Sequence record: PX441839.1
Source of the DNA: a phage
Reading direction: 5' to 3' (one strand)
DNA length: 64,000 bases
Part shown: one piece after another, positions 1 through 64,000 of the stretch
Layout: each line of letters begins with the position of its first letter
Position numbering within the stretch: the first letter of the stretch is position 1
Translations under genes and position numbers: made by a program
Notes under the pieces: generated by a model
What the model saw: the letters and a program-made list of their open reading frames with translations, nothing else
Databases searched by the model: none
What the model was told of the DNA's origin: nothing

Positions 1-1
1 T

Positions 2-178
2 GTAAACCTGGCGGCAACTGCTACCCTTCCGGCTTATCGTACCCGTGAAGAAGCTCGCGCCGTTGCCAGTAAACTCCGCGCCGCTGGAGTTACCCCAACA
101 ACGCCAGCTAAAACAGTAGAAGGGTGGCGAGTAATGGCTAAACATTCCGGCGGTACGCTCTCAATCAATCGCCATTAA
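2..178 (+). CDS. 3' end of a hypothetical protein truncated by the window start
   Basis: Open frame runs from the window edge to TAA at 176-178. Confidence 0.3.
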   Translation, partial: VNLAATATLPAYRTREEARAVASKLRAAGVTPTTPAKTVEGWRVMAKHSGGTLSINRH

Positions 179-202
179 TACACCTTAGGCCCCAGGCGGG
201 GC

Positions 203-316
203 CTGTTATGTTATCCTGTCCGGCGATCCTTACTTGCTATCCGGTTCAAGTCCGGTTGATTTTCCAGGCGGGGCGGTATGTGAGCGGGTTCAATCCCCGC
301 CAGGATAACATAACAG
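203..316 (+). ncRNA. tRNA-like structured element closed by a perfect 16-bp inverted repeat
   Basis: Arms ctgttatgttatcctg (203-218) and caggataacataacag (301-316) are exact reverse complements. Core has a canonical T-arm (gcggg-ttcaatc-cccgc, 284-300) and an anticodon-like hairpin (ccgg-ttcaagt-ccgg, 241-255). At 97 nt with no clean D-arm it is not a standard tRNA. Confidence 0.35.
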
Positions 317-337
317 AAAACAATCGAGGGTTTACCC

Positions 338-682
338 ATGACCAAACAGATCCACAGTGTACAGATCACGCCGCTTTTCCGTTGCCATATCTTTTATGAC
401 TGCAATGATCTTGCGGGACAATGGATCGGAGATACCGATGATCAATACGATTTTCCCGAATGGGACGAATTAAACAGGCGAGTAAGCAACGCCGCACATA
501 ATGCCGATCCTGATAACCTGGCAGACGTTTCACACTTTCCAGGCGGGGCCGCTTGCTTTCCCTATATCGAAATAACCGCGCCAACGTGGGCGCTATGTAA
601 ATCGATGGGGGACGCCGTGATCCGTTGCATCCTGGATAATGGCGGGATTGTTGAGCCAAAAGATAACGGAATAAATATTTAA
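338..682 (+). CDS. hypothetical early protein (114 aa)
   Basis: Six-frame ORF with a GAGGG RBS before the ATG; no recognisable motif. Confidence 0.4.
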   Translation: MTKQIHSVQITPLFRCHIFYDCNDLAGQWIGDTDDQYDFPEWDELNRRVSNAAHNADPDNLADVSHFPGGAACFPYIEITAPTWALCKSMGDAVIRCILDNGGIVEPKDNGINI

Positions 683-701
683 ATTATTTTCGTTTTAGGT
701 G

Positions 702-730
702 TTGACACCGAGACCGAATAAAAGCATAAT
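702..730 (+). promoter_or_regulatory. sigma70-type early promoter (class I, followed by leader hairpin)
   Basis: TTGACA, 17-bp spacer, CATAAT; the conserved leader cacatagggcgacacaacgtcgccc begins about 5 nt downstream. Confidence 0.6.
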
Positions 731-740
731 GCATCACATA

Positions 741-759
741 GGGCGACACAACGTCGCCC
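741..759 (+). promoter_or_regulatory. conserved 5' leader hairpin (GGGCGAC-acaac-GTCGCCC)
   Basis: 7-bp stem with 5-nt loop right after the -10; near-identical copies at 1118-1136 and 5267-5285, variants at 3515-3537, 7684-7710 and 8830-8860. Confidence 0.55.
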
Positions 760-782
760 ACTAACAAAGAGTGAGACAGTAA

Positions 783-1067
783 ATGATTACATTAAACCGC
801 GATGTTAACGAACAAGTTAAAAACTTTATCCGTCGCCCCCAGGAGTCAGGATACCCGCTAATCCTTGTAATGAAAGATGGTGGTGTGTTGTGTCATGAAT
901 GTGCCAAAAAAGAATTTAAAATGATCATTGCCGATACGCGAGAAGGTTGGAATACAGAATGGACAGCACTTGGAACAGAATTATTTTTAGAGGGTCCTGT
1001 TATTGAGTGTTCTCATTGCTACAAGGATATAGAGAGCGCATACGGCGATCCGAATTCAGAAGAATAA
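783..1067 (+). CDS. small early protein, Cys4 zinc-ribbon-like (94 aa)
   Basis: ORF with promoter, leader hairpin and RBS upstream; Cys pairs C-H-E-C and C-S-H-C. Confidence 0.55.
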   Translation: MITLNRDVNEQVKNFIRRPQESGYPLILVMKDGGVLCHECAKKEFKMIIADTREGWNTEWTALGTELFLEGPVIECSHCYKDIESAYGDPNSEE

Positions 1068-1079
1068 TAAAATAAAGTA

Positions 1080-1108
1080 TTGACAACATAAACAACTTGA
1101 ACGATAAT
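1080..1108 (+). promoter_or_regulatory. sigma70-type early promoter (class I)
   Basis: TTGACA, 17 bp, GATAAT, followed by the conserved leader hairpin at 1118-1136. Confidence 0.55.
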
Positions 1109-1162
1109 GTAACACATAGGGCGACACAACGTCGCCCACTAACAAACTAGTAAGGGTATACA

Positions 1163-1396
1163 ATGAATCTTAATGTTATTGGCGCAAATCAAACGGTTGT
1201 TACTTTTTCAGACAATACTCAATTATTCTATTCTTATAATACCCCAGTGGCTGCTTTTATCCCTGGCGAAGGATACATAGTGACCGCAACAAAGTATAGT
1301 CGTACCACGACACGACACATTAACAACTTTACAGGGGGTTTAGTTGATCGTGTTGAGTCCCAAACATTTTTTGATAATTTAGTAAAAACCGCTTGA
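1163..1396 (+). CDS. hypothetical early protein (77 aa)
   Basis: ORF with own promoter and AGGG RBS. Confidence 0.5.
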   Translation: MNLNVIGANQTVVTFSDNTQLFYSYNTPVAAFIPGEGYIVTATKYSRTTTRHINNFTGGLVDRVESQTFFDNLVKTA

Positions 1397-1430
1397 CGTT
1401 GGTTTATGCCTGGTACATAATACTAGGCAT
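1393..1430 (+). promoter_or_regulatory. sigma70-type early promoter (class II, -10 inside a covarying palindrome)
   Basis: TTGACG, 17 bp, CATAAT; inverted repeat atgcctggta / tactaggcat flanks the -10. Confidence 0.6.
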
Positions 1431-1468
1431 AGGCAAACGAAAGCAGACAACCAAACGAGGGTTACAAA

Positions 1469-1828
1469 ATGACTAACATGATCGCACTGACTGAAAAACG
1501 TAATGCACTGGAAAACATCCTGGCAAAAATCAAAGAGAAGCAAGCAGAAATCGACTCTTTTGAGTACGAGTCCAGCACGTCAGAATATGATGATTATTTG
1601 GACAGTGAAGGGGAAATCACCGTTGCGGGAATGACATTCTGGCCGTCAGATATCCTTAAGAATTGTGATCCTACTGCATACCGTTGCGGGAAAGTGGACT
1701 ATGATTCAAGTAAGGACCTGGATGACGTGGAAGAATACCAGGCGTTACAGGAAGAACTGGAAGAACTGGAAAACGAACGTGACGATCTGGAAAGTGAGAT
1801 CGAAGAACTGGAAGAAGGCGAAGAATAA
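1469..1828 (+). CDS. highly acidic small early protein (119 aa)
   Basis: ORF with class II promoter; C-terminal third is almost entirely Glu/Asp/Leu (EELEELENERDDLESEIEELEEGEE). Confidence 0.55.
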   Translation: MTNMIALTEKRNALENILAKIKEKQAEIDSFEYESSTSEYDDYLDSEGEITVAGMTFWPSDILKNCDPTAYRCGKVDYDSSKDLDDVEEYQALQEELEELENERDDLESEIEELEEGEE

Positions 1829-1833
1829 AAGTA

Positions 1834-1862
1834 TTGACAGGGGCGGTAAAACGCCCCATAAT
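1834..1862 (+). promoter_or_regulatory. sigma70-type early promoter (class III, GGGGCGG/CCGCCCC hairpin in spacer)
   Basis: TTGACA, spacer ggggcggtaaaacgccc, CATAAT; identical copy at 4097-4125. Confidence 0.6.
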
Positions 1863-1892
1863 GACAGGACCAAAACAAAGAGAGTAAAGAAG

Positions 1893-2102
1893 ATGATTAA
1901 CGAAAAACAAATCAATGATATCCGTGACGAAGCCTATCAAGTTGCGATCCGTGACGGTTCCCGCGCCGCCTTTATCTTTGTTACGGATCTTTATCCAGAA
2001 CAGGCAGAAAATATATTGATGCAAGTTTCTGTTTTACTGGAAGCAACAAAGCGCACAAAGTTAAGCAACGGGATCGATAAGTTGGCAAAAACTTTAAAAT
2101 AA
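1893..2102 (+). CDS. hypothetical early protein (69 aa)
   Basis: First ATG downstream of the class III promoter, in frame with listed ORF 1665..2102. Confidence 0.45.
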   Translation: MINEKQINDIRDEAYQVAIRDGSRAAFIFVTDLYPEQAENILMQVSVLLEATKRTKLSNGIDKLAKTLK

Positions 2103-2104
2103 TT

Positions 2105-2143
2105 GTTGACTTTGATTTATGCCGCTGTATAATGGGCGGCATA
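2105..2143 (+). promoter_or_regulatory. sigma70-type early promoter (class II)
   Basis: TTGACT, 17 bp, TATAAT; palindrome atgccgc / gcggcat flanks the -10. Confidence 0.55.
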
Positions 2144-2185
2144 GGTAAGAGAAACAAACACAAACCAAGTAAACAAGGGTGTATC

Positions 2186-2674
2186 ATGAAAATTGAAAAA
2201 TTCAAATCACTGTCTAACTATTCTTCCGACTTGATTGACGGCGTGATCCAAGCTTTTGGGAGTGAAGAATATTTCCTGGAGAGTTTTAGAGATGTTGCTC
2301 GATACGGCGGCGACAAAGGGATCGGTTTCATTTACTACACGGAAACGGACCAATTCTGGAAAGATTTAGGCCCACAAATTAAAGAGATGGTAGAAATAGA
2401 CGCCGAATCTTTCACCGGATCAAATGACTATTACACCGTGTGCGAAATGCTGGCAGGGTTCAAAATCTCAAAACAAAATGATCTTTGTGTTGACAAGTGG
2501 TTAGAGTTCCTATATGGTATCAGCCAGGACGAAGAAAATAGTTTAGATGCCCTTTGTGATGAGTGGGATCAAAATATGGCCCGTTGGGTGCTGGGGGTGT
2601 ATGCCGTTGAACGTGTATCCCAAGATCTGGAAAGTTTAATTGATAACGGGGATATTGACGAGGAAGATGTTTAA
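2186..2674 (+). CDS. hypothetical early protein (162 aa)
   Basis: ATG at 2186 downstream of promoter; the listed start at 2132 lies inside the -10 element. Confidence 0.5.
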   Translation: MKIEKFKSLSNYSSDLIDGVIQAFGSEEYFLESFRDVARYGGDKGIGFIYYTETDQFWKDLGPQIKEMVEIDAESFTGSNDYYTVCEMLAGFKISKQNDLCVDKWLEFLYGISQDEENSLDALCDEWDQNMARWVLGVYAVERVSQDLESLIDNGDIDEEDV

Positions 2675-2985
2675 TGCTAACGTGGATCGTGTTGGCTTTA
2701 TGCGGGGTGGCGGCGATCTTTTGTGTCGCCACACATAAAAAGTACCTTTACAAAAAGGCTGAAAAAGTGTTCGGATACTTTGAGTATGAATATGATGGGG
2801 AGGTTTCCACATCGCGGGACTATGGACCTATGCTTGAAATTGATATGGTGGGCGCTATGCGACACCGCCAGGAGTGTGGCGCACACATAACGTTTAGTCA
2901 TTTTGGAACAGAAGATGAGATTTTCGACATCATAGACAAACGAGAATATTTGCGCCAACAACAAAAAACACGCCGTAAGTTTTAA
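2674..2985 (+). CDS. hypothetical membrane-anchored early protein (103 aa)
   Basis: Start overlaps the upstream stop (TAATG); hydrophobic N-terminal segment. Confidence 0.45.
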   Translation: MLTWIVLALCGVAAIFCVATHKKYLYKKAEKVFGYFEYEYDGEVSTSRDYGPMLEIDMVGAMRHRQECGAHITFSHFGTEDEIFDIIDKREYLRQQQKTRRKF

Positions 2986-3007
2986 TTGAGTAGAGAGAGG
3001 GTTTAAG

Positions 3008-3148
3008 ATGATTGCAACTAATACTAACCGTGACAAAATCAGCCATAAGAACAAATTAAGCTATGGTGAAGCAAAGGAGCGGATCACAGTATCAAAGGCC
3101 AATAAGCAACAACGCCGCAAAACGCGCTATAGCTGGGACAGCTTATAA
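3008..3148 (+). CDS. small basic protein (46 aa), not in the ORF track
   Basis: ATG at 3008 after GAGAGGG RBS; Arg/Lys-rich C-terminus; terminator hairpin follows at 3188-3214. Confidence 0.3.
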   Translation: MIATNTNRDKISHKNKLSYGEAKERITVSKANKQQRRKTRYSWDSL

Positions 3149-3187
3149 AGAGGGGAGGATTGTACCCACACTGATTTAAAACCTTAC

Positions 3188-3214
3188 AGGGGCCTTTATA
3201 GGCCCCTTATTTTT
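3188..3214 (+). terminator. rho-independent terminator
   Basis: aggggcc-tttata-ggcccct followed by a T-run. Confidence 0.5.
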
Positions 3215-3230
3215 GATAAGAGGTATCAAC

Positions 3231-3458
3231 ATGCAGAACATTTTAGGTTTAACTGATTTTATCCGCGCCCTTAAGGGCCGATCGTTGGGTTTTTCTGCCG
3301 TCTATATGGTGCCGGAGGGTAAGACATACAGCCAAGCCGTTAATGGCCTTATAGCAACGGCGGCAAGGGAAAACGTGAAGATCTCCACAGGCCAGATCCT
3401 AGCAGTTGATCCCGCCACATTTGCCACCATAGCGGCGATCAAAGTTACCGTAAAATAA
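3231..3458 (+). CDS. hypothetical early protein (75 aa)
   Basis: ATG at 3231 after AAGAGG RBS. Confidence 0.45.
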   Translation: MQNILGLTDFIRALKGRSLGFSAVYMVPEGKTYSQAVNGLIATAARENVKISTGQILAVDPATFATIAAIKVTVK

Positions 3459-3481
3459 TTTAAAATATTTTGTTTTTGGGT

Positions 3482-3510
3482 GTTGACAGGGGAAAGGGAT
3501 TGCCCCATAA
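3482..3510 (+). promoter_or_regulatory. sigma70-type early promoter (class III + leader hairpin)
   Basis: TTGACA, 17 bp with gggg..cccc, CATAAT; degenerate leader hairpin at 3515-3537. Confidence 0.55.
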
Positions 3511-3574
3511 TACACCACATAGAGCGACACAACGTCGCAAATTAAAACCAACTAACTAAGAGTGAGACAGTAAA

Positions 3575-4093
3575 ATGGGAAGCCCAAACTTTAAAACTTC
3601 AAACGTAAGATTAAACCTTGCATCTTTCCCGTTCAATGATTACAATGATGATGAGGAGATTCAAGAGCAAAACTATGAAGACCACAGTTATTGGGTAGAA
3701 CAGCAATATGAAGCAATGAAAGCGGTTATCGATGAGATTCCTACCCCTGATTTTTGGGATATCCACATCGAAAGCGGCTATCATGAAGGATTCCAGGTAT
3801 ACATTGAAAGTAATTGCGGCGATGATTATCAGGATCAAGTGTTCCAAGATCTTTACCGTTACAATGAGGCTTGCTTGCCGTCAGGTTATCCTTTAAATAT
3901 GCAAGACTTACCTTACGCAAGAAAGGGATCTGTAAACATTACCCCTTTTAATTTGAAATATGCTATTGAAAACGAGTACAAGGCGATCCATAATAAGATT
4001 TTAGCAGCAGCAAAGGAGGCTGGGATCGGTGAAGTGTTCGGATCTTCCTGGTGCTCAAATGTAGGACCTATTGAAAGTAAACTGATTAAATAA
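3575..4093 (+). CDS. hypothetical early protein (172 aa)
   Basis: ORF with promoter and leader upstream; acidic N-terminal region. Confidence 0.55.
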   Translation: MGSPNFKTSNVRLNLASFPFNDYNDDEEIQEQNYEDHSYWVEQQYEAMKAVIDEIPTPDFWDIHIESGYHEGFQVYIESNCGDDYQDQVFQDLYRYNEACLPSGYPLNMQDLPYARKGSVNITPFNLKYAIENEYKAIHNKILAAAKEAGIGEVFGSSWCSNVGPIESKLIK

Positions 4094-4096
4094 ATG

Positions 4097-4125
4097 TTGA
4101 CAGGGGCGGTAAAACGCCCCATAAT
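4097..4125 (+). promoter_or_regulatory. sigma70-type early promoter (class III)
   Basis: Identical to the promoter at 1834-1862. Confidence 0.6.
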
Positions 4126-4156
4126 GACAAGACCAAAACAAAAAGAGAAAGAAACA

Positions 4157-4309
4157 ATGAAACACTATCTAGTTAATATACCTGGTGTTGCGGGACCGCT
4201 CAAAGTTTACGGGTACGACGAAAAGGACGCAAGAAAGCGCCTACGTGATCGGGAAGGGTACAGAAAACGCCTACCCAATGGCACAAAACTTTATTTAAAA
4301 ACAGCTTGA
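4157..4309 (+). CDS. small basic protein (50 aa)
   Basis: First ATG after the promoter; listed ORF 4094..4309 begins inside the promoter. Confidence 0.4.
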   Translation: MKHYLVNIPGVAGPLKVYGYDEKDARKRLRDREGYRKRLPNGTKLYLKTA

Positions 4310-4345
4310 CGTTAGGTTATGCCGCCCCTATAATGGACGGCATAG
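4306..4345 (+). promoter_or_regulatory. sigma70-type early promoter (class II)
   Basis: TTGACG, 17 bp, TATAAT; palindrome atgccgcc / ggacggcat around the -10. Confidence 0.55.
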
Positions 4346-4375
4346 GCAAACGAAAGAAAACTAAGGTGATTCATT

Positions 4376-4648
4376 ATGAAAAGTAAACTGTCAAGAGAAG
4401 AAATTAGTCAAGTGTTATCTTTCAACATGCAAGACTGGAAAGAAAACGCCGACATTTGCGAAGCTCAAGATCTTAACGAAGAATTAACAATTGACGAAAT
4501 AAGCATTGTGTGCTCACCTGATTTTTATGATGAGTTGCACGAAAAAGATGATCTTTTTAACGTCCTGGAGAATAATTTCATGGATACCGATTTATGTGTG
4601 TACAGTATCGATACTTTTATTCTTATCCATAACATATACAACAACTAA
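4376..4648 (+). CDS. hypothetical acidic early protein (90 aa)
   Basis: ORF with promoter and RBS. Confidence 0.5.
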   Translation: MKSKLSREEISQVLSFNMQDWKENADICEAQDLNEELTIDEISIVCSPDFYDELHEKDDLFNVLENNFMDTDLCVYSIDTFILIHNIYNN

Positions 4649-4664
4649 AGGAAAGGGCCGCATT

Positions 4665-4955
4665 ATGTTTGAAGTATTCGCCGGAATGTGTTTTTATGGT
4701 GCTATGGCATTGCGTCAATGTGAAGATTACACCGTTGAAGTGTATCATGATCCCTTATCTTGCGAGATCGTGGCGCAAGATTACCGACAGGATAAACGCT
4801 GGCTTAATCCTCAGTGTATCCCATCGCCGGAGGTTGAACCAATGCCAGAAGGTGAAGCCCTGGAAGGTGAGGAGATCCGCGCCGTTGTTAGCTATATGCT
4901 AGATAACTTAAACGCCGATCAGCTTGTTTCTATGTATGCAGAAACAGAAAAATAA
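4665..4955 (+). CDS. hypothetical early protein (96 aa)
   Basis: ATG at 4665 after AAAGGAAAGGG RBS, in frame with listed ORF 4506..4955. Confidence 0.45.
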   Translation: MFEVFAGMCFYGAMALRQCEDYTVEVYHDPLSCEIVAQDYRQDKRWLNPQCIPSPEVEPMPEGEALEGEEIRAVVSYMLDNLNADQLVSMYAETEK

Positions 4956-4958
4956 TTG

Positions 4959-4999
4959 TTGACGTTGGTTTATGCCGTCGCATATAATAGACGGCATAG
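4959..4999 (+). promoter_or_regulatory. sigma70-type early promoter (class II)
   Basis: TTGACG, 18 bp, TATAAT; palindrome atgccgtcg / cgacggcat around the -10. Confidence 0.55.
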
Positions 5000-5031
5000 G
5001 CAAACGAAACAAACCATAAAAGGGTTACAAA

Positions 5032-5223
5032 ATGAAATCATCTTTACTTTTTTGCACTGTAAACATCATCATTGGTAACGGTTGCGGATCTCATGAATTT
5101 ATTAAGGGCAAGCCTTACAGCCTTTCATCGCTGCAAGCTGATTTTCGTTTATTGCCAGGACAGATCCGCAAATACTTTCGCGCCCCGTATCCAAAAGGAT
5201 ATAAAACAAATTTAGCAAAATAA
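5032..5223 (+). CDS. hypothetical early protein (63 aa)
   Basis: ORF with promoter and RBS. Confidence 0.4.
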   Translation: MKSSLLFCTVNIIIGNGCGSHEFIKGKPYSLSSLQADFRLLPGQIRKYFRAPYPKGYKTNLAK

Positions 5224-5227
5224 AGTA

Positions 5228-5256
5228 TTGACAAGGGGCACAGATTACCCCATAAT
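5228..5256 (+). promoter_or_regulatory. sigma70-type early promoter (class III + leader hairpin)
   Basis: TTGACA, 17 bp with gggg..cccc, CATAAT; leader hairpin at 5267-5285. Confidence 0.55.
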
Positions 5257-5307
5257 GTAACACATAGGGCGACACAACGTCGCCCACTAACAAAAGAGAT
5301 AAACAAA

Positions 5308-5592
5308 ATGATCAAGGCAAACAACTTTTTCTTCCTGGCTAACGTAGCGGATCACATCGTGGCAGAATTTAGAAACGTGGATGCAACAGCATTTATAAAA
5401 ATGCGTCATGAAAAAGACGTTTCAACGGATCGCGTAGAAATGGAAGTTACCCGCCACGGCAAAGAGTTTAAAATCAAATATCTGATTATCGTAAATAATG
5501 CAACATTTAGCGAGGGAACCAGCGAACCGATCCCGGACAATATGATCCAGCAAGTGATCGCCGCCGTTGCTAACGGATCAATTTTACCTTAA
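5308..5592 (+). CDS. hypothetical early protein (94 aa)
   Basis: ORF with promoter and leader. Confidence 0.5.
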   Translation: MIKANNFFFLANVADHIVAEFRNVDATAFIKMRHEKDVSTDRVEMEVTRHGKEFKIKYLIIVNNATFSEGTSEPIPDNMIQQVIAAVANGSILP

Positions 5593-5599
5593 AAAGTTG

Positions 5600-5640
5600 T
5601 TGACGTTGGTTTATGTGGGGCGTATAATTCCCCACATAGA
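5600..5640 (+). promoter_or_regulatory. sigma70-type early promoter (class II)
   Basis: TTGACG, 17 bp, TATAAT; palindrome atgtggggcg / ccccacat around the -10. Confidence 0.55.
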
Positions 5641-5661
5641 CAAACGAAACGAGAGATTAAA

Positions 5662-5868
5662 ATGTACACCATGATCGCACTTGCAGTATACTTCCTTTCA
5701 TCTTGCATTTACATTATGTTGGCGCTTGCCTTCCCTGGTGAGTTGGTTTATAGTTTTATGGGCGTAGATCTTGTTTTATGGGCGGTCGCCACGCCACTGA
5801 TGATCGTTCCCGCCGTGATCATTTATTGGATTGAAGAAAAGATTACTGATTTGCTAAAAGGCTATTGA
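5662..5868 (+). CDS. small integral membrane protein (68 aa)
   Basis: ORF with two predicted hydrophobic helices. Confidence 0.45.
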   Translation: MYTMIALAVYFLSSCIYIMLALAFPGELVYSFMGVDLVLWAVATPLMIVPAVIIYWIEEKITDLLKGY

Positions 5869-5926
5869 CAAGGCAACCACAAACAAAGATAATAGCCTCA
5901 TTGAAAACAACTAGTAAGGATTTACG

Positions 5927-6079
5927 ATGTATAAGCTGTTAACCTGGGAACATGAGACAAGCCAACCGATTAGCCGTGACTTTTTCGATTTGTGCGCCGC
6001 TTACCGACTGGCAAAAGGCGGTTACTATAAAGCCCAAATCATTGATGAAAATAATGTTGTACTTTATGAGTTTAAATGA
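5927..6079 (+). CDS. small protein (50 aa), not in the ORF track
   Basis: ATG at 5927 after AAGGA RBS; followed by hairpin gcgccccgaaaggggcg at 6087-6103. Confidence 0.3.
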   Translation: MYKLLTWEHETSQPISRDFFDLCAAYRLAKGGYYKAQIIDENNVVLYEFK

Positions 6080-6133
6080 TTAACAAGCGCCCCGAAAGGG
6101 GCGATAATTACCACACAAAACAGGAGACAGTAA

Positions 6134-6376
6134 ATGAAAGTTCAAAATGTATTGATTTGTGAAGATTGCGCCTTGTACCTTAATACAGGTGAGCTTCCCG
6201 CTGATACCACACCAGAAGATGATCAGGACATCATCCACGGGGCGGAATATCTAGATATAACTTACAAATTTGGGAGTGTAGGCACTAGTTTAGGCTTTTC
6301 AATAAAACCGTGTGAATGTTGCGGATCTCGCCTGGCCGGAGATCGCTATGAATATGATAATCTTGGCTTAAAATAG
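6134..6376 (+). CDS. small zinc-ribbon protein (80 aa)
   Basis: CEDC ... CECCG Cys pairs; GGAGA RBS. Confidence 0.5.
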   Translation: MKVQNVLICEDCALYLNTGELPADTTPEDDQDIIHGAEYLDITYKFGSVGTSLGFSIKPCECCGSRLAGDRYEYDNLGLK

Positions 6377-6536
6377 TAGTTGACTACAACGAAAGAAAAG
6401 AATACTATGTATCACATGAAAGGCAAACAGCCTAAACCAACAAAGAGAGAAACAAAATGAGCGTAGTATTCTTAATTTCAGTTTTCGTAGCTATCGCCGC
6501 TTCAACCGCAATTTGTGTAAAATTAGGATGGTAAGA

Positions 6537-6932
6537 ATGGAAAGTGTAAAAGATACCCTGTTAAATGCTTTTTTGTCCGGCGCTACTGAGGCGTTATTGT
6601 TCGCAGAATCCGCAGAAGATGCAAACGGGGAGACAATCGAACATTTGAACGGTTACGAATTAAGCAATGCAAGCAAAGCACTGTTAAAACTGGAATCTGT
6701 TAAATTCTTAGATTTAGGAAACAACTTAATAGAAAAAGCTATTGACAGTAGCGGCGATTTATACGATTATACTCAAGCGGGGCGGGATTTTTGGTTTACT
6801 CGTCAAGGTCACGGCGTAGGATTCTGGGATCGGGGTCTTGGGGAAGTTGGGGACCAGCTAACAGAACTTTCAAAATGTTTCGGTGAGCGCTGGATCTCTT
6901 TGAATGAAAATAATTTTGTAGAGGTTGAATGA
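6537..6932 (+). CDS. hypothetical protein (about 131 aa; start uncertain)
   Basis: In frame with listed ORF 6513..6932; ATG at 6537 has an AGGA RBS. Confidence 0.45.
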   Translation: MESVKDTLLNAFLSGATEALLFAESAEDANGETIEHLNGYELSNASKALLKLESVKFLDLGNNLIEKAIDSSGDLYDYTQAGRDFWFTRQGHGVGFWDRGLGEVGDQLTELSKCFGERWISLNENNFVEVE

Positions 6933-7276
6933 TGGCTGAAAAATTCTCAATAACTCAAAAGACAATTTACACCATTAAAAGCAAACACGGCGTTATTGAG
7001 TGTGAAGGGATAGCAGGACTAGAAAAGCACGTAGAGGAAACATTAGGCGCTTTTGTTGACAACATGCACGGCAACCATACAGGACTAAGATCAAAAGATC
7101 GGATCAATGATTATGATTACCTGTTAGAGAATCGCCAGGACTTAGAAACAATTTTCGCCCTTATGGATGCCGTTAAGGATCTGAAAAATCCACCATCGCC
7201 GGATCACGATTGTGATGATTATTATTGTAACCGTTGCGGATCTGGATCGGCCATTGAATACGTAGGAAATAATTAA
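6929..7276 (+). CDS. hypothetical protein with C-terminal Cys cluster (115 aa)
   Basis: Start overlaps the upstream stop; CDDYYCNRCG motif. Confidence 0.5.
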   Translation: MMAEKFSITQKTIYTIKSKHGVIECEGIAGLEKHVEETLGAFVDNMHGNHTGLRSKDRINDYDYLLENRQDLETIFALMDAVKDLKNPPSPDHDCDDYYCNRCGSGSAIEYVGNN

Positions 7277-7278
7277 CA

Positions 7279-7500
7279 ATGCAAACTAAAAACCTGTTAG
7301 GAAAATCTGATTTTTTAAGAGCGCTCGCGCCTGGCGAATCGGCGGTATGGAACGTGCAAGGGAAAGATGTAGAAAAGGAAATGCGCCTGTTTACTGCTAC
7401 CGCTTGCCGCCTGGCAGTGACTATCACACAAAGGGCCGCTTTAATTGTTTTGGCTGATAACTTGCCCTTACATTGTGTAATCGTGACTAAGGTTAAGTGA
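7279..7500 (+). CDS. hypothetical protein (73 aa)
   Basis: Abuts the upstream gene. Confidence 0.45.
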   Translation: MQTKNLLGKSDFLRALAPGESAVWNVQGKDVEKEMRLFTATACRLAVTITQRAALIVLADNLPLHCVIVTKVK

Positions 7501-7511
7501 ATGACAATAAC

Positions 7512-7555
7512 AGGCCCAAATAGTGAACGTATGGCGCTATAAGGGCCTTTTTGGT
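7512..7555 (+). terminator. rho-independent terminator
   Basis: aggccc ... gggcct stem followed by ttttt. Confidence 0.45.
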
Positions 7556-7646
7556 AAGAGGTAAGGCAATCAGGCACTAAAGCCTAAAAATTCAATACAG
7601 ACCCTTACAGGGCCTCACATCAAAAATAAAAATCATCTTAAAAGTG

Positions 7647-7675
7647 TTGACTCTTAAATTACTTTTCGGTATCTT
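7647..7675 (+). promoter_or_regulatory. putative sigma70-type promoter with variant leader hairpin
   Basis: TTGACT, 17 bp, TATCTT; leader variant gggcggcaatggtgccaaggccc at 7684-7710. Confidence 0.4.
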
Positions 7676-7728
7676 TTACCACGTAGGGCGGCAATGGTGC
7701 CAAGGCCCACAACTTAGGAGCCAGTAAG

Positions 7729-7983
7729 ATGACAACTTTCAAACACGTAATTTCTGTAAATACTGCTATCCTTGGCGGCGTGGAACGTGATAAAGCTTTT
7801 TATTCAAAGTATATCGGTGATTCATGTTTTAACTACTGGGGCATGAAGATGTCAGAAGTTCGCCGGATACTGGGATTCGGTAATACTGGCCGTAAAGTTA
7901 TTTCGGGCGATATCGCCAGAACTTTAAACGTAGGCTATGACATCGCCAAGAAAATTCTTTCCGATGTAGAAAAATCACTCTAA
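7729..7983 (+). CDS. hypothetical protein (84 aa)
   Basis: ORF with RBS; hairpin ggccccgaaaggggcc follows at 7991-8006. Confidence 0.5.
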   Translation: MTTFKHVISVNTAILGGVERDKAFYSKYIGDSCFNYWGMKMSEVRRILGFGNTGRKVISGDIARTLNVGYDIAKKILSDVEKSL

Positions 7984-8184
7984 TCATTAAGGCCCCGAAA
8001 GGGGCCAACATGCAAAGGGAATAGTAGTGATTTACTTTAAAAATGTTGAAACGGGCCGATTCTACCGCTTTAAAAATAGCCGTGTTTTGTTCCACATTGC
8101 TGGATTGTGGCGCATCAGCGACACATACAGACCCGCCGATCTTACGGGTTATCCTTTCATAGCTGTAAATATGGGACCATCATT

Positions 8185-8376
8185 ATGACCACAGAAAGCG
8201 ACATCAGACAAGCCCTGGCCGCTATGCGTTATCACCATAGATTAAAGAGCAGTGATCCAGGTTACGCCGGATCAACCTTTGAGAGGGATACCATAGAGGG
8301 GATCGCCACACTTAAGAACCTTATGGACCGTATGAGGGACAGCAACAGATCCGACTTTTTAGGGGAGGAGATTTAA
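8185..8376 (+). CDS. hypothetical protein (about 63 aa; start uncertain)
   Basis: Internal ATG of listed ORF 8107..8376. Confidence 0.35.
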   Translation: MTTESDIRQALAAMRYHHRLKSSDPGYAGSTFERDTIEGIATLKNLMDRMRDSNRSDFLGEEI

Positions 8377-8404
8377 TTTATCGGACCATAACCACTGGAT
8401 GTAA

Positions 8405-8440
8405 AAACAGGTTGATTTGGTCGGCCTGTTTTGTTATCTT
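8405..8440 (+). terminator. rho-independent terminator
   Basis: aacagg ... cctgtt stem followed by ttttgtt. Confidence 0.45.
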
Positions 8441-8795
8441 ATTTAGACGGCGGGCACCTGGGGACAGGGGGAGACAAACACCGGACCTGCCTGTTATTCA
8501 GGTTGACTTACCGGACCTGGGCCACGTTCTGCAAATGAAAATGGTTATCATTCCCAATAAAATCAAATACATACTTTCAAACCGTTGTCAAATTTATTTC
8601 ATACTACTGTATAAATATACATGGCCCTAAAACGCCCTGAATCGCGTTTTAAGCCGTTTTACCCTGAATCCTTACCCTACATCATTAAAAAATAGATCTC
8701 GCGAAATCGGACTTTCGCACTTTTTGCCCTTGCAAACATGAAAATTTTATGCTAGATGAGTTGGTTGGAATTGACAAAACTTTACAATCCCCCTA

Positions 8796-8824
8796 TTGAC
8801 GGCAAGCCCAGAAAAGCCTATTAT
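8796..8824 (+). promoter_or_regulatory. sigma70-type promoter with variant leader hairpin
   Basis: TTGACG, 17 bp, TATTAT, then cacatagggcggcaatggtgcgacggccc. Confidence 0.45.
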
Positions 8825-8876
8825 TTATCACATAGGGCGGCAATGGTGCGACGGCCCACAAAGAGGAGACCGTAAA

Positions 8877-9020
8877 ATGAACCTGACTAACTTTAACCGC
8901 TACTACATCCGCGACGAACAAGCTAACGCTTTCGGTTATGACCGCACCGCTGAAGCCGCTGAAAAGCAACATAAAATTTTCATCCGTTGGATTGCAGACT
9001 ATAAAAAGGCCCGCGCTTAA
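8877..9020 (+). CDS. small protein (47 aa)
   Basis: ATG at 8877 after AAGAGGAG RBS; the listed start at 8796 lies inside the promoter. Confidence 0.4.
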   Translation: MNLTNFNRYYIRDEQANAFGYDRTAEAAEKQHKIFIRWIADYKKARA

Positions 9021-9265
9021 TGTATCGCCTTTTTAAAATCAACCTTCCATTGTGGGCCGCTTTAGCGGTCCCCATTGCCTTTTCTGGTGATGCCTTAAAC
9101 AATTGGATTCTTTCCGCTGTACTTGGACCGGATCAAATAGTCGCAACATGCTTAAATGTTTTAAGTGCTACACTGGCAACTTCCCGCCTTGCCTACCGTG
9201 GCAAATCAATAAACCGTTATGATCTGGCGCTATCATTACCCGCTCTAATAACCTGCCTTAACTAA
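9020..9265 (+). CDS. hypothetical hydrophobic protein (81 aa)
   Basis: Start overlaps the upstream stop; last gene of the plus-strand early block. Confidence 0.4.
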   Translation: MYRLFKINLPLWAALAVPIAFSGDALNNWILSAVLGPDQIVATCLNVLSATLATSRLAYRGKSINRYDLALSLPALITCLN

Positions 9266-9272
9266 AAGACAC

Positions 9273-9299
9273 CCGCCCCACCCGGCGGGCTTTTCTTTT
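9273..9299 (+). terminator. rho-independent terminator ending the plus-strand early block
   Basis: cccgcc-ccaccc-ggcggg stem followed by cttttctttt. Confidence 0.55.
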
Positions 9300-9597
9300 G
9301 TCCCAAACGTGGCAAGCCAGAACATCCCGATCCGGTATCGGTCCTACTCCCCCAGCACATCCCCTTATCACCTCACCTGTTAAAATCAACTCATAATTTT
9401 ATTCACTTTAAGATGCATAATTGAATAAACGGCCCCAGGGTATAACGGCAAGGGTAAACAATTGCGACCAGTGTGGAGCGTTACAGCGAGTTTTAGACCC
9501 TATTGACTTCTATTTGCAAACGTGTATCAAGCCATAACTAACTAAAATCACCTTTTATTTACATAACTTGACACTACCTATTCACTTATCTGCATAT

Positions 9598-9616
9598 GAG
9601 AATGATTATCATTAAC
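9598..9616. repeat. near-palindromic AT-rich box gagAATGATTATCATTaac (copy 1 of 3-5)
   Basis: Further copies at 10005-10018 and 10201-10214, degenerate copies at 8540-8552 and 9927-9939; resembles the Fur-box consensus GATAATGATAATCATTATC. Confidence 0.45.
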
Positions 9617-9675
9617 TAAATCATACACTTACCACATACAAGTAAACAAATCAATAATAAATAAAAATTGCCTTT

Positions 9676-9860
9676 CACGTTCCCACGGATCAAGGGAGGG
9701 CGCGCCGGAGGCGCGACCTATAGAAAACAGGTAACGAATCAACCCCCGTTGCTAACTCGCAACGGTTTTTGCTTACGTTCCCACGGTCAAGGGATGACCG
9801 CTTATTAGCTACGCTAACCGCTAACATCCTTTAACCGCTTTAACCTGTTTTCTATAGGTC
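9676..9860 (+). repeat. composite structured element: direct repeats, 16-bp inverted repeat and internal terminator
   Basis: Direct repeats (c/t)acgttcccacgg(a)tcaaggga at 9676-9697 and 9774-9794; inverted repeat cctatagaaaacaggt (9717-9732) / acctgttttctatagg (9843-9858); internal hairpin ccgttgc-taactc-gcaacgg + ttttt at 9745-9770. Confidence 0.45.
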
Positions 9861-10512
9861 TTTTTTATGTGTAAATTCCATAAAGTCAAGGGCTTTTATC
9901 AAGTAATTTTCATAATTTTACTGAATGAGAATGCTTATCTTTTGCATATGTAGGCGTAAATTAGCGTAAACAGGCGGACCTGTAAGGACCTGTTAGGGCC
10001 TATAGGATGATTATCATTGCGTATAAAGTAATCAATTAGGGGGTAGTAATGCCTACTTTTGCCTTATTTTGCCTGACCAGAAACGGTCTTCTCTGTCAAC
10101 CAAAAGATAAATTTTTAGCACAAAATGTAAGTGGCCCAAATGAGAACTATTCTCAAAGTAGAGTAATTCCCAAATGTTAATGAGTCTCACCTCAATTGTG
10201 GAATGATTATCATTAAGTCCAGTGTTGGCGGGACCTGGAGCAGGACGGGTAAGCCAGTGCGTATAAGGTATTTTATGTTAAATGGTCAAAAAGTGGGCGT
10301 AGGCACAGTCTCACCGATGAGTCAAGTAATAAACTGTAAATGTGGGACAAAAGCCCGTAATTGTTGGGGAAAGAATCAAACATTTTCGAAGGTAGGGGCG
10401 GCTACCGCCAGCGACAACGGGCAAGCGGGGAAAGGGTAAGTTATTGTTTTTACTGGATATTTGGGAAAGATCGGCCCCATATGTGAGGGGTAACTCAGGG
10501 GTGCCTGGCACC

Positions 10513-11030
10513 TATATCCAAACTCTGGTGAAATATATCCAAACTCTGACCAAAAATACAAGGCTCTCTTAGCCGAAGACAAAGGAAAGATAAATGGGTA
10601 TCTCCAGCTAAACAGGGGAGACTCTTTAGGCACTAACCTTGTGGGATATTTTGGGGAGAAATGCTCTGGAGACCCTACCGTACTTGACGATCTAAAATTT
10701 TGGGGGGAGGGCACTACAGGATATTTTCTGGTCTGACTCCATAAGACCCCCTACCCACTTTTGGACATCTAAAAATTTGGCAGGGAGGTATTTCTGATAT
10801 TTATGACTGAGTGATATTTGAACAGAGGGGACTCTTTAGACACCCACTTGTTTTGGGGAGAAGGTATAATATTATTTGGGAGGGGGTATAACAGAATTGA
10901 TAACAGATTTGGAAACAGGAAGGGACAGGGTTGACTCTTTAGGTATAGAAGGCAAAACTGATGGGTTGACAGATTGACCAACTGACGGGACTCTTTAGGC
11001 AAGAAAGCAGGAGAGCCTCTTTAGGCCCTC
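10513..11030. repeat. iteron-like cluster of degenerate short repeats
   Basis: tatatccaaactctg twice (10513-10527, 10534-10548); gactctttagg five times (10620, 10830, 10933, 10989, 11015 variant); ttttggggaga-type G-runs at least five times. Confidence 0.45.
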
Positions 11031-11052
11031 CTTTTTTGGGATCACTGGAACA

Positions 11053-11334
11053 TTAGAGGTAATCCTCTAATAGCTCCAGCCAGAAGCCACTTTGGTCCTT
11101 TCTGGTGTGACTCTGTGGCCCATTATCGTGGATGAGATAGATGTTTCCATCAACCCCTTCGAAGATTCTCATTTTGGCATCCACGTACAAATACCTCAGT
11201 TCTTTCTGGCTGTACCCATATGTGGGATAATTCTGGGATGTCATGCGACCTCCCACAAAAGGGTGAGGGATATGGTTATGGCTATGACAGCAAGCAGCAC
11301 AAGCCATTTGGTTATGTACTCCTTGTGGGTCCAC
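11053..11334 (-). CDS. hypothetical protein (93 aa), last gene of the minus-strand block
   Basis: Six-frame ORF; Cys/His-rich N-terminus. Confidence 0.45.
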   Translation of the reverse strand: MDPQGVHNQMACAACCHSHNHIPHPFVGGRMTSQNYPTYGYSQKELRYLYVDAKMRIFEGVDGNIYLIHDNGPQSHTRKDQSGFWLELLEDYL

Positions 11335-11434
11335 AGCAGGTATTCAAAGTCATCTTCGTGATTGTGGAACATAACTACACCCCCTGTTTATAGAAGTAAT
11401 TGTTTTCATTATCCCTACCTTCCCAACTATGGCC

Positions 11435-11650
11435 TTACAGTCCACTACCTGCCTCATTAAAGGCATCCTCAATTGCCTGTTCCAGAGAAAGTCCGTAGCC
11501 AAACACCCCGTGGGTACGGGAGTGTACCTGAACAAGGTCTTTGTCACCACAATCTAAGCGATCAAAGATAAACTCTTGATTATTAACAGTTACTTTGTAG
11601 GTTGATAGTACCTTAAACATTCTTTTCCTCCGTCTCAGACAGTATTTCAA
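11435..11650 (-). CDS. hypothetical protein (71 aa)
   Basis: Six-frame ORF. Confidence 0.4.
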   Translation of the reverse strand: MKYCLRRRKRMFKVLSTYKVTVNNQEFIFDRLDCGDKDLVQVHSRTHGVFGYGLSLEQAIEDAFNEAGSGL

Positions 11651-11837
11651 ACTTAGCTACACCCAGGACAACAACATGACCCAGTGACAATACGCCTGTC
11701 CAGTCTGTCCCGTTGCGTTTCTTACGGGTTCCTTCCAGATCGCAGAACCCGTTCTTAAATTCCGTTGCTTCAAAAATCTCCCCCTTAGGGAATACAGACT
11801 TGAAGTCGGAGATTACATTGACACATTTCAGTTTCAT
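11613..11837 (-). CDS. hypothetical protein (74 aa)
   Basis: Six-frame ORF. Confidence 0.4.
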   Translation of the reverse strand: MKLKCVNVISDFKSVFPKGEIFEATEFKNGFCDLEGTRKKRNGTDWTGVLSLGHVVVLGVAKFEILSETEEKNV

Positions 11838-11845
11838 AGGGTGCC

Positions 11846-12166
11846 TTATCGGAATGCGTTGTCTGTAAGGGTATGGAATATCTCAGGATGCCGCATACGT
11901 GGGTGATATTTAACGTTCTTCCTGCTAAATCCACCAACAACCATACTTATCCAGGACTTCTTTACCCGCTCATCTAGGCCAAGGGCCTCCCTTATTTCTT
12001 CGTATGTCCATCCAGCTTTGACGTAGAGGGCCTTGACGAGGAATACCTCCAGATCTGTTACCTTTTTCCGAGTATCGGTCCCGATCTCGTTAGAGTACCA
12101 CTCAGAAAAAGCCATTCTTCGAAGAATTCCAGTTCGTAGTGCGGGGAATTTATGTTCCGTTATCAT
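11846..12166 (-). CDS. hypothetical protein (106 aa)
   Basis: Six-frame ORF in a compact gene array. Confidence 0.5.
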   Translation of the reverse strand: MITEHKFPALRTGILRRMAFSEWYSNEIGTDTRKKVTDLEVFLVKALYVKAGWTYEEIREALGLDERVKKSWISMVVGGFSRKNVKYHPRMRHPEIFHTLTDNAFR

Positions 12167-12180
12167 AATAACTCCTTGAA

Positions 12181-12432
12181 TTATAGGAATACATTTCCAA
12201 AACTGATCATCTTGTGACCGTGGAAATCAACCCTTACTTCCACAGATGCTTCAAGTGATGTTCCATATTCACGGTAAGCGTGGACAACAATCTCGGTAGG
12301 GTTGTCCGTGTCTGCGTTTAAGAAAACTCCCCAATGGGTGCTCTTAATTCTGTTGGTAATCAGTTCAGAAATTCCGCCAACATCTGCCAGAGGCTTACGC
12401 CAAGCGGTCTTTGGTGTATCAGAATCTATCAT
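12181..12432 (-). CDS. hypothetical protein (83 aa)
   Basis: Six-frame ORF. Confidence 0.5.
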   Translation of the reverse strand: MIDSDTPKTAWRKPLADVGGISELITNRIKSTHWGVFLNADTDNPTEIVVHAYREYGTSLEASVEVRVDFHGHKMISFGNVFL

Positions 12433-12745
12433 CTGGATAGTCCTTCTTTTCTTTTTCTAGGGCGTTAAGGGCAATAGATGCCTTTTCAAGGAGCATTGTC
12501 ACCTTCTTGCTAACATAGGGGTCAATGCACAGATCTCCAGTTGCGTTTCCCTCGCTGTCAAAAGATTGTACCTGAACACGAATTCTCTCAGACAGGCTCC
12601 GAATCAATTCAAGCAGTGCCTTGCTATCCTTAGCCTTCTTTGCCAAGTCAATGTACTTATTACGTACATCAAACCATTCCCTGTTCGACTCCCCGACACC
12701 ACTTTGCTTTACACCGCAGGACATGCAACGTTTCATTTCTGCCAT
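12419..12745 (-). CDS. hypothetical protein (108 aa)
   Basis: Six-frame ORF. Confidence 0.5.
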   Translation of the reverse strand: MAEMKRCMSCGVKQSGVGESNREWFDVRNKYIDLAKKAKDSKALLELIRSLSERIRVQVQSFDSEGNATGDLCIDPYVSKKVTMLLEKASIALNALEKEKKDYPDDRF

Positions 12746-12751
12746 AGGATA

Positions 12752-13084
12752 TCACCCCTGTACCTTAACAACACCCTGGATCTTACGAATCTCTTTCGCA
12801 ATTTCTTTGGCGTTTTCTTTCTTTACAGTCACGACAATACCAACTTCCGTTTGTGTTTTCAACCACTTACGGTAAAACTTAACCAGATCGACACTTTCTC
12901 TTTTTGAATAGGCATCTTCAAAAACAGACCCGCACTCAATGGTTATGATTGAGGATTCTTTGACAGTGTCGTACTCTTCAATCTCAACACCGTCCTGTAG
13001 AATCAGTGTGTCATCGTGGTAGTAACCTGCCCAGTAACCCTCGTCATTGTAAAACTTGTTCCACATCTCGCCCGTAACTTTCAT
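12752..13084 (-). CDS. hypothetical protein (110 aa)
   Basis: Six-frame ORF. Confidence 0.5.
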   Translation of the reverse strand: MKVTGEMWNKFYNDEGYWAGYYHDDTLILQDGVEIEEYDTVKESSIITIECGSVFEDAYSKRESVDLVKFYRKWLKTQTEVGIVVTVKKENAKEIAKEIRKIQGVVKVQG

Positions 13085-13317
13085 TTCTTTCTCCTCTTTT
13101 TAAGATCTTCCTCAGAAGCCATTAGCCAACACGGGTCAAAACTACCGTATGCCCAGTAGTCTAGCACCTCTCCGCACTTCTTACAATACGTTTCGGATTC
13201 GCAGACTGTCCATTCAATGGAGGATATTACCCTCGTTCCCAAGTCGGGAGATATGCACACATAGCACCTTTTCGCCGCCCCGTCTCGGTCGAAGAACTTG
13301 TCGTGAAATTTCGCCAT
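13081..13317 (-). CDS. small zinc-ribbon protein (78 aa)
   Basis: CYVC ... CKKCG; AAGAGGA RBS. Confidence 0.5.
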   Translation of the reverse strand: MAKFHDKFFDRDGAAKRCYVCISPDLGTRVISSIEWTVCESETYCKKCGEVLDYWAYGSFDPCWLMASEEDLKKRRKK

Positions 13318-13558
13318 TTGTTAAATCCTCTTTGTAAACAACCTTTTGGATACGTTTTACTATATGAACGTCACCACGTTTGGAGACAGACACTGATTTG
13401 TCCCACTTGGGGAACTTACTCAACAGATCTCCACGGGCTTCTCTTGTTAAACCGTAGTAGGAGGTTCTTCGATAGCTTAAGAACATTGTGGTCAAAACCT
13501 TACGTGTTCGTGAGGTATGTACCCTTGTCCAGTATGTTCTTCGTGTTTTCATTGACAA
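13214..13558 (-). CDS. possible basic Arg-rich protein (114 aa), overlaps neighbour by about 100 nt
   Basis: Only long ORF covering the 13.3-13.6 kb interval; the overlap lowers confidence. Confidence 0.25.
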   Translation of the reverse strand: MSMKTRRTYWTRVHTSRTRKVLTTMFLSYRRTSYYGLTREARGDLLSKFPKWDKSVSVSKRGDVHIVKRIQKVVYKEDLTNGEISRQVLRPRRGGEKVLCVHISRLGNEGNILH

Positions 13559-13780
13559 ACTCCCGACATTTACTCGACGAAAAGGACCACAAGGTCCTTT
13601 TTCTTGAACACTACATGATCTTGATGCTGCTTGCCAAGATGAACACGGACGCGAAGTTTATGATTCCCGTGATAACTTGAAACACCTTGTCAAACTTTCG
13701 AGGTAAGTTCTTCACATTGTTGAAGCTCCATGCTGTAAAGAACATAGCTCCAATTAAAAGGACAACTTTAATGATATCAA

Positions 13781-13969
13781 TCACTTCTCAAGCTCCTTAA
13801 CATAGTCCAGAAACATTTCCCAATTACCCTGGCAGAACTGGTACTTGTACCTGTTCACCGGAGTACCCATAATCTCCTCAACATACGCTACAGAGGAATC
13901 TGGGTTGTGGGCCATATATACCTTCTCAAATATTTCCCGAAGTTTAGCCTTATCTTTCATGGTCGTCAA
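13781..13969 (-). CDS. hypothetical protein (62 aa)
   Basis: Six-frame ORF. Confidence 0.4.
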   Translation of the reverse strand: MTTMKDKAKLREIFEKVYMAHNPDSSVAYVEEIMGTPVNRYKYQFCQGNWEMFLDYVKELEK

Positions 13970-13972
13970 CCC

Positions 13973-14137
13973 TTAATCATCAAAAACAATGTCAACAACT
14001 ATTCCACTACCATCCGCAGCTTCGTTAACTGTGTATCCTTCAACATCGTGCCAGTATAAGCCTTTGTGGGAGTTCTCGTAGATGTATGTCTGAATCAGTT
14101 CTTCAAGTGTAACGCGATGGACGTAATCTTTACTCAT
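13973..14137 (-). CDS. hypothetical protein (about 54 aa)
   Basis: Internal ATG at 14137 with GGAG RBS, chosen to remove a 149-nt overlap with the upstream gene. Confidence 0.35.
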   Translation of the reverse strand: MSKDYVHRVTLEELIQTYIYENSHKGLYWHDVEGYTVNEAADGSGIVVDIVFDD

Positions 14138-14432
14138 CCTCGTAAGCTCCTTCAATGTGTGAAACGTAGCCGTAAGCATCTCGCCCCGTTTGGAGGATAG
14201 TTCCAAATCCGCATAGATCGGCGTCAAACCCAGAACAGGCCATTTCCCAGTCGTAATACTCTTCCAGCGTAGATCCATTACTCAGAGACTTCATGAACTC
14301 CTTGTAACTGTACTCAAGCTCTGCCATTTGGGACCTTGCATACTCCATCCCTTTCTCTGTAACCTTAGGTCCAGGATCTTTTACCCATTTGGCATCTAAA
14401 TCTGCGTAGAAATCAATGTTTTCTTCCCTCAT
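14130..14432 (-). CDS. hypothetical acidic protein (100 aa)
   Basis: Six-frame ORF. Confidence 0.45.
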   Translation of the reverse strand: MREENIDFYADLDAKWVKDPGPKVTEKGMEYARSQMAELEYSYKEFMKSLSNGSTLEEYYDWEMACSGFDADLCGFGTILQTGRDAYGYVSHIEGAYEDE

Positions 14433-14556
14433 GACAAACCCCTTTAAGTTTAAGCCTGTAATTGGCCCTCAGGCTTCCTGAGCGGCCCCCTGCGGCCTTT
14501 TGTTGATTAAGATGATAAATCACCTTGCCTTTGTATAAAACTCCTCTACGGGCCTC

Positions 14557-14871
14557 TTAGGAGGTTTTACAGGCAAGATACTCTTTGTACTCTTTTTCCA
14601 AGCCTTCGTAAGTGGAGTTCGCAAGGAGCGGTTCCCCTTCCACGGGGTCAATGACGAACAGTGTTCCAGTTACATTATCAACATCTTTCATCATCTTGAC
14701 CACGAGCGGGTCCTCGAAAGTGGAAAACGGTAGACCTGGGTATGTCAGTCTCAAGAGACTTCTACAATTCTCTGCCCACCCTGTGTGCCAAGCATCACCG
14801 TTATGATCAACAATCAGTAACTGAACAGTAGCAAATTTTGCATTACACATCCCAACGCTCCATAATTTCAA
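14557..14871 (-). CDS. hypothetical protein (104 aa)
   Basis: Six-frame ORF. Confidence 0.5.
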   Translation of the reverse strand: MKLWSVGMCNAKFATVQLLIVDHNGDAWHTGWAENCRSLLRLTYPGLPFSTFEDPLVVKMMKDVDNVTGTLFVIDPVEGEPLLANSTYEGLEKEYKEYLACKTS

Positions 14872-15121
14872 GGACTTGAGGGCGAGTTAGGTGGAAGTCT
14901 GCCACAAGTCGTGTTTTCAATTTTCCGCAATCCACACACTGGAGAAGAACAGAGGTGTATTTCCTAGGCAATGCTATCGATCTTGAAGTGTCGTACTCAT
15001 GACTGGTCGTTACCAGCTTCCACTTGTGGCTGCATTTAGGTGTTACTTCTTTTTTCTTTCCAGTCAGGAAATTAATGAATTTTTTCAACACGTTCAAGTT
15101 CTCCACTTTCAACAACTTCAA
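14843..15121 (-). CDS. hypothetical protein with Cys pairs (92 aa)
   Basis: Six-frame ORF; CSH ... CVDCG. Confidence 0.45.
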   Translation of the reverse strand: MKLLKVENLNVLKKFINFLTGKKKEVTPKCSHKWKLVTTSHEYDTSRSIALPRKYTSVLLQCVDCGKLKTRLVADFHLTRPQVLEIMERWDV

Positions 15122-15344
15122 GGGTCATTGGGTCCAAAATGTGATACCAACCACCATATACATTAACTCCTTTCAGGATGTCGTGTGCCATCTCGATACT
15201 CAAGGCAACCCCCTTAAAGTCCCCAAACCCTCCGCAGGGGTAGTGGTGTGGACCTGCAAATACCCAAAACATCTTTGAATCTTTATTAGGTACTACCTGG
15301 AATGTTGCCTTAACATCTTGAATATTTTCGTGATTAATGTTCAT
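15072..15344 (-). CDS. hypothetical protein (90 aa)
   Basis: Six-frame ORF. Confidence 0.45.
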   Translation of the reverse strand: MNINHENIQDVKATFQVVPNKDSKMFWVFAGPHHYPCGGFGDFKGVALSIEMAHDILKGVNVYGGWYHILDPMTLEVVESGELERVEKIH

Positions 15345-15573
15345 ACTTGATATTCCCCTCCTCTATTTGAATGTTTGCAATGTAGCACTTTTCAAAGATG
15401 AAGTCAATAAGATCCCCGACAGTGAATGATTTTGAGCTTGTGCATGAGCAACTTGGATAAAGGTCGTCATAAACAACACCATCGATCTCCACCAAGTACC
15501 CCTCTGCACTGTTCCAACAGCCCAGGTCACAATCACCACTATCCACTTCGATAAATTCATATTTTACTTTCAT
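15334..15573 (-). CDS. hypothetical protein (79 aa)
   Basis: Six-frame ORF. Confidence 0.45.
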   Translation of the reverse strand: MKVKYEFIEVDSGDCDLGCWNSAEGYLVEIDGVVYDDLYPSCSCTSSKSFTVGDLIDFIFEKCYIANIQIEEGNIKYEH

Positions 15574-15582
15574 TTCAACCCC

Positions 15583-15861
15583 TTACCATTTAATTTTTGA
15601 ACCTCTTTTGAGGACACGTAGCTGATTCTTTCTCTGCTCAGGTGCCTCGTCAATCTTCCTGTCCCACTCCAAATCAACGTAGATATCTTCCTTGATCTTC
15701 TTGTCGATGTAATTGACGATTGGAATTACCACGTCTGGGTGGATCATAAATAGCGTAAATACACCGTCCCTTTCGTAACCATCAGGGAAGAACTCTTCCC
15801 TATACTCCCTTACAAGTCTGGTATATATCAACTCCCCATAGACTGAAATTTTTTCTTCCAT
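15583..15861 (-). CDS. hypothetical protein (92 aa)
   Basis: Six-frame ORF. Confidence 0.5.
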   Translation of the reverse strand: MEEKISVYGELIYTRLVREYREEFFPDGYERDGVFTLFMIHPDVVIPIVNYIDKKIKEDIYVDLEWDRKIDEAPEQRKNQLRVLKRGSKIKW

Positions 15862-16022
15862 TTGTTCACCAATTTCGGATATGTATATATTGAGATCATC
15901 GAGGGGACTACTGCCAACAACCCAACCAATACTGCACCGTAGTAATTATCATGGTCCAGTAAGTTATGGCTACATACCCCTGCAATTGTGGCAAAGAACA
16001 AGATTATCACTGCACGATACAT
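15828..16022 (-). CDS. small membrane protein (about 64 aa)
   Basis: Two hydrophobic helices; internal ATG chosen to abut the upstream stop. Confidence 0.4.
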   Translation of the reverse strand: MYRAVIILFFATIAGVCSHNLLDHDNYYGAVLVGLLAVVPSMISIYTYPKLVNKWKKKFQSMGS

Positions 16023-16023
16023 T

Positions 16024-16302
16024 TTATTCTCCTCTCCATGAAACTTCCACCCACGATTCGTCATCGTCTTCGATCACCTTGATCTTGTACCCCATATCCA
16101 TCAACGCTTCTTTTACCGAAGGGTAGTGAACATATCCAACCCACCATTGTTGACTTTCCCCAATCGCGTCCTCAATATTCCGCATCATCTCAAGGAGTTC
16201 CATCTTCTCGTGGTGATACATCGCACATTGCACATCATCTTCCATTTGCAACCTACGTGCTTCATCTGCCGTAATTAGGCGTAACTTACCGTGAACACTC
16301 AT
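16024..16302 (-). CDS. hypothetical protein (92 aa)
   Basis: ATG at 16302 preceded by AAGGAGG RBS and a promoter. Confidence 0.5.
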   Translation of the reverse strand: MSVHGKLRLITADEARRLQMEDDVQCAMYHHEKMELLEMMRNIEDAIGESQQWWVGYVHYPSVKEALMDMGYKIKVIEDDDESWVEVSWRGE

Positions 16303-16332
16303 AAATACCTCCTTTGTGTTTTTGATGTTGTG

Positions 16333-16361
16333 AGTATAGGCTCTTGCCACACCTCTGTCAA
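16333..16361 (-). promoter_or_regulatory. sigma70-type promoter on the minus strand
   Basis: Reverse complement reads TTGACA, 17 bp, TATACT, immediately downstream of a terminator. Confidence 0.5.
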
Positions 16362-16370
16362 CAACATTAA

Positions 16371-16406
16371 TAAAATAAAAAAGGCCAACTGATTTCCCAG
16401 TTGGCC
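16371..16406 (-). terminator. rho-independent terminator (minus strand)
   Basis: ggccaactgggaaatcagttggcc followed by a T-run on the minus strand. Confidence 0.55.
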
Positions 16407-16414
16407 TGTAAGAG

Positions 16415-16867
16415 TTAACCATAAAACAACACCAGTGCGGTAGCTGTCCCATAGGCAAGTGCTGCAATTATCAAATACCTGTTTAGGTGGTCATTCCACA
16501 ACCGAATCACCTTGCAGAGTAAGGATTTTCTTCTTCTGAATGCATCCGACATGTACCTTATCGTCCTGACAAAGTTATTCACCTCTGCTTGTATGTGGTC
16601 TTCCGTGAAGGGAATATGAAGAACCTCTCGGTTTGGTATAAAAATATCCACATAGTTCTGAGATTTCCCGTACTGTATGTGAAGCCCTCTTTTTGTAGCT
16701 CGGTACACAACGTCCCGACCGGAGTCAAAGATGACAAATGACCTGTTACCAAAGTCATCTGCCTTTCCCTTGTAGATCCTACCTCCCTTACACTCAAAGG
16801 ATTCTCGGTTTGACCTAAAGAGTTCGTCATTTACCATTGGAAGCTGATTAACGTATGCATAGAACAT
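16415..16867 (-). CDS. hypothetical protein with C-terminal hydrophobic segment (150 aa)
   Basis: Six-frame ORF. Confidence 0.5.
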   Translation of the reverse strand: MFYAYVNQLPMVNDELFRSNRESFECKGGRIYKGKADDFGNRSFVIFDSGRDVVYRATKRGLHIQYGKSQNYVDIFIPNREVLHIPFTEDHIQAEVNNFVRTIRYMSDAFRRRKSLLCKVIRLWNDHLNRYLIIAALAYGTATALVLFYG

Positions 16868-17068
16868 CGTCTTCTCCCTTTTTAGTGTCGTGACTATTTT
16901 ATCATATTATGGTCCGATATAACACAAAGGGATTGACAAAAAGGTAATGTTATGAAAACTCCTAACAGATTTTTACAAAAACTGTTTAAAAGGTTAAAAT
17001 GCAGTTTATTACATAGAAAATGCCTATTAACAGGATCTGGTCAATAGGCATAACCGTTGAGTGAAATT

Positions 17069-17659
17069 TTATGCAAGTTCGAAATAGCGATCACGAGCCA
17101 TTGAGTATCTCGGTTCTGCGATCCCAGTTCCGTAGACGTACCACCTTCCAGTGGTGGAGATTCTCCCACCATACGAACCGAGTTCAAGGTCTCCATACAT
17201 CAAGTCAAAACCGATGTCAGTGTCAATAACCTTTAATCGACCATCATTCAGTCCCAGTTGGTTGTAAAACAAATCTTTAGCCATGAAAGCCCACTCACAG
17301 GCTTCCATCTCTGCACTATCCTTGTCGTTTGTTCTTGCATAGGCAAATAGCTCCAACTTCAAGAAAATACTGTAATGAGTGTTGTCGCTCTCGCTTCGGA
17401 AGCAAGGCGTCAAAGCCATCAGCATCTCACCTGGGAATACCTCTCCGTCAATGTCCATCTGTAAGAAAGATTGTTCCGCAGATGCGACAAAGTAAGTTTC
17501 GTCGTGGTGTTTGTACCTAAAGTCAACACCTTCGACGGGTGCGGTATGTGACATCGCCTTATCACTCACACACATTGGGACTCGACAAGGGTCAAATCCC
17601 TTTTTCTTCCAATACTCTGTTGCCCATAAGATTGAATTCATACTTATTGAATGTTTCAT
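17069..17659 (-). CDS. hypothetical enzyme with class-II aaRS-like motifs (196 aa)
   Basis: CFRSE...F resembles class II motif 2 (fRxE) and YGTGIAEPR resembles motif 3 (GxGxGxxR); first gene of a translationally coupled three-gene unit. Confidence 0.5.
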   Translation of the reverse strand: MKHSISMNSILWATEYWKKKGFDPCRVPMCVSDKAMSHTAPVEGVDFRYKHHDETYFVASAEQSFLQMDIDGEVFPGEMLMALTPCFRSESDNTHYSIFLKLELFAYARTNDKDSAEMEACEWAFMAKDLFYNQLGLNDGRLKVIDTDIGFDLMYGDLELGSYGGRISTTGRWYVYGTGIAEPRYSMARDRYFELA

Positions 17660-18201
17660 TATTTCCTAGCTCCGCTCTCAAATGCCCTTTTTGTTACCTT
17701 TGCCATAGCTTCGAGGTCTTCCATTGTCACTGTTGGGTGATTTTTCTCAAGGTATCCCTTTATTGCCCCAATAATGTCACTAAGTTCTTGCAGGGCCATC
17801 AGTTTGACACCTTGTTTCTCAGCATCCATGAATTCCTGCACCTCTTCCATCACTTTCCCTGAGGTCCCGTATGCATGTTTTTCTATATCTACAAGGTGGT
17901 AGCCTGGTGACTTTTTACTTGGACTTACCTTATCTCTTACTTTTACCCAAAACACCCCATTTCGAGTGTCGGTGCTAACAACTGTTCGGATGTAGATCCA
18001 TTCCCCAAGCTCCTCCTTCACTTTGAATCTGTGCCCTGGTTCAATGGTATCCATATCGATAATCTCATCGTGACTAATTTCATCAATGACCGACACAAGT
18101 ACGTTGGGAAGCAGTTTGCATTCATTTTCCATCAGCGATGCTGAAAGCATCACCTCCAGGGCACTCATTTCCATACCTATCTCCTCTTTTAATTTTTCCA
18201 A
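17659..18201 (-). CDS. MazG-like all-alpha NTP pyrophosphohydrolase domain protein (180 aa)
   Basis: C-terminal EEVQEFMDAEKQG ... LQELSDIIGAI matches the MazG acidic helical pattern; start overlaps the downstream gene. Confidence 0.45.
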   Translation of the reverse strand: MEKLKEEIGMEMSALEVMLSASLMENECKLLPNVLVSVIDEISHDEIIDMDTIEPGHRFKVKEELGEWIYIRTVVSTDTRNGVFWVKVRDKVSPSKKSPGYHLVDIEKHAYGTSGKVMEEVQEFMDAEKQGVKLMALQELSDIIGAIKGYLEKNHPTVTMEDLEAMAKVTKRAFESGARK

Positions 18202-19304
18202 GCCATATCTTGAACCTTAAGAATAACTTCTTCTGCTAACTTCTTGTCTGAATTATACGGCAACGAAGTAGACTTGTAAAGGACATTTCGAACGTACTCG
18301 TCCTTTCCCTCTGCCCACTCAAGAATCTCATCGAGAGTCTTCGATCCATTTCGGATTGCCAATAATTCATCAGCATCTTCACGGAACACATTGACTTCCC
18401 CTGTTGTGAGGATCTCTTCCGCCATTCGCATCAGGCGAACAAGGTGCATAGCGTGTTTTGTGTCGTAACCGAATTTAACCTCCAATTCATGGCGTGTGGC
18501 ATTACGGTTTTTCTTCCAATTCCAATAGTTCTTGTGCTTTTCTTTTGCCTGTTTGTGTTCTTCCCGCATGTACTTAACAAAGAACAGCGGAGGCTGGCGC
18601 TTAATACTGTCTGGGATCTCTTCATACACAACCTTCCTGATAGAACCATCTGGATTGAACATAGGTGGAACATTGTCCCGATGGTCAGGAACAACAGCAA
18701 AATGATCTGCACCAAGTGGAATCATTGAACAAACCCCAACCATGTTATTCAGTTTCCTCATGAAGTCCTCGTGCTTGAGCACAGGAACAGACAAATAACT
18801 TTGCACAAGTCTGAAAAACTCCAACTGACTTGGTGCTTTTTCTGGTTGCGGGTTGTTAATCCACTTATCGTGACCTCGGATACGCTTAAGTTGGCTCATT
18901 GCATACCCGCTAAATCTGTGCGCCACGTTGGAATTCAAAAAGGTATGAGCATTGTCCCGAAGAATATCAAATTCCGGCGTTCTGTACAGGATCTCTTGGT
19001 CCCTAGTGAATAGGGTCTCAATGATGTTTGGGTTCATATCCAGAAACAAACTCATGAACGTATTCAATTCATAAACTTTACCATCCTCTGCTCCAGGGAT
19101 GTTTAGTTCAGTTACCTTCTTGAAGGGTGTCCGCACAACACCCGGTTTTGCAACAAAGATACCTCGGATATCTGTATCACTCGTCGGAAGAGATGTACCG
19201 TAAGCCTTCGATCCTGACAAGTTTAGCATGACCACTTTTGAAACGTCTGGATGCTTTTCCAGACTTGCTACCATACTTAATACCTCTCCATTCGGAACAC
19301 ACAT
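18189..19304 (-). CDS. Pol-beta-superfamily nucleotidyltransferase (about 371 aa)
   Basis: hG[GS] ... [DE]h[DE]h signature LSGSKAYGTSLPTSDTDIRGIF; ATG at 19304 preceded by GGAGGAGG RBS. Confidence 0.6.
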   Translation of the reverse strand: MCVPNGEVLSMVASLEKHPDVSKVVMLNLSGSKAYGTSLPTSDTDIRGIFVAKPGVVRTPFKKVTELNIPGAEDGKVYELNTFMSLFLDMNPNIIETLFTRDQEILYRTPEFDILRDNAHTFLNSNVAHRFSGYAMSQLKRIRGHDKWINNPQPEKAPSQLEFFRLVQSYLSVPVLKHEDFMRKLNNMVGVCSMIPLGADHFAVVPDHRDNVPPMFNPDGSIRKVVYEEIPDSIKRQPPLFFVKYMREEHKQAKEKHKNYWNWKKNRNATRHELEVKFGYDTKHAMHLVRLMRMAEEILTTGEVNVFREDADELLAIRNGSKTLDEILEWAEGKDEYVRNVLYKSTSLPYNSDKKLAEEVILKVQDMAWKN

Positions 19305-19400
19305 GTTTACCTCCTCCAATTCGACCATCGTATAAATCACAGAGGCCACACCCTCTGCTTTTTAATTTTTTATAGTTAGAACAGTTCTCGCAACTACGTG

Positions 19401-19766
19401 TCACCATAGGAAGTTGACACCATAAGAAATCAAGAGGATCAACATTGTAAAGCTGTATGCCAGGCTGTACAGAACTGTACCTACAGTTGAGTCTGGACTA
19501 CGTTGAGTAGCCATCACCTTAATCCAATGGTACACTGCACTTGACCAGTGGAGTACAACGATTGATGTCCCCAGTACAAAAGGTGCGGCACTATACAAAC
19601 TGTAGCTTAACCACATACCAAAAGCGCAGAACAGCGTCAGGATGAAAATTGCACCCGGTTTCATGTGTTTCCCAAACCCAGGTCCTGACTTACCTCCTAA
19701 CAGACAGGTTATGACACCAAGAAAAGACAGAGAGTTTAGAACCAAGAGTACATAAAATTGCCACAT
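19401..19766 (-). CDS. integral membrane protein (121 aa)
   Basis: Three to four hydrophobic helices. Confidence 0.5.
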   Translation of the reverse strand: MWQFYVLLVLNSLSFLGVITCLLGGKSGPGFGKHMKPGAIFILTLFCAFGMWLSYSLYSAAPFVLGTSIVVLHWSSAVYHWIKVMATQRSPDSTVGTVLYSLAYSFTMLILLISYGVNFLW

Positions 19767-20164
19767 TATAATTTCTCCTCATAAATATCAGTGATGAGGT
19801 CAGAGACCTCGAAAGACTCTAACTCTTCGACGTTGATCAGGCGCTTCAAGCGCTCAATAACGAAGTCCTTCTTCACAAACACATCGGACAAGTGAGCTAT
19901 GTCCTGCTTTCCACGAAGTCCACTCACCAACTGCTTGTACCGAATGTGTTCACTATACTCTTCCCTGTTCATGGTTGTCAACCGTTTATTGTCGGAAACT
20001 TTCAAAAATACCTTTCCACTGTCCCAGTCGAACCCATTGCTAATTCCGTCAACGCCTATGGTTGGTAATGCCCCGATTGTAATGTGTCCAACCTCAACAG
20101 GGATCACCACGTCGGCATCTGGATCACATTGCCACAGTAAATCTATAAGTTCACTTACCTTCAT
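19766..20164 (-). CDS. hypothetical protein (132 aa)
   Basis: Six-frame ORF abutting neighbours. Confidence 0.5.
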   Translation of the reverse strand: MKVSELIDLLWQCDPDADVVIPVEVGHITIGALPTIGVDGISNGFDWDSGKVFLKVSDNKRLTTMNREEYSEHIRYKQLVSGLRGKQDIAHLSDVFVKKDFVIERLKRLINVEELESFEVSDLITDIYEEKL

Positions 20165-20468
20165 TCAATTTCTCCAAAACAAAACCAACCAGTAGGTCAA
20201 TGATGGCGATAAATGCTGCTACAGTTCCCACTGCAATCAGGAACGGCAGTAGTGTAAGTATGGGTCCTGACATGAACCCTGCAAATGCCCCGATAAAAGA
20301 TCCAACTATCGCCATTTCGTATTTTCGAGACTTAGCTATCCCTTTTGTTACTCGGTGCAGAACAAATATCCAAATAACGATACCCATTGTTAACCACACA
20401 GGTGGGTACATTGCGTAGCTCTCTGCCCAAACACTGGCGACTTTTAAAAATTCCATCATATCACTCAC
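20151..20468 (-). CDS. integral membrane protein (105 aa)
   Basis: Multiple hydrophobic helices. Confidence 0.5.
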   Translation of the reverse strand: MSDMMEFLKVASVWAESYAMYPPVWLTMGIVIWIFVLHRVTKGIAKSRKYEMAIVGSFIGAFAGFMSGPILTLLPFLIAVGTVAAFIAIIDLLVGFVLEKLNEGK

Positions 20469-20937
20469 CCTTTAAGCGAAGCTTTTTAATATTCACCAAA
20501 AGCTCTCGCTCACCCTCTGTAAAGTAACGGGTATCCCCATCTTCCGTGAGGTATGTAAATGGGGCATTACCCTCCTCGTCAAGTTTAGAGGAATACATAT
20601 ACTCTGGCAGTACAATACAGGCCGCAGTTAATGCACCATTCAAAGCATCCTCTGTTTCCTGGAAAAAGGAAGATGGCAGGTGCTTGTTCTTGTCGAAGAT
20701 GTCGATAAGGTCGAATATCTTCTGCTGATAACCACCATTAAGTACGATGATTGTCTTATCTGTGGATGCCCACTGTTTTGCCATCCTCACAGCAGCATGG
20801 CCTTGGTTTACCGCAGAGTTGTACTTATGCATAAGTTCAACAATGGCGTGAGCAGACTGAATACCTGCATGGATACCTGCGATATACTGATTAACAACAC
20901 AATACATACGGGTTGACATATTTCTCTCCTTAATCAT
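20461..20937 (-). CDS. putative peptidyl-tRNA hydrolase, PTH2-like (158 aa)
   Basis: MYCVVNQYIAGIHAGIQSAHAIVEL and QW...KTIIVL follow the PTH2 pattern (M.LVVR...G.AAQ.SHA / W...K.VV); sits directly before the CCA enzyme. Confidence 0.45.
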   Translation of the reverse strand: MIKERNMSTRMYCVVNQYIAGIHAGIQSAHAIVELMHKYNSAVNQGHAAVRMAKQWASTDKTIIVLNGGYQQKIFDLIDIFDKNKHLPSSFFQETEDALNGALTAACIVLPEYMYSSKLDEEGNAPFTYLTEDGDTRYFTEGERELLVNIKKLRLKGE

Positions 20938-22243
20938 TTAACCATTTTGGTGTATATGCGTATTGCAAATTACGAATATTCTTTTCTGTAATATCTGACT
21001 TAGCTTTTAGGATACCTCTTGCAACATAGCCTACTTTCAGACTCTTTACCTTTTGCTGGATAACCTCTGGTCGTCCTTTGAACTCCTCTGCGATCTCTCT
21101 GCTCTTTTTAGATATCTCTGACCTGTTTCTTACCAACTCCGCAACAGCACCGAGCAAGATATAAGGTTGATCATAGGCATCGTGAATTTTTGTAGGCCCT
21201 CGTCCACGAGCATCGCAAATACACGCCTCTACAAATTTCATTATAAACTCTTGGTCTTTCTCACCTCTCAACCGAGAAATTAAATCATATACCTTTTTCG
21301 GCCTCATGTCCAACACCCTGTGAAGTCGGGTATGATCGTCACATACCCTCCAAGCAAGGTCCATCCATTTGTTTGGAACTCCGAACCTGTCTCCCAACGA
21401 TTTTACGTAACCAAGTCCCTCAAACTCATGACCTCGTAGATGACCATGATCCCAGTACATAACCTTTCCAAGATCGTGGCACAATACTGCCCATTTCACC
21501 TCCGGTGCTGACTTAAGCCCTTGTGCGTAGTCCAAGCAAAGAAGGGTGTGTACATAGGCATCTCCTTCTGGGTGGTGAGCCTCAGGTTGCTTAACCCCTT
21601 TAAGATTATTTACCTCTGGCATTTCTCCAAGTTCGCACAAGGTGTCTATCATTATTGACGGTTTGTTCAAAGAAGATTGGTCTTCAAAACACTTACGGAT
21701 CTCCGCCATTTTTCTTTCTTTTGGGAGAGCCGCAAGGTTTTCCTTTGCTCGGTGTGCCAAAAGAACAGTGCTTGCTGCAACTTGGAAAGTTCCACCGTAC
21801 CTGGCGAACAATCTTGCCAGTCGGTAAATTCGCAAAGGGTCATCTCGTAATGTGTCACGGGAGACATGTCTAAGGACTTTCCTTTCTATGTCCTTTGCCC
21901 CATTAAAAGGATCAACATATTCTCCGGTTTCCAAATCTTTTGCAATCGCATTTATAGTAAGATCTCGTCTCTTTAAGTCTTCTTCGATTGTTACATCTGG
22001 GCTGAAAACTACCTCAAAATCATGGTATCCTGCTCCAGTTGATCGTTCGGTACGTGCCAAGGCGTACTCTTCCTTGGTTTCTGGGTGAAGATAAACAGGG
22101 AATGCAGCACCAACTTGCTCAAACCCCATTTCAATCATGTCCTCGTGGGTATATCCAACACAAACATAATCCTTATCTTTTGGCTCCAGACCCATCAGTT
22201 CGTCACGGACGGCACCTCCAACCAAGTAGATCTTCTTATTCAC
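20930..22243 (-). CDS. cca: tRNA nucleotidyltransferase (CCA-adding enzyme) with HD domain
   Basis: N-terminal LVGGAVRDELMG ... DKDYV head-domain motifs and a C-terminal HD-type region; 437 aa. Confidence 0.8.
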   Translation of the reverse strand: MNKKIYLVGGAVRDELMGLEPKDKDYVCVGYTHEDMIEMGFEQVGAAFPVYLHPETKEEYALARTERSTGAGYHDFEVVFSPDVTIEEDLKRRDLTINAIAKDLETGEYVDPFNGAKDIERKVLRHVSRDTLRDDPLRIYRLARLFARYGGTFQVAASTVLLAHRAKENLAALPKERKMAEIRKCFEDQSSLNKPSIMIDTLCELGEMPEVNNLKGVKQPEAHHPEGDAYVHTLLCLDYAQGLKSAPEVKWAVLCHDLGKVMYWDHGHLRGHEFEGLGYVKSLGDRFGVPNKWMDLAWRVCDDHTRLHRVLDMRPKKVYDLISRLRGEKDQEFIMKFVEACICDARGRGPTKIHDAYDQPYILLGAVAELVRNRSEISKKSREIAEEFKGRPEVIQQKVKSLKVGYVARGILKAKSDITEKNIRNLQYAYTPKWLND

Positions 22244-22451
22244 TTTTGCCCCCTAACTCTATCTTGATAATTTCATTTCCGAAACGATTCTGAATCTCCC
22301 TGTCAGACCTAAACTCAAGGTGGTCTGGTTTGAACCTGACCTTTTTTGGACTGAACCCAACAATAGTGGCTTTCTTAAACTCTTTGTATCCTGCTTGCAT
22401 GTAGACTATCCGATCACCAACCTCTAATTCCTTCCCAAGGAAATCTTTCAT
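22236..22451 (-). CDS. hypothetical protein (71 aa)
   Basis: Six-frame ORF. Confidence 0.45.
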   Translation of the reverse strand: MKDFLGKELEVGDRIVYMQAGYKEFKKATIVGFSPKKVRFKPDHLEFRSDREIQNRFGNEIIKIELGGKSE

Positions 22452-22452
22452 A

Positions 22453-22674
22453 CTACTTCACCTCTCTCCAATTGGTCCATTCACCAAGGGACCAGTCCAA
22501 TGTCTCGCTGCTGTCAGCAGATACCCGAACAGCGATAGATTCTCCGTAATCTGCTTGGTCTGTCCCTTGGAATCGCATATTTCTCGCATCCCATGATGGA
22601 CTGTAAACTGCATTCATGAATTTCTGTGGGATCTGGCATCCTTCAAATAAGTAATCTCTAACCACATGACTCAT
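22453..22674 (-). CDS. hypothetical protein (73 aa)
   Basis: Six-frame ORF. Confidence 0.45.
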   Translation of the reverse strand: MSHVVRDYLFEGCQIPQKFMNAVYSPSWDARNMRFQGTDQADYGESIAVRVSADSSETLDWSLGEWTNWREVK

Positions 22675-23009
22675 ACTCTTTCTCCTCGTAAATTTACTGA
22701 CCAGCGGTCAATATCCTTTTCCCACTCCATTGTCAGCAGCGGCATCACCTTTTTCTTGTTACGGATGTAGTTTAGTATGTCTACCGGATGCTTGTCAACA
22801 AAAGAAACTTCATCTTCTTTGTCATAAGTGTAGGAAAGCATATTGGAGATCCTTGCATGTTCTTCACTACCTTTGTCACTGTCTATGGTAAGTATTTCAA
22901 AGCCGTCCCACTTACCTGGTAACACATGTGTCCTGACAGCCATCTCGTAACCCTGTAACTCTTTTGATCTTTTGCTAAAGACAGCCTTATAAATGATATA
23001 GTATTTCAT
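22671..23009 (-). CDS. hypothetical protein (112 aa)
   Basis: ATG at 23009 preceded by AGGAGG RBS and an extended -10 promoter. Confidence 0.5.
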   Translation of the reverse strand: MKYYIIYKAVFSKRSKELQGYEMAVRTHVLPGKWDGFEILTIDSDKGSEEHARISNMLSYTYDKEDEVSFVDKHPVDILNYIRNKKKVMPLLTMEWEKDIDRWSVNLRGERV

Positions 23010-23031
23010 GGAACCTCCTAGATGTGTTTCC

Positions 23032-23059
23032 ATTATACACAGTATCATTTTGTTTGCAA
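23032..23059 (-). promoter_or_regulatory. sigma70-type promoter with extended -10 (minus strand)
   Basis: Reverse complement reads TTGCAA, 16 bp, TG-TATAAT. Confidence 0.5.
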
Positions 23060-23065
23060 CAACAA

Positions 23066-23088
23066 AAAGGCCACCCGAAGGTGGCCTA
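23066..23088 (-). terminator. rho-independent terminator after the methyltransferase gene
   Basis: ggccaccttcgggtggcc followed by a T-run on the minus strand. Confidence 0.55.
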
Positions 23089-23091
23089 ATG

Positions 23092-23607
23092 TTAACTTTT
23101 TGGTTTTGCCCAGTAAAACGGCGATTCAAGCTCCAGTCTTCCTTTTGGGTCCCAGATAAAGTAGCAATACTCAGCACCATCTGTTTTTCCATCATCTGTA
23201 AAAGATGGACGCTTAGAGAGGGTGATTAAGTGGTCAACTGGGTATTCTCCCCAGAAGTCGAACCGCTTCATGCTTCCAAGAAACCCTGCTCGAAGGAGCA
23301 TTATAACAACATCTGCATCTTTGTGGGCCTTCTCTACAAACTCCTGAGCCAAAGAATACGGAGGGTTTGTTATGATACAATCCACACGATTATACTCTGT
23401 GGTGAGATAATCCACACCTTCCCTGATCTCTCCCCACGCAGATCCTATCGGCATGTGGTTATAAAAACGCCCAGAGGCACGACACGGTTCCATGTATGTC
23501 CAATCTTTTCTGATAGGTACGATACTCAAGAGTGCATCAACTGCCCACTCAGGGGTCTCATACAAATCAAAAGCTTTTCGTTCCCCTTTTGGCTTCAATG
23601 CGGCCAT
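23092..23607 (-). CDS. DNA methyltransferase, probably N6-adenine (NPPY motif)
   Basis: DCIITNPPYS motif IV; 171 aa. Confidence 0.7.
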   Translation of the reverse strand: MAALKPKGERKAFDLYETPEWAVDALLSIVPIRKDWTYMEPCRASGRFYNHMPIGSAWGEIREGVDYLTTEYNRVDCIITNPPYSLAQEFVEKAHKDADVVIMLLRAGFLGSMKRFDFWGEYPVDHLITLSKRPSFTDDGKTDGAEYCYFIWDPKGRLELESPFYWAKPKS

Positions 23608-24467
23608 TACACCTTCTCCTTCAAACGCCGCACAATTTCTTGACGGATATACTCAGGACTATCATGGATAGACAGATAATTTATATCAAAAGCTTTTGCA
23701 ATCTCAATAAGCTCACTGGGCGTATACTCATCAAAATCTTTTGTGCTTAGTTTACCAAGAGAAAAGGTCTTCTTCTTTCCGTTATCCAAAGTTATGTCGA
23801 ACTCATCTCCTTTGTCAATCTCTTGAGTTGGGAATGGGAAAATTATGCTATCCGAAGCTTTAACTTCCTTTTTGCCATCCCCTAGTCGCGATCTGGCATC
23901 CTCTGCATTGAGATATACCTCACCCGCATGATCAAACAGTCGGCTCAACTCCTCGTCTGTCAGAATTTCAGAGTACAAATCATGAAATTGATTCTTGAAC
24001 TCCCGTGCATAAAAATCAACACGGGTTTTGATATTCGCAGAATCACCGCCCAGAGATAGTTGTGCATTGTGGAACATCAGATAGCAACCATCCTCAATCA
24101 CCCGCTCATGACCACTAAGGAAAATATTCACCGCTGCACTGGCAACCTCACCCACAGCAACAGTTTTCACCTTGGCCTTGCTTGCCTTGATCGCAGAGGT
24201 GTACATACTTGCGATAGAAAGGTATCCACCAGGGGAGGTGATATAAATTGTAATTGTGTCATGCTCACCTGCGTTACGGATCAGGTCCACAGGTTCAATA
24301 TGATTGGCTGGGTGGTCCCCAAGCTCTGTTAAGTGAATGCGCCAATCGTGGCGCTCCTTGGAACGAGACCAAATCATCTTTACATTTTCCGGCAGTAACT
24401 GATCACCCATTATCAAACCCCCTTCTCTAAGTCTTCCCGAATCCGCTGTGCGTTTTGAAGAATCCAC
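23607..24467 (-). CDS. ClpP-like serine protease (S14 family) with N- and C-terminal extensions
   Basis: ITSPGG ... GEVASAA ... MFHNAQ resembles the ClpP INSPGG / GxAAS / MIHQP core; 286 aa. Confidence 0.5.
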   Translation of the reverse strand: MDSSKRTADSGRLREGGLIMGDQLLPENVKMIWSRSKERHDWRIHLTELGDHPANHIEPVDLIRNAGEHDTITIYITSPGGYLSIASMYTSAIKASKAKVKTVAVGEVASAAVNIFLSGHERVIEDGCYLMFHNAQLSLGGDSANIKTRVDFYAREFKNQFHDLYSEILTDEELSRLFDHAGEVYLNAEDARSRLGDGKKEVKASDSIIFPFPTQEIDKGDEFDITLDNGKKKTFSLGKLSTKDFDEYTPSELIEIAKAFDINYLSIHDSPEYIRQEIVRRLKEKV

Positions 24468-24997
24468 TCAATAACCATTGAACGATCAGAATCCACAATC
24501 ACTTCATGATGTCTTTTAAACATATCTAATACTCGACGGGCCTCAGCAGCGTAACGTGCGGCGCGGTCGAAGAACAAGAATTCCTCTTTGTCCGTATCTG
24601 TAATAGGGCAAAGGTCACTGGGTACATCAATAGCCACCAAGTGATCAACAAGTTCTTGCCGAGTAGTAAACATAAGATCAACCTCTTGGTCAATCGGCAG
24701 AGAAAGATCCATCAATTTGAAAAACCAACCCTTGTCTTCCTTTTGTTGTCTGCGGATACTTTTAATTTCAGACTTAATATGGCAGAACTTTATGTTTGCA
24801 AGGAGTTCAAGCTGGTCAGAATCAACTACCCCAGAGTTCTTCAATTCCATTAGCTTACGATGCTCAACTGTTGCATAAATACCTTGATCCACAAACTCCC
24901 CCTTAGAATCCGACAACGTAGTGAAACTTTCCATCAATCTCTTTGCTTTCATAGATAACGTAGTACCACCCATCTTTTCCCCCTGATACCCGATCAC
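24413..24997 (-). CDS. hypothetical protein (194 aa; start uncertain)
   Basis: Six-frame ORF. Confidence 0.45.
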   Translation of the reverse strand: MIGYQGEKMGGTTLSMKAKRLMESFTTLSDSKGEFVDQGIYATVEHRKLMELKNSGVVDSDQLELLANIKFCHIKSEIKSIRRQQKEDKGWFFKLMDLSLPIDQEVDLMFTTRQELVDHLVAIDVPSDLCPITDTDKEEFLFFDRAARYAAEARRVLDMFKRHHEVIVDSDRSMVIEWILQNAQRIREDLEKGV

Positions 24998-25202
24998 CCT
25001 GTTTCAATTCAACATCCGAAACATACTCAGTGGCTTCTCTGAAATATCGCCACTTAGTCATATCTTTGAACGATGCCAGTCTTTTGTTTGACCCATCCAC
25101 CGCAAATAGGCTCTGATTGGCCCACATGCCTACTTGAAACTTCCCATCCTTCCCTTTTGCCAAGGCATACACCGAGTTTAGTTGTTTACTGTCTACTGAC
25201 AT
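24903..25202 (-). CDS. hypothetical protein (99 aa)
   Basis: Six-frame ORF. Confidence 0.45.
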   Translation of the reverse strand: MSVDSKQLNSVYALAKGKDGKFQVGMWANQSLFAVDGSNKRLASFKDMTKWRYFREATEYVSDVELKQGDRVSGGKDGWYYVIYESKEIDGKFHYVVGF

Positions 25203-25809
25203 TTCTTCTTTCCTCCATACTTACCAAAAACTTTTCCAAGATAACCCTATTCTCTTTATGAAGGAGATTCAAAGTCCTAATTCCCTGCTTCTTTGCCAGA
25301 TTAACAGCAGTTGCAGTTCCACCTTTCGGATTTCCACCTTTTGTTTCTGGGGTGCAATATAACACAAATTTGCTCTGATTCAAGTAGGCGTTTCCCAAAT
25401 CCTTTCCGAACAGTTGGTGTACATTCCTCTCATGTAGTTTCCTAGCGCCTTGAGATAATCGCTCCCAACCACCATGCACCTCTTTCACCCAGTCCCATCT
25501 CATATCTGCATGACCTGGGTAAGCTCTGTCTAAGGTTTCTAAGGTTATGTCATAGATGTCTCGAAGTCCTTCCCCACCTTTGAACCCTTTCCAAGGGATG
25601 TATATTTCCGCCATAGTGCAACTCTGTTGCTTAAGGTGGCACTCTACATGATATTTCTGCATACCCCTTTGGAATGCCGCATCTGCACCTGCTGCTTTTC
25701 CTGATCGTAGAATAAAACCCATTCTTGCCAATCGATAACCAGCGTCCTCCATGACGCTGATAACCTCTGGCGGCGTTTCTCGACTTCCTATCCCGGTATA
25801 CGCAACCAT
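25186..25809 (-). CDS. DprA/Smf-like Rossmann-fold (SLOG-type) protein
   Basis: YTGIGSRETP ... RLARMGFILRSGKAAGADAAFQRG ... GGTATAV resembles the DprA/LOG-family pattern; 207 aa. Confidence 0.4.
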   Translation of the reverse strand: MVAYTGIGSRETPPEVISVMEDAGYRLARMGFILRSGKAAGADAAFQRGMQKYHVECHLKQQSCTMAEIYIPWKGFKGGEGLRDIYDITLETLDRAYPGHADMRWDWVKEVHGGWERLSQGARKLHERNVHQLFGKDLGNAYLNQSKFVLYCTPETKGGNPKGGTATAVNLAKKQGIRTLNLLHKENRVILEKFLVSMEERRNVSRQ

Positions 25810-25819
25810 TTAAACCCCC

Positions 25820-26230
25820 TTAAGGATATTCTTTTCTTCGAAGCTCGAAGTGGGGACCGTCATAGAACCGTTCATCTTTCCAGTCCCCGTTTTCATTCCA
25901 GTCTCCACCCCACCGAATCGCCACACCAAGCTCATCTGCACACTTGAACATTGTCTCAGATAATTCGTTGAACTTTCCCTTATCATCCCAAGGAATTTTT
26001 CCACCAATCAGAGGTGCAATGTCCACAGCATGACCTGTCAGGTGGCGACTGTTCATGGTCTTGCTTACACCCTTCCGAACGTTCTCTGCCTGTTTCTCTC
26101 GTGAACGGACACCTTCAATGACCGTGAAGTCAAACTTGGTTTTGGTAATAGCAAGTTTTACCACCTTCACAAGATCAGGGTGTACGCCATTCAAACGGTC
26201 AAGACTTCGTTTTCCTAATACAAATGCCAT
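25820..26230 (-). CDS. endolysin, L-alanyl-D-glutamate peptidase (peptidase M15 family)
   Basis: 136 aa; SRHLTGHAVDIAP ... WGGDWNENGDW matches the T5-type endolysin fold. Confidence 0.7.
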   Translation of the reverse strand: MAFVLGKRSLDRLNGVHPDLVKVVKLAITKTKFDFTVIEGVRSREKQAENVRKGVSKTMNSRHLTGHAVDIAPLIGGKIPWDDKGKFNELSETMFKCADELGVAIRWGGDWNENGDWKDERFYDGPHFELRRKEYP

Positions 26231-26232
26231 TT

Positions 26233-26691
26233 TTACTCCTTTGGTCCAAAGAAAGACTCATTTAATTGAGTCAGTGCCGGAGACAAGGTCAAAGATGCTT
26301 CTGCAATCCGAGCCTCGTACTCCAAATCTTTTAAATAACGATCAAGATCGTCAGCACTTAACTTACCGTAGTGTTCCTTAAAGGTGTTCTTGATCGCATC
26401 CTTGAACTCTTCCCCCGCCAGGACTTGAAGACCATCTTCCAGTTTTTCCAAGTCCTTCTTGTTCTGTTTTGTAGGTCGATGAATTCCCTTCAAGAAGTCA
26501 ATTGTTTCAATTGCCGCCCGAATCTGTGCATCGATATTAATTTTAGCCAGCAGATCCCCAATACGGTCAAGAGTTTCTTCTTTCAGGTTGGTAGTATTAC
26601 AGTTCGAAGTCATCAATCTCAATCTCCTCTGGTTTATTAAAAGTATCACAAAGCTCAGTATACCCGCCAATATATTCCCTGTCACCATCAA
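26233..26691 (-). CDS. possible holin-like membrane protein (152 aa)
   Basis: N-terminal transmembrane segment then charged coiled region; adjacent to endolysin. Start overlaps the upstream gene, so uncertain. Confidence 0.35.
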   Translation of the reverse strand: MMVTGNILAGILSFVILLINQRRLRLMTSNCNTTNLKEETLDRIGDLLAKINIDAQIRAAIETIDFLKGIHRPTKQNKKDLEKLEDGLQVLAGEEFKDAIKNTFKEHYGKLSADDLDRYLKDLEYEARIAEASLTLSPALTQLNESFFGPKE

Positions 26692-26875
26692 ATTTGAAGA
26701 TTTGAGGAACTGTACGAGGGAATTTGCCAGTGTCGTTCTCTACCCAGTTGTTCATTTCATTGAAATCATCACCGCTTGATACATCACGATACTGATACCC
26801 TAAGCCCTTTGATTCGAGAAGGTCTTTAGCACGTACACAATACGGACAATTCTCTTTTCCAAAAATAACGTACAT
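26597..26875 (-). CDS. glutaredoxin (Grx1/NrdC-like)
   Basis: CPYC active site and TVPQIF ... GGY motif. Confidence 0.8.
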   Translation of the reverse strand: MYVIFGKENCPYCVRAKDLLESKGLGYQYRDVSSGDDFNEMNNWVENDTGKFPRTVPQIFKFDGDREYIGGYTELCDTFNKPEEIEIDDFEL

Positions 26876-26887
26876 AGTAACCTCCCG

Positions 26888-27274
26888 TCAATACACATCT
26901 GTACAAAGGATAATCTTTGTCTTGATTCCGAAATTTTCCATCATCTTGTCGTAGGCTTCCTCTGATCGCCCTTTTAACTCTTCGATGTCGATATCTGTCC
27001 CATAATCACCCTTGAAGAGGATCTTACCGAAGATCTTATACTCAACATCACAATCGTAATCTGGGGATGAACTGTCCAAACCCATACCATAAAGAAGATC
27101 CTGTAACTCCCCGTCATCATCAAGGTCCACATCAGAATATTCCTCACCGACCTCCTTGAGGGCTTTCCGCCAGGTGTCGATATCTTCACCCTGCATGAGG
27201 TGGCTGTAAATACTAATCCCCATTTTTATACTCCACAAAGGTTGCATACACCAGCGAATCTTCATCACTGGCAC
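26888..27274 (-). CDS. hypothetical acidic protein (128 aa)
   Basis: Six-frame ORF. Confidence 0.5.
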   Translation of the reverse strand: MPVMKIRWCMQPLWSIKMGISIYSHLMQGEDIDTWRKALKEVGEEYSDVDLDDDGELQDLLYGMGLDSSSPDYDCDVEYKIFGKILFKGDYGTDIDIEELKGRSEEAYDKMMENFGIKTKIILCTDVY

Positions 27275-27419
27275 TCTCTTTTACGACGCCTTCTTTTGAA
27301 ATTAACCAATAGGCACCATTCCAATCTACAACATGCGAATCAAAGTCTCCGTTGTAGACCCGTCCTTCGGAGAACGGATTAAAAGGCGTCTTCGAAGAAT
27401 AAACACACAGAAGACGCAT
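27213..27419 (-). CDS. hypothetical protein (68 aa)
   Basis: Six-frame ORF immediately after nrdB. Confidence 0.4.
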   Translation of the reverse strand: MRLLCVYSSKTPFNPFSEGRVYNGDFDSHVVDWNGAYWLISKEGVVKESASDEDSLVYATFVEYKNGD

Positions 27420-27429
27420 ATTACCTCAC

Positions 27430-28527
27430 TTACAGATCAAAATCCAGAGAATCATTATCAATGCTGGAATCAATCTGCCCAGACAGGTATTGGGTGTTCT
27501 CAACTTCTTGAGGTGTGGCTTGAACACCCGCCGTATTTAGGTGAGAACTGATCCAAGGGATCGGGTTTTTTGTCGGTGAGGGCAGGATGCTCCCCAGGCC
27601 AACTGCTCGCATACGCTGGTCAGTAATGTGATCGATATACTCACAAACAATGTTTTTGTTCAGTCCAATCATTGCACCGTCTTTAAACAAGTAATCAGCC
27701 CACTCTTTTTCCTGTGCTGCTGCATCAGCAAACAGTTGGAAAGCCTCTTCTTGGCAATCCTCAGCAACTCGTGCCATCAGATCACCTTCCCCTCCATTCT
27801 GCATCTCTTTCAGGATGTACTGTGTTCCAGAAAGGTGCAGTGCCTCATCTCGTGCAATAAGCTCAATAATGGAAGTATTGCCAATCATTAACCCACGCTC
27901 ACCAAAAGCAAAGGAACATGCGAAACTTACATAGAACCGAATAGCTTCCAGAGCATTGATGCTGTGCATACACAGGTACAGTAAACGACTGTGTTCATAA
28001 GGGTCCACTTTTAGGCCCATGTCTCGACGAATGTTCATCTGATACAGTTCATCATAGAGCTTAGTGACAGACTCCGCTCGCTTCATGATCTCTGGTGTCG
28101 TCATAATCTGGTCCAGGATCTCAGAGGGATTTGCAAACACGTTCCGCATAATATGGGTATACGAGCGTGAGTGAATGGTCTCACTAAACGCCCAAGTTTC
28201 AATCCAAGTCTCCAGTGCAGGATCAGAGCAAATTGGAAGTAAAACTGCGTTTGGACTACGTCCTTGAACAGAGTCCAGCAATGTTTGGTATTTCAGGTTA
28301 CTGATGAAAATATGTTTTTCGTGCTCAGGTAACTCTCGGAAATCTCGTGCATCACGAGTAACATCAATTTCCTCTGGACGCCAGAAGAATGCCAACTGTT
28401 TTTCAATCAGCTTTTCAAACTTTGGGTGTTTTTGTTGGTCGTATCGTGAAACGTTAACAGATTCTCCGAAAAACATCGGCTGTTCCATGAAATTGAACTG
28501 GTTCTTGTTGAAAGTTGTAAATGCCAT
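27430..28527 (-). CDS. nrdB: ribonucleotide reductase class Ia small subunit
   Basis: PMFFG ... RYDQQK ... [16 protein letters not shown] ... [24 protein letters not shown], closely resembling enterobacterial NrdB. Confidence 0.9.
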
Positions 28528-28617
28528 TACTTTACTTCTCCTCTTCTCTCGTCAACTGGAATTAATTGTACTCAAAGGTCTGATTACTGTCAACACAATA
28601 TTCATACATTTGAGAAT

Positions 28618-28641
28618 TAAAAACCGCCCCGAAGGGCGGCT
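28618..28641 (-). terminator. hairpin / terminator between nrdA and nrdB
   Basis: accgcccttcggggcggt followed by a T-run on the minus strand. Confidence 0.5.
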
Positions 28642-28648
28642 TGTTACA

Positions 28649-30913
28649 TTAGAGCTTACAAGCCCCACTTTCACAAGATGCGTCACCAGACTCATCTTGG
28701 TTGTTACCATCATAAGTCTCTTGGTAGTACAGAGTCTTAACCCCACGCTTGTATGCGTACATGATGTCTTTCAGAACCTGGGCCAGCGGTAACTTTCCGC
28801 CAGGAAAATCCCAAGGTTTGTAGAACGTGTTTGCCGAGATAGATTGGTCAATGAACTTCTGGATAATTGCAACCAGATCCATATAACCCTTCATTCCCTC
28901 AATGTCCCACTTATACTCATACTTAACATCTGGGTTTCCAACCTCAGGGACCAGCACGGGCAGAAGCCCAACAGGTGCCTTTTTGTAAGACAGTGCCTTA
29001 CGTGGAGGTTCAATACCGTTTGTAGAGTTGGTAATCTGACTGGAGGTCTCACAAGGCATCATTGTGGAAAGCGTAGAGTTACGCAGACCATGCTTGCGAA
29101 TTTCCTCCCGCAGACCTTCCCAATCTTGCAGTAAGGTGGCGGTGTGAAGCTCATCAACTTCTTTCTTGTATCGGTCAATCGGCAGAATACCTTTAGAATA
29201 GGTCGTCTGATCGAAATACTCACAAGAACCACGCTCTTTTGCCAACTCAACAGATGCTTTCAGCAAATAATACTGGAATGCCTCTGCTAAACGGTGGACT
29301 TCGTTGTTTGCAGACCCATCGGAATACTTTAACCCACGCTTCGCAAGGTAGTACGCCAAGTTGGTCCAACCAACACCCAATGTACGTCGCTTAAGTGTTT
29401 TCAATGCCGCCAGAACAGGGTAATTCTGGTAATCAAGCAAGTTGTCCAGTGTACGGACAGCGCTTCGGCAAGGAATCTCCAAATCTTCCAGCTTTTCAAT
29501 CTTGCCCAAGTTAACAGCGGAAAGTGTACACAATGCAACCTCTCCGTCATCATTCGGATCAAGATCGTCATTGATCGGCGCTGTAGGTAATGCAATCTCC
29601 ATGCACAGGTTTGACTGCTTAACTGGAGCAACCTCCGAAATAAACGGACTGTTGGTGTTGCAATGATCAACGTTCTGGATGTAAATTCGTCCAGTTTGAC
29701 TACGCTCGCTACCAAGCAGTGTAAACACAGCATTTGCGGTCATCGTCTTCTTCTCTACAGAAGGATCATTCTCCAGTTGCTCATACAGCTTCTCAAATGC
29801 ATTGATGTCCTTGAAGAACAGTTCATACAGTTTACCACCTGCAACGTTGGGATGGAAGAATGTAATATTACCTTTCTTCTGTAAACGTGCATAAAACATC
29901 TTAGACAATTGAACACCGTAGTCAACATGACGGGCACGAGTGCTCTCAGTACCACGATTGTTCTTCATGACGATCAGTTGTTCAAAGTCCCAGTGCCAGA
30001 TCGGGTAGAAGTAGTTGGCAGATGCCTTACGTACACCACCTTGTGATGTCCACCCCAGAGATTCTTGATACATACGGACAATAGGTACAGTGCCAGCATG
30101 TTTAACCTCCCCACCTCGAATCTCTGACCCTTGTCCACGAATCATTCCAAAGTTCAGTCCGATACCTGCACGTTGAGCCGCATACTTACCTTGTGCAGTG
30201 TTGGCATTAAAGATTTGGTTAATCTCATCGCCAGCTTCAATCAGAACACAAGAACTGAACTGACGTGTCGGGGTTCGAACACCTGCCATAATCGGGGTAG
30301 GCAGAGAAAGAACCATTGTTGACACACTCTCATACAGTTCAACAATCTTTTCCAGTCGGACTTCACGATCCTCTTTGGCATTCAGGCACATTGCAATAAG
30401 CATCAGTGCCATTTGAGGGGATTCGTAAATCTCTCCTGTTTTTCTGTTCTGGACCAAATATTTGTCTTCGTATTGAACCATCGCTGCATAGGTGTAATCA
30501 AAGTCACGATCATGTTTAATTCGTGCATTGAGGTAGTCCATTTCATCTGCATTGAAATCTTCAATGAGGTGCTTGTCATACTTACCCATCTCAACCAACT
30601 TCTGAACATGCACCGCCAAGTGAGGTGGTGTAAATGTTCCGTAAGCCATCTTCCGCAGTTTAAAAAGTAGCAGTCGAGACGCAGCATACTGATAATCAGG
30701 GTTTTCAACAGAGATCAGGTCTGCGGCAGACTTGACCAGAGTATCGTGGATATCTGATGTTGAAATACCATCAAACACCTGCAACTGTGCCTTCATAAGG
30801 ATCTCCGAAGGACTCACATCAAGACCTTCGCTCGCCCAAACTGCAACACGGTTTGCCTTCTCTGCGTCAAATGCTTCACGAGTACCATTTGCTTTAACTA
30901 CTGAAATGCTCAA
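28649..30913 (-). CDS. nrdA: ribonucleotide reductase class Ia large subunit
   Basis: 754 aa; N-terminal ATP-cone, PTPIMAGVRTPTRQFSSCVLIE, NLCMEIALPT, C-terminal CESGACKL. Confidence 0.9.
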   Translation of the reverse strand: MSISVVKANGTREAFDAEKANRVAVWASEGLDVSPSEILMKAQLQVFDGISTSDIHDTLVKSAADLISVENPDYQYAASRLLLFKLRKMAYGTFTPPHLAVHVQKLVEMGKYDKHLIEDFNADEMDYLNARIKHDRDFDYTYAAMVQYEDKYLVQNRKTGEIYESPQMALMLIAMCLNAKEDREVRLEKIVELYESVSTMVLSLPTPIMAGVRTPTRQFSSCVLIEAGDEINQIFNANTAQGKYAAQRAGIGLNFGMIRGQGSEIRGGEVKHAGTVPIVRMYQESLGWTSQGGVRKASANYFYPIWHWDFEQLIVMKNNRGTESTRARHVDYGVQLSKMFYARLQKKGNITFFHPNVAGGKLYELFFKDINAFEKLYEQLENDPSVEKKTMTANAVFTLLGSERSQTGRIYIQNVDHCNTNSPFISEVAPVKQSNLCMEIALPTAPINDDLDPNDDGEVALCTLSAVNLGKIEKLEDLEIPCRSAVRTLDNLLDYQNYPVLAALKTLKRRTLGVGWTNLAYYLAKRGLKYSDGSANNEVHRLAEAFQYYLLKASVELAKERGSCEYFDQTTYSKGILPIDRYKKEVDELHTATLLQDWEGLREEIRKHGLRNSTLSTMMPCETSSQITNSTNGIEPPRKALSYKKAPVGLLPVLVPEVGNPDVKYEYKWDIEGMKGYMDLVAIIQKFIDQSISANTFYKPWDFPGGKLPLAQVLKDIMYAYKRGVKTLYYQETYDGNNQDESGDASCESGACKL

Positions 30914-30939
30914 ATTGATCTCCTTAACTGAACTATTAA

Positions 30940-31161
30940 TTACTTATCTTTAACTTCTGTGTACTTTTCGACATTTTCCTGCTCGGAAGCTCCAATGCGA
31001 ATTGTACGGCCTGAATACGGATCGTGATATGTATCATCATAACCCACAGACTCATCAACTAGATCGTTAAACTGTAACCATCCAATATACTCGTTCTTGC
31101 TTGCAAAGCCTCGTTGGAACCATTTGGTGTGCTCAACAGGTACAGTTGCTGATTTTGCCAT
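30940..31161 (-). CDS. hypothetical protein (73 aa)
   Basis: Six-frame ORF. Confidence 0.5.
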   Translation of the reverse strand: MAKSATVPVEHTKWFQRGFASKNEYIGWLQFNDLVDESVGYDDTYHDPYSGRTIRIGASEQENVEKYTEVKDK

Positions 31162-31175
31162 TTATAAAACTCCTC

Positions 31176-31667
31176 TTATTTCAGGTTAGGGTTAAGGAAA
31201 TGTTCCAGGCTCTCTACCTGAGGTAGATCCATTACCAGCACTTCGTTTCGGTCTTCTTTTTTGGTGTATTTGCGAGTATTAACCTTGTCGTTTGTTGGCT
31301 GTTCGAATGCCAGGGAGTTAACAAAGTCTGTTGCCGCTGCTCCAGATACATCCAAAATATCCACCTTGTCATAAATACCCACGTAGGGGAATTCACGTTT
31401 GTTTCGTAGACGACCAGAAAACACAGTTGTTTGTCGGAACATATATGGTTTGTCAATACAACGCACATTGACATTATTCATCTGGTCAATACGGCAAGGG
31501 ATATATTTCTGTTCTTCCTCATTCCACGTAGAAACCTCAAAGCCAATAAGGTGCAAAACTTGGCGCAGTGTTTCTTTTTTCTTGGGGTCCTTGTTGAGGA
31601 TTTTGGCACATTCAAGGATGAAATCCAAGGTTACAGAGCCGTACTTAACTTCTTCTTTAAACGCCAT
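31176..31667 (-). CDS. hypothetical protein (163 aa)
   Basis: Six-frame ORF. Confidence 0.5.
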   Translation of the reverse strand: MAFKEEVKYGSVTLDFILECAKILNKDPKKKETLRQVLHLIGFEVSTWNEEEQKYIPCRIDQMNNVNVRCIDKPYMFRQTTVFSGRLRNKREFPYVGIYDKVDILDVSGAAATDFVNSLAFEQPTNDKVNTRKYTKKEDRNEVLVMDLPQVESLEHFLNPNLK

Positions 31668-31751
31668 TAAAATTCTCCTTCGTACCTTAATTAACTGGGG
31701 CTTTTGCCCCAGATGTGTATAGTATCAAACCTTGAGTTTGTTTGTCAAACT

Positions 31752-32768
31752 TTATTTTGCAACATGACCAGGAATAAGTTGTCGGTGCTGAATCCAACCT
31801 TTAAAGTTACCACTCCAGAAGTTTCCTTCACGGTCAACGTGCGTGATTCCCTCCTCCCAAGTATCTGCCGCCCAGAATACGTTCTGGAACAGCAAACCGT
31901 CCTCAACATCTTCGATTGTTTCTTCAATCTCTTTTGCCTGATGCTCGAAAGGAGATGCATGTACCTTTTTACCAGCAACCAATCGAGTATAGATGTCCAG
32001 CGCTTTGTCCTTTGTGCTGTTCAAACGTCGATAGCTCACCTGACCGCAACAAGAGGCAGAGATCCGCAGAGCTTCTTCCTCCGTCAGCATCACAGGGGTG
32101 TCATTCTCATCAAGTACACAGTACCCTTCAAAGATGTGTTCATCCTCTCCCTCTCCGTCACCAAATCCGTAAACGTGGTCAACGTAAGGTGTGTGCCAAG
32201 TACCCGTTTGTAGTAATTCAGGTTCGGAATTTTCCAGAGCCTCTTTCATGAGGCTAGCTAGGACCTCAATAGTTGGATCTGCATCTGCATCCACACGCAG
32301 CCACAGGAAGTTATCCATTTCTGTTGTGGTCATCACAGTCTTCATCATCTGGAATGGCTCAATCAGTCGATTAGCGATCTGCTTGTGATACCCAGCATCA
32401 TCAAAAGCTTGAGCAAAGTCACATGCTCGATATGCCGCCGCCGCCCATGCCTCTCGACCAGTTACCTTATTGCATCGATCGATTGTTACAAGAGAGTCGT
32501 GCTCAACACCCTTGTCCTGCATACCTGGCTGGTTAGAACCAAAACGGACAGGCATTGCCATATTTTCTTTGATTAGCTTAATCATCGTTTTGATCGGCAC
32601 AGCGCGGGATGACATAGCGTTACGACTGAATAAACGGTGCGTCATAAACTCACTGTGGATAATTCGAGGGTACGTTAACTCAAAAGTTGTAATTCGACCA
32701 CCACGCTCTCCAATTGAATCAGCAATGATCTGAACTTTAATGTTTTCACGACTAAATACCTGACCCAT
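31752..32768 (-). CDS. thyX: flavin-dependent thymidylate synthase (ThyX-like)
   Basis: HRLFSRNAMSSR fits the ThyX signature RHR-x2-S-x4-S-x-R; 338 aa, longer than typical ThyX. Confidence 0.55.
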   Translation of the reverse strand: MGQVFSRENIKVQIIADSIGERGGRITTFELTYPRIIHSEFMTHRLFSRNAMSSRAVPIKTMIKLIKENMAMPVRFGSNQPGMQDKGVEHDSLVTIDRCNKVTGREAWAAAAYRACDFAQAFDDAGYHKQIANRLIEPFQMMKTVMTTTEMDNFLWLRVDADADPTIEVLASLMKEALENSEPELLQTGTWHTPYVDHVYGFGDGEGEDEHIFEGYCVLDENDTPVMLTEEEALRISASCCGQVSYRRLNSTKDKALDIYTRLVAGKKVHASPFEHQAKEIEETIEDVEDGLLFQNVFWAADTWEEGITHVDREGNFWSGNFKGWIQHRQLIPGHVAK

Positions 32769-33004
32769 TATAACCCCTCTTCATTATATTTTAACATTTC
32801 TGCCACAGTCGTTGGCAAACCACCGAGTTCAACTAACCAGTTTCCTCGTTCACCTACGCTTTTAACACTTTCAATACCTGTGTTACCTTGATCCTTAATT
32901 TCCATAAGGACAGATAACACATCGAGTGAGTCACCTTCCATCCGTAACCAGCCATCGATGTATAAACCTTCCCACTCATCACCTTGGAAATATACGATCT
33001 TCAT
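32768..33004 (-). CDS. hypothetical protein (78 aa)
   Basis: Six-frame ORF. Confidence 0.45.
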   Translation of the reverse strand: MKIVYFQGDEWEGLYIDGWLRMEGDSLDVLSVLMEIKDQGNTGIESVKSVGERGNWLVELGGLPTTVAEMLKYNEEGL

Positions 33005-33186
33005 CTCATCTTCCTCATTCTGTAAGGAACCGCAACATTATGCCTTACTGCTAGGTATGTGTCAAACATTTCCTTACACATATCCCTTGTTACCTTAAAA
33101 GAGGCGAGGAGATCGCCACTCTCCTCACTATAAACCTCTACGTGTTCACCATACCTTACAACCCACCTTCCCTTTCCACACCTCAC
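33001..33186 (-). CDS. hypothetical protein (61 aa)
   Basis: Six-frame ORF. Confidence 0.4.
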   Translation of the reverse strand: MRCGKGRWVVRYGEHVEVYSEESGDLLASFKVTRDMCKEMFDTYLAVRHNVAVPYRMRKMR

Positions 33187-33791
33187 AGTGTTTCCTCAAG
33201 GAATTTTCCAATGTCTTCCCACTTGTAGCTTTCAAAATCGTACTTTACACGAGGGGCCACTTCCTGACTATACGGGGTCAAGAATTTAACTTTAATAACA
33301 TCATCACTAAACTGATTGAGGAAGTTATTACGGTCATCAATAATTACCCCTCCAGCAACACCAGCCTTAACCTTTGTGGCATAAAAACCAGACCCATCTG
33401 ATCCTTTGTCCAAGTCAAGGAACGGGAAGTGATATTTCAAGAATCTCACTTTACTGCTGAAATGGCCCTTTTTGCAGTAAGATACAAAACGGATCGGGTG
33501 CCCAGCGTCATGAAGGCGTTTTATTACCTCAACACAATTAGTGTACGGCTTTAACTTATCGTACAGGTACGGGTCTTCCCAAAACTCGTATGGCCCAATC
33601 TGCTTTTTACATGCCGATGGGAAGTATCGGGAAAGATTATAATCAAAGAACCCTTTTGTATCTCGGTCCTCTATCATCAATCCATAATCCGCCGGAGTCT
33701 TATACACATCTTCCATCCAATCCAGCCATGCATTACCAGAGTCAACTACCGTCAGATCCACGTCAACAAGAATGGCTACTTTATTTTGCAT
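33183..33791 (-). CDS. HAD-superfamily hydrolase, probable 5'(3')-deoxyribonucleotidase
   Basis: N-terminal ILVDVDLTVVDS (DxDxT motif I). Confidence 0.5.
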   Translation of the reverse strand: MQNKVAILVDVDLTVVDSGNAWLDWMEDVYKTPADYGLMIEDRDTKGFFDYNLSRYFPSACKKQIGPYEFWEDPYLYDKLKPYTNCVEVIKRLHDAGHPIRFVSYCKKGHFSSKVRFLKYHFPFLDLDKGSDGSGFYATKVKAGVAGGVIIDDRNNFLNQFSDDVIKVKFLTPYSQEVAPRVKYDFESYKWEDIGKFLEETL

Positions 33792-34428
33792 TTAGGGTGT
33801 CCTCCATGAAATTGATAATTTCTTGTGCCGTCTCTGACACTTGGCCTTCACAGTTAGTAATGTCTGTTTCGTAAGGCTGACATTTCCGAGGAAACTCGCT
33901 GGAATAGATATATCTCCGAGAGTCTCCAGAAAAATCATACTCAGTCCCATCCTCTTTGAAACGGTGGATTCGTACCAGGAGATAGTTATCGGCACCTACC
34001 TGATTTACAACTGGAACAGATTCTTCCACGAACCCACCATCAGATACTACAACTACAATCTTCCTCGTTTCTCCGTATAACTCTTTTGCTAAGTTTTCAA
34101 GTTTTTTGGCAAAAGCTTTACCAAAAACATCGTTTCCGAACATAGGCTTCATTACGTTCTCTGAACAGTGGATCATCCATTGCCGTGGGGAAACATTCTT
34201 TCCATTTATCTGCAAGAATGGAACAGGCGTCTCTTTGTATTCTCTCTCATATAAAGCATCCCACAGTTTTCGGGTGATACCAGAAATTCTAACAGCCGCC
34301 TCAAACAGAAGCTCTTTAAACTCCATGTGTACAACATGGTACTCATTTGGATCAAGAAGTTTTTCAATTTCCTGACAAATGGTGTCTTTACCTGCCTTAG
34401 GTGGTGCATTCAGGTTTACGATAATCAT
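33781..34428 (-). CDS. deoxynucleoside monophosphate kinase
   Basis: P-loop NAPPKAGKDT resembles T4 gp1 (SGVKRSGKDT). Confidence 0.6.
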   Translation of the reverse strand: MIIVNLNAPPKAGKDTICQEIEKLLDPNEYHVVHMEFKELLFEAAVRISGITRKLWDALYEREYKETPVPFLQINGKNVSPRQWMIHCSENVMKPMFGNDVFGKAFAKKLENLAKELYGETRKIVVVVSDGGFVEESVPVVNQVGADNYLLVRIHRFKEDGTEYDFSGDSRRYIYSSEFPRKCQPYETDITNCEGQVSETAQEIINFMEDTLNAK

Positions 34429-34487
34429 CTCTTTCTCCTCTCCAGAATGTGTTGACTATTATACGCAACTGTTGACATATGTCAATA

Positions 34488-34511
34488 AAAAACCGCCCCG
34501 AAGGGCGGTTA
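34488..34511 (-). terminator. rho-independent terminator
   Basis: accgcccttcggggcggt followed by a T-run on the minus strand. Confidence 0.55.
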
Positions 34512-34514
34512 AAA

Positions 34515-35561
34515 TTAGAGAATGTTCGCCAGCGTCTTTTTCATCGCTGCCTTCTCGCGAACGTTCTTACGATCACGGGCACAAGAACCGCAACCTTGAC
34601 AACGGTAAACCTTAAACTTAGACAGATAGGTCGTTGCAAATTTACCCTTCTCCTCAACCATCTGATCCGACCCACAACGAACACACCGCATTACTGACTG
34701 GTCAGGATGGAACAGAGAGATGTTCGGGTGCTTTTTCATCCAAGGACGAACAGTTAAATACAGTTCTTCCAGCGTTGGGATGTCACCAATGTTATATGTT
34801 TCCATCTCTTCAAATGCAGAAGGATCTCCCTCTACGCAACGTCGCCACAGGTTGAAACCCTCATGGGACAGTTTACGGCTATCCAGTTCAAAATAGTTAC
34901 AGGCGGCTTCCAGCGCATTAGAGGGTAATGAAAATGCCTCTTTAAGTGCTTTCAAAGTGTCAATAACAACATAAGGACTCGGTGGCTTCATGCCGTAAAA
35001 TGCGAAACGTTGGTTTGCCCAGCCTTGGTCAAATCGTGCATTATGGGCAATAAAGATATCACATTCGTCGAGAATCTTCCACAGGTCTTCAACAAGCTTA
35101 CGATCTGATCGATGATCTCGGCTAAACTCTTCTGGGTAATCTGTCAGCTTCCGGCTGAAAATTGAAGGGTTGTGCAACCATTTCCCCGCAAAGGTGAGCA
35201 TGTACGGTTCCATAATTACCTGCTTCGGCGCAATAAATTGCTTAAATCGTCCAAACGAGTAAGCGATAGATGGTGATGTTTCAACATCTCCCAAGAACAC
35301 TTTTGCACCTGCTGCCTTCTGCTTTACACTCTCGATAAACTCAAGATCCTCCGGCGCAAAAGAACTCTCCGCCGATCCCTCACTTACCTTTAAGAGATCT
35401 ACTACGTTGTCAACTTCATAACGGGCCATTTCCCGACGAAGCATGTTACGAACAGTTGATTCTTGGGATTCTTTACCCAAGGTACGGGCAACCTCACGCT
35501 GGGACAGGCCAGCCTTCATAAGTTCCAGGACCTGCTCAATAGTGAATGTTACATTTGCCAT
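34515..35561 (-). CDS. DEDDh 3'-5' exonuclease with N-terminal HTH and C-terminal zinc ribbon
   Basis: FLGDVETSP (Exo I) and IAHNARFDQGW (Exo II-like); CVRCG ... CQGCG at the C-terminus. Confidence 0.55.
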   Translation of the reverse strand: MANVTFTIEQVLELMKAGLSQREVARTLGKESQESTVRNMLRREMARYEVDNVVDLLKVSEGSAESSFAPEDLEFIESVKQKAAGAKVFLGDVETSPSIAYSFGRFKQFIAPKQVIMEPYMLTFAGKWLHNPSIFSRKLTDYPEEFSRDHRSDRKLVEDLWKILDECDIFIAHNARFDQGWANQRFAFYGMKPPSPYVVIDTLKALKEAFSLPSNALEAACNYFELDSRKLSHEGFNLWRRCVEGDPSAFEEMETYNIGDIPTLEELYLTVRPWMKKHPNISLFHPDQSVMRCVRCGSDQMVEEKGKFATTYLSKFKVYRCQGCGSCARDRKNVREKAAMKKTLANIL

Positions 35562-35580
35562 GCTTTAAATCTCCTCGGTG

Positions 35581-35850
35581 TTATACAAACTCAATAATGT
35601 CCTTTACAGCATAATCACGCAGGTCTTGCTTATCTACGTCAAAAGCTTTTATGAACCACTGACTGCCTTTATGATACGGACTCTCTCCGTACCAAAACAT
35701 AGGAACTCCCTCAATTGTGCGGTATCCGCACTCCCCTTTCCAATTCCGATAAAAGAACCGAATGTTTGGGCTGTCCATACCTGAGTACAAACTTCGATCA
35801 ATGTTGCTCATATAGATAGTTGTCCTCCAATTGTCTGATGAACTCAGCAA
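35581..35850 (-). CDS. hypothetical protein (89 aa)
   Basis: Six-frame ORF. Confidence 0.45.
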   Translation of the reverse strand: MLSSSDNWRTTIYMSNIDRSLYSGMDSPNIRFFYRNWKGECGYRTIEGVPMFWYGESPYHKGSQWFIKAFDVDKQDLRDYAVKDIIEFV

Positions 35851-36370
35851 GGTATTGCTGGATCATTTCCACCTTTTCAAGATCTTCACTTATGCTAATC
35901 CCGAGATTATTCATGGCGTTTCTGGATATTGTTTCCTTGGTTCTTGACCGAAGGGCCTTTTTCAAATCCTTGAGTATATCGTCATGGAAAGGTTTGTCGG
36001 AATTGTCCTGCTCAAGATAGTCTGCCAGTCTACGAAGGGCTTCACTCATCGTGATTTCCGTTTTCCCCTCTAGATGTTTAGACCACAGCTTTTGAACACT
36101 TCCTTCAAACATGTTTAATTCGGAACCAATAACTCCTCTACACTTGCCATCGAAGTGGTCATGGTCCAAACAAGGCTTATCCATTGGCTCTTTTAGTATA
36201 GCACAAACACCGCCTTGTTCGTCAAGAAGTTTTTTACGGTATGCCGTAAGTTTTGCACCAGCAACCCAATTACTTCTGTCGTAATCAACCTTGATCGGCT
36301 TAGTTACCTTTTCCTTCGATGTAAACCTTCGCGTCGTTGATCGCCCTGATTTCCTCATTCGTCTTGCCAC
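35798..36370 (-). CDS. recombination endonuclease VII-like (HNH-type junction resolvase)
   Basis: CAIL ... PCLDHDHFDGKCRGVIGSELNMFEG matches the T4 EndoVII zinc/His motif. Confidence 0.6.
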   Translation of the reverse strand: MARRMRKSGRSTTRRFTSKEKVTKPIKVDYDRSNWVAGAKLTAYRKKLLDEQGGVCAILKEPMDKPCLDHDHFDGKCRGVIGSELNMFEGSVQKLWSKHLEGKTEITMSEALRRLADYLEQDNSDKPFHDDILKDLKKALRSRTKETISRNAMNNLGISISEDLEKVEMIQQYLAEFIRQLEDNYLYEQH

Positions 36371-36953
36371 CGATACCCTCCATCATGACAGCAAAAAGAA
36401 ATTCTTCCCTTGTTGGATTAAAGGGATCTTCAAAATACTCAACCATCCCCCTTCTGAAAAGGCTTATGGGGAAATTGAAAGAGTCTGTCAATGATCTGCT
36501 GTCGGGACTCACTTCCTCCAGAAAACGTGACCTGCCTCGTAGTGTAAAACTCAGGAGGTTCTTCTCAAAAACATCACAACCTTCTGCCCTGATCCTTCCA
36601 CGAAGTATATCTATCTCCTCGGTATCATTAAGATCCTTTAAAGATCTTGTTGTTGCCAACACCTCCGAGATTTCCAATCCTCTTAAACGAGAATACCAAC
36701 AATGAGATATTGTGCTTATTGTTTGTATTTCATACGCCTTGTTGAACAGTGTATCATGTACCCTAACAGAGTAGCTCGGTCCATTCATCCTGAACTTTAT
36801 TCCAATCTCCTTGTCAAATACACTGCTCAACTCCCAGAGAATACTTTTCCTCTCTGTTGAGTCACGACAGACGATGTACTTTAGGGATGCTTGATCTTTA
36901 ATGCTTTCCCAATTCAGTTCTGAATCCCATTCGCTCAATGAAACACCTCCCAA
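36300..36953 (-). CDS. hypothetical protein (217 aa)
   Basis: Six-frame ORF. Confidence 0.45.
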   Translation of the reverse strand: MGGVSLSEWDSELNWESIKDQASLKYIVCRDSTERKSILWELSSVFDKEIGIKFRMNGPSYSVRVHDTLFNKAYEIQTISTISHCWYSRLRGLEISEVLATTRSLKDLNDTEEIDILRGRIRAEGCDVFEKNLLSFTLRGRSRFLEEVSPDSRSLTDSFNFPISLFRRGMVEYFEDPFNPTREEFLFAVMMEGIGGKTNEEIRAINDAKVYIEGKGN

Positions 36954-37494
36954 TCAAATAGGCATCTGCCAGATCTGTTGAACCACCGTTTTTACCGCTC
37001 TTGGTGTATCCGTCCAAAAAGCCAGGATTCAACATCTCGCAAACCTTCATCATCTCATCCTTACCCATTTTAATCTTTACCATCTTACCTTTTTCATTGA
37101 GGTATTCTTGGTCTTGACCGGGCAATTGGTTACGTGCCCAAGACTTAACAGATGTCGGGGCAACCGTGTGGATCTTGTCCATAGTAAAGCCACTGTTCAG
37201 CAATGTCAACTGAATAATGAAAAACAAACCTGCCAGATCGCGGGTAGCATTACCTGCTGAACCAAAGCTGAGAGATTCAAGGACGACATACTCAGCATTG
37301 AATGATTTAGCCACTCCTGCAATTTTATCTGCGATATACTGCATTTGTTGAACTGGGTGGTCAAACTTAATCTGCCACGGCTTCGGTGTTCCTGAACCTG
37401 TTGTGTGGAGAACCTCCTTGAAGATTGGGACACCGTCTTCAAGAATTGTATATGCACAGGATGCCATACTCTGATCTATTGATAATACTCTCAT
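36898..37494 (-). CDS. RuvC-like Holliday junction resolvase
   Basis: MRVLSIDQS ... SCAYTIL and TDLADAYLIGRC follow the RuvC pattern; ATG at 37494 with AGGAGA RBS. Confidence 0.5.
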   Translation of the reverse strand: MRVLSIDQSMASCAYTILEDGVPIFKEVLHTTGSGTPKPWQIKFDHPVQQMQYIADKIAGVAKSFNAEYVVLESLSFGSAGNATRDLAGLFFIIQLTLLNSGFTMDKIHTVAPTSVKSWARNQLPGQDQEYLNEKGKMVKIKMGKDEMMKVCEMLNPGFLDGYTKSGKNGGSTDLADAYLIGRCFIERMGFRTELGKH

Positions 37495-37495
37495 T

Positions 37496-37795
37496 TTATT
37501 CTCCTGTGGAGTGATATTTTTCCAAAATAAACACGTACTGTACGTACCGTTTATCGATCTCGTCATAAATACCAAACATAGCATACTTATCCCCCTTTAC
37601 AGGGGGTTCCATCAAGTATATGGCGCACTCATTACCTTGTTCATTATTCCACACAACAACCCAAGGATCTTCTTTCATTGTCCAAGGCTTATCAATAATG
37701 TAGATCATCTTACGTTCCCCTGGAACAAGACTTGCTCGTACATCATCTGCACGAAGCATACTCTCAACTTGCTCGTCAAAACTCGGTAAGGCCAT
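37496..37795 (-). CDS. hypothetical protein (99 aa)
   Basis: Six-frame ORF. Confidence 0.45.
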   Translation of the reverse strand: MALPSFDEQVESMLRADDVRASLVPGERKMIYIIDKPWTMKEDPWVVVWNNEQGNECAIYLMEPPVKGDKYAMFGIYDEIDKRYVQYVFILEKYHSTGE

Positions 37796-38904
37796 TATAT
37801 TGCTCCCACTCTCTTAAGTACACTTGAAAGGGTTGTTGGGTCATTATATTCCCTCTTCATGTATACCGATTGAAAAATAACAGATGCCCACTGACCTGCT
37901 GTAAACTTCCGATCAATACCCATGTGGTCTGTGAAATGAACACCATCAGGGAACCACATCTTATACTGATTGATTATTGTTGTCCACATTTCTTTTTCCG
38001 TTTTACACCCAGCAAGGAGCTTAAATGCGGACACTTCCCCAAATTTAATATCGAAGTTCTGATACGGCTTGACGTTATCTGCACTATCCCCAAACAACAT
38101 CTGATAGCCAAAGAACAGTTGGCCCCATCCTTTAACCTTGTTGTTGTCCATCCAAATCTCACCCATAGATTCATCGATCAACCAACACTCAGGGTGTTTC
38201 CAGGTTCTCTCGTTTGAGTCTCGCATGGAGTTGAACAGAAGAGACGGAACTTGAACTTGGTCTTTATCGAAGGATGCTACAATGTGACTGAACTTTCCAG
38301 TCTTTTTGTAATTCATATACCCCTTGTACCCAAGTATGGACAGGTAATCGTCTGCCTCGATACCGTCAATAACTACCGCCCCGTACTTACGAACAACATA
38401 ATCCCGAGTCTCTTGCAGTAGGAGTGGTCGAATAGAATCTTCTCGGTTCCCCTTATAGATCTCAGGTGTAGGCAATGCCAATCTGAAATTACCACTTCCG
38501 CCCAAAACCCCGTGACCATTTGGACATTCAAGATGTTCAAGAATTGCGTTAATCTTTATCTTCAAAAGGTGTAGGCAGTTTTCAACTGGTTCTGGTGTTT
38601 GCTTATCAAGGATTTCGAAATCATCCCTTGTCCAAGGTACAAATTTACGACCGGAAGCTAAACACTGAGCCTCTCGGTTAATATTCTGATCCTTTAACCA
38701 CCCACCAACAACATTCTTCTGACGACCCCAGAACTCGGTTTTATTTTTAAATTCCTTCTCAGCACCAGACTTCTTGTGTCGGGCAATGATAGTTCTTTTT
38801 TCTGCACCTGCCGCCGCAACATAACATGTTTGGTCAAGATCAAGTGCAACAACCACATCGTCTGTTACAATACTTTTAAGATCCTTCACTACGGGATAAC
38901 CCAT
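37795..38904 (-). CDS. 5'-3' exonuclease / flap endonuclease (T4 RNase H / T5 D15 family)
   Basis: VIDGIEADDYLS and FGDSADNVKPY match the FEN EADD and GDxSDN motifs. Confidence 0.6.
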   Translation of the reverse strand: MGYPVVKDLKSIVTDDVVVALDLDQTCYVAAAGAEKRTIIARHKKSGAEKEFKNKTEFWGRQKNVVGGWLKDQNINREAQCLASGRKFVPWTRDDFEILDKQTPEPVENCLHLLKIKINAILEHLECPNGHGVLGGSGNFRLALPTPEIYKGNREDSIRPLLLQETRDYVVRKYGAVVIDGIEADDYLSILGYKGYMNYKKTGKFSHIVASFDKDQVQVPSLLFNSMRDSNERTWKHPECWLIDESMGEIWMDNNKVKGWGQLFFGYQMLFGDSADNVKPYQNFDIKFGEVSAFKLLAGCKTEKEMWTTIINQYKMWFPDGVHFTDHMGIDRKFTAGQWASVIFQSVYMKREYNDPTTLSSVLKRVGAI

Positions 38905-39074
38905 TACTGACTCCCCCTCTGTTTCTTGATAAAATGTTCCAGCACAGAAATAACCTTGTTGGCGTCCTCTATGCTTTTTATGTATACAACGTCAACCTGA
39001 TCCTCATCTCTCTCCACAATCGAAACGTAATCCTTTCCTACCCCATTCTTCCGTATTTCTGCCTTAATGATCAC
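38904..39074 (-). CDS. small protein (about 56 aa, GTG start), not in the ORF track
   Basis: GTG at 39074 preceded by AGGGGG RBS; stop overlaps the FEN start (TAATG). Confidence 0.3.
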   Translation of the reverse strand: MIIKAEIRKNGVGKDYVSIVERDEDQVDVVYIKSIEDANKVISVLEHFIKKQRGSQ

Positions 39075-39255
39075 TTCTCAACCCCCTTGCAACCTCTATA
39101 AACTCACTCGCTTTTCGGATGATCTCCTCAGCTTCCACAATGCAACTTATAAACACCGTGTCAGGGTTATCACCATAGTCTTGGGATATGCAAAGATAAA
39201 CATCATCCTTTCCGCAAACCTTTGTCTTAACCAACTCTACCTCTGTATAACTCAA
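39064..39255 (-). CDS. hypothetical protein (63 aa)
   Basis: Six-frame ORF. Confidence 0.4.
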   Translation of the reverse strand: MSYTEVELVKTKVCGKDDVYLCISQDYGDNPDTVFISCIVEAEEIIRKASEFIEVARGLRSDH

Positions 39256-39755
39256 AATGCATCCCCCATCTCATCTTCTGGTGCGGTAGGACGCTTGAAC
39301 TTAAAGTCAGGCCCCATGTACTCTGATAGATAGTCGATGTTCAGTGACCACTCCTGCTGGCTACGCCTACGCCACAATTCAAACTCACCTTTCATGTAGG
39401 AGATGGCCTGATCTCTAGTGATCCCGTTAACCTTCATGAACTGGCGCAGCATACGTTCAACTTTCCCGTTTCTTTCTGCCAAACCTGGGTGGTGAAATTC
39501 ATGACATGGTGGACAAAGACTCATTATCCCAACAAGTCTTACTTCACCATTTGCAAACTCCCAATCCTCGTGTGCTTCCACTGGGTGTTTTCTGCCGTTA
39601 CCGCCTTGTCCACCACAAATCTGACATTTGTAATTATTTTCTTGATAGCACTTTCTTCTGACCTTGTCCCACTGGGATGACGTAAGATAAGACCTAAGGT
39701 TGTTTCCCCACGCAGTCCGTGGGATAAGGCAAATTTTATGCTTTATGTTCACCAC
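39252..39755 (-). CDS. putative HNH endonuclease / zinc-binding protein
   Basis: CQICGG ... HPVEAHEDWEF ... LCPPCHEFHH is HNH-like. Confidence 0.45.
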   Translation of the reverse strand: MVNIKHKICLIPRTAWGNNLRSYLTSSQWDKVRRKCYQENNYKCQICGGQGGNGRKHPVEAHEDWEFANGEVRLVGIMSLCPPCHEFHHPGLAERNGKVERMLRQFMKVNGITRDQAISYMKGEFELWRRRSQQEWSLNIDYLSEYMGPDFKFKRPTAPEDEMGDAF

Positions 39756-40023
39756 TTCCCCCTTTTACTTTATCAACTTCATCCAACAATTCAAGCATTC
39801 TCTTTTTCAAGGCTGCTTGTCCGTGCTTGTAGCAATTGGCGTCTATCTGGATCAGCTTGTTTTCTTTCTCCAAATGATCTATGTAATCTGCGGCAATAGC
39901 CAAACACTGCCTGTACACCAGATTTGCCCCTATCCCAGATGACAAGTCCCTAAGTACATCCTGTAATTTGTGAAACCCTTCTTTCATGGGGTGTCTGCAT
40001 ACGCAATTTGAACGAATATCCAT
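39736..40023 (-). CDS. hypothetical protein (95 aa)
   Basis: Six-frame ORF. Confidence 0.45.
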   Translation of the reverse strand: MDIRSNCVCRHPMKEGFHKLQDVLRDLSSGIGANLVYRQCLAIAADYIDHLEKENKLIQIDANCYKHGQAALKKRMLELLDEVDKVKGGSGEHKA

Positions 40024-40424
40024 CAGATCTTCCTAATAAGGTGGAAAGGAATATTAACTCGGCAATCTTTTGCCACCTTAAAGTCCAGAAAATGATCCAC
40101 CAAATAAATCAAGGACAGCCCGCTAAATTTATCGTCAAACACGGTAACATAATCGAACTCCGGCCCGAGAATATCTACCTTTTCGAAAATCTTATCCAGT
40201 GTGTCAATATTGTTGACTAATTCGCAAGACTCTGTTGGTAGATTTAGAGTCCATCGATTATTGATCGGCCCCTTCTCAAACTGAAAGAAGCCAGTTGCTT
40301 TTGCCATATCCACTGCACGAACCTCAAGAACATTTTTCATTAGTTTCTCCAATAGATGTTTTGTCGTTTTATTTTTCTCTTCACCTCTTCGAGAGGCATT
40401 GCATAGAGTGTCCAAGATAACCAT
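40023..40424 (-). CDS. hypothetical protein (133 aa)
   Basis: Six-frame ORF. Confidence 0.45.
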   Translation of the reverse strand: MVILDTLCNASRRGEEKNKTTKHLLEKLMKNVLEVRAVDMAKATGFFQFEKGPINNRWTLNLPTESCELVNNIDTLDKIFEKVDILGPEFDYVTVFDDKFSGLSLIYLVDHFLDFKVAKDCRVNIPFHLIRKI

Positions 40425-40552
40425 CTGTACTCTCCGCAGTTTACGTATGCGATAGTACCATCCTTACGCGGTTGAGAGTAGTATATGTTACCCTTTCTTA
40501 TCTCTTGTTGCAACCACTTATCATCTGCATTTCTAAGTTTGTAATATGCCAC
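40340..40552 (-). CDS. hypothetical protein (70 aa)
   Basis: Six-frame ORF; overlaps neighbour. Confidence 0.35.
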   Translation of the reverse strand: MAYYKLRNADDKWLQQEIRKGNIYYSQPRKDGTIAYVNCGEYRWLSWTLYAMPLEEVKRKIKRQNIYWRN

Positions 40553-40926
40553 TAGTAGAGATCCTCACTATAAAGCTCATCCTTTGGACCACCCTTCTTA
40601 CGCCAGTGGTTCAACTGCCCAGAGTGCTCGGCGATGATAACAGCCTCTTCCCGAGTAAAGTAATTCCCCCATTGGTCGATGAAACCTTGGTCTTCTCCGT
40701 GAACATGATCCTTCACCAACTTGTCTCTGACTTGGTCAATAACCGCAGCCATATCCCTAGAGTAGTGACGAGCACCTGGGATGACTAGAGTACCACCCTC
40801 TTTAAGTTCAAACCTGTTTGCTGCACAAACGATCCGGCGCTGGAGTTTACGTCCGTCCCACCAGTGGGCTACCTGATAACAAATCTCTGGTAAGTCATCT
40901 CTAAGTTTTTCTTCGATAAAACTCAT
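40552..40926 (-). CDS. hypothetical protein (124 aa)
   Basis: Six-frame ORF. Confidence 0.5.
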
Positions 40927-40935
40927 ATCCTCACC

Positions 40936-41154
40936 TCACTCAAAGTATTTTTTAGATGGGCAAGAACCACCATATGATTTTTCAACAAATTCGGTATGGC
41001 GTCCGTTACTGTACACACAGACTTTGTGGTTTCCATCACGGTATTCGTCTTCCAGTGGAAGAGTGTTACCAGCATGAGCATCAGAAGATACAAACAGGAT
41101 GCACATAACGACGATTCCCGTAGCAACACCAAACAAGTAATTACGAATTTTCAT
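40936..41154 (-). CDS. small secreted protein with signal peptide (72 aa)
   Basis: N-terminal hydrophobic signal ending in AHA. Confidence 0.45.
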   Translation of the reverse strand: MKIRNYLFGVATGIVVMCILFVSSDAHAGNTLPLEDEYRDGNHKVCVYSNGRHTEFVEKSYGGSCPSKKYFE

Positions 41155-41227
41155 TTTTTATTTCCCCTTTGTTATCTTGTTGTAGATATTATACATATTT
41201 GTTGGAAGGAGTCAACTATTTTCACAA

Positions 41228-41255
41228 AAAGAAAACCGCCCCGAAGGGCGGTATA
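41228..41255 (-). terminator. rho-independent terminator
   Basis: accgcccttcggggcggt followed by ttttcttttt on the minus strand. Confidence 0.55.
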
Positions 41256-41259
41256 AGAT

Positions 41260-41556
41260 TTAATATTTCTCAGAGTATGCTTTACTTAGAGTTTCAATCA
41301 TCACTTCTTGGCGAGTCCGAGGGATAATCTCAACACCTTCTGGAACAGTGTTCATAGTAAATGACACGTTTACCATCTGGCCTGTGTATTCATCCATCAG
41401 TTGTGCAACATATGCCGCAACAGATTTGCCTTCACTGGTAGCGAGGAATTTCAGTTTTTCGTAAGTAACTTCATTGAAATTAATGTTCATATTATCTCCA
41501 TTTATTAGGCAAATTATTTTTCCAGATAGCCGCCCTTCTGGGCGGCAAAACAACAT
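41260..41556 (-). CDS. hypothetical protein (98 aa)
   Basis: Six-frame ORF. Confidence 0.5.
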   Translation of the reverse strand: MLFCRPEGRLSGKIICLINGDNMNINFNEVTYEKLKFLATSEGKSVAAYVAQLMDEYTGQMVNVSFTMNTVPEGVEIIPRTRQEVMIETLSKAYSEKY

Positions 41557-41574
41557 TACTCAGCAGATAAGGGA

Positions 41575-41928
41575 TTACCAATCCACGTTACGGCCCATCA
41601 GGATATCCAGTTCGTTCAGTTGCTCAATCTGGTCTTCCAGAGCGGCGCGTTTCTTTTCTGCGGCATCTTGCTTATCGTATTCACCATTGATCAGTGTACG
41701 CAGGAATTTAGGGTCAATGTTAAGGTCTTCTTTGGTGATTGCCAAGATATCTTTCAGATCCCGTGCTGCATCTTTCTGGCGACGAATCGCATCAACACCC
41801 TCCTGAACAATGTTAGCCAGGCGCTTGCGAGTTTCGATGTCGGAAGGCAGGGTGTTGAGTAATTCCACTTTTAATTTAGCCATTGTAGTATCTCCTTTCT
41901 CAGTTAATGTGCGAGTATTATTACTCAA
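41575..41928 (-). CDS. hypothetical coiled-coil protein (117 aa)
   Basis: Six-frame ORF. Confidence 0.5.
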   Translation of the reverse strand: MSNNTRTLTEKGDTTMAKLKVELLNTLPSDIETRKRLANIVQEGVDAIRRQKDAARDLKDILAITKEDLNIDPKFLRTLINGEYDKQDAAEKKRAALEDQIEQLNELDILMGRNVDW

Positions 41929-41959
41929 TATGGAACTTCTGTCAACTACTTTTTAAAAC

Positions 41960-42136
41960 TTATCGGACAAACATTCTACCTTGCTCATAGTATCCGTTAC
42001 GAATACCCCTCGGAGCAGAAATAGACTTTACAGCAGTAGCACCGCAATTGCAAGGTGCATTTTCTCTCTCAGAGATCTTTCGGTTCTTATCAAACTCTGC
42101 CCCACATTTTGGACATTTGTAAGAGTATGTTGGCAC
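41960..42136 (-). CDS. FmdB-family zinc-ribbon protein (58 aa, GTG start), not in the ORF track
   Basis: Translation (V/M)PTYSYKCPKCGAEFDKNRKISERENAPCNCGAT matches the FmdB pattern MPxYEYxCxxCG...E...CxxCG. Confidence 0.45.
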   Translation of the reverse strand: MPTYSYKCPKCGAEFDKNRKISERENAPCNCGATAVKSISAPRGIRNGYYEQGRMFVR

Positions 42137-42952
42137 TTAATATTTCTCCAGATTCGGTTCAAAGAAGGTGCAAGGCTTCATGATCTTACCTTTATCATCC
42201 TTAAACACAACACGGTTTCCGAACACCTCTCCACGGATACCTTTGTATCTACCTGCATGGTGCTTATTAAGAGATTCTGCCTCGATACTGATCATGTCAT
42301 CAACAGAAAGACCTCCCTTAACAACCCCATATCGAGAAGAAATGAATCCCTCTTTGAATTGTTCAATAGTTGGAATCTTTGACTCATTGGATGACAGAAC
42401 TTCCTCCAATACCGCCTCAATATCCAAATCCATATTGTGGAGAATTGTGCATATCGCACGGAAAGCGAAATGACTCTCCCCGAAACTAATGATCGATGAG
42501 GACAAAATACGAACAAGATCAACCAGAGAGTCGTGTGCCCACGTACCTGGGTCAAGGGCGATCTCTGAGTAATCAACGGCAGCATCAATTGCATCTTCAA
42601 TATTATCAAGAATCTCTGCGTCAACCTTAAGCTTCTTAAGGAAATCCCAGTAAGATACCACAACAAAAAGATCTGCGAGCGCGTCGATGGTTTCTTTCCG
42701 ATCTTTATTCAAAAGAGCATCTTTAAGCTCGTTAAGTTCCTCAACACAGAACGATTTTTGACGATCGATCATCTCTTCACTGTAGTCGTGGTTTTTTCGA
42801 GCGGTTAAGTTAAACTCGCGGACTCGTGAAAAAGCACTTTTTAAAATGTCTCGTTTTTCTTTTTTGGCAAAAGATTCAATAAAAGAATATTCTTGTGTCA
42901 CTTGATTCTCCTCTTCTTTGAAAGTAGGGCCATTATACATGACCAATTCCAT
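42137..42952 (-). CDS. hypothetical protein, possible MazG-like helical domain (271 aa)
   Basis: ELNELKDAL ... ETIDALADLFVVV resembles the MazG EExxE / ELGD pattern, weakly. Confidence 0.4.
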   Translation of the reverse strand: MELVMYNGPTFKEEENQVTQEYSFIESFAKKEKRDILKSAFSRVREFNLTARKNHDYSEEMIDRQKSFCVEELNELKDALLNKDRKETIDALADLFVVVSYWDFLKKLKVDAEILDNIEDAIDAAVDYSEIALDPGTWAHDSLVDLVRILSSSIISFGESHFAFRAICTILHNMDLDIEAVLEEVLSSNESKIPTIEQFKEGFISSRYGVVKGGLSVDDMISIEAESLNKHHAGRYKGIRGEVFGNRVVFKDDKGKIMKPCTFFEPNLEKY

Positions 42953-42955
42953 ATG

Positions 42956-43429
42956 TCAACGATCTTCGTAAACTTTCTTAGCTTCATCTCTCCGCAAGCT
43001 GTTACGGGAATCCCTCAATGCCTCCTTTTTCTTCTGCTCATCCTTCATACGGGCACTCACTATACTTCGAACGGTGTAACCGACAAGCTTTTCCTCTGTC
43101 CCATTCATCCAGTCGAGATCACCAACAAATATGAAGCTATCATCCCACCAATGTTGAATCCAAGTGTATTTCCCAGTTACAGGGTCGTACAAGGTGAAGT
43201 CGGTATAGCAACGACTATCTTCTTCAATCTTAACCTGGTCTTCATCACCCTGTTTGCAGTAAAAACCATCATGGATCTCGATACTACCACTCTTCACCAA
43301 TTTCACAATCTTTTTTGTAGGCTCCTTTATCTGTAACCAATCGTGGAACCATGCCATCCCACAAAACAAGCTGAACAATACAAAAACGAAAACCAGAAAC
43401 GGATCAGACATTATCATTCTCCTCTGCAA
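42956..43429 (-). CDS. membrane-anchored protein (157 aa)
   Basis: N-terminal transmembrane helix. Confidence 0.5.
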   Translation of the reverse strand: MQRRMIMSDPFLVFVFVLFSLFCGMAWFHDWLQIKEPTKKIVKLVKSGSIEIHDGFYCKQGDEDQVKIEEDSRCYTDFTLYDPVTGKYTWIQHWWDDSFIFVGDLDWMNGTEEKLVGYTVRSIVSARMKDEQKKKEALRDSRNSLRRDEAKKVYEDR

Positions 43430-44822
43430 TAGTCATTAACAGGTCGAGTAAAGAGTCAGAGGCTGCGATAATCTCAGGAAGAGAGTTTGCCTGGCTCTTG
43501 TCTCTACGGATCTCTACAAACTTATAGTTCAGTCGAGGAAGGAACAGTGATGCAAGCTCCTTGGTCTCAGACTTCGTAATGTCGTTAGCCTTTCCTGTTA
43601 CAATCTGCCCAATAAAATATTCCCGAGGTTTCTTACGCAGCGCGTCTGTCAAACCGGAGCCAATACCAACCTCTAAAAGTCCATCACGGGATCGGCAAAT
43701 AAGAGCACCGACCAAGTTGGGGTTCTTCTTGTGTGGAATAACATCAACAACTTCGACCTCAAAATCAAACTCATTCTTAAGTTTGATCCCTTTCTTTGTC
43801 TTATTGTCTCCCCAAGGCATAGCTGCCTCTTTGATAACAGTACCTTCTTTCTTCTGCTTACGCATCTCCACAAAGTGTTCGATGGCTTCCCGCATATTGC
43901 TAATGCGACGTCCAGTGATCATCCTGAAATTATCAGGATTGCCAACACTGTTCACAACAATATGGGCAACCAGTCGGCGGTCTTCATAACGAGCTTTGCT
44001 CTTTCTGGCGACATACTCGTCCATGTCTACGCAATCCCAAACCACCAGGCGAACAAGTGCAGGATCGATACTCTCAGGATCTTGGTTAAGGTATCCATTT
44101 CCGATCTCCCGTGGTTGTACTCCGTTAGGATATGAATTGTCGATAACCAAGGCTTCTCCATGAAGAACATAAGGTCCATTCTCACGGGCCTTAAACTTAA
44201 GGCCATTCTCCACGTCAGGTACGCACCGGAAATTTAATTCCTTGCCAGATCGTGATCGATAAATCACCTGTTCAGGCCACACCATAATGTCCGCATACAA
44301 CCCATCCATTTTCTCATCTGAAAATGCACCATCGTAGTTAAACTTACGAAGCAGATCTGGTTTGAATAGCGTGTAGCTTTGATAAGGTGGCTCAGTAATA
44401 AGGTCCTTCCAAACCTTGTTTGTAAGCGTTGTCTGGATACCACACTCAAGATCACGGTTAATAACCTTTACCAGGGTCTCAGGTTCTTCGCATAAACCAA
44501 CCAACTGATCCATGTATGCCTTAGCATCATCTCCGGTATACCGACGACACGCAATGTTGTCAATTAAGTCCTTAATCGAGTCGATCAATGGTCGATTACC
44601 ACAAACCCCGTTTGATGAACAGACACTCTTGAAATTCCGAACAAAAAAGTTCAACTCTTTCGAGTAGGCTACACGAAAAACTTCACGAAGTACATCGTTG
44701 TCTTCATTCTCACGAAGAATGGCCTCTTTCTCTTTTGTAGATCGGGTGTTGGACAGCTTGTTTAAAATTTCAGTTACAGTCATTCGTATCTCCTTTTGGT
44801 GGAATATTGCCGCTGTTGTCAA
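43404..44822 (-). CDS. ATP-dependent DNA ligase (an RNA ligase is not excluded)
   Basis: 472 aa; KMDGLY (motif I KxDG), EGTVIK (motif IV) and a lysine-rich motif V region. Confidence 0.55.
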   Translation of the reverse strand: MTTAAIFHQKEIRMTVTEILNKLSNTRSTKEKEAILRENEDNDVLREVFRVAYSKELNFFVRNFKSVCSSNGVCGNRPLIDSIKDLIDNIACRRYTGDDAKAYMDQLVGLCEEPETLVKVINRDLECGIQTTLTNKVWKDLITEPPYQSYTLFKPDLLRKFNYDGAFSDEKMDGLYADIMVWPEQVIYRSRSGKELNFRCVPDVENGLKFKARENGPYVLHGEALVIDNSYPNGVQPREIGNGYLNQDPESIDPALVRLVVWDCVDMDEYVARKSKARYEDRRLVAHIVVNSVGNPDNFRMITGRRISNMREAIEHFVEMRKQKKEGTVIKEAAMPWGDNKTKKGIKLKNEFDFEVEVVDVIPHKKNPNLVGALICRSRDGLLEVGIGSGLTDALRKKPREYFIGQIVTGKANDITKSETKELASLFLPRLNYKFVEIRRDKSQANSLPEIIAASDSLLDLLMTIAEENDNV

Positions 44823-44961
44823 TTGTTACAAAATCTCCCCTTGTTGTCCAGCAAATTTCACAAACCTCCGCACACAAGGTTATACTCCCATACATGCCCA
44901 CACTCTGCTTCGTATAAGTAAAACTCTCTGTATCTTCCTCACAGATATAACAATATGTCAT
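44770..44961 (-). CDS. small Cys-rich protein (63 aa)
   Basis: CYICEE ... CAEVCEIC. Confidence 0.35.
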   Translation of the reverse strand: MTYCYICEEDTESFTYTKQSVGMYGSITLCAEVCEICWTTRGDFVTIDNSGNIPPKGDTNDCN

Positions 44962-45062
44962 TAACCTCTCCTCAGTGCAGTAACTGTAAGTATAGCAACT
45001 ATCGCACCACCTAATGTAAGAAACATTGCCAAAAACTTGACAGCATCAACAACTATTTCCAT
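44961..45062 (-). CDS. small hydrophobic peptide (33 aa), not in the ORF track
   Basis: MEIVVDAVKFLAMFLTLGGAIVAILTVTALRRG; stop overlaps the next start (TAATG). Confidence 0.3.
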   Translation of the reverse strand: MEIVVDAVKFLAMFLTLGGAIVAILTVTALRRG

Positions 45063-45529
45063 TTCTCTTTCAGAACCTCTCTGATCCTTTCAAATTCCTC
45101 AACGATCCAGTCAAACTGAGGAAGTTCTATAACTTTTGCATTGTCAGGTGAGCCATAGTAGTAATAATGGGTAAATGGAAGTTCAGATTTCCACAACTCC
45201 TCCACTATGTCTCTGTTCTGCCGAAGCTTACATCGTATAGCCTCAAGTATGACTTCCTTGTCTGAATCTGTCAACCCCTCTTTGTCGATTCTTTCGTGTT
45301 TAAGGCGATTGCCATACTTCTTGGCCTCAAAACCTTTCATTGTCCTAAGCTCATAGTGCTTACAACCTGTCAGGTAAAAATACCAAAATCCCTCCATACA
45401 CTTAAATGATCCGTACCCAGGGACGGTAAAATCCCTGTCGTACAAGTTTGTCAGCATCCTTCCAAGTTTTGTTGCTCCCTTGGTGTAGATGTTGATGTGG
45501 TTGTTTCCGTCATCTTCTGGCGAGAACAC
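45053..45529 (-). CDS. possible NADAR (DUF1768, YbiA-like) domain protein
   Basis: INIYTKG ... LTNL ... GYGSF.CMEGFWYF and LEAIRCKLRQNRDIVEEL resemble the NADAR pattern (INFY ... FSNF ... EHYFQ ... RKALRAKF); judged from memory. Confidence 0.35.
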   Translation of the reverse strand: MFSPEDDGNNHINIYTKGATKLGRMLTNLYDRDFTVPGYGSFKCMEGFWYFYLTGCKHYELRTMKGFEAKKYGNRLKHERIDKEGLTDSDKEVILEAIRCKLRQNRDIVEELWKSELPFTHYYYYGSPDNAKVIELPQFDWIVEEFERIREVLKEKWK

Positions 45530-45544
45530 TCATTAACCTCCTCT

Positions 45545-45964
45545 TTAAGATTTTTTCTTTTTGGTGGTTGAAGCAGATTTTTGAACTTTGGGTGATTTAA
45601 CCATTGGTCGATGAACTTGTTTCCCACGTCTTACCCCTTTCTTCGGTTTATAAGGCTCCTCCGGCTTTTCATACAACCCGAGGATTGCATTTTCAACGGC
45701 ACTTGTCGGAACAGTCGCCATTCCCCTTCGCTTGGCATCGGGAAGCTGTACCTCCCACACAGACAGCCAATATTTCAAGTCTTCTATACGGTCCTGTGCC
45801 CAAGGATCAGGTTCCTTGATCCCAATGAGTCGTTCAAGCTCATCATATCTCTCATTGAGGCACTTTTCAAGTTTTTCAATTGGCGTTGAAAATACAAACG
45901 CCTCCTTGTCGAAAGGTTGCGTCTTCTTTTGCATACCTACTCCTCCTCTTTGATCCTTACCCAT
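45545..45964 (-). CDS. hypothetical protein with basic C-terminal tail (139 aa)
   Basis: Six-frame ORF. Confidence 0.5.
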   Translation of the reverse strand: MGKDQRGGVGMQKKTQPFDKEAFVFSTPIEKLEKCLNERYDELERLIGIKEPDPWAQDRIEDLKYWLSVWEVQLPDAKRRGMATVPTSAVENAILGLYEKPEEPYKPKKGVRRGKQVHRPMVKSPKVQKSASTTKKKKS

Positions 45965-46173
45965 CCCATCTTAAGCATGTGCTGTTCAGAGGTGGGCCAT
46001 TTATTATCAACCACAGCTTGTAGCCACTCATGGTCTATACCATCGTGAACATATTCACTGTACAAGGTGTCTAATGTTTCCACATGAGCAACAGATGCCG
46101 CCCCTGTCCTTACCAAATACTCCCTCAGTTCAGTGACACGTCTGCTTAGTTTACAGCTATCACAATTGCACAT
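45937..46173 (-). CDS. hypothetical protein (about 78 aa; start uncertain)
   Basis: Internal ATG at 46173 chosen to limit overlap with the upstream gene. Confidence 0.35.
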   Translation of the reverse strand: MCNCDSCKLSRRVTELREYLVRTGAASVAHVETLDTLYSEYVHDGIDHEWLQAVVDNKWPTSEQHMLKMGWVRIKEEE

Positions 46174-46492
46174 TATCCCACTCCAACACAATGAAATGAC
46201 TAAAACGAGAAGTGTGTGACCAACGCATGATGGTAGCATCTGCCCAAGCGATCTTGTCAGGATCTCCGCTGACTTTGATGTGTATGTTGTCACAGTTTTG
46301 TCTTACATCTACAACTTTGAATGTGTAATCCATCCAATTCAGGCGTTTACAGAGATATATTAATTGCTCATTCATCTCGTAAGAGAATTTGTAGAACCTA
46401 GGCTTCTCTTGGGCCTTGTAGATCTCCTCTAGCTTCTCTATCTGCTCATCTGTCATCTCCAGACGGTGCAGATGGTACAAAGTGTCTTCCAT
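46160..46492 (-). CDS. hypothetical protein (110 aa)
   Basis: Six-frame ORF. Confidence 0.45.
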   Translation of the reverse strand: MEDTLYHLHRLEMTDEQIEKLEEIYKAQEKPRFYKFSYEMNEQLIYLCKRLNWMDYTFKVVDVRQNCDNIHIKVSGDPDKIAWADATIMRWSHTSRFSHFIVLEWDNVQL

Positions 46493-46579
46493 ATTACCTC
46501 CAAATCGTTAGCAGAAAGCCCCACAATCGATTTTATGGGGTTCAGGTATGCGATGGTATTCCAAACACCACAGAAGTCC

Positions 46580-46789
46580 TTACAGAGCTTCCTGTGCAGT
46601 CGTCCCTTCCTTACATTCAGGACAATACCATACCCCAAGACCGGGGTGTTCTGGATCTTCCACAAAATTGTCAGGTTTCTCATGTAAGACGATTGATTGT
46701 CCAATCGCCGCACCTGGTATTTTGTAGAAGCAGATATGAGGACCAACACCGTAATGTGGGTACTCCCCATCTTTGCATGTCTCACACAT
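46580..46789 (-). CDS. small zinc-ribbon protein (69 aa)
   Basis: CETC ... CPEC; ATG at 46789 with GGAGATGA RBS. Confidence 0.45.
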   Translation of the reverse strand: MCETCKDGEYPHYGVGPHICFYKIPGAAIGQSIVLHEKPDNFVEDPEHPGLGVWYCPECKEGTTAQEAL

Positions 46790-47070
46790 CAAATCATCTC
46801 CATCGTTATAAGTACGTTATCCAGATCGTCGGTATTTAACTGTAGATCAGGATTAATACTATCCTCCACACGATGATAAATCAACCCCTTTTCCACATAC
46901 TGATAAACCACATCATGATATTTTCCCAACATGGTTAACCAGTCACATTCGTAAACAGTGACCACACATACCTTTAGTCCCATCTTTGCTGATCTCCAAG
47001 CTTCCCTCACAGCCATGAGGTGAGCTAATTCCAGATCATCCATCTTATTTTTATTCTTATTCAATAACAT
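46789..47070 (-). CDS. hypothetical protein (93 aa), first gene of the minus-strand block
   Basis: Six-frame ORF next to the AT-rich divergent region. Confidence 0.45.
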   Translation of the reverse strand: MLLNKNKNKMDDLELAHLMAVREAWRSAKMGLKVCVVTVYECDWLTMLGKYHDVVYQYVEKGLIYHRVEDSINPDLQLNTDDLDNVLITMEMI

Positions 47071-47099
47071 TATATAAACCTCTTATGATATCTTCGTCT

Positions 47100-47380
47100 A
47101 GTGCTGTGCAGTATACACCCTGTAGATCAGATGTCAAGACTACCAATTCAAAAAATTTTCAGATAATCTATGTATAAGATCTAAAGATCTATTATAAAAA
47201 GTTATAAGATCTTATTGTTTTTATAATTATTATGAATATAATGAATAATAATTATGGTTTTTATAATTTATGAGTGAAACGAATAAATTATAAGATCAAA
47301 TGGGGTTCTTATGAGCGTAGCGAATGGGTATAATCTTAATATAAGTATTGTGTGCCTTTTGAGGCAACGACGTAGGTTGT
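47100..47380. other. AT-rich divergent control region with TATAAGATC repeats (candidate origin / promoter hub)
   Basis: tataagatc at 47174, 47203 and 47288; agatct three times; long A/T runs; lies between divergently transcribed blocks. Confidence 0.4.
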
Positions 47381-47392
47381 GTGGAGGTGAGG

Positions 47393-47809
47393 ATGATTTT
47401 TCAGTTTGGTAACAGTTCAGTGGAGATTTCAGAAGATAGCTTCATGCAGATTCCTACCCACTGGGTAATGAACTTAAGCGGAGATGACTTAAAGAGGGCT
47501 TGCCTTCTTCGGTGGAGGTTCACATTCTTTGCTGATACGGGACTTTTCCCAGATGCATCCCTATGCTTCTATGAGTCTCAGCAGTCATTGTGTGACCTGT
47601 TTGGGATGTCAAAGTCTAGCCGGACAAAGGTGAGTGCTTGTCTAAAGAGGTTGGAGGCTGCTGGGGTAATATTTATACGCAGGGGCAAGTCAAGGGAGAG
47701 TGGGGAGTTGAAGCCACGGCATTACATTGTCCCCAATGACTCACTGCTTATTGAGAAGTACGGTATACGACCAGACTTGTGGGATGATAAGGAAATAATT
47801 GAAAAGTAA
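47393..47809 (+). CDS. putative HTH DNA-binding protein (138 aa)
   Basis: ATG at 47393 after GGAGGTGAGG RBS; helix-turn-helix-like segment GMSKSSRTKVSACLKRLEAAGVI. Confidence 0.45.
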   Translation: MIFQFGNSSVEISEDSFMQIPTHWVMNLSGDDLKRACLLRWRFTFFADTGLFPDASLCFYESQQSLCDLFGMSKSSRTKVSACLKRLEAAGVIFIRRGKSRESGELKPRHYIVPNDSLLIEKYGIRPDLWDDKEIIEK

Positions 47810-47867
47810 GTTGACATCCGGTGTGGTGTTTAGTACAGTTTCGACATTGAAAATGAGAGGAGAGAAG

Positions 47868-48158
47868 ATGAATATTCAAGAACAGGTTAAAATAACTTTC
47901 GAAGACCTTGTGGAACTACATAAGAAACGAAAATATCAAAAGGGCCGAGAAAAGAAGGCAATGGAGGATGTGGTATTCTTTTCTAAAGATGGTCATGGAC
48001 TTTCCAAGAAAGAGGCAAACAGGAAGGTTGATGCAGCGTGGGCTACACAACGGGACGCTGTGAACATTGTGTCAGGTATTGATAAGCAGATTGAATATGA
48101 ACTGAATGCCATAGGGCAGATTATCAACTTTGTTGCGGAAAAGGAGAGTGATAAATGA
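47868..48158 (+). CDS. hypothetical protein (96 aa)
   Basis: ATG at 47868 after GAGAGGAGAGAAG RBS. Confidence 0.5.
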   Translation: MNIQEQVKITFEDLVELHKKRKYQKGREKKAMEDVVFFSKDGHGLSKKEANRKVDAAWATQRDAVNIVSGIDKQIEYELNAIGQIINFVAEKESDK

Positions 48159-49069
48159 TTTCTTTACATCTCGATAACTTTAAAAGGGTTAAGCTTGAGT
48201 TTATGACGTTCAGCGGTGGAGAGCGTAACGTCCGTATAGGTGGACTGGATGTCGAAAAAGATGGTGTTCTTGAGTTTGCTGGATATGGGGAGGTTGACCA
48301 TCTCTCTCAACGTAAGTGGGAAAATTATCGTGTAACAGCACATATTCAAAGCTCAGATGATATCATGGATCTGTTACTTCTAAAGGATGCCATTGATCGT
48401 GTGGGCAATGGATGTTTGCGACGTGTATACTCAATCCTGCATCTTCCGTATCTCCCATATGCTCGACAAGACCGTGCAATGGTAAACGGGGAGGCGATCT
48501 CTGTTGTCGTTATGGCAAACCTGATTAACTCTCTTGAGTTTGATGCCGTGTGGATTGATGACCCGCATTCTGATGTTGGTCCGTCGCATATAAAAAACGC
48601 CGTAATTACCCCTCAGCATGAGCTTTTGCTGGACATGTGTAACAAAGATGATGTTCTTTCCGATGGAACAATCATTGTTGCACCTGATGCAGGTGCCATG
48701 AAAAAGGCAAGCAAGTTGGCTGAACTCGCTGATTTACCTCTCGGGACTGGTGGTAAACACAGGGATGTCAAGACAGGTAAGATTACAGGAACAACTTACA
48801 CAGGGCCAGATGTAAACGGTAAACGATGCCTGTTGGTAGACGATATTGCGGATGGCGCTGCCACATTTGTGTGTCTTGCAGAGAAACTAAAATCCCTGGG
48901 TGCAAAACAGGTTGATCTGTATGTAACGCACGGCATTTTCTCAAAAGGGATTGATGACCTTGAGCATATCGATAAGATTTATTCGGCATACCCCTGGAGA
49001 AAGAACGTTAAGTGGAAAAATGGAAAAGGTAAGCTAAATACGGTTGACATCGTAAGCTGGTTCGAGTAA
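48155..49069 (+). CDS. ribose-phosphate pyrophosphokinase (Prs)-like; candidate ADP-ribose pyrophosphate synthetase (NARP1 Adps)
   Basis: LPYLPYARQDR and LLVDDIADGAATF match the Prs motifs; immediately upstream of the NAMPT-like gene. Confidence 0.8.
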   Translation: MISLHLDNFKRVKLEFMTFSGGERNVRIGGLDVEKDGVLEFAGYGEVDHLSQRKWENYRVTAHIQSSDDIMDLLLLKDAIDRVGNGCLRRVYSILHLPYLPYARQDRAMVNGEAISVVVMANLINSLEFDAVWIDDPHSDVGPSHIKNAVITPQHELLLDMCNKDDVLSDGTIIVAPDAGAMKKASKLAELADLPLGTGGKHRDVKTGKITGTTYTGPDVNGKRCLLVDDIADGAATFVCLAEKLKSLGAKQVDLYVTHGIFSKGIDDLEHIDKIYSAYPWRKNVKWKNGKGKLNTVDIVSWFE

Positions 49070-49125
49070 AGTACATTTTATCGGGAGGCGTGTTGCCTCC
49101 CACATACAACGAAGGAGAGTTACAT

Positions 49126-50916
49126 ATGCTGAGTCAAAATAGCCCTATTCTTTTTGCTGATTGGTACAAGCCATCCCACATCTCCATGTATCATGGTAAA
49201 TCAGAGATCGTCCAAGATAACATGACACCACGTAATCACAAACATTACACTCACTTTTCTGACAATGATAAGCGTGTAATGATGGCTGGCCTTCAAGGAT
49301 TCATCAAATGGTTCCTTATCGAAAAGTTCAACAAGGATTTCTTCTCCCTGTCCAAAGAGGAGGCTCTGGCAGAGTTTAAAGAGATCTGTGACTTATCTAT
49401 TGGACCTGGTAAAGTTGAAACATGGGGATTCGAAAAGCTTCACGACCTTGGCTACCTGCCAATTGAAATTCGTGCTTTACCAGAAGGTACTTTGTGCCCG
49501 GTACAGGTTCCACTGTTCACTATTCAGAACACGCACCCTGACTTCTACTGGTTGCCTAACTATTTGGAATCTGTGGTATCTTCTGAAACATGGAAGACTA
49601 TCACCACGGCAACTACGTTCTGGCAGTATCGTAAACTGTCCGAGAAGTTCGCTGCACTGACCTGTGACGACAACAGTCACGTACCGTTCCAAAACCACTG
49701 CTTCGCCTATCGCGGACAGGCTGGTACGCACGATGCAGCGCAATCTGAGTTTGGTCAACTGATCAACTCTATGGGTACAGACACCATTCCGGCAATCCTG
49801 TATGCAAATAATTATTACTGGATGAAGGGTAAGTTTGTTGCAGGGTCAATTCCAGCATCTGAACATTCTGTTGCCACCACCAACATTGGGTTCATCGTTG
49901 GTCGTTTACGCTCAGAAAATCCAGAAATGTCTCTGGACGATCTCCGTTTCCATGCAGAGGTTGAGTTCCTTAAGCGTTACATTACGGAAATTTTCCCAAC
50001 TGGGCTTGTTTCTTATGTTGGTGACAGCTACGATTGGTATCGTCTAATTCGACATGGGGCCGAGGCTCTGAAAGAGGAAATCTTAGCTCGTGATGGAAAA
50101 CTTGTTTGGCGACCTGACTCTGGTGTTCCAGAGGACATTATTTGTGGGACTGTTGACTGGAGCAAGATTCAGGATTTAACTGATGCAGGTTCCCTTGAAT
50201 ATGCGGGTGAGTGGGCACTAGAAACTGCTGTTGAATCCGTTCAAGAAGATACACCTCACGGTGAGCAGGGTGACTGGGACGTATCGAGCCTGTTCTTGTA
50301 CGAAGGTGCTCTGTACCGTATGCGTGGAGAAATTGAATGGAATCGTTATGACAAGCAGTATTACTATGTCGATGGTTCACGAGTAATCTCTGTGGAGCCA
50401 GTGGAACTGGATGATGTGCAGAAAGGTGCCATTGAAGTGCAATGGGAAATTTTCGGTGGAACTGTGAACAGTAAAGGGTACAAGGTTCTTGACCCACACG
50501 TAGGTCTGATTTACGGTGACTCAATTTCTGTTGAACGTGCTAACACTATCTACAAGCGACTTGAGGCCAAAGGATTTGCATCAAGTAACATTGTTCTCGG
50601 TGTTGGTTCCTACACTGCACAGTTCGTTACACGAGACAGTCTCGGAATGGCAGTCAAGGCAACTGGAGCAATTATTGATGGTGAGCAGATCATGGTTGTT
50701 AAGGAGCCAAAGACAGATATTGGTAAGAAGTCAGCCAAAGGGTTCCTGAAAGTTGTTCGTAATAGTGAAGGTGAGTTAGAGCTTGTCGATAACCTTCAAC
50801 TTGACCAGGTGGATGATGCAGACAATGAATTACGAACTGTATTCAAGGATGGTGTCTTGGTTGTTGACGAGACTCTTGAAGAAATTCGTAACCGCGCCGC
50901 TTCAAACCTTAAGTAA
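49126..50916 (+). CDS. nicotinamide phosphoribosyltransferase (NAMPT/NadV)-like; candidate nicotinamide-ADPR transferase (NARP1 Namat)
   Basis: N-terminal SPILFADWYKPSH matches the NAMPT start (N.IL.TDSYK.TH); about 596 aa; ATG at 49126 after GAAGGAGAG RBS. Confidence 0.8.
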   Translation: MLSQNSPILFADWYKPSHISMYHGKSEIVQDNMTPRNHKHYTHFSDNDKRVMMAGLQGFIKWFLIEKFNKDFFSLSKEEALAEFKEICDLSIGPGKVETWGFEKLHDLGYLPIEIRALPEGTLCPVQVPLFTIQNTHPDFYWLPNYLESVVSSETWKTITTATTFWQYRKLSEKFAALTCDDNSHVPFQNHCFAYRGQAGTHDAAQSEFGQLINSMGTDTIPAILYANNYYWMKGKFVAGSIPASEHSVATTNIGFIVGRLRSENPEMSLDDLRFHAEVEFLKRYITEIFPTGLVSYVGDSYDWYRLIRHGAEALKEEILARDGKLVWRPDSGVPEDIICGTVDWSKIQDLTDAGSLEYAGEWALETAVESVQEDTPHGEQGDWDVSSLFLYEGALYRMRGEIEWNRYDKQYYYVDGSRVISVEPVELDDVQKGAIEVQWEIFGGTVNSKGYKVLDPHVGLIYGDSISVERANTIYKRLEAKGFASSNIVLGVGSYTAQFVTRDSLGMAVKATGAIIDGEQIMVVKEPKTDIGKKSAKGFLKVVRNSEGELELVDNLQLDQVDDADNELRTVFKDGVLVVDETLEEIRNRAASNLK

Positions 50917-50924
50917 ATAAACAT

Positions 50925-50947
50925 ACCGCCCTTTTGGGCGGTTTTTC
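50925..50947 (+). terminator. rho-independent terminator after the NAMPT-like gene
   Basis: accgccc-tttt-gggcggt followed by ttttt. Confidence 0.6.
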
Positions 50948-50963
50948 CACAAATGGAGTAAAT

Positions 50964-51155
50964 ATGAGAAACCTTGTCGCAAAACATAATCATAACCGTT
51001 CAGCAATCCACCTAGATCGCTCCAAGGAGCCTCAAAACACAATAGAGGAGGGTTTGCTAGACTACTTTGCAGAAAACGCTCAGGATGTCGCACAGGAGGA
51101 ATACAAGATGGCATCTGGATTACCAACGTTCTCCTTTGAACCTCACTGGCGTTGA
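50964..51155 (+). CDS. hypothetical protein (63 aa)
   Basis: Internal ATG of listed ORF 50934..51155. Confidence 0.4.
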   Translation: MRNLVAKHNHNRSAIHLDRSKEPQNTIEEGLLDYFAENAQDVAQEEYKMASGLPTFSFEPHWR

Positions 51156-51219
51156 CTATCGAAGAGTCCTACAGTAAAATTAAGTCATGGATTAACTAAC
51201 TGACATCAATGTAGGACTT

Positions 51220-51477
51220 ATGAACAATGAAAATTTCAAGCTATCCCTTAGCTTCGTAACCCCAGATATCAATTCACTCGAACACATCGAATATTTCCAC
51301 TCCTTTGAAGATGCCATTGAAGAAGCAAACGACATTGCATTTACTACGGTAGGATACCCTCTCGAAGATTGGAAAGTCCTTGACTTCGGATTTGAAAGTG
51401 TACTATACTCATTTTGTCCCAACGAAGCGGATTGCAGTTCCCGCTATAAACTTACGATAGTTAAGGAGGAGTTATGA
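51220..51477 (+). CDS. hypothetical protein (85 aa)
   Basis: Six-frame ORF. Confidence 0.5.
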   Translation: MNNENFKLSLSFVTPDINSLEHIEYFHSFEDAIEEANDIAFTTVGYPLEDWKVLDFGFESVLYSFCPNEADCSSRYKLTIVKEEL

Positions 51478-51692
51478 GGAAGTTTCAGTATATTTTGACC
51501 ATTGATCTGGATGATGAGGCTTTGAATGCGCTCGAGGAGTGGAAGCTGTTCCGAACGGCACATGGATTATCAGGCGATGGTATTGAAGAGTTTGCCAAGA
51601 AATTTATTCCCAGTGGAATTGAAGAACGTATTAAGGAAGACCTTCTTGGAAATACAACCCACCGAGTAACTTACGCAGGAGAACTGAAATGA
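51474..51692 (+). CDS. hypothetical protein (72 aa)
   Basis: Start overlaps the upstream stop. Confidence 0.5.
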   Translation: MRKFQYILTIDLDDEALNALEEWKLFRTAHGLSGDGIEEFAKKFIPSGIEERIKEDLLGNTTHRVTYAGELK

Positions 51693-51910
51693 TCCGTAAG
51701 CATAAAGTTTTAGTCACATTGAGTGTTGACTATGGGGACCCTACTATTAAGGCACTTGTGGATGAACGCATCTCTCAAGAGGGGATAACTGTTGAAGACA
51801 TTCACAATGATGCCAAGGAAGTCCTTATTGAAGCTGTTGAAGAAATGATTAAGGACGGTGTTGACGAAAACTGCGACGGACTTAAGTTTGAGTACGAGGT
51901 TGTGGAATGA
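51689..51910 (+). CDS. hypothetical protein (73 aa)
   Basis: Start overlaps the upstream stop. Confidence 0.5.
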   Translation: MIRKHKVLVTLSVDYGDPTIKALVDERISQEGITVEDIHNDAKEVLIEAVEEMIKDGVDENCDGLKFEYEVVE

Positions 51911-51937
51911 AAGACGAATTTGATGGTTTTGTAGGTT

Positions 51938-52138
51938 TTGGTGAAGGAATCAGTTATGCGGAGGATGTGGATATTTTTGATGAGCACCCTGATTTCTGAA
52001 AGAGATCATCCAAATGCGGATGAGGATAGAACTTGCTATTTCTGCGGTCATAGTTTCAAAGGTCCTTTCAGAAGCGTTATGTGCTGGAAGTGCCTAAATA
52101 AAAAGAAACCTATTGACAATGGAAACATAAGCGAGTAA
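51938..52138 (+). CDS. small Cys-containing protein (66 aa)
   Basis: CYFCGH ... CWKC. Confidence 0.4.
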   Translation: MVKESVMRRMWIFLMSTLISERDHPNADEDRTCYFCGHSFKGPFRSVMCWKCLNKKKPIDNGNISE

Positions 52139-52173
52139 TCTTAATACATAGCCCGTAAGGAATTGCGGGATTG

Positions 52174-52249
52174 CCGATTTAGCTCAGTTGGTAGAGCGCT
52201 TCACTTGTAATGATGATGTCGCAGGTTCGAGTCCTGCAATCGGCACCAG
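52174..52249 (+). tRNA. tRNA-Thr (anticodon UGU)
   Basis: Manual cloverleaf: acceptor gccgatt/aatcggc, D-arm gctc-agttggta-gagc, T-arm gcagg-ttcgagt-cctgc, CCA encoded; one U-U mismatch in the anticodon stem. Confidence 0.7.
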
Positions 52250-52254
52250 ATAAG

Positions 52255-52328
52255 GCCCAATAGCTCACTGGTGAGAGCCAACCCCTCATAAGGGTTAGGG
52301 CGGGGATCGTAACCCCGGTGGGCCACCA
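52255..52328 (+). tRNA. tRNA-Met (anticodon CAU; initiator, elongator or Ile-lysidine not distinguished)
   Basis: Acceptor ggcccaa/gtgggcc, anticodon arm aaccc-ctcataa-gggtt, CCA encoded. Confidence 0.75.
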
Positions 52329-52347
52329 ACCAAAGAGAGAATTTAGC

Positions 52348-52426
52348 GCGGGTGTATCTCATCCGTCTTCTAAACGGACGTTAACCGAGTAATTGGAGTA
52401 TGGGGGTTCGAATCCCTCCACCCGCG
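52348..52426 (+). tRNA. atypical tRNA-like gene with anticodon-type hairpin UCU (Arg?)
   Basis: Canonical T-arm ggggg-ttcgaat-ccctc and acceptor gcgggtg/cacccgc, but no D-arm, a 23-nt extra segment, no CCA, and the acceptor extends to a perfect 16-bp stem (52339-52354 / 52419-52434). Confidence 0.4.
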
Positions 52427-52450
52427 CTAAATTCTTTTGAGGTGTAAAAA

Positions 52451-52966
52451 TTGCTAAACTTGAAAAATCAAAATATAGATAAAGGCACGGGATATTTATA
52501 CGTGTACGATCCAAGTCACCCAATGGCAAATAAGTCTGGAAAGGTTTATGTTCACAGGTATGTTGCAGAGACGGGGTTTGGTATAAAACTAACACCTGAC
52601 CTGATAGTTCACCACAAGGATGAGAATAAGCTAAACAACGAGCTAACAAATCTCGAAGTTATGACTTATTCTGAACATGCCCGTCACCACCACGGGGCGG
52701 ATTTTGTAGAATGTGTATGCAAGACCTGTGGCAATGTAACTTTGAGGAGGCCCTCGGAAGTTGTATCATTTTGTTCACACAAGTGCTCAACAACATTCAG
52801 AAGGAAATTTGAAATCTCTCCTCAAGAGTTGCAGGATTTGGTTTGTAACTACCCAGTTAGTGTTATTGCAAAGATGTTTGGGGTTAGTGATACAGCAATA
52901 CACAAGAAATGTAAAACCCTAGGGATTAAAAAGATGCCGAAAGGATTCTTTTTAAGACTCCCTTGA
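52451..52966 (+). CDS. HNH homing endonuclease
   Basis: YVHRYVAE ... IVHHKDENKLNNELTNLEVMTYSEHARHH is a classic HNH motif; C-terminal Cys cluster and HTH-like region. Confidence 0.7.
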   Translation: MLNLKNQNIDKGTGYLYVYDPSHPMANKSGKVYVHRYVAETGFGIKLTPDLIVHHKDENKLNNELTNLEVMTYSEHARHHHGADFVECVCKTCGNVTLRRPSEVVSFCSHKCSTTFRRKFEISPQELQDLVCNYPVSVIAKMFGVSDTAIHKKCKTLGIKKMPKGFFLRLP

Positions 52967-52998
52967 CATAGGTAATTGATCCTGATAAGATAATTACA

Positions 52999-53397
52999 TT
53001 GTTTCATTTCGGGATCGACAATATGGCAAAAGCTGAGATCGTAACCCGTAAGCGTGGACGGCCTTCGAAAGAAGAAAGCACAGCCATTGCTACTGAAAAG
53101 GCAATTCTTGAATATCGCCTTAAAGTGGCGATGTTATTACCTACCGCTGTTGATACCCTTAAAGGTCTGTTAACGTCAGGCTCTGAAAAAGTTAAAGAGG
53201 GTACTGCAAAATTCCTGATCAATGAGGCTAAAGAGGTGTTTAACATCTACGTCGCAGAAGATAATCAGGACAGTGAAGCAGGTGGTACAGTATCTGCAAA
53301 CTCACAGACCCACGCTGGATCGTCTGATGAGATTAAAAACATTATGCCTCTTACTACGGAAATCCGTGAGTACAAGATGGCAGAAGGTGAAGATTAA
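52999..53397 (+). CDS. hypothetical protein with AT-hook-like RKRGRPSK (about 125-132 aa)
   Basis: Six-frame ORF; terminator follows. Confidence 0.45.
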   Translation: MFHFGIDNMAKAEIVTRKRGRPSKEESTAIATEKAILEYRLKVAMLLPTAVDTLKGLLTSGSEKVKEGTAKFLINEAKEVFNIYVAEDNQDSEAGGTVSANSQTHAGSSDEIKNIMPLTTEIREYKMAEGED

Positions 53398-53428
53398 GAC
53401 CCTTCGGGGTCTTTGAGTTTTCTTTTGA
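53398..53428 (+). terminator. rho-independent terminator
   Basis: gaccc-ttcg-gggtc followed by tttgagttttctttt. Confidence 0.5.
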
Positions 53429-53457
53429 CGATTATTTTCGTACAAAAGAGAATTTAA

Positions 53458-53544
53458 GCCAGGTTATACCGTAGGGGTAGCGGAGGAGACTGTAAATCTC
53501 TGGTCATTGCGACTCGGGTGGTTCGACGCCATCACCTGGCACCA
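53458..53544 (+). tRNA. tRNA-Tyr (anticodon GUA), type II
   Basis: Acceptor gccaggt/acctggc, anticodon arm ggaga-ctgtaaa-tctct, long variable arm, CCA encoded. Confidence 0.7.
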
Positions 53545-53549
53545 AATAT

Positions 53550-53639
53550 GGAGAGTTGGCAGAGCGGCTGAATGCACCTGACTTGAAATCAGGCGACCGT
53601 TAACTCGGTCCGTGGGTTCAAATCCTACGCTCTCCGCCA
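53550..53639 (+). tRNA. tRNA-Ser (anticodon UGA), type II
   Basis: Tracks E. coli tRNA-Ser: ggagagt-tg-gcagagcggctgaatgc ... cctga-cttgaaa-tcagg ... gtggg-ttcaaat-cctac ... gctctcc-g-cca. Confidence 0.85.
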
Positions 53640-53720
53640 AATATCGCCCCTTATATAAAAGAACACCTGCGCGGCTGGAAAAACCCACTCAACAGTTCTT
53701 GAAAAGGGGCAACAATTTAC

Positions 53721-53798
53721 GGATCATTAGCTACAATTGGTTAGAGCGGCTCACTGTTAATGAGACGGTTCGTGGTTCAAGTCCACGATGATCCGCCA
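53721..53798 (+). tRNA. tRNA-Asn (anticodon GUU)
   Basis: Acceptor ggatcat/atgatcc, anticodon loop ctgttaa, T-arm cgtgg-ttcaagt-ccacg, CCA encoded. Confidence 0.8.
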
Positions 53799-53805
53799 AA
53801 CAATA

Positions 53806-53950
53806 GAAGGGTAACTTAAAGGCGGGTGTCCTGCCACTGGCCTCCAAAACCAGTCGTAAGGGGTTAGATTCCTCACTCTTCTGCCAAGTCGGGGTGTGCG
53901 CCAAATAAGAGCGGGTTAGCAACTGTGTTGTAGATTAGTCTACCACCCCA
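53806..53950 (+). ncRNA. degenerate tRNA-like sequences / possible small stable RNAs within the tRNA cluster
   Basis: Hairpins actgg-cctccaaaa-ccagt and gtaga-ttag-tctac plus tRNA-like termini (agaaggg ... ctcttct-g-cca), but no canonical cloverleaf. Confidence 0.3.
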
Positions 53951-53960
53951 CACAATAAGA

Positions 53961-54036
53961 AGTCCTATAGTTTCAGCGGTTAAAATACTCGCCTGTCACG
54001 CGAGAGTCACGGGTTCGAATCCCGTTAGGACTGCCA
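53961..54036 (+). tRNA. tRNA-Asp (anticodon GUC)
   Basis: Acceptor agtccta/taggact, anticodon arm ctcgc-ctgtcac-gcgag, T-arm acggg-ttcgaat-cccgt, CCA encoded. Confidence 0.8.
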
Positions 54037-54043
54037 TTTCTGA

Positions 54044-54119
54044 TGGAGATTAGCTCAGTAGGTAGAGCAAGCGACCGATAATCGCTGGGTCACTGGTTCA
54101 AGTCCAGTATCTCCAACCA
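54044..54119 (+). tRNA. tRNA-Ile (anticodon GAU), with unusual C at position 33
   Basis: Acceptor tggagat/atctcca, D-arm gctc-agtaggta-gagc, anticodon arm agcga-ccgataa-tcgct, T-arm actgg-ttcaagt-ccagt, CCA encoded. Confidence 0.65.
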
Positions 54120-54124
54120 AATAC

Positions 54125-54201
54125 CTCCGTGTAGCTCAGTCTGGTAGAGCGATTGCTTTGGGAGCAATAGGTCCAACGTTCGAGTCGTTGTACGGAGACC
54201 A
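54125..54201 (+). tRNA. tRNA-Pro (anticodon UGG)
   Basis: Acceptor ctccgtg/tacggag, anticodon arm attgc-tttggga-gcaat, T-arm caacg-ttcgagt-cgttg, CCA encoded. Confidence 0.85.
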
Positions 54202-54204
54202 AAT

Positions 54205-54279
54205 TGGGGATTAGCCAAGCGGTAAGGCACGAGGCTTTGATCCTTGTATGCGGAGGTTCGAATCCTCCATCCCCAGCCA
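54205..54279 (+). tRNA. tRNA-Gln (anticodon UUG)
   Basis: Acceptor tggggat/atcccca, anticodon loop ctttgat, T-arm ggagg-ttcgaat-cctcc, CCA encoded. Confidence 0.8.
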
Positions 54280-54284
54280 AATAA

Positions 54285-54361
54285 GCGTCCTTAGTGTCAG
54301 TGGTCTAACACTCCATCCTTCCAAGTTGGAACCACGGGTTCGAATCCCGTAGGACGCTCCA
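54285..54361 (+). tRNA. tRNA-Gly (anticodon UCC)
   Basis: Acceptor gcgtcct/aggacgc, anticodon loop cttccaa, T-arm acggg-ttcgaat-cccgt, CCA encoded. Confidence 0.8.
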
Positions 54362-54489
54362 AAATTACACCTCCGGTGGTCAGGGAACTGGCAATCAGGA
54401 GGTTTTTCTTTATGTGTCCGTGGTGGTTCGGACTTTATCCCACCAGAATTCTTATAATAATAAAAAATATCTCCTCTCCTTCGCCTTAG

Positions 54490-54516
54490 GCCCTCCATTA
54501 CGGAGGGCTTTTTTAT
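54490..54516 (+). terminator. rho-independent terminator after the tRNA cluster
   Basis: gccctcc-attac-ggagggc followed by ttttttatt. Confidence 0.55.
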
Positions 54517-54560
54517 TGGCAGCTATAGTGGTAAAATATAGAATATTAACAGGAGGTAAT

Positions 54561-55208
54561 ATGCTTGAAATTTTAACATCCTCTGGAACAAGGCCACCAG
54601 AGGACGAGGTTCTTTTCCTTTTTGATGCAGAGATGCAAAATGAAGGAGATACCGTGATGATTGACCAAGTATCCAAGAACACCCTAGCCCAGCGCCTGGC
54701 GACTTACGCTGGACATCCGTCATATCCCAACAGGATAGTAAACCATGCGGATTACGGAATGGTATTCTCACTTGGTGGGAACTTTTACCATTGGACTTCA
54801 AACTGGTTCAAGCCCCCTGAGAATATACCACCAGGAAAGAAACTGGTGTATCAGATTGAGTTTGCCTCCCCTGTCACAGGGTATTGTTTTGGAACAGGTG
54901 GTCACTTAACAGGGAGCACATGGTGGTTAGGCTTAGAAATTAGCAAGTCAACAACATACGGTATGACCCTAATATCCAGCAGAACATCATCTTCTGGAGC
55001 TTCTACAACCATCCCAGGAGATAACCTGATGCAGGATATCCGTGTTGAGTACATAACAAACACAACTATTCTTGCAAGAAGGGAAGGTTTTTCTGGAACG
55101 GGTGGTCCTTACACTCATGATCATAACTTTTTCACGAATATCTATATTTTTGGTGGACCACGGGATGCATCCGGTATGGGACAGCCAGAACTTTATACGG
55201 AAACCTGA
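54561..55208 (+). CDS. hypothetical protein (215 aa)
   Basis: ATG at 54561 after AGGAGG RBS; Gly/Ser/Thr-rich, no recognisable motif. Confidence 0.5.
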   Translation: MLEILTSSGTRPPEDEVLFLFDAEMQNEGDTVMIDQVSKNTLAQRLATYAGHPSYPNRIVNHADYGMVFSLGGNFYHWTSNWFKPPENIPPGKKLVYQIEFASPVTGYCFGTGGHLTGSTWWLGLEISKSTTYGMTLISSRTSSSGASTTIPGDNLMQDIRVEYITNTTILARREGFSGTGGPYTHDHNFFTNIYIFGGPRDASGMGQPELYTET

Positions 55209-55239
55209 AAAGAGTTAAAGTTTCTTTGGAGAAAAGATA

Positions 55240-55608
55240 ATGAATTACCTTTTAAAGTACAAGAAGTATATTTTCGGGGCAACATTGGCTATTTTGATAA
55301 TTCTGTCTGCGAATATGTACATCAGTTCGGTAGATAAGAAGGCCCACGCTAGAGGTTTTGAAGAGGCAAACTCTGCATGGATGGTCAAAGGAAGGCAATA
55401 CGTTGATCTCTTGGACCAGTCGTACAAAGAAAATAGAGAACTGAATTACGAATTGAACAAGGCAACCAGGCAGGATGCTAAGAAGGACCAAGATAGAAGG
55501 TCTAAGACTGCCGCCGCTCAAGTTGACCTTGCAAGAGATCCTTCTGCTAATTCCAAAACCGTCAGTGACAAGTTTGTAGATCTCTATAACGTATCTTTGG
55601 GGGAATAA
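55240..55608 (+). CDS. putative i-spanin (Rz-like inner-membrane spanin)
   Basis: N-terminal transmembrane helix then charged periplasmic domain; immediately upstream of a lipoprotein gene with overlapping start. Confidence 0.5.
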   Translation: MNYLLKYKKYIFGATLAILIILSANMYISSVDKKAHARGFEEANSAWMVKGRQYVDLLDQSYKENRELNYELNKATRQDAKKDQDRRSKTAAAQVDLARDPSANSKTVSDKFVDLYNVSLGE

Positions 55609-55928
55609 TGAAGAAGAGATTCTTAGGGGTTATCCTTGCCTCGGTAATCATAATGGGTTGCTCAAATAATAAAGAGATTCCAGATGTTCAGTTGGCAGAA
55701 ATTACAACCGAGAAATTGATAGACAAGCCCAATCCAGAGTTAATGGAGGATTTACCTCAGAAGACAAAACTGGAAAGAGGTATGAGTGAAGGAGAGGTTG
55801 GGGAAATTATCAGCAACAATAACCTTCGTGCAGGGACCATAGAATGGAAATATGAAGCACTCCAGCAGTATGTCTGCAACATATTTAAAGAACCTGTCGG
55901 AGAGGTTTGTACAAAAGGAGATAATTAA
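55608..55928 (+). CDS. putative o-spanin (Rz1-like outer-membrane lipoprotein)
   Basis: Signal peptide with lipobox IMGC. Confidence 0.5.
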   Translation: MKKRFLGVILASVIIMGCSNNKEIPDVQLAEITTEKLIDKPNPELMEDLPQKTKLERGMSEGEVGEIISNNNLRAGTIEWKYEALQQYVCNIFKEPVGEVCTKGDN

Positions 55929-56452
55929 TGCTTGAGATGATGATTGCAAAAGGGGGTGAAAAATCATCAGGTTCTCCTATGGACTATGCTCAGTTTTTAA
56001 ATTGGTTGCAGAATAACAATATAAGGGCTGTTACAGCAAGAAGATCCTCAGAGGAGAGAGTTCTCCCTATACAGGAAGCCCTTGAATTCACATACTCAGC
56101 AGGTACATTCATAGAGAGCGGAACCATGTGGGGAAGCCCCTACTCCACTAGGGTGACGTATGACTCAATGTGGCAGTATGTGGCGCGACACTGTTTTCCA
56201 AACTTATCTTTATATGAAAGAGAGCGGCAGGTAAACAGGCTGGTTCTTCTTAAGAAAACAGCCACGGTCAATTATCCAGACTATATATCGGTAAACCGGA
56301 ACGGTTTTCAGAGTGCCAGTTATGGCAATTACCTTGGATTTTTCGTTACACATTTTGTTTATTATGATGAATCGTCTAAACTGATGAGGGTAGTAAAACC
56401 ATCTCAAGGTTATATTGGGAGTGGTGCCCTTTTTACAGGCGAGTTCGACTAA
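55928..56452 (+). CDS. hypothetical protein (174 aa)
   Basis: Six-frame ORF; a terminase small subunit by position is possible but unsupported by motifs. Confidence 0.45.
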   Translation: MLEMMIAKGGEKSSGSPMDYAQFLNWLQNNNIRAVTARRSSEERVLPIQEALEFTYSAGTFIESGTMWGSPYSTRVTYDSMWQYVARHCFPNLSLYERERQVNRLVLLKKTATVNYPDYISVNRNGFQSASYGNYLGFFVTHFVYYDESSKLMRVVKPSQGYIGSGALFTGEFD

Positions 56453-56559
56453 CCATGTTCAAAGCCCCTTGCAGAGATGCTTGGGGCTTTATTTTTGTAC
56501 CCGATTGTGGTAATATACCTATTATTAACATCAAGTCAAGTAATTTTTAGGGGAACCCT

Positions 56560-58044
56560 ATGTCAGCTACTTTCGCACCTGCGAGCCGTAAGCAGCAAAT
56601 GGTTCTCGAATCTCAGGCACAGATCATGGTCATTGGTGGCGCAGCAGGTTCAGGTAAATCATACCTGCTCCAGCTTATGCCTCTCTTGATCGTAGACGAC
56701 CCCAGAACAGCATGTATCATGTTCCGTCGAACTGTCCCGCAGATTCGAGGACAAGGTGGTCTATTTGATAAGGCGAAGGATATTTACAATCAACTTCCTC
56801 CGCAAATCAAGCCAAAATTTAAAGAGAATGAGATGACTGCCACATTCCCTAACGGAGCTACCGTTAAGTGGCAATCCATGCAGCACGTTTCCGACAAATT
56901 CAACATTCAGGGTCTTGAATTTACATTTATAGGTGTAGATGAAGGAACCCAATTCGAATGGGAACAGTTGGAATACATGATGTCTCGTTTACGTTCCAAC
57001 TCGAAATACCCTTCTCGTATGGTTATTTCTTGTAACCCCGATCCTGACCACCATCTTCGTCAGATGGTTGATTGGTATCTTGATGAAGATGGCTATCCTA
57101 TTCCAGAACGAGATGGTGTTCTACGGTATTTTGTCCGTGTAGAAGATAACTACATGTGGGGTGATTCGGTCGAAGAACTGAAAGCCAGATTTGGAAGAAG
57201 ATGTAGACCTGTATCATTTACATTTATATCTTCCACGATCAAAGACAACCCACCGATGATGATCAACAACCCTGAGTATTTGGCACAGTTGGAAGGTCTT
57301 AATGACGTTGACCGTGCTAGACTTCTTCACGGCAACTGGGATGCTCGTCCAGAAGGTGCAAACTACTTTAAGAGATCTTATCTGACAGAGGTTGATGTTC
57401 TACCTATAGGATGTACAAAGGTTAGGTCTTACGATAAGGCGGGTACTGAAAGATCTACGGGTAATAAAACACCTGACTTTACAGCAGGTATTGGTGTAGC
57501 TCGTGATCAGGATGGTTTTTACTACCTTTACGGTAACTACCATGATGAGTTTATAGATGATGGTGAGTGGTCAACGATGACTATGGGCCGATTCTGTAAA
57601 AAGGTTGGAAAAAGAGACACTATCATTAAGAAACAGGCTCATATGGATGGAGATGACACGATCATTATCTTCTCCGTTGACCCTGGACAAGCAGGTTTGT
57701 CAGAATTCATGACTTCTTCAAGAGATCTTATCTCTGAGGGATTCATTGTAGAGAAAGACCCTACACCGGGCAACAAGTCAAAATTGACTCGTTTCTCACC
57801 ATTCGCCCAGCTTGCAGAGAACGGATTTGTAAGGATCGTCAAGAAGTCTTTTCCTATTGACACTTACAATGCCCTAATGAAAGAGTTGGAGCAATTTGAC
57901 GGACAGCGTTCATCCGGTACAAAAAAGGATGACTGGGCAGATGCCGTAGCCTCTGGGATAAACTACCTAGAAAAGCACGACATTGTCAGAGCCGTTGCAA
58001 TCCCCCGTCCTAATGCACCAACCATGTATTCGAGACGAAGATAA
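56560..58044 (+). CDS. terminase large subunit
   Basis: 494 aa; Walker A VIGGAAGSGKS near the N-terminus; position ahead of portal and capsid genes. Confidence 0.75.
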   Translation: MSATFAPASRKQQMVLESQAQIMVIGGAAGSGKSYLLQLMPLLIVDDPRTACIMFRRTVPQIRGQGGLFDKAKDIYNQLPPQIKPKFKENEMTATFPNGATVKWQSMQHVSDKFNIQGLEFTFIGVDEGTQFEWEQLEYMMSRLRSNSKYPSRMVISCNPDPDHHLRQMVDWYLDEDGYPIPERDGVLRYFVRVEDNYMWGDSVEELKARFGRRCRPVSFTFISSTIKDNPPMMINNPEYLAQLEGLNDVDRARLLHGNWDARPEGANYFKRSYLTEVDVLPIGCTKVRSYDKAGTERSTGNKTPDFTAGIGVARDQDGFYYLYGNYHDEFIDDGEWSTMTMGRFCKKVGKRDTIIKKQAHMDGDDTIIIFSVDPGQAGLSEFMTSSRDLISEGFIVEKDPTPGNKSKLTRFSPFAQLAENGFVRIVKKSFPIDTYNALMKELEQFDGQRSSGTKKDDWADAVASGINYLEKHDIVRAVAIPRPNAPTMYSRRR

Positions 58045-58059
58045 CACTTAGGAGAGGCT

Positions 58060-59571
58060 GTGTCAAGACGCAACAAAGCAAATGTAGTTAAGGCTACAAG
58101 TGAGCAAATGGCAGTTTCACGCATGAGAATGAGTGAAATGGGTACAATTGCCATGTCAAAAATTCAGATTGACTCTGAACGAATGAAAGCCGAAGAGGTG
58201 CGTTGGCCCCAGCTTATCGGTACTGTAGAATCTATGAAACAAGATGCTACTGTGGCGACGGGTCTTGACGCCCTCTACATGTTCGTAGAAAAAGCTTTTA
58301 AGGAACACAAGGTAATTCCTGGCGAGTCCGAAGAAGCAAAAGAGGCCGCGAAGTTTATTGATTACCTCCTTAAAAACATGGACGGTCAAACACTTCGTCA
58401 GTTTGCAAGGGATGCAGCCACATTCAGCGAATATGGGTTCTCTGTTTTTGAAAAGGTGTATACCCCAGTAAAAACTGGAAAGTATGCAGGAAGATTTAAA
58501 ATCAAGAAACTCGCTTTCCGACCACAAGCTTCTCTTAACAAGAGCAACCCGTTTGTTTATGGGGAGGATGGTCAGGAAGTTATTGGGGTTAAACAATCCC
58601 TAAGTGCATTCCAAAACTATACCAAAGCAGATTTCGGTATTGCCACTGAAATTAGTCGTGCAGGTGACGTAACCATTCCAGCAAACAAGCTAATGATTAT
58701 GACCACCGGAGGTACGGCCTCAGCAGCTATGGGTGTTTCACCACTGGTAGGCTGTTATCGAGCATGGCGAGAGAAGATTCTTATTGAGAACCTTGAAGTT
58801 GTAGGGGCCACTAAGGACATGGGTGGGGTAATAGAGTTAAAGATTCCTTCCCAAATCCTCAACAAGGCAGCTATAGACCCAACATCAGCAGAAGCTGAAA
58901 TGGTTAAGGGTTTGATGGAAGACGCAGCCAATGCCCACTCTGGGGAGCAATCTTTCTTCATGTTACCATCAGACATGAAGGACAACGCCCCTCAGTATAG
59001 CATGACCCTAAAGGGGATTGATGGTGTTGGTAAGCAGTATAGCACCCAAGACCTGATCAATGCACGTAAGAAATCCATACTGGATAGATTGGGTGCAGGG
59101 TTCCTTAACGTAGGTAATGATGAACAAGGTTCTTATAACCTGTCTGAATCAAAGCAGACTATTCATACTCAATATGTTCAACGAGTAAATGACATCATCC
59201 TTGAATGTATCAATGAAAACCTTATCCCTCAGGTACTGGCACTTAACGGAATAAGACTTTCCGAAGAAGATATGCCTAAAGTCAAGGCTGGCCTAATTGT
59301 AGATATCGATATGGAAGGCTTTTCAAAAGCTATCCAACGTATTGGCGCTGTAGGTTATTTGCCTAAGACACCTGAGGTAATTAACAAGGTTCTTGAGGTT
59401 CTGGGGATCGATATGGAAATTGACCAAAACATCTCGCAGGAAGAATTGATGAGTATGTTGGGTCAAGATATTAGCAGATCTGGTGACGGAATGACTCCAG
59501 GTTCTTCTGGTAACGGGACATCAAAAGTTTCGGGAGTGAGAGACAATTCTACAGCTAACTTGGATAATTAA
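58060..59571 (+). CDS. putative portal protein
   Basis: 503 aa ORF directly after the terminase; called by size and position only. Confidence 0.5.
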   Translation: MSRRNKANVVKATSEQMAVSRMRMSEMGTIAMSKIQIDSERMKAEEVRWPQLIGTVESMKQDATVATGLDALYMFVEKAFKEHKVIPGESEEAKEAAKFIDYLLKNMDGQTLRQFARDAATFSEYGFSVFEKVYTPVKTGKYAGRFKIKKLAFRPQASLNKSNPFVYGEDGQEVIGVKQSLSAFQNYTKADFGIATEISRAGDVTIPANKLMIMTTGGTASAAMGVSPLVGCYRAWREKILIENLEVVGATKDMGGVIELKIPSQILNKAAIDPTSAEAEMVKGLMEDAANAHSGEQSFFMLPSDMKDNAPQYSMTLKGIDGVGKQYSTQDLINARKKSILDRLGAGFLNVGNDEQGSYNLSESKQTIHTQYVQRVNDIILECINENLIPQVLALNGIRLSEEDMPKVKAGLIVDIDMEGFSKAIQRIGAVGYLPKTPEVINKVLEVLGIDMEIDQNISQEELMSMLGQDISRSGDGMTPGSSGNGTSKVSGVRDNSTANLDN

Positions 59572-59593
59572 TCCATAAGCTGAAATTGACTAC

Positions 59594-60217
59594 TTGCAAA
59601 ACGAAATGAAGGGTGTTAAAATAAATATCACGGAGCAATTGATGGAAACCATTTATTTTTCTGACCTGCCTAAACAGTCATCTCTGACTCTTATTCAAAA
59701 GAGTCGGGCTGTTAAGAAGGCCAACGAGCTTTTAGCAAAAGGATCTTCTAAAGAGGATGCAATTGCTGGAGCCGTTGGCTCCATCCAAATTCATAAATCT
59801 GCTGAACCAGTAGAGCAAATGATTTCTTACGATATCATTTATGAACCGGATGTAAGGGATGCCCACAATCAGTGGATGTCCAAAGAAACGCTTGTTAAAG
59901 CACAAGCTGATTTTAAAAAGGCACAGGAGATAGGGGCAGTTACCGAAAACCTGTATCACCTTTTTGACACAGATTCTTTCAAGATCGTTGATCACTGGAT
60001 TCAACCAGAGTTCGATGTCACAGTTTCCGAGACAGGCGAAGTAATTAAGGCTGGCTCTTGGGTAGCGAAGGTCCAGTATTCTCCAGAAGTATGGGAATTG
60101 AAGAAAGCCGGAATCGTAGGCGGTCTGTCGTTACAGTGCGGCGGTATGTTGAACGAAGAAACTGGTGAACTTTACGACCTTGATTTCAGCATTTCACTGG
60201 AGGATGAAGAGGAATGA
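59594..60217 (+). CDS. putative head morphogenesis protein (207 aa)
   Basis: Position between portal and scaffold-like genes; acidic C-terminus. Confidence 0.4.
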   Translation: MQNEMKGVKINITEQLMETIYFSDLPKQSSLTLIQKSRAVKKANELLAKGSSKEDAIAGAVGSIQIHKSAEPVEQMISYDIIYEPDVRDAHNQWMSKETLVKAQADFKKAQEIGAVTENLYHLFDTDSFKIVDHWIQPEFDVTVSETGEVIKAGSWVAKVQYSPEVWELKKAGIVGGLSLQCGGMLNEETGELYDLDFSISLEDEEE

Positions 60218-61281
60218 TCGAAGTCCAAAAAGGCCGCACAGTAAAGAGTCGCGGTATTGCACTTACTCATAAAGATCAGGGCTACAGCGCCAACCAGCGA
60301 CCAGTTAGCCTCCTGATGAAGTCAGATATTGATCCTGAAAATCTGACAGTGGATATTATTAAGAACCTAGAGCAGGTTCAGTTGAAGATCAGTATGCAGG
60401 AATTTCTGCGTAAATTCTTCGATATGTGGTCAAGTGACGCAGAGATGCTCACTAAGCTGCTAGGATTCCAGACAGAACTGGAATATGAGGCGGAAACCAA
60501 CCCCACCGACGAGTGGTTGCAGCAATGGAACGAGGAACGTCAGGAGTACCTCGAAAGCAAGCTTACCTCCATGACCATTATCAAGAAAGCTCGGGATGGT
60601 GAAGAATTAACTCTCCAAGAGCAATTTGAACTGATCAAAACTCGCAAAGCATTTGAAGATGGTTGTATTGAGCACGGTATTCAACTGAGTGAAGAAAAAC
60701 CATCCGTACAGAAAGCCGTAGAGAAATCTTCTGAGAAGCCAGCAACTACAGTAGCTACTCCTCCAGTAGAAGTTTCTACACCTGCCGAAAGCTCCGTTGG
60801 AGCACAACCCACACCAAGCGAGGAACCTCCCGTGGAGAAAGAAGTAGACGTAACCAAGTCTGCTGCGTTTATTGAAATGCAGAAGCAACTTGAAGCAATG
60901 AAAGCCGATGTAGCTGCCGCACAAGAGATCATTAAAGCTAAGAAAGCTGCTGATCGTCAGGTTGCTGTAACAAAAGCTGCTGGAATGACCTTCGTTGCTG
61001 ATGAACAACGTGAAGCTGTTGCTGACGTTATCTTGAATCCTGAAATGGCTACCCTGGTTGCTGTTCTGGAAAAAGCTGCCGAAGTAATTAAAGCTAAAGA
61101 TGAAGCTCTGGCTGCTAAAGATGCCGAAGTTGAAGAAATTAAAAAGTCTTTCGCTGATGGCAAAGAAGTTGGTGCTCAGGGCGACCTGACCCCAGAAGCA
61201 AAAGGTGAAGAAGATGCTCAGGCCGCTCTGGACCGCATCATCAAAGCTCGCGCTGCTGCACTCGCAAACCCTACTGCCTAA
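60214..61281 (+). CDS. putative scaffolding protein
   Basis: 355 aa, Ala/Glu/Lys-rich helical C-terminal half; sits before the capsid genes. Confidence 0.45.
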   Translation: MIEVQKGRTVKSRGIALTHKDQGYSANQRPVSLLMKSDIDPENLTVDIIKNLEQVQLKISMQEFLRKFFDMWSSDAEMLTKLLGFQTELEYEAETNPTDEWLQQWNEERQEYLESKLTSMTIIKKARDGEELTLQEQFELIKTRKAFEDGCIEHGIQLSEEKPSVQKAVEKSSEKPATTVATPPVEVSTPAESSVGAQPTPSEEPPVEKEVDVTKSAAFIEMQKQLEAMKADVAAAQEIIKAKKAADRQVAVTKAAGMTFVADEQREAVADVILNPEMATLVAVLEKAAEVIKAKDEALAAKDAEVEEIKKSFADGKEVGAQGDLTPEAKGEEDAQAALDRIIKARAAALANPTA

Positions 61282-61297
61282 TTGAGGACTAAACAAA

Positions 61298-61732
61298 ATG
61301 GCTAAAGCATACGTTGCCACCCTTGAGGGTGATTACTCTGATATCGTTCTGGGCCGTGTTGTTGCCTTTGGTGACACTGGTTGGAACTTCAAAGAAGTTG
61401 AGATGGCTTGGAGCGACACCCTGGTAGCAGGTCTGGTTGTTAAAGCTGATGGTACACCTCTGGCTACTGCCGCTGACGCTGCTGACGCTTACGGCGTTCT
61501 GGTTGACCGTAAAGTTCTGCCTGGTGTTGAGCAGTTCAGCAACGGCGCACTGGCTGATGGTGAGAAAGTTCCTATGGTACTGGCTGTACGTGGCCTGACC
61601 CTGAACTTCCACAAGCTGGTAACAGCAGATGGTGTTGCTATTAATGATGCAGTTGCAGCGCAACTGGAAAAGAATGGCAACCAAGTAACCAAATATGTAG
61701 TCGGCACTGACTTCCTGCCGTCAATTCTGTAA
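61298..61732 (+). CDS. putative head decoration / capsid accessory protein (144 aa)
   Basis: Strong AGGA RBS, host-optimal codon usage, directly upstream of the major capsid gene. Confidence 0.4.
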   Translation: MAKAYVATLEGDYSDIVLGRVVAFGDTGWNFKEVEMAWSDTLVAGLVVKADGTPLATAADAADAYGVLVDRKVLPGVEQFSNGALADGEKVPMVLAVRGLTLNFHKLVTADGVAINDAVAAQLEKNGNQVTKYVVGTDFLPSIL

Positions 61733-61755
61733 TTTTTAGTAGGAGATATTTTAAC

Positions 61756-62748
61756 ATGCGTAACGGCGATTTTCAGATCCTTGACTACTCTGGCCTGATC
61801 ACCACGATTCCTCGTCAGGACCGTCTGATCACTAACATGAACCTGTTTACCGAGAAATTCGGTCGTACCACCATTGCTCAGATTGAGCGTGTTGATGATG
61901 GTGCAGGTCGCATCGAAGCCCGTCAGCGTGGCGGTCAGCGTAACCACCTGGCAAGCGAACGTGCTAAACTGATCAACCTGAACATTCCATTCTTCCCTCT
62001 GGACCGTTCAATTGATCGTGCAGATATCCAGAACTTCCGTGAGTACGGTAGCGAAAATGCACCGAAATCTGTACAGGAAGAAGTTAACCGTCACATGCTG
62101 CGTATCCGCAGATCTCACGCCAACCTGAAAGAGAAGGCGATGTTTGAAGCGGTCAAGGGTCAGTCCTGGGCACCGGGTGATGCAACATCTCAGTATGACT
62201 ACTACGATGTTTGGGGTGTTACCCAGCAGCGAGCAGATATTGACTTTACCGCACTGGCAATCGACCCGATTGAAGTTCTGGAAGCAGAAGCTCGTGCCCA
62301 CATCATCGATTGGGCTGGAGATGACGGTGATAACTACGAGATCGTTGTTCTGGCTTCTCGTCAGTGGTTCTCTGCTCTGACCTCTCACCCGCAGGTAACT
62401 GGTGCATACTCTCAGTATCCATCAACTCAGGAAATGCTGCGTCGTCGTCTGGGTGGTAACTCAAACAACCGTATCTTTGAACACAAAAACATCCTGTTCA
62501 TCGAAGACATTTCTGGTAACATTCCAGCAGGTGAAGCATATATCTTCCCTCGTGGTATTACCCGTATGTTCGAACTGTACTACGCTCCGTCAGATACTCT
62601 GGCAGGTGCTAACCAGGTAGCTCAGGAAATCTACGTGTGGTTCAAAGAATCTGCTTACCTGCGTGAAGCTAAGATTGAATCTGAAACTTCCTTCCTGGCA
62701 GTTAACAACCGTCCAGAACTGGTAGTTAAGTCAGTCGGAACTTTCTAA
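61756..62748 (+). CDS. putative major capsid protein
   Basis: 330 aa, strong AGGAG RBS, highly biased codon usage, followed by a strong terminator. Confidence 0.55.
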   Translation: MRNGDFQILDYSGLITTIPRQDRLITNMNLFTEKFGRTTIAQIERVDDGAGRIEARQRGGQRNHLASERAKLINLNIPFFPLDRSIDRADIQNFREYGSENAPKSVQEEVNRHMLRIRRSHANLKEKAMFEAVKGQSWAPGDATSQYDYYDVWGVTQQRADIDFTALAIDPIEVLEAEARAHIIDWAGDDGDNYEIVVLASRQWFSALTSHPQVTGAYSQYPSTQEMLRRRLGGNSNNRIFEHKNILFIEDISGNIPAGEAYIFPRGITRMFELYYAPSDTLAGANQVAQEIYVWFKESAYLREAKIESETSFLAVNNRPELVVKSVGTF

Positions 62749-62754
62749 TAAACA

Positions 62755-62778
62755 GGCCACCTTCGGGTGGCCTTTTTT
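62755..62778 (+). terminator. strong rho-independent terminator after the capsid gene
   Basis: ggccaccttcgggtggcc followed by tttttt. Confidence 0.65.
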
Positions 62779-62868
62779 ATGCCTTAAATACAATACTGTA
62801 CAATCAAAGCGAAATAGTGTACCATTATAAGATAACCTTTCTAAAAACCCCCGAAGGAGTATTCTATA

Positions 62869-63441
62869 ATGGCTAAACCACACTTGGAAGTATTTGCAAG
62901 TGAATTCCACATGCTACAGTTCTTCGGCAAGTACCTGCCAAAGCTAGATGTTCATACCTCTGGCAGACTGGCACCGTTCTTGTACGTATATGACAACAAA
63001 CAGGTCCTTGCTCGAAACTTCTTTGAATTTTTAACTCATATGGAAGAATTAACTGCTCTGAATATTGACACACGAGCATCAGTACAGAAAAATAGAGCAT
63101 TTATGGTTTTCTTCAATGAACAGTTAAAAGACCCTGCTAAATTTGTAGCTAACGTTTCTGCAAAAGTTCGTGCAGCAGAGGTAACTGGTGAAGAAGTTCA
63201 GAAACATGAACCTATCGTTTCCTCTGAGGTTGTTGAAACTGTAACTGAAACCAAGGAAGAAGTCAAGGAGTCGTCTAAAGATAAAGAGGAAATCTTAGCC
63301 AAGGCTGAATCTTTACGTGATGACTCCAAGAAGGCCGCTGCCAAGGCTGCACTGGAAGCGTTTGCAATGGAGCACGGCGTGTCTCTGAGCAAGGCTAAGA
63401 CTTTCGACGCAATGTTGGAAGATCTGAAAGCTGCACTGTAA
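62869..63441 (+). CDS. hypothetical structural-module protein (190 aa)
   Basis: Six-frame ORF with GGAG RBS; terminator hairpin at 63448-63471. Confidence 0.5.
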   Translation: MAKPHLEVFASEFHMLQFFGKYLPKLDVHTSGRLAPFLYVYDNKQVLARNFFEFLTHMEELTALNIDTRASVQKNRAFMVFFNEQLKDPAKFVANVSAKVRAAEVTGEEVQKHEPIVSSEVVETVTETKEEVKESSKDKEEILAKAESLRDDSKKAAAKAALEAFAMEHGVSLSKAKTFDAMLEDLKAAL

Positions 63442-63481
63442 TCCATTAGCCCCGAAAGGGGCTTATTATTTGGAGATCTAA

Positions 63482-64000
63482 ATGGAATATCAAGATAAGG
63501 TCGTTGAGGTTCTGGTAACGGCTCCTGTAGCTGACGCAGGTCAGACTGCTGGTTCCGGTGGCGGAAACTTCACTGGCATTGAAACCCTCAACACGCCTTC
63601 CACATCCCTTGTTGGTAAAGGCACCCCTTCTTCACCCCTTCAATCAAACGTCAATATCTCTCGTCGTACAGGTAACAGATTAACTGTAGTTAACGATCAG
63701 AATGAGACGGGTCTTTTCGTAGGCTCTGCTGAAACAAAGATTTCAAGCAAAGCTGGAAATACGATCAAGGAAATCACCCGTACAGAAGCAGAAAACGCAG
63801 GGGACCCTTCCTTAGAGGGAATTTACTCTGCCCCGGTTAGTGAGTCTGTATCTTCCCCTAACAAGACTGTCAAGATTGCACAAGTTGCATCTGACAATTC
63901 AAAGTCTACCATTGAAGTTGCTGTTTCTGCAGCAGATAACAATGCCCTCGTTGTTGGTGAAGACGGTCTGAGTGTACCAGTGTCTAAGTCTCTTGACAAC
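63482..64000 (+). CDS. 5' part of a putative structural protein (tail/fibre-like), truncated by the window end
   Basis: ORF begins at ATG 63482 after GGAGA RBS and runs off the window; Ser/Thr/Gly/Val-rich. Confidence 0.4.
   Translation, partial: MEYQDKVVEVLVTAPVADAGQTAGSGGGNFTGIETLNTPSTSLVGKGTPSSPLQSNVNISRRTGNRLTVVNDQNETGLFVGSAETKISSKAGNTIKEITRTEAENAGDPSLEGIYSAPVSESVSSPNKTVKIAQVASDNSKSTIEVAVSAADNNALVVGEDGLSVPVSKSLDN

Follow-up and report, generated by a model that had tools for sequence, protein, structure and literature searches.

A 158-residue phage protein belongs to a distinct and under-annotated clade of the NADAR superfamily

The reversal of guanine ADP-ribosylation by NADAR enzymes and the escape of phages from DarTG1 have been shown only recently, and three phage types have been tested. 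These three phage NADARs, AdfN-T4 (gp30.3), AdfN-Bas32 and AdfN-Bas60, were shown to counter DarTG1 (PMC11825919). Every NADAR tested hydrolyses guanine-ADPr and not thymine-ADPr (PMC11125620, PMC11825919). T4 gp30.3 fails to neutralise DarT1 outside infection (PMC11125620, PMC11825919), so that activity in vitro need not mean evasion of a defence. Concerning the active site, the catalytic Glu that binds the distal ribose is E43 in PnNADAR (P. nicotianae; PMC11543638), E88 in E. coli C7 NADAR and E36 in T4 AdfN. On the last strand, a Glu is found in YbiA (E125 in PnNADAR), an Asp in DarT1-linked NADARs and a His in gp30.3-type phage NADARs (PMC11543638, PMC11125620). A Lys that binds phosphate and adenine follows about 7 residues after the Glu (K50 in PnNADAR, K95 in E. 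coli C7 NADAR, K43 in T4); the E. coli C7 enzyme cannot do without it, and it matters in AdfN-T4 as well. Another Lys, K115 of E. coli C7 NADAR, is required for cellular rescue from DarT1 toxicity and is dispensable for catalysis (PMC11543638).

Fusion proteins of the type DUF4326-NADAR-SLOG/Macro have been surveyed in jumbo phages and giant viruses by the Aravind group, who regard them as processors of low-molecular-weight ADPr derivatives rather than as DNA repair proteins (PMC9503650, PMC7824862). Paired PRS-like and NAMPT-like genes are of the kind now called NARP1 (Adps and Namat), a route by which ADP-ribose and nicotinamide are turned back into NAD+ (PMC13464706, 10.1101/2024.02.11.579819). 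RyDEP (10.64898/2026.05.28.727677) and Adpp (10.64898/2026.01.28.702374) are accessory enzymes that turn ADPR derivatives into ADPR for NARP1.

In this study, we analysed a stretch of 64,000 nucleotides of phage DNA (sequence record PX441839.1; hereafter the window), which is ~97% identical to Salmonella phage SSBI34, a phage filed under Vequintavirinae. We assign a 158-aa protein of the window to the NADAR superfamily. The outcome is the remote-homology annotation of a distinct, under-annotated clade, and no new mechanism or principle.

The open reading frame listing of the window contains an ORF of 158 aa with a GTG start on the minus strand. The motifs quoted for it in the initial annotation, HINIYTKG, MLTNLYD, EGFWYFYL and ILEAIRCKLRQNRDIVEELW, are all present in the translation. 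The gene and its signals are located as follows.

45053..45529, minus strand: CDS of the NADAR-superfamily protein, 158 aa, GTG at 45529..45527, stop codon counted in
45537..45542, minus strand: Shine-Dalgarno sequence AGGAGG, 7 nt 5' of the GTG, seen in the sequence
47110..47137, minus strand: candidate sigma-70-like promoter, TTGACA-16-TATACT, 11/12 matches in a consensus scan

The TAA of the upstream gene (45547..45545) lies few bases above the AGGAGG, so the genes are tightly packed. The N-termini of homologs (MVSPANDG, MWSPVNDG) are consistent with the GTG start, and the ortholog in SSBI34 (MZ520832, 7054-7530) is intact, 97.5% identical and without annotation. The ORF is certainly a genuine gene, and it is strongly conserved. 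It forms part of a tightly packed leftward cluster that runs from 47070 down to ~43400 and ends with an ATP-dependent DNA ligase gene (43404..44822). The sigma-70-like site (47137..47110) precedes the first gene of this cluster, and nothing between the site and the NADAR-like CDS looks convincingly like a terminator. As a consensus match only, the candidate fits early transcription by the host polymerase.

Several further features of the region were recorded. A second sigma-70 consensus site, TTGACA-16-TATAAT with 12/12 matches, is found at 42932-42959 (minus strand), a short way downstream of the ligase gene; both sites are very strong matches. The NADAR-like gene and the ligase gene are separated by a Cys-rich ORF of 63 aa (44770-44961, minus strand) with a zinc-ribbon-like CxxC ... 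CxxC arrangement; it overlaps the longest possible ligase ORF (43404-44822, minus strand), and the SSBI34 ligase is annotated from a later start (459 aa). In SSBI34, the BLAST note 'GAP32_342, Length=155' sits on this neighbouring 63-aa CDS. GAP32_342/CBB_348 is in reality the homolog of the 158-aa ORF, and the note looks like an annotation slip. Further away, ten tRNA genes (Thr, Met, Tyr, Ser, Asn, Asp, Ile, Pro, Gln, Gly) occupy 52173-54361 on the plus strand. An ORF of 171 aa with HNH-like motifs (52451-52966, plus strand) stands between tRNA-Met, which ends at 52328, and tRNA-Tyr, which starts at 53458; an annotated HNH endonuclease of SSBI34 overlaps its start, and the ORF possibly encodes a homing endonuclease that has invaded the tRNA array.

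Simple searches gave little information on the 158-aa protein. A Pfam scan returned zero matches even at E up to 10, neither PF08719 nor PF08010 being found, matches in PHROGs were limited to two families of unknown function (phrog_652 and phrog_11222), and phmmer with the single sequence against the PDB sequences yielded noise only. When a family profile built from a 50-sequence alignment (A1) was run against the PDB sequences with hmmsearch, the NADAR structure 8BAU was matched at E 4.8e-4 and every other match was above 0.1; LSNF, SxE, AKKxG and K(L/F) are in register in this alignment. An AlphaFold2 model calculated from A1 (pLDDT 96.8, pTM 0.89) had YbiA (2B3W), 8BAU and 8BAT as its top three Foldseek matches in the PDB, with probability 1.00 and TM 0.54-0.60, the fourth being at TM 0.16. 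In the viral structure library BFVD the family's own members ranked ahead of annotated viral NADAR proteins, dozens of which were matched at probability 1.0.

Profile-profile comparison with hhalign aligned the 158-aa family with the T4 gp30.3 family (96.7%, E 4.4e-10, 139 columns, nearly the whole length) and with the YbiA family (82.8%, E 9.3e-6); the control, gp30.3 against YbiA, gave 97.6% and E 2.8e-12. Against the single YbiA sequence the probability was 2%, the comparison being informative only once the YbiA alignment was used. The HMMs of YbiA and gp30.3 run against the 158-aa protein returned E 0.83 and E 0.47, respectively. Since only profile-profile comparison ties the 158-aa family to gp30.3, we regard it as a sister clade and not as a member of the gp30.3 family. 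T4 gp30.3, a proven NADAR, itself misses the Pfam NADAR model PF08719 and matches only its own family PF08010 (4.6e-71); the Pfam negative of the 158-aa protein therefore says little and is no refutation. Fold, profile, profile-profile comparison and catalytic residues concur in supporting that the 158-aa protein belongs to the NADAR superfamily. With three family HMMs, including those of YbiA and gp30.3, no second NADAR was found in the window or in the whole SSBI34 genome.

The initial annotation had tentatively called the protein NADAR/YbiA-like and had named a missing profile match together with missing catalytic residues as grounds for abandoning the call. At the level of the superfamily the call is borne out by the 8BAU profile match, the hhalign alignments to gp30.3 and YbiA, the Foldseek result and the conserved Glu and last-strand residue, so that both a profile match and catalytic residues are there despite the negative plain Pfam scan. 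In the narrow sense of YbiA it does not hold, as the nearest relative is the His-type gp30.3, and PF08719 and PF08010 are both blind to the protein.

For the active site, conservation was counted in an alignment of 266 family members. The chain numbering of 8BAU is offset by 2 from the numbering in PMC11543638; after this 2-residue offset, ten ligand-contacting residues of PMC11543638 land on the expected letters in the 8BAU alignment. Four codons of the gene are relevant here.

45392..45394, minus strand: codon of Glu46, predicted equivalent of the distal-ribose-binding catalytic Glu, E in 266/266 members
45167..45169, minus strand: codon of His121 in LPxxHYY, predicted equivalent of the last-strand catalytic residue, H in 265/266 members (99.6%)
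45359..45361, minus strand: codon of Lys57 in LTGCK, possibly a displaced phosphate-binding Lys, aligned by hhalign to T4 K43 in LQGCK
45320..45322, minus strand: codon of Lys70 in AKKxG, corresponding to PnNADAR K75 and E. coli C7 NADAR K115, K in 263/266 members (99%)

Glu46 is aligned E-to-E in the hmmsearch alignment with 8BAU and in the hhalign alignments with gp30.3 and YbiA. His121 is aligned by hhalign with the invariant His123 of the gp30.3 family, and DSSP of the model places it at the edge of strand 122-125, beside the bridge 119-120. The AKKLG that contains Lys70 is paired with AKKyG in the 8BAU alignment. G78 of PnNADAR, a backbone contact to adenine, corresponds to G73 (97% conserved), and R79, which contacts the pyrophosphate, to N74, a position taken by K/R in 74% of the family and by Asn in this protein. 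The position of the phosphate-binding Lys depends on the alignment: hhalign pairs LTGCK with LQGCK by means of a 4-residue insertion after EGF, whereas HMMER pairs PnNADAR K50 with L53. K/R occurs at position 57 in ~40% of the members and at the L53 position (E+7) in 26%; 70% have K/R at position 53, 56 or 57, and 30% at none of these. The pyrophosphate-binding motif DxxWG of YbiA is absent, with an aromatic HYYxYG in its place. H11, N13 and Y15 (HxNxY strand), W49, Y50, Y122 and Y123 are near-invariant residues specific to the clade. As judged from the alignments, the predicted ribose-binding Glu and the His-type last-strand residue are retained and the putative phosphate-binding part is remodelled; given the semi-conserved Lys, the missing DxxWG and N74, binding of ADP-ribose may differ. 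Together with the gene itself and its conservation, the NADAR fold, the homology to the gp30.3 and YbiA families and the retention of Glu and His are the directly supported results of this study.

Among the described systems, T4 gp30.3 (AdfN-T4, PF08010) resembles the 158-aa protein most. The two are of like size (152 versus 158 aa) and of the same fold family, they have in common the motifs LSNFA-PF, F-x-x-(L/V)-EGF, L-x-G-C-K and QN as well as the invariant last-strand His, and both are stand-alone genes upstream of a phage DNA ligase, early in T4 and predicted to be early here. In contrast to gp30.3, four additional residues (WYxY) separate the Glu from the Lys motif in the 158-aa protein, and an N-terminal HxNxY strand and an HYY motif are invariant in its clade and peculiar to it; the Lys that is at least 90% conserved in the gp30.3 family is semi-conserved in the clade, which moreover is fused to DUF4326, SLOG or Macro in many phages. 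Compared with canonical NADAR/YbiA proteins (PF08719; 2B3W, 8BAU, 8BAT), to which identity in structural alignments is 14-21%, a His replaces the last-strand Glu/Asp, DxxWG is missing, and a Leu is found at the Lys position 7 residues after the Glu.

AdfN-Bas60 and AdfN-Bas32, from phi92-like and T5-like phages, respectively, are, as the 158-aa protein is, phage-encoded stand-alone members of the NADAR superfamily. Bas60 is called Vequintavirinae in PMC11825919, and its genome (MZ501100) is now placed in Stephanstirmvirinae. We take bas60_0111, the sole NADAR-type gene found in the Bas60 genome, to be AdfN-Bas60. It is a YbiA-type NADAR at a different locus and matches the YbiA profile at E 5e-7 and the profile of the 158-aa family at E 1.5. 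Identity of the 158-aa protein with AdfN-Bas60 was considered and is ruled out, since bas60_0111 is YbiA-type and nothing in the Bas60 genome matches the 158-aa family. AdfN-Bas32 is near archaeal NADARs according to PMC11825919, and it is by this description only that it is set apart from the 158-aa clade. On these comparisons, the clade would represent a fourth phage NADAR type, nearest to gp30.3 and distinct from the three tested AdfNs.

The clade is widespread. A first homolog search gave 176 homologs of the 158-aa protein, and an exhaustive HMM search of 1.84 billion representatives yielded no fewer than 2,030 clusters at 50% identity, with values below 1e-30 for 563. Copies are present in 553 deposited phage records; carriers include Ackermannviridae, jumbo phages and therapeutic-candidate Salmonella, Klebsiella and Escherichia phages. 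Nearly all members are labelled hypothetical, with one 'putative N-glycosidase' and one 'DUF1768 family protein' among the matches listed. The Yersinia jumbo phages fHe-Yen9-03/-04 (LT960552/NC_042116) encode a canonical YbiA-type NADAR (g164/g167, COG3236) in addition to a clade member (g345), which suggests that the two types are non-redundant.

Many members are not stand-alone proteins. A Pfam partner domain is carried by 16 of the 20 longer family members scanned, the recurrent architectures being DUF4326-X, DUF4326-X-SLOG (YAcAr) and X-SLOG, where X is the domain of the 158-aa family. P0140 (532 aa) reads Macro-DUF4326-X-SLOG, and P0234 (548 aa) joins an N-terminal pyrimidine-dimer DNA glycosylase domain (Pyr_excise) to X, an arrangement seen once. 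The P0234 fusion hints at a DNA substrate, the P0140 fusion at the processing of ADPr derivatives. In comparison with the DUF4326-NADAR-SLOG/Macro proteins of the Aravind-lab surveys, the 158-aa protein is a stand-alone form. As the clade is the middle domain of such fusions (P0134, P0135, P0140, P0143 and others), it has most likely already been counted as NADAR in the published surveys, although public annotation does not show it. In view of the changed residues of the putative phosphate-binding site and of the SLOG, Macro and DUF4326 fusions, the clade may plausibly differ in specificity.

The intergenic region at the head of the leftward cluster also gives rise to a divergent, rightward operon, which includes two genes of interest for NAD+ metabolism.

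48155..49069, plus strand: PRS-like gene with the Pfam domains Pribosyltran_N, Pribosyltran and Pribosyl_synth
49090..50916, plus strand: NAMPT-like gene, 608 aa, with the Pfam domain NAPRTase

By its domains, the pair is of the NARP1 kind, the products being putative Adps and Namat as against PRPP synthetase and NAMPT. The genes are 2.6 kb from the NADAR-like gene, and the pair is kept in Erwinia phage Hena1, in a 147-kb metagenomic contig (L011) and in Bas60. Hena1 and L011 hold the closest relatives of the gene, at 64-70% identity. Their gene order (Hena1, L004, 4948-10302; L011, 5068-10041) is metallophosphatase, Rnl1-type RNA ligase, PNK-like kinase and NADAR-like gene, the start of the latter overlapping the stop of the kinase gene, followed by a small ORF, SIR2, a small ORF and DNA ligase, with PRS and NAMPT opposite. 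This order is the sirtuin-centred RNA-repair neighbourhood reported for rV5-like phages (PMC9503650). In Bas60, a PNK-ligase cluster stands opposite PRS and NAMPT, a synteny in common with the present phage, but a gene of the 158-aa family is missing.

The window retains the NADAR-like gene, and Rnl1, PNK, phosphoesterase and SIR2 are absent from it; SIR2 was not found anywhere in the SSBI34 genome either. At this locus, Rnl1, PNK and SIR2 have either disappeared from the phage of the window and from SSBI34 or were never there. The DNA ligase of the window has no similarity to the Hena1-type ligase detectable by tblastn at E 1e-3, and the ligase at this locus seems to have been replaced relative to the Hena1 type. 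In other lineages the neighbours of the family gene are an early small-gene block and SSB (ST32), a histone-like protein, MazG and topoisomerase II (SKML-39), genes of unknown function (CBB), or DNA ligase, endonuclease VII and nucleotide-metabolism genes (L013). A general association of the family with RNA repair and SIR2 was considered and is rejected, the module being absent from the window and SIR2 from SSBI34. Elsewhere in SSBI34, outside the window (15847-17755; L018), a 'putative phosphatase' adjoins an annotated RNA ligase; it is 46% identical over 162 aa (of 244) to a 'putative macrodomain protein' of Bas60, and SSBI34 may carry a separate macro and RNA-ligase module there.

The initial annotation had combined the protein and the NAD+ genes into two answers of the phage to NAD+-consuming defences. 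The proximity to a NARP1-type PRS and NAMPT pair is real. Given that Bas60 has the synteny without the gene and that in most other lineages the gene is remote from NAD+ genes, the adjacency is better read as inherited synteny, and it is weak evidence for a functional link.

As to function, we tentatively favour, at somewhat short of an even chance, an early-expressed His-type NADAR N-glycosidase that frees N-linked ADP-ribose, most probably from guanine-ADPr that DarT1-like toxins place on phage ssDNA. A stand-alone enzyme of a clade sister to the His-type gp30.3 (AdfN) would be made early from a host-type promoter. It would hydrolyse the N-glycosidic bond that ties a nitrogen of the modified partner to the distal ribose of ADP-ribose. 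In this mechanism, Glu46 would hold the hydroxyls of the ribose from one wall of the cleft, and His121, on the last beta-strand, would act from the opposite wall. With ADP-ribosyl-guanine on single-stranded phage DNA, written by DarT1-type toxins, as the substrate, removal of ADP-ribose would restore replication and release free ADP-ribose. Catalytic activity, substrate, expression timing and any anti-defence role of the protein are what we infer from its relatives and its locus; the anti-DarT role is plausible by analogy to gp30.3/AdfN (PMC11825919, PMC11125620), and by this analogy only.

The fusions to SLOG, Macro and DUF4326 fit the processing of soluble ADP-ribose derivatives equally well as an anti-DarT role. 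Fold and chemistry would then be the same, and the substrates would be soluble compounds with an N-linked ADP-ribose that serve as immune signals or arise as toxic by-products; canonical cADPR, His-ADPR-type Thoeris signals and further base-ADPr adducts are examples. Destruction of the signal would give linear ADP-ribose, which the neighbouring NARP1-type Adps and Namat might recycle to NAD+. This is the main and a serious rival, less likely than the first reading in our estimation, and several observations speak for it, namely the recurrence of DUF4326-X-SLOG, Macro-DUF4326-X-SLOG and DUF4326-X proteins (compare PMC9503650, PMC7824862), the PRS-like and NAMPT-like genes 2.6 kb off in the divergent operon, also in Hena1 and L011, the precedents for enzymes feeding NARP1 in the RyDEP O-glycosidase (10.64898/2026.05.28.727677) and the Adpp Macro phosphatase (10.64898/2026.01.28.702374), and the jumbo phages that hold a clade member beside a canonical YbiA-type NADAR, which suggests non-redundant substrates. 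However, the NADAR-like gene is outside the NARP1 operon and is missing from the same synteny in Bas60, many members (ST32, SKML-39, CBB, L013) are nowhere near NAD+ genes, and a soluble immune signal is not yet known as a substrate of any NADAR. In a bolder form, which we hold to be improbable, the clade would be no DarT antidote at all but an N-glycosidase of N-linked ADPr signals or adducts (His-ADPR-type, N1-cyclic ADPR) that feeds linear ADP-ribose to the adjacent Adps and Namat. If this were true, NARP1 would have three kinds of feeder enzyme, namely the O-glycosidase RyDEP, the macro phosphatase Adpp and the present clade, and a different substrate would account for the altered phosphate-binding site with its HYYxYG and semi-conserved Lys.

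The position of the gene in its relatives at 64-70% identity, after metallophosphatase, Rnl1 and PNK-like kinase and before SIR2 (compare PMC9503650), would suit an accessory of RNA repair that strips ADP-ribose from RNA ends or bases, or that clears the ADPr by-products of sirtuin/KptA-like 2'-phosphate removal in tRNA repair; NADAR enzymes reversing RNA ADP-ribosylation are reported in PMC11833690. Yet the gene is kept in the window, from which Rnl1, PNK, phosphoesterase and SIR2 are absent, the near-identical SSBI34 genome has no SIR2, and the neighbours in other lineages belong to DNA metabolism, so that there is little probability in this explanation. The remodelled phosphate-binding part raises the question of a substrate other than ADPr: lack of DxxWG and of a fixed phosphate-binding Lys would suit a substrate without pyrophosphate, E. 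coli YbiA is annotated as an N-glycosidase, and NADAR domains act on riboflavin-pathway intermediates (PMC9503650). A YbiA-like N-glycosidase for non-ADPr ribosylamines, such as intermediates of the riboflavin pathway, or a non-catalytic binding protein with the fold kept, is nevertheless highly improbable; the near-invariance of Glu and His speaks for an active enzyme, the domains fused to the clade are ADPr/NAD-related, the nearest family, gp30.3, has proven ADPr-guanine hydrolase activity, and a role in riboflavin damage has no obvious value to a lytic phage.

The 158-aa clade is very large, nearly all of it is unannotated, Pfam is blind to it, and its gene is without annotation in the closest published genome. 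The identity of the substrate, be it DNA-linked, RNA-linked or soluble ADPr, would tell which defence these phages evade, and a known substrate would let hundreds of 'hypothetical proteins' be annotated.

Follow-up and report, generated by a model that had tools for sequence, protein, structure and literature searches.

Where do the Vequintavirinae (V5-like phages) begin to copy their DNA? These broad-host-range lytic phages are used in biocontrol and therapy, and to our knowledge no replication origin has been mapped in them. The question is raised by a gap between two divergent gene blocks in the 64-kb stretch of phage DNA analysed here (the window), which is ~97% identical to Salmonella phage SSBI34 (Vequintavirinae); position 47.2 kb of the window corresponds to about 36.2-36.5 kb in SSBI34. 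We read this gap, 47071-47392, as a divergent control region for early expression in an SSBI34-like phage of the Vequintavirinae and as its probable replication origin, a combined reading to which we give slightly less than an even chance.

A divergent junction at the most AT-rich point of the window

A sequence-only reading had described an AT-rich intergenic gap of about 300 bp, and the gap (322 bp) is indeed the most AT-rich spot of the window: G+C is 15% over 47144-47293, the window minimum, with a next lowest value of 26%. It lies between gene blocks that run leftward (13973-47070) and rightward (47381-63441), at the major strand switch and at the cumulative GC skew minimum. For rV5, skew changes were judged merely to track the direction of transcription, so that replication was not separable from transcription in that analysis (PMC3606486). 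The first gene of the leftward block (46789-47070, minus strand, from the ORF list) encodes a 93-aa protein of phrog_12865 (E 9e-48) and keeps its place in 31 phage records, with amino-acid identities of 70-98%; the first gene of the rightward block (47393-47809, plus strand) encodes a 138-aa winged-helix protein of phrog_8453. Synteny of the junction and the winged-helix gene extends to Certrevirus, Seunavirus, Henunavirus and Avunavirus, to the unclassified Vequintavirinae ChuuTotoro and ABPH49, and to KP13-16 (filed under Stephanstirmvirinae), and no similarity of the region to plasmids or E. coli genomes was found. Small ORFs in the gap were considered and set aside: ATGs inside the palindromes P1-P3 described below open unconserved frames of 7-13 aa, and automated small CDSs in one relative appear spurious.

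A promoter role for the gap is close to certain. A promoter scan gave a sigma-70-type promoter on the minus strand, P_L (47110-47137), with 11/12 consensus matches (TTGACA-16-TATACT; -35 at 47137-47132, -10 at 47115-47110) and a GATC (47125-47128) in its 16-nt spacer. Its TGTCAA does not vary, and Certrevirus and the A7_1 clade retain a -10-like hexamer. P_L matches the Certrevirus early promoter type, which carries an UP element (PMC7344957), and directly upstream of its -35 lies an A/T tract (47141-47162, minus strand; AAAAAATTTT at 47150-47159) that is kept as AAATTTnAAAnnTTT in all aligned relatives and that, by analogy with the Certrevirus promoter consensus, may act as an UP element. On the plus strand, TATAAT (47329-47334) and TAATAT (47337-47342) could be rightward -10 elements; a TAnTAT-like hexamer is held at this place (47329-47342) in relatives, no good -35 accompanies it, and the consensus promoter scan reported no rightward promoter there. 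The rightward TTGACA promoter of all other genera is absent here because the leader is ~40 bp shorter. As a conserved promoter upstream of P1 we rejected TTGTTT-16-TATAAT, which is confined to this lineage. The next rightward sigma-70-type promoter (TTGACA-17-TACAGT; 47811-47839, plus strand) serves the genes after the winged-helix gene, and relatives annotate a terminator directly after the winged-helix gene, which suggests that this gene is a small transcription unit by itself. A literature search found no transcription start sites for Vequintavirinae.

It is possible, though somewhat unlikely, that the locus is devoted purely to transcription control, as a composite cassette of stem-loops and early promoters that contains no origin. 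The hairpins would then be supercoil-sensitive cruciforms, insulators between the divergent promoters, or sites for proteins, use of the promoters would become Dam-dependent through the GATC boxes, and the winged-helix protein would be an autoregulated repressor or activator of early genes. The strength and conservation of P_L favour this account, and the rightward -10-like elements and a palindrome in the winged-helix leader would fit an operator; evidence against it comes from the conservation of the hairpins, the winged-helix protein and the comparison with known cassettes, each taken up below.

GATC boxes had been part of the case for an origin or a divergent promoter region. Three copies each of TATAAGATC and AGATCT had been counted in the gap, correctly so: TATAAGATC starts at 47173, 47203 and 47289 (plus strand) and AGATCT at 47177, 47185 and 47207. 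Across the 64-kb window TATAAGATC occurs 4 times against 0.49 expected from shuffles (0/100 shuffles reach 4), and AGATCT 35 times against 19 expected. The 322-bp gap holds five GATC sites where local composition predicts 0.78 (p<0.0005), a density ~3x the window average, with five other 200-bp stretches of the window also having at least five. The main cluster spans 47173-47211 (TATAAGATC at 47173-47181 and 47203-47211; AAGATCTA at 47176-47183 and 47184-47191), and two further sites lie at 47125 and 47294, the latter within the third TATAAGATC (47289-47297). Most related genera are likewise enriched in GATC at the junction (4-6 sites vs ~1 expected) and the relatives keep a cluster of WAGATCW boxes. 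These boxes drift in number and position between genera, and the stretch that bears them is only ~70% identical to the relatives; the exact 9-mer TATAAGATC is not the conserved unit.

A T-rich tract, GATCTTATTGTTTTT (47208-47222, plus strand), fits the oriC 13-mer consensus GATCTnTTnTTTT with 2 mismatches, and TTGTTTTTA is conserved in all clades. Because the window holds 21 matches to GATCTnTTnTTTT this loose, among them those at 47208 (plus) and 47285 (minus), the 13-mer likeness is weak by itself. The NPPY motif from which an adenine methyltransferase was attributed to the phage lies in an ORF (23092-23652, minus strand) for a putative N6-adenine methyltransferase that may act in trans on the GATC boxes, but its likeness to Pfam Dam is weak and below the cut-off (E 0.004). 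DNA of Certrevirus CB7 behaves as Dam-methylated (PMC7344957).

Three tandem hairpins and their recurrent tip

Palindromes at 47223-47328 had been overlooked in the sequence-only reading. They belong to a conserved block, 47215-47328, which holds three tandem imperfect palindromes, P1-P3, built on one plan: arm, GA, 2-3 bp, GNA-type loop, 2-3 bp, GA, arm. P1 (47223-47255, plus strand; ATAATTATTAT-GA-AT-ATA-AT-GA-ATAATAATTAT) and P2 (47261-47293, plus strand; TTATAATTTAT-GA-GT-GAA-AC-GA-ATAAATTATAA) are predicted to form hairpins or cruciforms and lie inside the 15% G+C minimum. The predicted hairpin P3 (47308-47328, plus strand) reads CTTAT-GA-GC-GTA-GC-GA-ATGGG, and its core GCGTAGC (47315-47321) is an instance of the d(GCGNAGC) mini-hairpin motif. 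Scanning both strands of the window (128 kb-strands) for this architecture returned the P1-P3 locus and one chance match. The three follow one another in tandem, always on the strand that codes for the winged-helix protein, and are absent in PVP-SE1, Hena1, KP13-16, Av-05 and rV5, which do have the winged-helix gene.

The P1-P2 core is 88% identical to CR3 and 82% to A7_1, against 76-78% for the 93-aa gene and 60-65% for the winged-helix gene in comparison with the same two phages; in these alignments P1-P2 is better conserved than the genes that flank it. The arms of P1 show compensatory changes (a T/A swap in A7_1; A-T to C-G in ChuuTotoro and the IMG/VR contig L175), and the inner stem of P2 is GT/AC in the window and CT/AG in ChuuTotoro. 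When the P1 and P2 hairpins are pooled, 96% of cells pair, 8/13 pairs are changed on both sides and none on one side only, and 0/500 shuffles reach the observed score. For P3, the window and Certrevirus have an identical GAGCGTAGCGA, and the plan is retained with four different inner stems across lineages, other sequences being found in A7_1 (TGGC GA GA GGCT TC GA GCCA), ChuuTotoro (TGC GA GAC GGA GTC GA GCA) and L175 (GA AC GGA GT GA). On this comparative evidence, the dyad symmetry of the palindromes is maintained by compensatory substitutions and the plan is under structural selection.

Two alternatives are directly affected. That the gap is an AT-rich spacer with no specific function, its repeats arising from low complexity by chance, has next to no probability and is already contradicted: short repeats, direct as well as inverted, do arise in numbers in AT-rich DNA (29 inverted pairs were listed) and counts of single 9-mers are small, but an 80-nt AT block is near-invariant across genera whose proteins are 50-77% identical, substitutions are compensatory, one architecture is triplicated in tandem, and the arms in a shuffled-apex control look like chance. 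For the purely transcriptional account, conservation above that of the coding flanks and three tandem copies exceed the needs of a promoter spacer.

It would also be conceivable that P1-P3 act as RNA, as part of a rightward transcript that forms a structured leader or a small RNA before the winged-helix operon and might serve in stabilisation or processing, in an antitermination-type role or as a replication primer RNA, but we consider this distinctly unlikely. The strand-specific features are what recommend it. The tandem 5'-GA/3'-AG purine mismatches and the GNA loops exist on the plus strand, the complement of which would have pyrimidine mismatches; the P3 arms require two T.G (U.G) wobbles on that strand; and the first arm mismatch in other lineages is G.T or T.G in three cases, T.T in one and A.C in none, though these counts are very small. 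In Vequintavirinae the hairpins always have the orientation of the winged-helix gene, and hairpins with the same apex occur in cellular genomes, such as those of Bacteroidales, downstream of tRNA-Ser. Against an RNA element, a conserved sigma-70 promoter upstream of P1 is absent, stems of 11 A-U pairs would be weak, fold z-scores are alike for the two strands and for DNA vs RNA, in a multi-copy 719-kb contig the GA strand runs antisense to the genes beside it, and an Rfam covariance-model search of 46800-48000 found nothing better than E 1.9. Nearest-neighbour folding gives the hairpins ordinary energies (z ~-2.7 on both strands), as computed with models that miss the special stability of d(GCGNAGC) (PMC13037366). 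A terminator scan found nothing. Pseudo-ToxI-type RNA repeats, known from phiTE, were considered and set aside for want of any likeness in sequence or period.

Hairpins capped by the P2 apex, GAGTGNAACGA, turn up in numerous unrelated viral contigs, much more often than with the shuffled control, for which the distribution of arms is chance-like. A tip on the plan of P1-P3 caps long hairpins in more than 10 phage lineages that are not related, as well as in genomes of bacteria and archaea; in Bacteroidales, for example, hairpins with the same apex lie ~100 nt downstream of tRNA-Ser genes. A first loose DNA pattern scan for the hairpin had given mostly chance AT-rich matches and was discarded, and a literature search for the apex strings returned unrelated primers only. 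One viral contig, of 719 kb, has at least 17 intergenic copies of the P2-type hairpin, 51-58 nt upstream of a gene start in 8/17 examined copies, where it stands just before an A8-TTGAAA-17-TAnAAT-like promoter with its GA apex on the template strand; this is the apex orientation seen for P_L and it favours transcription control. In other viral lineages, the apex adjoins genes for the large terminase (in contig L144, with three tandem 20-bp repeats), a GIY-YIG homing endonuclease, an integrase and Bro-N/antirepressor proteins, and no replication gene is common to these neighbourhoods. Given such mixed contexts, the hairpins are not specific to origins or to replication.

Such neighbours would suit another kind of DNA transaction site or the relic of a mobile element, be it a packaging or recombination site or a hairpin for a structure-specific nuclease or transposase, fixed at the junction. 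The pac site of phage P1 likewise features clusters of GATC hexamers. We hold this to be very improbable: the locus is syntenic, stable across several genera and away from the terminase genes, no transposase or nuclease gene adjoins it consistently, and in the databases the genomes of relatives are linearised close to a second non-coding region (9265-10376) and not at 47071-47392.

The form observed combines a purine-N-A triloop, a stem of 2-3 bp and a tandem G.A mismatch with arms whose sequence is free. A bolder proposal, which we regard as rather unlikely, is that the tip GA-NN-GNA-N'N'-GA is an undescribed, widespread nucleic-acid structural module that folds on one strand, either through intrinsic high stability (as an extended relative of the GCGNAGC mini-hairpin) or through a conserved recognising factor, and that its three tandem copies in Vequintavirinae are a new strand-opening or priming element at the origin, replacing iterons. 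Should one shared mechanism lie behind the recurrence of the apex (priming, promoter-linked cruciforms or a hyperstable ssDNA cap, for example), the apex would amount to a general regulatory signal that genome annotation now passes over.

The winged-helix neighbour and the case for an origin

The first plus-strand gene was predicted to encode an HTH protein, and sequence and fold matches agree that 47393-47809 encodes a winged-helix protein. It matches phrog_270, 428, 678, 186 and 8102, families whose annotation in each case is replication initiation or DnaD-like (E 2e-7), and every functionally annotated PHROG match belongs to a replication-initiation or helicase-loader family except one weak HTH match. 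In the fold comparison, made with an alignment-based model (a single-sequence AlphaFold model with pLDDT 52 was discarded), the top matches are the N-terminal domains of RepA initiators, followed by ORC2/Cdc6 winged helices and DnaD/DnaB(Bsu). That these matches are to replication initiators and helicase loaders, not repressors, counts against a purely transcriptional locus. A Pfam search gave sub-threshold wHTH matches only (Cdc6_C E 0.0025, RP-C 0.06), a PDB sequence search with the family profile gave nothing significant, and a search for homologous proteins gave two matches by a method that is too insensitive. The matches to initiator families pass no curated threshold and a second domain is lacking; judged from sequence and predicted fold, the protein most resembles the DNA-binding domain of replication initiators.

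In the leader of its gene lies the palindrome TGCCT-TTTG-AGGCA (47353-47366, plus strand), a candidate operator or iteron. A YCC-loop-GGR palindrome is present at this site in every genus, with one copy in the window and 2-3 in PVP-SE1, Hena1, KP13-16 and Av-05, and the window copy resembles the four rV5 iterons TGTCCGTGATACGGACA; we infer that the winged-helix protein may bind here. Downstream of a small winged-helix gene in rV5, annotated as encoding a replication initiation protein, lie four palindromic iterons of 19 bp together with an AT-rich tract that contains GATC boxes. Homology of the window protein to rV5 gp075 was considered and rejected (a 17-residue BLAST match only; hhalign probability 2%), and since it is not demonstrable, rV5 is used as an analogy only.

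The earlier suggestion of an origin or divergent promoter hub holds as far as the conserved divergent junction, the near-consensus leftward sigma-70 promoter, the GATC clustering in most related genera and the replication initiators among the best matches of the neighbour are concerned; it does not hold for the exact 9-mer. An origin is plausible from the conserved divergent promoter junction, the recurrent GATC clustering and the initiator-like winged-helix neighbour taken together, and three structure-conserved hairpins beside a replication-initiator-like gene make this the best origin candidate so far for this phage group. If the gap does serve as an origin, divergent transcription would under-wind the AT-rich spacer, P1-P3 would melt or extrude, and GA/GA-mismatched, GNA-looped tips would form on the plus strand. 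The winged-helix protein would bind near the hairpins, perhaps at the leader palindrome, which would also provide autoregulation, and would aid loading of the phage helicase-primase, while methylation of the GATC boxes by host Dam or the phage NPPY enzyme could modulate opening or promoter use.

Several signals of other origins were searched for. No direct-repeat iterons appeared in a repeat search of 46000-49200, no DnaA boxes (TTWTNCACA) in 47071-47392, and IHF sites in the gap were either absent or unconserved. A consensus DnaA box does lie at 46889-46897, inside the 93-aa gene and 180 bp from the gap, and is conserved in CR3, A7_1 and phiTE. The origin could instead be harboured in a second conserved non-coding region, 9265-10376, which is equally a candidate for essential cis-acting DNA. 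A transposon-free intergenic region of ~2 kb in Bas54 (HIDEN-SEQ preprint) probably corresponds to the 2.6-kb convergent gap of rV5, not to the locus studied here, and so lends no support to an origin at 47071-47392. The outcome is a precise, testable origin candidate of ~250 bp with named elements and an adjoining candidate initiator, and a second locus for contrast.

Likeness to known systems

Transcription control has its closest model in the PeSL cassettes of T4-type phages, which are stem-loop and early-promoter modules in large myoviruses (PMC4122927). Like these, the window has stem-loops upstream of a sigma-70-like early promoter in a large lytic myovirus, and the hairpins of the 719-kb contig are used in a dispersed manner. 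PeSL stems, however, are GC-type terminators directly beside the promoter and come in dozens of copies, whereas the 64-kb window has a single locus of three tandem copies and so no dispersed cassette; the hairpins have AT-only arms, lack a U-run and lie ~85-190 bp from the P_L -35, so they are not terminators of the PeSL kind.

The remaining comparisons concern the origin reading. With E. coli oriC (GATC-initiated 13-mers) and P1 oriR (five GATC heptamers) the gap shares a dense GATC cluster in an AT-rich stretch, some of its sites beginning T-rich 13-mer-like tracts (e.g. GATCTTATTGTTT), as well as Dam-positive enterobacterial hosts and, in the phage, a putative adenine methyltransferase; it differs in having no DnaA boxes and in GATC positions that vary between genera. 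The N-terminal DNA-binding domain of RepA_N plasmid initiators (pSK41/pTZ2162 RepA; PDB 4pql, 4pt7, 4pta, 5kbj) is matched in fold, but with a TM-score of only ~0.5 and no significant sequence or Pfam match, and the window protein has no C-terminal domain and its gene no internal iterons. The lambda-type origin combines iterons with an AT-rich region and is activated by transcription nearby. As at ori-lambda with its O protein, an unwinding-prone AT-rich stretch adjoins a small winged-helix initiator-like gene and is flanked by promoters, and rV5, with its four palindromic iterons and AT tract beside the wHTH gene, has a lambda-ori-like layout. Unlike ori-lambda, the window has one leader palindrome in place of a direct-repeat iteron array, what repeats in it is a long AT hairpin with a mismatched tip, an O-like C-terminal domain is missing from the protein, and the origin would lie outside the gene, not inside it.

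The hairpin tips have their own counterpart. Mini-hairpins of the d(GCGNAGC)/d(GCGNNAGC) type occur in the complementary-strand origins of G4, St-1 and alpha3, in RSF1010 ssiA and in the early promoters of N4, where they mark ssDNA for primases or polymerases (PMC13037366). The window comes from a large dsDNA myovirus that, unlike N4, has no N4-type virion polymerase. P1 and P2 have a GNA/ANA loop, but their loops are closed by T-A, not C-G, and their AT arms run to 9-12 bp, which makes them relatives of the motif and not members. All three hairpins end in GNA-type triloops, the P3 core GCGTAGC fits the motif exactly, and sheared G.A pairing at the GA/GA step of P1-P3 is plausible.

A probable divergent promoter region and GATC boxes at the junction

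On a crude gene map, a leftward gene block (13973-47070) and a rightward block (47381 to at least 63441) diverge from a 322-bp gap (47071-47392) between a 93-aa gene (46789-47070, - strand) and a 138-aa winged-helix gene (47393-47809, + strand). The minimum of cumulative GC skew falls in this gap, which is as strongly AT-rich as the sequence-only reading had stated: 47144-47293, at 15% G+C, is the lowest of the 64 kb, the next lowest being 26%. Salmonella phage SSBI34 (MZ520832, Vequintavirinae) shares 96.7% identity with 46000-49000, and Certrevirus phages (CR3, CR8, CR9 and phiTE among them) share about 75% over part of it. The layout of leftward genes, AT-rich gap, winged-helix gene and, zero to two genes further downstream, PRPP synthetase and NAMPT genes is shared with PVP-SE1, Hena1, Av-05, ChuuTotoro, ABPH49 and KP13-16 (filed under Stephanstirmvirinae). 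Ten tRNA genes (Thr, Met, Tyr, Ser, Asn, Asp, Ile, Pro, Gln and Gly) lie 5 kb downstream of the junction at 52173-54361 (+ strand).

The best promoter in the gap points leftward, with 11 of 12 consensus positions matched on the - strand (-35 TTGACA, 47137-47132; 16-nt spacer; -10 TATACT, 47115-47110). Its -35 is invariant and its -10 retained in other clades, and AAAAAATTTT (47150-47159) is placed as the UP element that the published Certrevirus early promoter has (PMC7344957). On the + strand, TATAAT (47329-47334) and TAATAT (47337-47342) resemble -10 elements but have no convincing -35; relatives keep a TAnTAT-like hexamer at this position, though not the perfect TATAAT. All other genera have a GTTGACA promoter right before the winged-helix gene that is absent in the lineage of the window and SSBI34, where the leader of this gene is about 40 bp shorter than in relatives (compared at 47367-47392). 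A further promoter lies 3' of the winged-helix gene (47811-47839). In relatives a terminator is annotated behind the gene, which thus looks like a small transcription unit of its own. A role of the gap as a divergent promoter and control region for early genes is almost certain.

A YCC-loop-GGR palindrome precedes the winged-helix gene in one to three copies in relatives and once in the window (TGCCTTTTGAGGCA, 47353-47366). Two or three tandem units lie in this leader in the loci of PVP-SE1 (L013, 2380-2430), Hena1 (L014, 2370-2480), KP13-16 (L017, 2385-2440) and Av-05 (L015, 2370-2425), each unit being a short palindrome followed by the SD-like AATAATTAGG or, in KP13-16 and Av-05, by an SD-like tail resembling it. 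The final unit in Hena1 overlaps the real ribosome binding site. These units may be operators, iterons or a translational control element.

The three copies of TATAAGATC (47173, 47203 and 47289) and three of AGATCT previously counted in the gap are borne out, the whole window having 4 of the former versus 0.49 expected. GATC itself occurs 5 times in the gap (0.78 expected from local composition) and is over-represented window-wide (356 versus about 240 expected). The exact 9-mer is not what is conserved. The gap was aligned first to eight sequences from Certrevirus and SSBI34 and next to POP15, phiTE and the A7_1/UPEC06 clade, and the box region came out as its least conserved part (about 70% identity); relatives have four to seven boxes of the degenerate form WAGATCW, but in other positions. 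GATC enrichment is also found in Certrevirus, the A7_1 clade, PVP-SE1, KP13-16 and Av-05, and was not seen in Hena1, ChuuTotoro/ABPH49 or the rV5 gap. For the adenine methyltransferase with which these sites had been associated there is a candidate, an NPPY-containing ORF (23092-23652, - strand), whose likeness to phage Dam methyltransferases is weak and sub-threshold (Pfam PF05869, E 0.004).

Three tandem hairpins of a common plan

Within the gap, 47215-47297 is nearly invariant (88% identity to CR3, 82% to A7_1), and the flanks are less conserved (76-78% for the 93-aa gene, 60-65% for the 138-aa gene). Two 33-nt imperfect palindromes lie here, P1 (47223-47255; ATAATTATTAT-GA-AT-ATA-AT-GA-ATAATAATTAT) and P2 (47261-47293; TTATAATTTAT-GA-GT-GAA-AC-GA-ATAAATTATAA), and a third, P3 (47308-47328; CTTAT-GA-GC-GTA-GC-GA-ATGGG), follows. 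In all three an outer arm leads through GA into a 2-3 bp stem that closes a loop of 3-4 nt (mostly G-N-A), and on the far side the stem is again followed by GA and then by the pairing arm. By relaxed criteria, chance accounts for one occurrence of this plan across both window strands and for four in some 95 kb from other loci.

Among 10 distinct variants of P1 and P2, 96% of cells pair, and 8 of 13 pairs are altered on both sides with none altered on one side only, a score reached by 0 of 500 shuffles (slid controls were 29-65% paired). Compensatory changes include a T/A swap in P1 of A7_1 and A-T to C-G in P1 of an IMG/VR contig (L175), and ChuuTotoro/ABPH49 have new arms and a CT/AG inner stem. 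P3 keeps its plan with unrelated sequence in A7_1 (TGGC GA GA GGCT TC GA GCCA), ChuuTotoro (TGC GA GAC GGA GTC GA GCA) and L175 (GA AC GGA GT GA). Repair of the GA/GA mismatch step to Watson-Crick pairs is never seen. P1-P3 are absent from the loci of PVP-SE1, Hena1, Av-05 and KP13-16, which have other AT-rich palindromes (for example ATAATAC-GTA-GTATTAT, twice in Av-05).

These patterns suggest that what is selected is the folding of one strand, as single-stranded DNA or as RNA, or else a cruciform whose tip is specific; a sequence-reading dimeric protein is not indicated, since the arms of P1, P2 and P3 differ within one phage. In the Vequintavirinae loci all GA steps are on the strand of the 138-aa gene, and the P3 arms of the window need two T.G wobbles on the + strand. 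Nearest-neighbour folding lets P1 and P2 form on either strand as DNA or RNA (z -2.1 to -3.0) without discriminating among these options. No conserved sigma-70 promoter was found upstream of P1, and we regard action of the hairpins at the RNA level as improbable. Among described elements the d(GCGNAGC) mini-hairpin comes closest; it is known from the G4, St-1 and alpha3 priming sites, RSF1010 ssiA and N4 promoters (PMC13037366), and the P3 core GCGTAGC is an exact fit to it.

The capped hairpin in other genomes

The P2 core TATGAGTGNAACGAATA was found 72 times in IMG/VR, in 41 cases between complementary arms of at least 6 bp (up to 21 bp) whose sequences differ between lineages. With the apex shuffled but flanks and composition retained, a control pattern matched 59 times, with chance-like arms (42, 13, 3 and 1 for 3, 4, 5 and 6 bp; Fisher p = 5e-13 for real versus shuffled). 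In GTDB genomes, 29 of 123 matches have arms of at least 6 bp. Judged by sequence, the capped hairpin is a real, widespread element, and a literature search found no description of it. The apex GAGTGNAACGA preferentially tips hairpins with unrelated arms in many unrelated viral contigs (L140-L207, L096) and some bacterial and archaeal genomes (L208-L327).

The contexts are mixed, so the capped hairpin is not specific to replication. Ahead of a large terminase gene it takes the form of three 20-bp repeats in tandem, and elsewhere it adjoins Bro-N/antirepressor, GIY-YIG endonuclease and integrase genes. At least 17 intergenic copies occur in IMGVR_UViG_3300035703_002088, a 719-kb viral contig of roughly 23% G+C, where 8 of the 17 examined lie 51-58 nt upstream of an opposite-strand gene start; A7-8-TTGAWA follows each copy, a -10-like hexamer comes next in most, and a second GC hairpin of P3 type (GA GC GTAA GC GA) precedes many. 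In Bacteroidales from GTDB, the element lies about 100 nt downstream of tRNA-Ser genes.

The cassette of the 719-kb contig, dispersed at least 17 times (L149, L153, L155, L158, L159, L165, L174, L182, L184, L187, L191, L196, L199, L200, L203 and L206), starts with A7-8-TTGAWA, a variable GC hairpin (GA GC GTAA GC GA in some) and TTAGAATAATCTT, followed by a P2-type hairpin and a second A7-8-TTGAWA; about half of the copies have a gene start about 40 nt further on, and the GA apex is on the template strand of the downstream gene. The Bacteroidales loci (L260 at about 1000-1200, L270 at 4500-5100, L295, L306, L280, L303 and L239) have a conserved element of about 200 nt directly 3' of the tRNA-Ser gene and terminator, which holds the apex hairpin (CCTTATGAGTGAAACGAATAAGG) and ends in a copy of the tRNA 3' end. 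Neither Rfam nor ARAGORN matched it, and it may derive from a tRNA or be one end of an integrated element. Pairing of hairpin and GATC also occurs outside Vequintavirinae: in IMGVR_UViG_3300029511_000159 (142 kb, roughly 48% G+C; L096, 8690-8850), an AT island precedes a Bro-N gene at a divergent junction, and in it six GATC boxes follow a roughly 50-nt palindrome that carries the P2 apex.

Replication origin or transcription control

The 138-aa protein belongs to phrog_8453 (function unknown), with secondary matches to phrog_270 (replication initiation protein, E 2e-7) and the O-like phrog_678; its Pfam winged-helix matches, including Cdc6_C and plasmid RP-C, are all sub-threshold. Of 13 family members from an exhaustive HMMER search, 7 match phrog_270, and others match phrog_428, 8102, 391 and 186 (DnaD-like loader). 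With an alignment-based AlphaFold model (pLDDT 91.5), the top seven Foldseek matches in the PDB are N-terminal DNA-binding domains of staphylococcal plasmid RepA initiators (4pql, 4pt7, 5kbj and 4pta; E 2e-4 to 4e-3). By fold and weak sequence signals, we consider it a putative initiator-like protein, these signals falling short of demonstrating family membership.

The gap had been proposed as an origin or divergent promoter hub, and the conserved leftward promoter, AT island and initiator-like neighbour agree with this. That it is also a replication origin is the best explanation, to which we give somewhat less than an even chance. In favour are the extreme richness in AT, clustered GATC boxes with tracts resembling 13-mers, divergent promoters on either side from which transcription would under-wind the DNA between, an initiator-like neighbour whose position is conserved across genera, and tandem hairpins of priming-site type. 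Against it, the gap has no iterons or DnaA boxes. A DnaA box consensus (TTTTCCACA, 46889-46897), one of only six in the window, lies inside the 93-aa gene at a distance of 180 bp from the AT-rich gap; CR3, A7_1 and phiTE share its position, but since it is coding sequence its conservation may stem from the protein. The small 138-aa protein could instead be a regulator, and in other genomes the capped hairpin occurs near promoters in many copies; transcription control only is a distinctly less probable reading. The small remainder goes to a role in some other DNA transaction or to no function at all.

The window has a further conserved non-coding region, which also speaks against an origin in the gap. 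This AT-rich 1.1 kb at a convergent junction (9265-10376) has minima of 26-30% G+C, 76-80% identity to Certrevirus non-coding DNA, a Fur-box-like palindrome in three to four copies (GAATGATTATCATTAA) and an 18-nt inverted repeat that pairs perfectly (9715-9732 with 9843-9860), and the PBES 02 record ends within its equivalent. It is a candidate packaging site or origin. Its probable counterparts are the non-coding gap of 2.6 kb in rV5 and, in Bas54, the intergenic region that is transposon-free (10.1101/2025.11.20.689424); the Bas54 result thus bears on 9265-10376, not on 47071-47392.

Among known systems, rV5 (NC_011041) has a lambda-ori-like layout that favours an origin in the gap by analogy. 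Just downstream of its 116-aa winged-helix gene (gp075; annotated product, replication initiation protein) come four palindromic iterons of 19 bp (CTGTCCGTGATACGGACAC) and then an AT-rich tract that contains GATC boxes (L019, 2431-2808; about 64930-65307 of the record, - strand), a layout not annotated there; according to the rV5 paper, its origin could not be defined from skew (PMC3606486). The likeness is one of analogy because homology of the rV5 and 138-aa proteins was not demonstrable in our comparison. The gap region is a variant, previously undescribed, of known control-region types, and the capped-hairpin module is the part that could be new in kind.

Follow-up and report, generated by a model that had tools for sequence, protein, structure and literature searches.

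A probable NARP1 gene pair of a Vequintavirinae phage and the domain inserted in its Namat homologue

Organization of the locus

The window analysed here, a 64-kb stretch of DNA that belongs to a Vequintavirinae phage, had been predicted to carry a Prs-family gene (ORF A) directly followed by a NAMPT-family gene (ORF B). Both are present on the + strand between 48155 and 50916, as predicted, with family matches far above chance. The 304-aa ORF at 48155-49069 contains the motifs LPYLPYARQDR and VDDIADGAATF, and the ORF downstream of it contains ILFADWYKPSH. The features of the locus are as follows:

47868..48158, + strand: small ORF of 96 aa with its stop codon overlapping the start of adps (ATGA, 48155-48158)
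48155..49069, + strand: adps (ORF A), ADP-ribose pyrophosphate synthetase homologue of the Prs family, Adps clade, 304 aa (profiles, tree)
49083..49101, + strand: intercistronic RNA hairpin with a GC-rich 7-bp stem, a 5-nt loop and no U tract (folding)
49112..49119, + strand: Shine-Dalgarno sequence AAGGAGAG of namat (read off the sequence)
49126..50916, + strand: namat (ORF B), nicotinamide ADP-ribose transferase homologue of the NAMPT family, Namat clade, 596 aa (profiles, structure match)
49231..49266, + strand: selectivity-clamp loop (SCL) region T-P-R-N-H-K-H-Y-T-H-F-S (aligned to SPbetaL1 R40 and Bas63 K-W)
50146..50418, + strand: insertion of aa 341-431, which follows the RPDSGVP..ICG strand (alignment)
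50188..50400, + strand: discrete domain of about 70 aa with the motif EWNRYDKQYYYVDGS, aa 355-425 (alignment, predicted fold)
50605..50637, + strand: SCH motif region in namat (alignment; motif definition from PMC12774641)
50925..50947, + strand: terminator-like hairpin ACCGCCC-UUUU-GGGCGGU with a U run (folding)

The locus is closely matched by genes 79 and 80 of Salmonella phage SSBI34 (MZ520832; QYC52498.1 and QYC52499.1), with 97.1% nucleotide identity over 2762 bp. The two proteins have identities of 97.7% and 98.5%, and the neighbours, the hairpin and the terminator are alike; what differs is a small number of amino acids and a 1-nt indel within the hairpin between the genes. Both SSBI34 genes appear in Tables S1 and S2 of Osterman et al. 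(2024), gene 79 among the Prs/Adps homologues ('Namat within 10 genes: Yes') and gene 80 among the Namat homologues, as 'Adps-associated'.

The arrangement described in the original prediction, with the two genes head to tail, a hairpin between them and a terminator-like hairpin after them, was retained, whereas the start listed for the downstream ORF was not. The listed ORF starts with a GTG at 49090, within the hairpin at 49083-49101. The real start of namat is almost certainly the ATG at 49126, giving a protein of 596 aa, since this codon lies 6-8 nt after the Shine-Dalgarno sequence and is also the start in the SSBI34 annotation and in the published table. It is found 56 nt past the adps stop on the same strand; in NARP1 the Namat homologue is expected within 10 genes of adps, and typically as the next gene. 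The 96-aa ORF upstream is probably co-transcribed with adps and is context rather than a defined NARP1 component; it had no Pfam or PHROG match and is unlike the gene in the same position of Klebsiella phage BIS47.

The hairpin described between the genes is real, as GGGAGGC-GUGUU-GCCUCCC forms a stem of 7 bp, and the 65-nt intergenic stretch that contains it has a z of -2.3. Lacking a U tract, it is not a terminator of the intrinsic kind; it may act in RNA processing or stability, or modulate the translation of namat. In SSBI34 two stem substitutions retain the pairing as G-U wobbles (n = 2 only). The terminator expected after the pair was also recovered: a GC-rich hairpin of 7 bp at 50925-50942, with a T run behind it (z = -3.0), lies 9 nt past the namat stop codon; its stem is palindromic and is therefore able to fold on either strand. 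A scan for sigma-70 promoters found 12 sites, compared with 9.2 +/- 2.5 in shuffled sequences, so that no promoter is claimed; an internal site at 49044-49072 was discounted as evidence.

Assignment of the two genes to the Adps and Namat clades

Profile searches of both proteins, which had been proposed as a check of the original prediction, favoured Adps over Prs and Namat over Nampt, and the best solved relative of ORF B is the Namat of phage SPbetaL1. ORF A matches the Pfam families PF00156, PF14572 and PF13793, as well as TIGR01251 (1.8e-37) and phrog_619 (1.2e-83). On an Adps profile built from 11 phage Adps, with ORF A left out of the build, it scored 285 bits, against 90 bits on the Prs profile. 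As controls, three characterised Adps scored 223-236 bits on the Adps profile and 59-88 on the Prs profile, and true Prs scored 121-125 and 392-414, respectively. The NJ tree, made with a small reference set (13 phage Adps and 5 Prs), placed ORF A within the phage Adps clade, as sister to phiTE_193, with a bootstrap of about 95% for the clade including ORF A. Moreover, ORF A falls under every NCBIfam Prs equivalog cut-off by about 3-fold or more (104 vs 297 bits for the best full-length model), and among the NCBIfam Prs models only the broad subfamily TIGR01251 passes (128.9 vs 113).

The residues of ORF A were compared in the same way. The catalytic Lys is kept, K201 corresponding to K162 of SPbetaL1 at a position invariant in 18 of the 18 sequences aligned, and the K162A mutant of the SPbetaL1 Adps is inactive. 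The clade characters DPHS, APDAGA, KHRDVKTGKI and DDIADGAAT are all found in ORF A. The traits that separate 13 of 13 phage Adps from 5 of 5 Prs, with ORF A on the Adps side, include DPHS for DLHA and APDAGA for SPD.GG, and also the flexible loop K.R[DN]..T[GN].I and the loss of the Thr of the ribose-5-phosphate loop DT.GT. This loop reads DGAAT in ORF A, and the functional Adps of ICP1 has the same DGAA(S/T) variant. Like the 13 phage Adps compared, ORF A is also without the N-terminal and C-terminal helices of Prs. E. coli Prs and human PRPS1 share with it the fold family, YARQDR, the flexible-loop catalytic Lys/Arg and the PRPP-loop DD, but their identity to it is 21-26%, their DLHA and DT.GT are replaced by DPHS and DGAAT, and ORF A lacks the N-terminal helix and about 30 aa at the C-terminal end of housekeeping Prs. 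These sequence comparisons support ORF A as a member of the Adps clade and not a housekeeping Prs.

ORF B matches PF04095 (6e-26), NF006629 (2.7e-139) and phrog_448 (1.5e-189), and scored 629 bits on the Namat profile against 281 on the Nampt profile. The split between Namat and Nampt, with ORF B on the Namat side, has a bootstrap of 100%, and ORF B groups with the Adps-associated Namats, apart from the Nampt-type proteins of KVP40-like phage, GAP161, KM2 and phiN3. The AF2 model of ORF B has a pLDDT of 93, and the SPbetaL1 Namat (9W5X/9W5W) is its closest PDB relative in sequence (E 3e-115) as well as in fold (TM 0.93 on target). The catalytic core is kept, with F193, D219, R329 and H247 in the places of F189, D215, R306 and the catalytic His of SPbetaL1; D12, Y14, R196, D331, G464, D465 and R503 are kept as well (reference residues D13, Y15, R192, D308, G360, D361 and R399).

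The SCH motif of ORF B, GSYTAQFVTRD, fits the published adenine-clamp consensus of Namat (PMC12774641), with Y at position 3, F at position 7 and T/Q/V at the phi positions; position 5, 'most often aromatic' in the consensus, is occupied by Ala. The motif is missing from five of the five Nampt controls (human, KVP40-like, GAP161, KM2 and phiN3), which read GG[GQ]LLQ. In the SCL the third residue, being Arg, Lys or Tyr, supplies the stacking residue (PMC12774641), and ORF B has Lys in this position followed by His and Tyr; its fourth residue is thus His, which is Trp in Bas63. We infer that the candidate clamp residues of ORF B are Y496 and F500 of the SCH helix together with the K-H-Y loop.

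Before 2024 such phage pairs were annotated as canonical salvage, in which the Prs-like enzyme would make PRPP, the NAMPT-like enzyme would make NMN, and host NadR or PncC/NadD would complete NAD+. The Pfam, NCBIfam and PHROG names, which are those of Prs and of nicotinamide/nicotinate phosphoribosyltransferase, agree with this, but ORF A fails the Prs equivalog cut-offs and has neither the ribose-5-phosphate loop Thr nor the terminal helices. The nearest non-Namat relative of ORF B, the NadV of H. ducreyi (crystal structures PDB 9KE8/9KEO, with NMN and with nicotinamide), is close to it in sequence (E 1e-102), but its GAQTYQRNTRD is without aromatics at SCH positions 3 and 7, where ORF B has Y and F. 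Namat enzymes also produce NMN from PRPP in vitro, so that some canonical activity of ORF B is possible; nevertheless the SPbetaL1 homologue of ORF A gave no Prs-type product in the Prs-assay condition and converted ADPR and ATP to ADPR-PP, and SIR2-HerA was still overcome by Bas63 in a pncC nadR double mutant. Canonical salvage is thus very unlikely to be the role of this pair.

The NARP1 reading and related systems

It had also been claimed that no NMN adenylyltransferase is adjacent to the pair, and this proved correct. None was detected by hmmscan among 10 flanking ORFs, of which two same-strand ORFs lie upstream, six lie downstream and two lie across the strand switch, and none window-wide by tblastn, in which the putative NatV of KVP40-like phage and the phiN3 cytidyltransferase were searched against the whole 64 kb (best E 1.4). 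The window has two nucleotidyltransferases, one RlaP-type and the other a CCA-adding enzyme, and no CTP_transf_like domain was found in either of them or in the flanking ORFs.

These results bear on a NARP2-type pathway, in which the NAMPT homologue would be a NadV whose partner, an NMN adenylyltransferase/Nudix enzyme of the phage (NatV), has its gene elsewhere in the genome. NARP2 (NadV and NatV of KVP40), human NAMPT and H. ducreyi NadV have the type II phosphoribosyltransferase fold and catalytic residues of ORF B, but in Nampt GG[GQ]LLQ (GAQTYQR in H. ducreyi) stands in place of the aromatic clamp and a 4-aa turn in place of the insert, and the NARP2 partner is an Nmnat whereas that of ORF B is an Adps. 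The window is part of a genome of about 141 kb, and a distant Nmnat gene could lie outside it. Even so, we consider a NARP2-type pathway extremely improbable: the 64-kb window has no homologue of NatV or of the cytidylyltransferase, ORF B falls with the Adps-associated Namats (100% bootstrap), its SSBI34 orthologue is 'Adps-associated' and not 'Nmnat-associated' in the published genome-wide table, and the Prs-like partner would have no role.

We therefore read the pair as most probably a NARP1 module (NAD+ reconstitution pathway 1), carried by a Vequintavirinae phage, and give this reading a probability of roughly 0.88. The preference for NARP1 over canonical Prs and NadV is supported by the listing of SSBI34, the profile and tree results of ORF A, the clamp motif of ORF B and the lack of an Nmnat. 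The presence and order of the genes, their clade membership and the conservation of catalytic and clamp residues are directly seen; the pair is tight and on the same strand, has an RBS and is followed by a terminator-like hairpin. The reading is one by homology, and a point against it is that identity to the characterised enzymes is 28-35% for Adps and 40-45% for Namat. Further points against it are the Ala at SCH position 5, the His as fourth SCL residue, the NMN synthesis of Namat enzymes in vitro and the inserted domain described below.

By homology to the SPbetaL1, Bas63, FADO and ICP1 systems, a host NADase effector (SIR2-HerA/Nezha, DSR1/2, Thoeris ThsA, SEFIR and others) would split NAD+ into ADP-ribose and nicotinamide. 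With ATP, Adps would then add a pyrophosphate to the free ribose of ADPR, which yields ADPR-PP, and with Namat nicotinamide would displace the pyrophosphate of ADPR-PP, giving NAD+ without an NMN intermediate or an adenylyltransferase. ADPR-PP would be preferred to PRPP by Namat since the adenine-binding clamp narrows the entrance of the pocket. By analogy, both reactions and the anti-defence phenotype would be expected in this phage.

Escherichia phage Bas63 (JohannRWettstein; bas63_0079 Adps, bas63_0080 Namat), in which NARP1 was validated in vivo against SIR2-HerA, has in common with the window the gene order, the Adps and Namat clades, a Lys as third SCL residue and, at the same site of Namat, a long insert; its SCH motif reads GSYTYQYMTRD against GSYTAQFVTRD in ORF B. 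Nevertheless it is a Felixounavirus, from a different phage family, with 35% (Adps) and 40% (Namat) identity. The biochemically characterised NARP1 of Bacillus phage SPbetaL1 (9W5X/9W5W) shares the Adps Lys and the core and clamp residues of Namat, at 29% (Adps) and 45% (Namat) identity, but its Namat has 491 aa with a 16-aa loop and its SCL uses Arg40 directly where ORF B has K-H-Y.

The same Adps/Namat core is found in NARP1-AP (Adps-Adpp-Namat, Vibrio phage Gary) and in the RyDEP NARP1 locus of mycobacteriophage DyoEdafos, which differ from the window in that neither a Macro-domain phosphatase (Adpp) nor a RyR-domain glycosidase, expected within about two genes of the pair, was detected in its flanking ORFs by hmmscan, the HHpred of the published screen being more sensitive. 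Judged by its predicted gene content, the locus is the minimal two-gene form of NARP1. The Vequintavirinae phage should accordingly resist NAD+ depletion of the SIR2, TIR and SEFIR types and, as no Adpp phosphatase was detected, would by the published logic be expected to fail against aRES.

The pair itself is an ordinary, already catalogued NARP1 copy with nothing new in it. NARP1, known since its description in 2024 and reported in 4.3% of sequenced phages, has been in DefenseFinder-based detection from that year on. The practical value lies in annotation, given that the GenBank names of the SSBI34 genes are still ribose-phosphate diphosphokinase and nicotinate phosphoribosyltransferase.

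The domain inserted in the Namat homologue

The sole unreported detail of this NARP1 copy is the domain inserted in its Namat homologue, which is a modest lead. At the insert site Nampt has 4 aa, the Namats of three Gram-positive-host phages have 16-17 aa (in SPbetaL1 the 16-aa loop GDPEAKDELVRKG) and ORF B has 97 aa. The motif of the domain in this Namat is EWNRYDKQYYYVDG, with the pattern EWNR[YH]DK.YYY[VI]DG. This EWNR-DK-YYY domain is absent from five of the five functionally proven Namats compared, and the 93-aa insert of Bas63 is of unrelated sequence and does not have it. The domain had no match to a Pfam family, PHROGs has it solely within a family of Namat fragments, and a literature search with the motif strings gave nothing relevant. 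The possibility that the insert is the aRES inhibitor aRad1 was rejected, as the published aRad1a is unrelated and the motif is not in the tables of that paper.

The insert is homologous to free-standing small proteins of about 110 aa in phage-like contigs, the form that the domain mostly takes elsewhere; gp210 of Delftia phage PhiW-14 is one such free-standing member. An exhaustive domain search gave 222 cluster representatives, and among the best 150 of these 105 were free-standing and of 200 aa or less. Namat proteins, which were missing from the matches of the first domain search, were present in the exhaustive one. Two matches, a 2233-aa protein with Muc_B2 repeats (P0132) and a 950-aa repeat protein (P0230), were set aside as apparent repeat artefacts.

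In addition to the NARP1 core reactions, the EWNR-DK-YYY insert could give Namat a second activity beyond the two-step reaction, for example by binding to Adps, so that the labile ADPR-PP is channelled, or by binding or inhibiting a host factor. Several observations point this way. The insert is confidently predicted to be an autonomous domain, it belongs with the free-standing family described above and it recurs within Namat genes of Salmonella phages and of unrelated Pseudomonas, Bacillus and Vibrio phages. Moreover it evolves faster than the core within the SSBI34-like group and sister lineages carry unrelated inserts in its place. We nevertheless consider such an activity rather unlikely, and it is equally doubtful that the insert is a functional accessory module of an NAD+-centred counter-defence and not a neutral passenger in a permissive loop. 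Possible targets could be Adps, ADPR-derived molecules or a host NADase. If functional, the insert would represent a new small protein family tied to the NAD+ arms race, and would exemplify how a small free-standing domain is built into an anti-defence enzyme.

The loci of the free-standing homologues are runs of small unannotated ORFs, with no recurring partner nearby. One of these homologues is placed near a NADAR-domain gene (L023) and another near a TROVE-domain gene (L019).

The gene pair and its transcription unit

The closest match to the pair was found in Salmonella phage SSBI34 (Vequintavirinae, 141 kb), with 97.1% identity across the full length, and weaker matches were obtained to Klebsiella (Mydovirus) and Cronobacter phages. 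In the SSBI34 locus (L001, 8929-8948) both substitutions in the stem of the hairpin between the two genes (A to G, C to U) still pair as G-U wobbles. The region is organized as follows.

47393-47809, rightward: 138-aa protein of phrog_8453, first gene of the unit containing the pair
47868-48158: 96-aa ORF, its stop overlapping the start of adps (ATGA)
48155-49069, plus strand: ORF A (adps homologue), 304 aa, Prs family
49083-49101: intercistronic hairpin, 7-bp GC-rich stem, no U tract
49126 (ATG) to 50916, plus strand: ORF B (namat homologue), 596 aa, NAMPT/NAPRTase family
50925-50947: second GC-rich hairpin, then a T run

The original prediction of a Prs-family gene paired with a NAMPT-family gene was confirmed by Pfam, NCBIfam and PHROG: ORF A matched PF00156, PF14572, PF13793, TIGR01251 (1.8e-37) and phrog_619 (1.2e-83), and ORF B matched PF04095, NF006629 (2.7e-139) and phrog_448 (1.5e-189). 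The motifs it had named in both ORFs are present, as is its hairpin at 49083-49101. The gap between the ORFs is 56 nt. A start of ORF B at GTG 49090, inside the hairpin, was rejected in favour of ATG 49126, which is preceded by AAGGAGAG. The two sequences compared (this phage and SSBI34) hint that the hairpin may be kept under maintenance.

The adps start codon overlaps the stop of the 96-aa ORF (ATGA, 48155-48158), which suggests translational coupling. Because of this overlap the pair probably closes a longer rightward transcription unit that starts after the strand switch near 47100-47390. The 96-aa ORF has no Pfam or PHROG match and no similarity to BIS47_76; the gene at this position varies among related phages. 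The 138-aa protein matched winged-helix domains weakly and distantly resembles the N-terminal part of replication initiators.

Assignment of ORF A and ORF B

Phage Prs-like/Nampt-like pairs are distinct from a PRPP/NMN module (Osterman et al., bioRxiv 10.1101/2024.02.11.579819). According to that study the Bas63 pair defeats SIR2-HerA also when the host is a pncC nadR mutant, and cells infected with Bas63 contain ADPR-pyrophosphate. Purified SPbetaL1 Adps converts ADPR and ATP to ADPR-PP, and purified SPbetaL1 Namat, which prefers ADPR-PP over PRPP, joins ADPR-PP to nicotinamide to give NAD+. The same authors found this pathway, NARP1, in 859 phage genomes (4.3%), with Namat adjoining 97% of Adps-clade genes. 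Moreover, their supplementary tables list SSBI34 MZ520832_00079 under Prs/Adps ("Namat within 10 genes: Yes") and MZ520832_00080 under Namat ("Adps-associated"). The ICP1 pair, NrsAB, has also been reported as a functional NAD+-regenerating system. As a module NARP1 is known, and the present pair is in effect catalogued already. Nevertheless, as Table S1 of Osterman et al. includes ordinary bacterial Prs too, a listing there is by itself no proof of Adps clade, and the clade was therefore tested independently.

The Adps references were Bas63, SPbetaL1 and FADO (all functionally validated), ICP1 and seven other phages; these eleven, without ORF A and SSBI34, formed the Adps profile. The five Prs controls were those of E. 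coli, human PRPS1 (identical to PDB 8DBC) and three bacterial Prs listed in the published table. ORF A scored 285 bits on the Adps profile versus 90 on the Prs profile. In leave-one-out scoring the validated Adps gave 223-236 versus 59-88, and E. coli and human Prs 121-125 versus 392-414. A bootstrapped NJ tree placed ORF A within the phage Adps clade, as sister to phiTE_193, and its scores lie below the cut-off of each NCBIfam Prs equivalog model.

The 13 phage proteins and the five Prs differ without exception in several characters: D/E-P-H-S instead of D-L-H-A, (A/F)PD.GA instead of SPD.G(G/R), a flexible loop reading K.R(D/N)..T(G/N).I, loss of the ribose-5-phosphate loop Thr (DT.GT in Prs, DGAAT in ORF A), and lack of both the N-terminal helix and the final ~30 residues. 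In each of them ORF A shows the Adps state, and its K201 occupies the alignment position of the SPbetaL1 Adps lysine at which mutation abolishes activity.

For ORF B the discriminator between Namat and Nampt comes from the SPbetaL1 Namat structures (PDB 9W5X/9W5W), where mutation of the clamp abolished NAD+ synthesis and kept NMN synthesis (PMC12774641). The clamp of ORF B reads GSYTAQFVTRD and its loop TPR-N-H-K-H-Y, with all catalytic-core residues kept. The pattern GS[YF][TS].Q..T[RC]D occurs in 12/12 Adps-associated homologues, and GG[GQ]LLQ in human NAMPT (sequence checked against PDB 2GVG) and four phage Nampt-type homologues without an Adps partner. ORF B scored 629 bits on the Namat profile versus 281 on the Nampt profile, and the split between the two groups had 100% bootstrap. 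Its best PDB relative was SPbetaL1 Namat both by sequence (E 3e-115; human NAMPT 1e-49) and by fold (TM 0.93; AF2 model, pLDDT 93). Profile scoring of both proteins and a structure search of ORF B, in line with the check originally proposed, assign ORF A to Adps and ORF B to Namat.

The next PDB relative, H. ducreyi NadV (9KE8/9KEO, E 1e-102 to ORF B), is much closer to phage Namats than human NAMPT is. This enzyme, crystallised with NMN and with nicotinamide, reads GAQTYQRNTRD, a Namat-like spacing that lacks both clamp aromatics. Their absence fits a decisive role of the clamp, and this NadV may serve as a natural control for clamp function.

Pathway variant and the domain inserted in ORF B

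No NatV or Nmnat homologue was found in the 64-kb window, so that the pair is not NARP2; the earlier remark that no NMN adenylyltransferase is adjacent holds. The NARP1 interpretation, supported by the clade tests, the clamp motif and the absence of Nmnat from the window, is very likely correct: judged from sequence, the probability that the pair is functional NARP1 is about 0.88, and canonical or mixed activity, or an effect of the ORF B insert, takes up the remainder. Since hmmscan detected neither a Macro-domain protein (Adpp) nor an RyR-domain protein (RyDEP) in the flanking genes, the predicted pathway is the minimal form, with two genes. Following the published reasoning, it should be effective against defences releasing ADPR and nicotinamide and not against aRES, which releases ADPR-1''-phosphate.

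The insert lies directly after the RPDSG strand:

50146-50418 (ORF B aa 341-431): insert, with a ~70-aa domain (aa 355-425) carrying the motif EWNRYDKQYYYVDG

This site holds a 4-residue turn in Nampt, 16 residues in SPbetaL1, FADO and Stab22 (Gram-positive-host phages), 17 in ICP1 and 51-97 in the other Gram-negative-host phage Namats compared (97 in ORF B). The insert profile matched free-standing proteins of 109-146 aa with the same motif, EWNR[YH]DK.YYY[VI]DG (E down to 4.7e-18; profile-profile probability 99.5%, E 2.2e-23); two free-standing members scanned had no Pfam match. When 1.84 billion representatives were searched exhaustively with HMMER, 222 clusters with the domain were obtained (E <= 1e-3). 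Among the 150 best matches of these 222, 105 were <=200 aa with the domain C-terminal, and 27 were >500 aa with the domain mostly at about residues 320-475; those >500 aa scanned against Pfam were NAPRTase-family. In PHROGs the domain appears only within a Namat fragment family. Among isolated phages it is embedded in the Namat genes of Pseudomonas, Bacillus and Vibrio phages, in Bacillus phage vB_BcoS-136 at the same site as in ORF B; in Delftia phage PhiW-14 it forms a gene of its own.

The five Namats of demonstrated function that were compared (including Bas63, SPbetaL1, FADO and ICP1) all lack the domain, and unrelated inserts occupy the same site in sister lineages. As this site tolerates many passengers, neutral insertion at a permissive position is more likely than a functional link, for which the repeated association of the domain with Namat is the sole hint. 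Its identification with the aRES inhibitor aRad1 was rejected. One free-standing member, on a metagenomic contig (ERR14949457_31586, 706-1795), lies two genes downstream of a NADAR-domain gene, a single case; no recurring partner was seen in the other contexts examined.

Other genes of the window and selfish elements

The window also encodes ribonucleotide reductase, thymidylate synthase, exonucleases, DNA ligase, the large terminase subunit, RNA-repair-type nucleotidyltransferases and a ten-gene tRNA cluster.

18189-19349, minus strand: RlaP-family nucleotidyltransferase, RNA-repair-type
20930-22243, minus strand: CCA-adding enzyme with HD domain, RNA-repair-type
23607-24467, minus strand: ClpP-like protease
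42137-42952, minus strand: MazG/PRA-PH-like pyrophosphohydrolase
43404-44822, minus strand: ATP-dependent DNA ligase
52173-54361: ten tRNA genes (Thr, Met, Tyr, Ser, Asn, Asp, Ile, Pro, Gln, Gly)
52451-52966: HNH endonuclease gene, inserted between tRNA-Met and tRNA-Tyr
52999-53397: AT-hook-like ORF, inserted between tRNA-Met and tRNA-Tyr

None of these five minus-strand genes is an NMN adenylyltransferase.

The NARP1 copy of this phage is uninterrupted by selfish elements. In relatives the NARP1 genes are frequent landing sites for such elements. An HNH endonuclease gene splits the Namat gene of Pectobacterium phage phiTE in two and a second lies between adps and namat; in Escherichia phage ekra, too, adps and namat are separated by an HNH gene. 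In addition, some metagenomic Namats of 885-899 aa (P0176/P0191) carry a large extra segment, one with a weak LAGLIDADG match.
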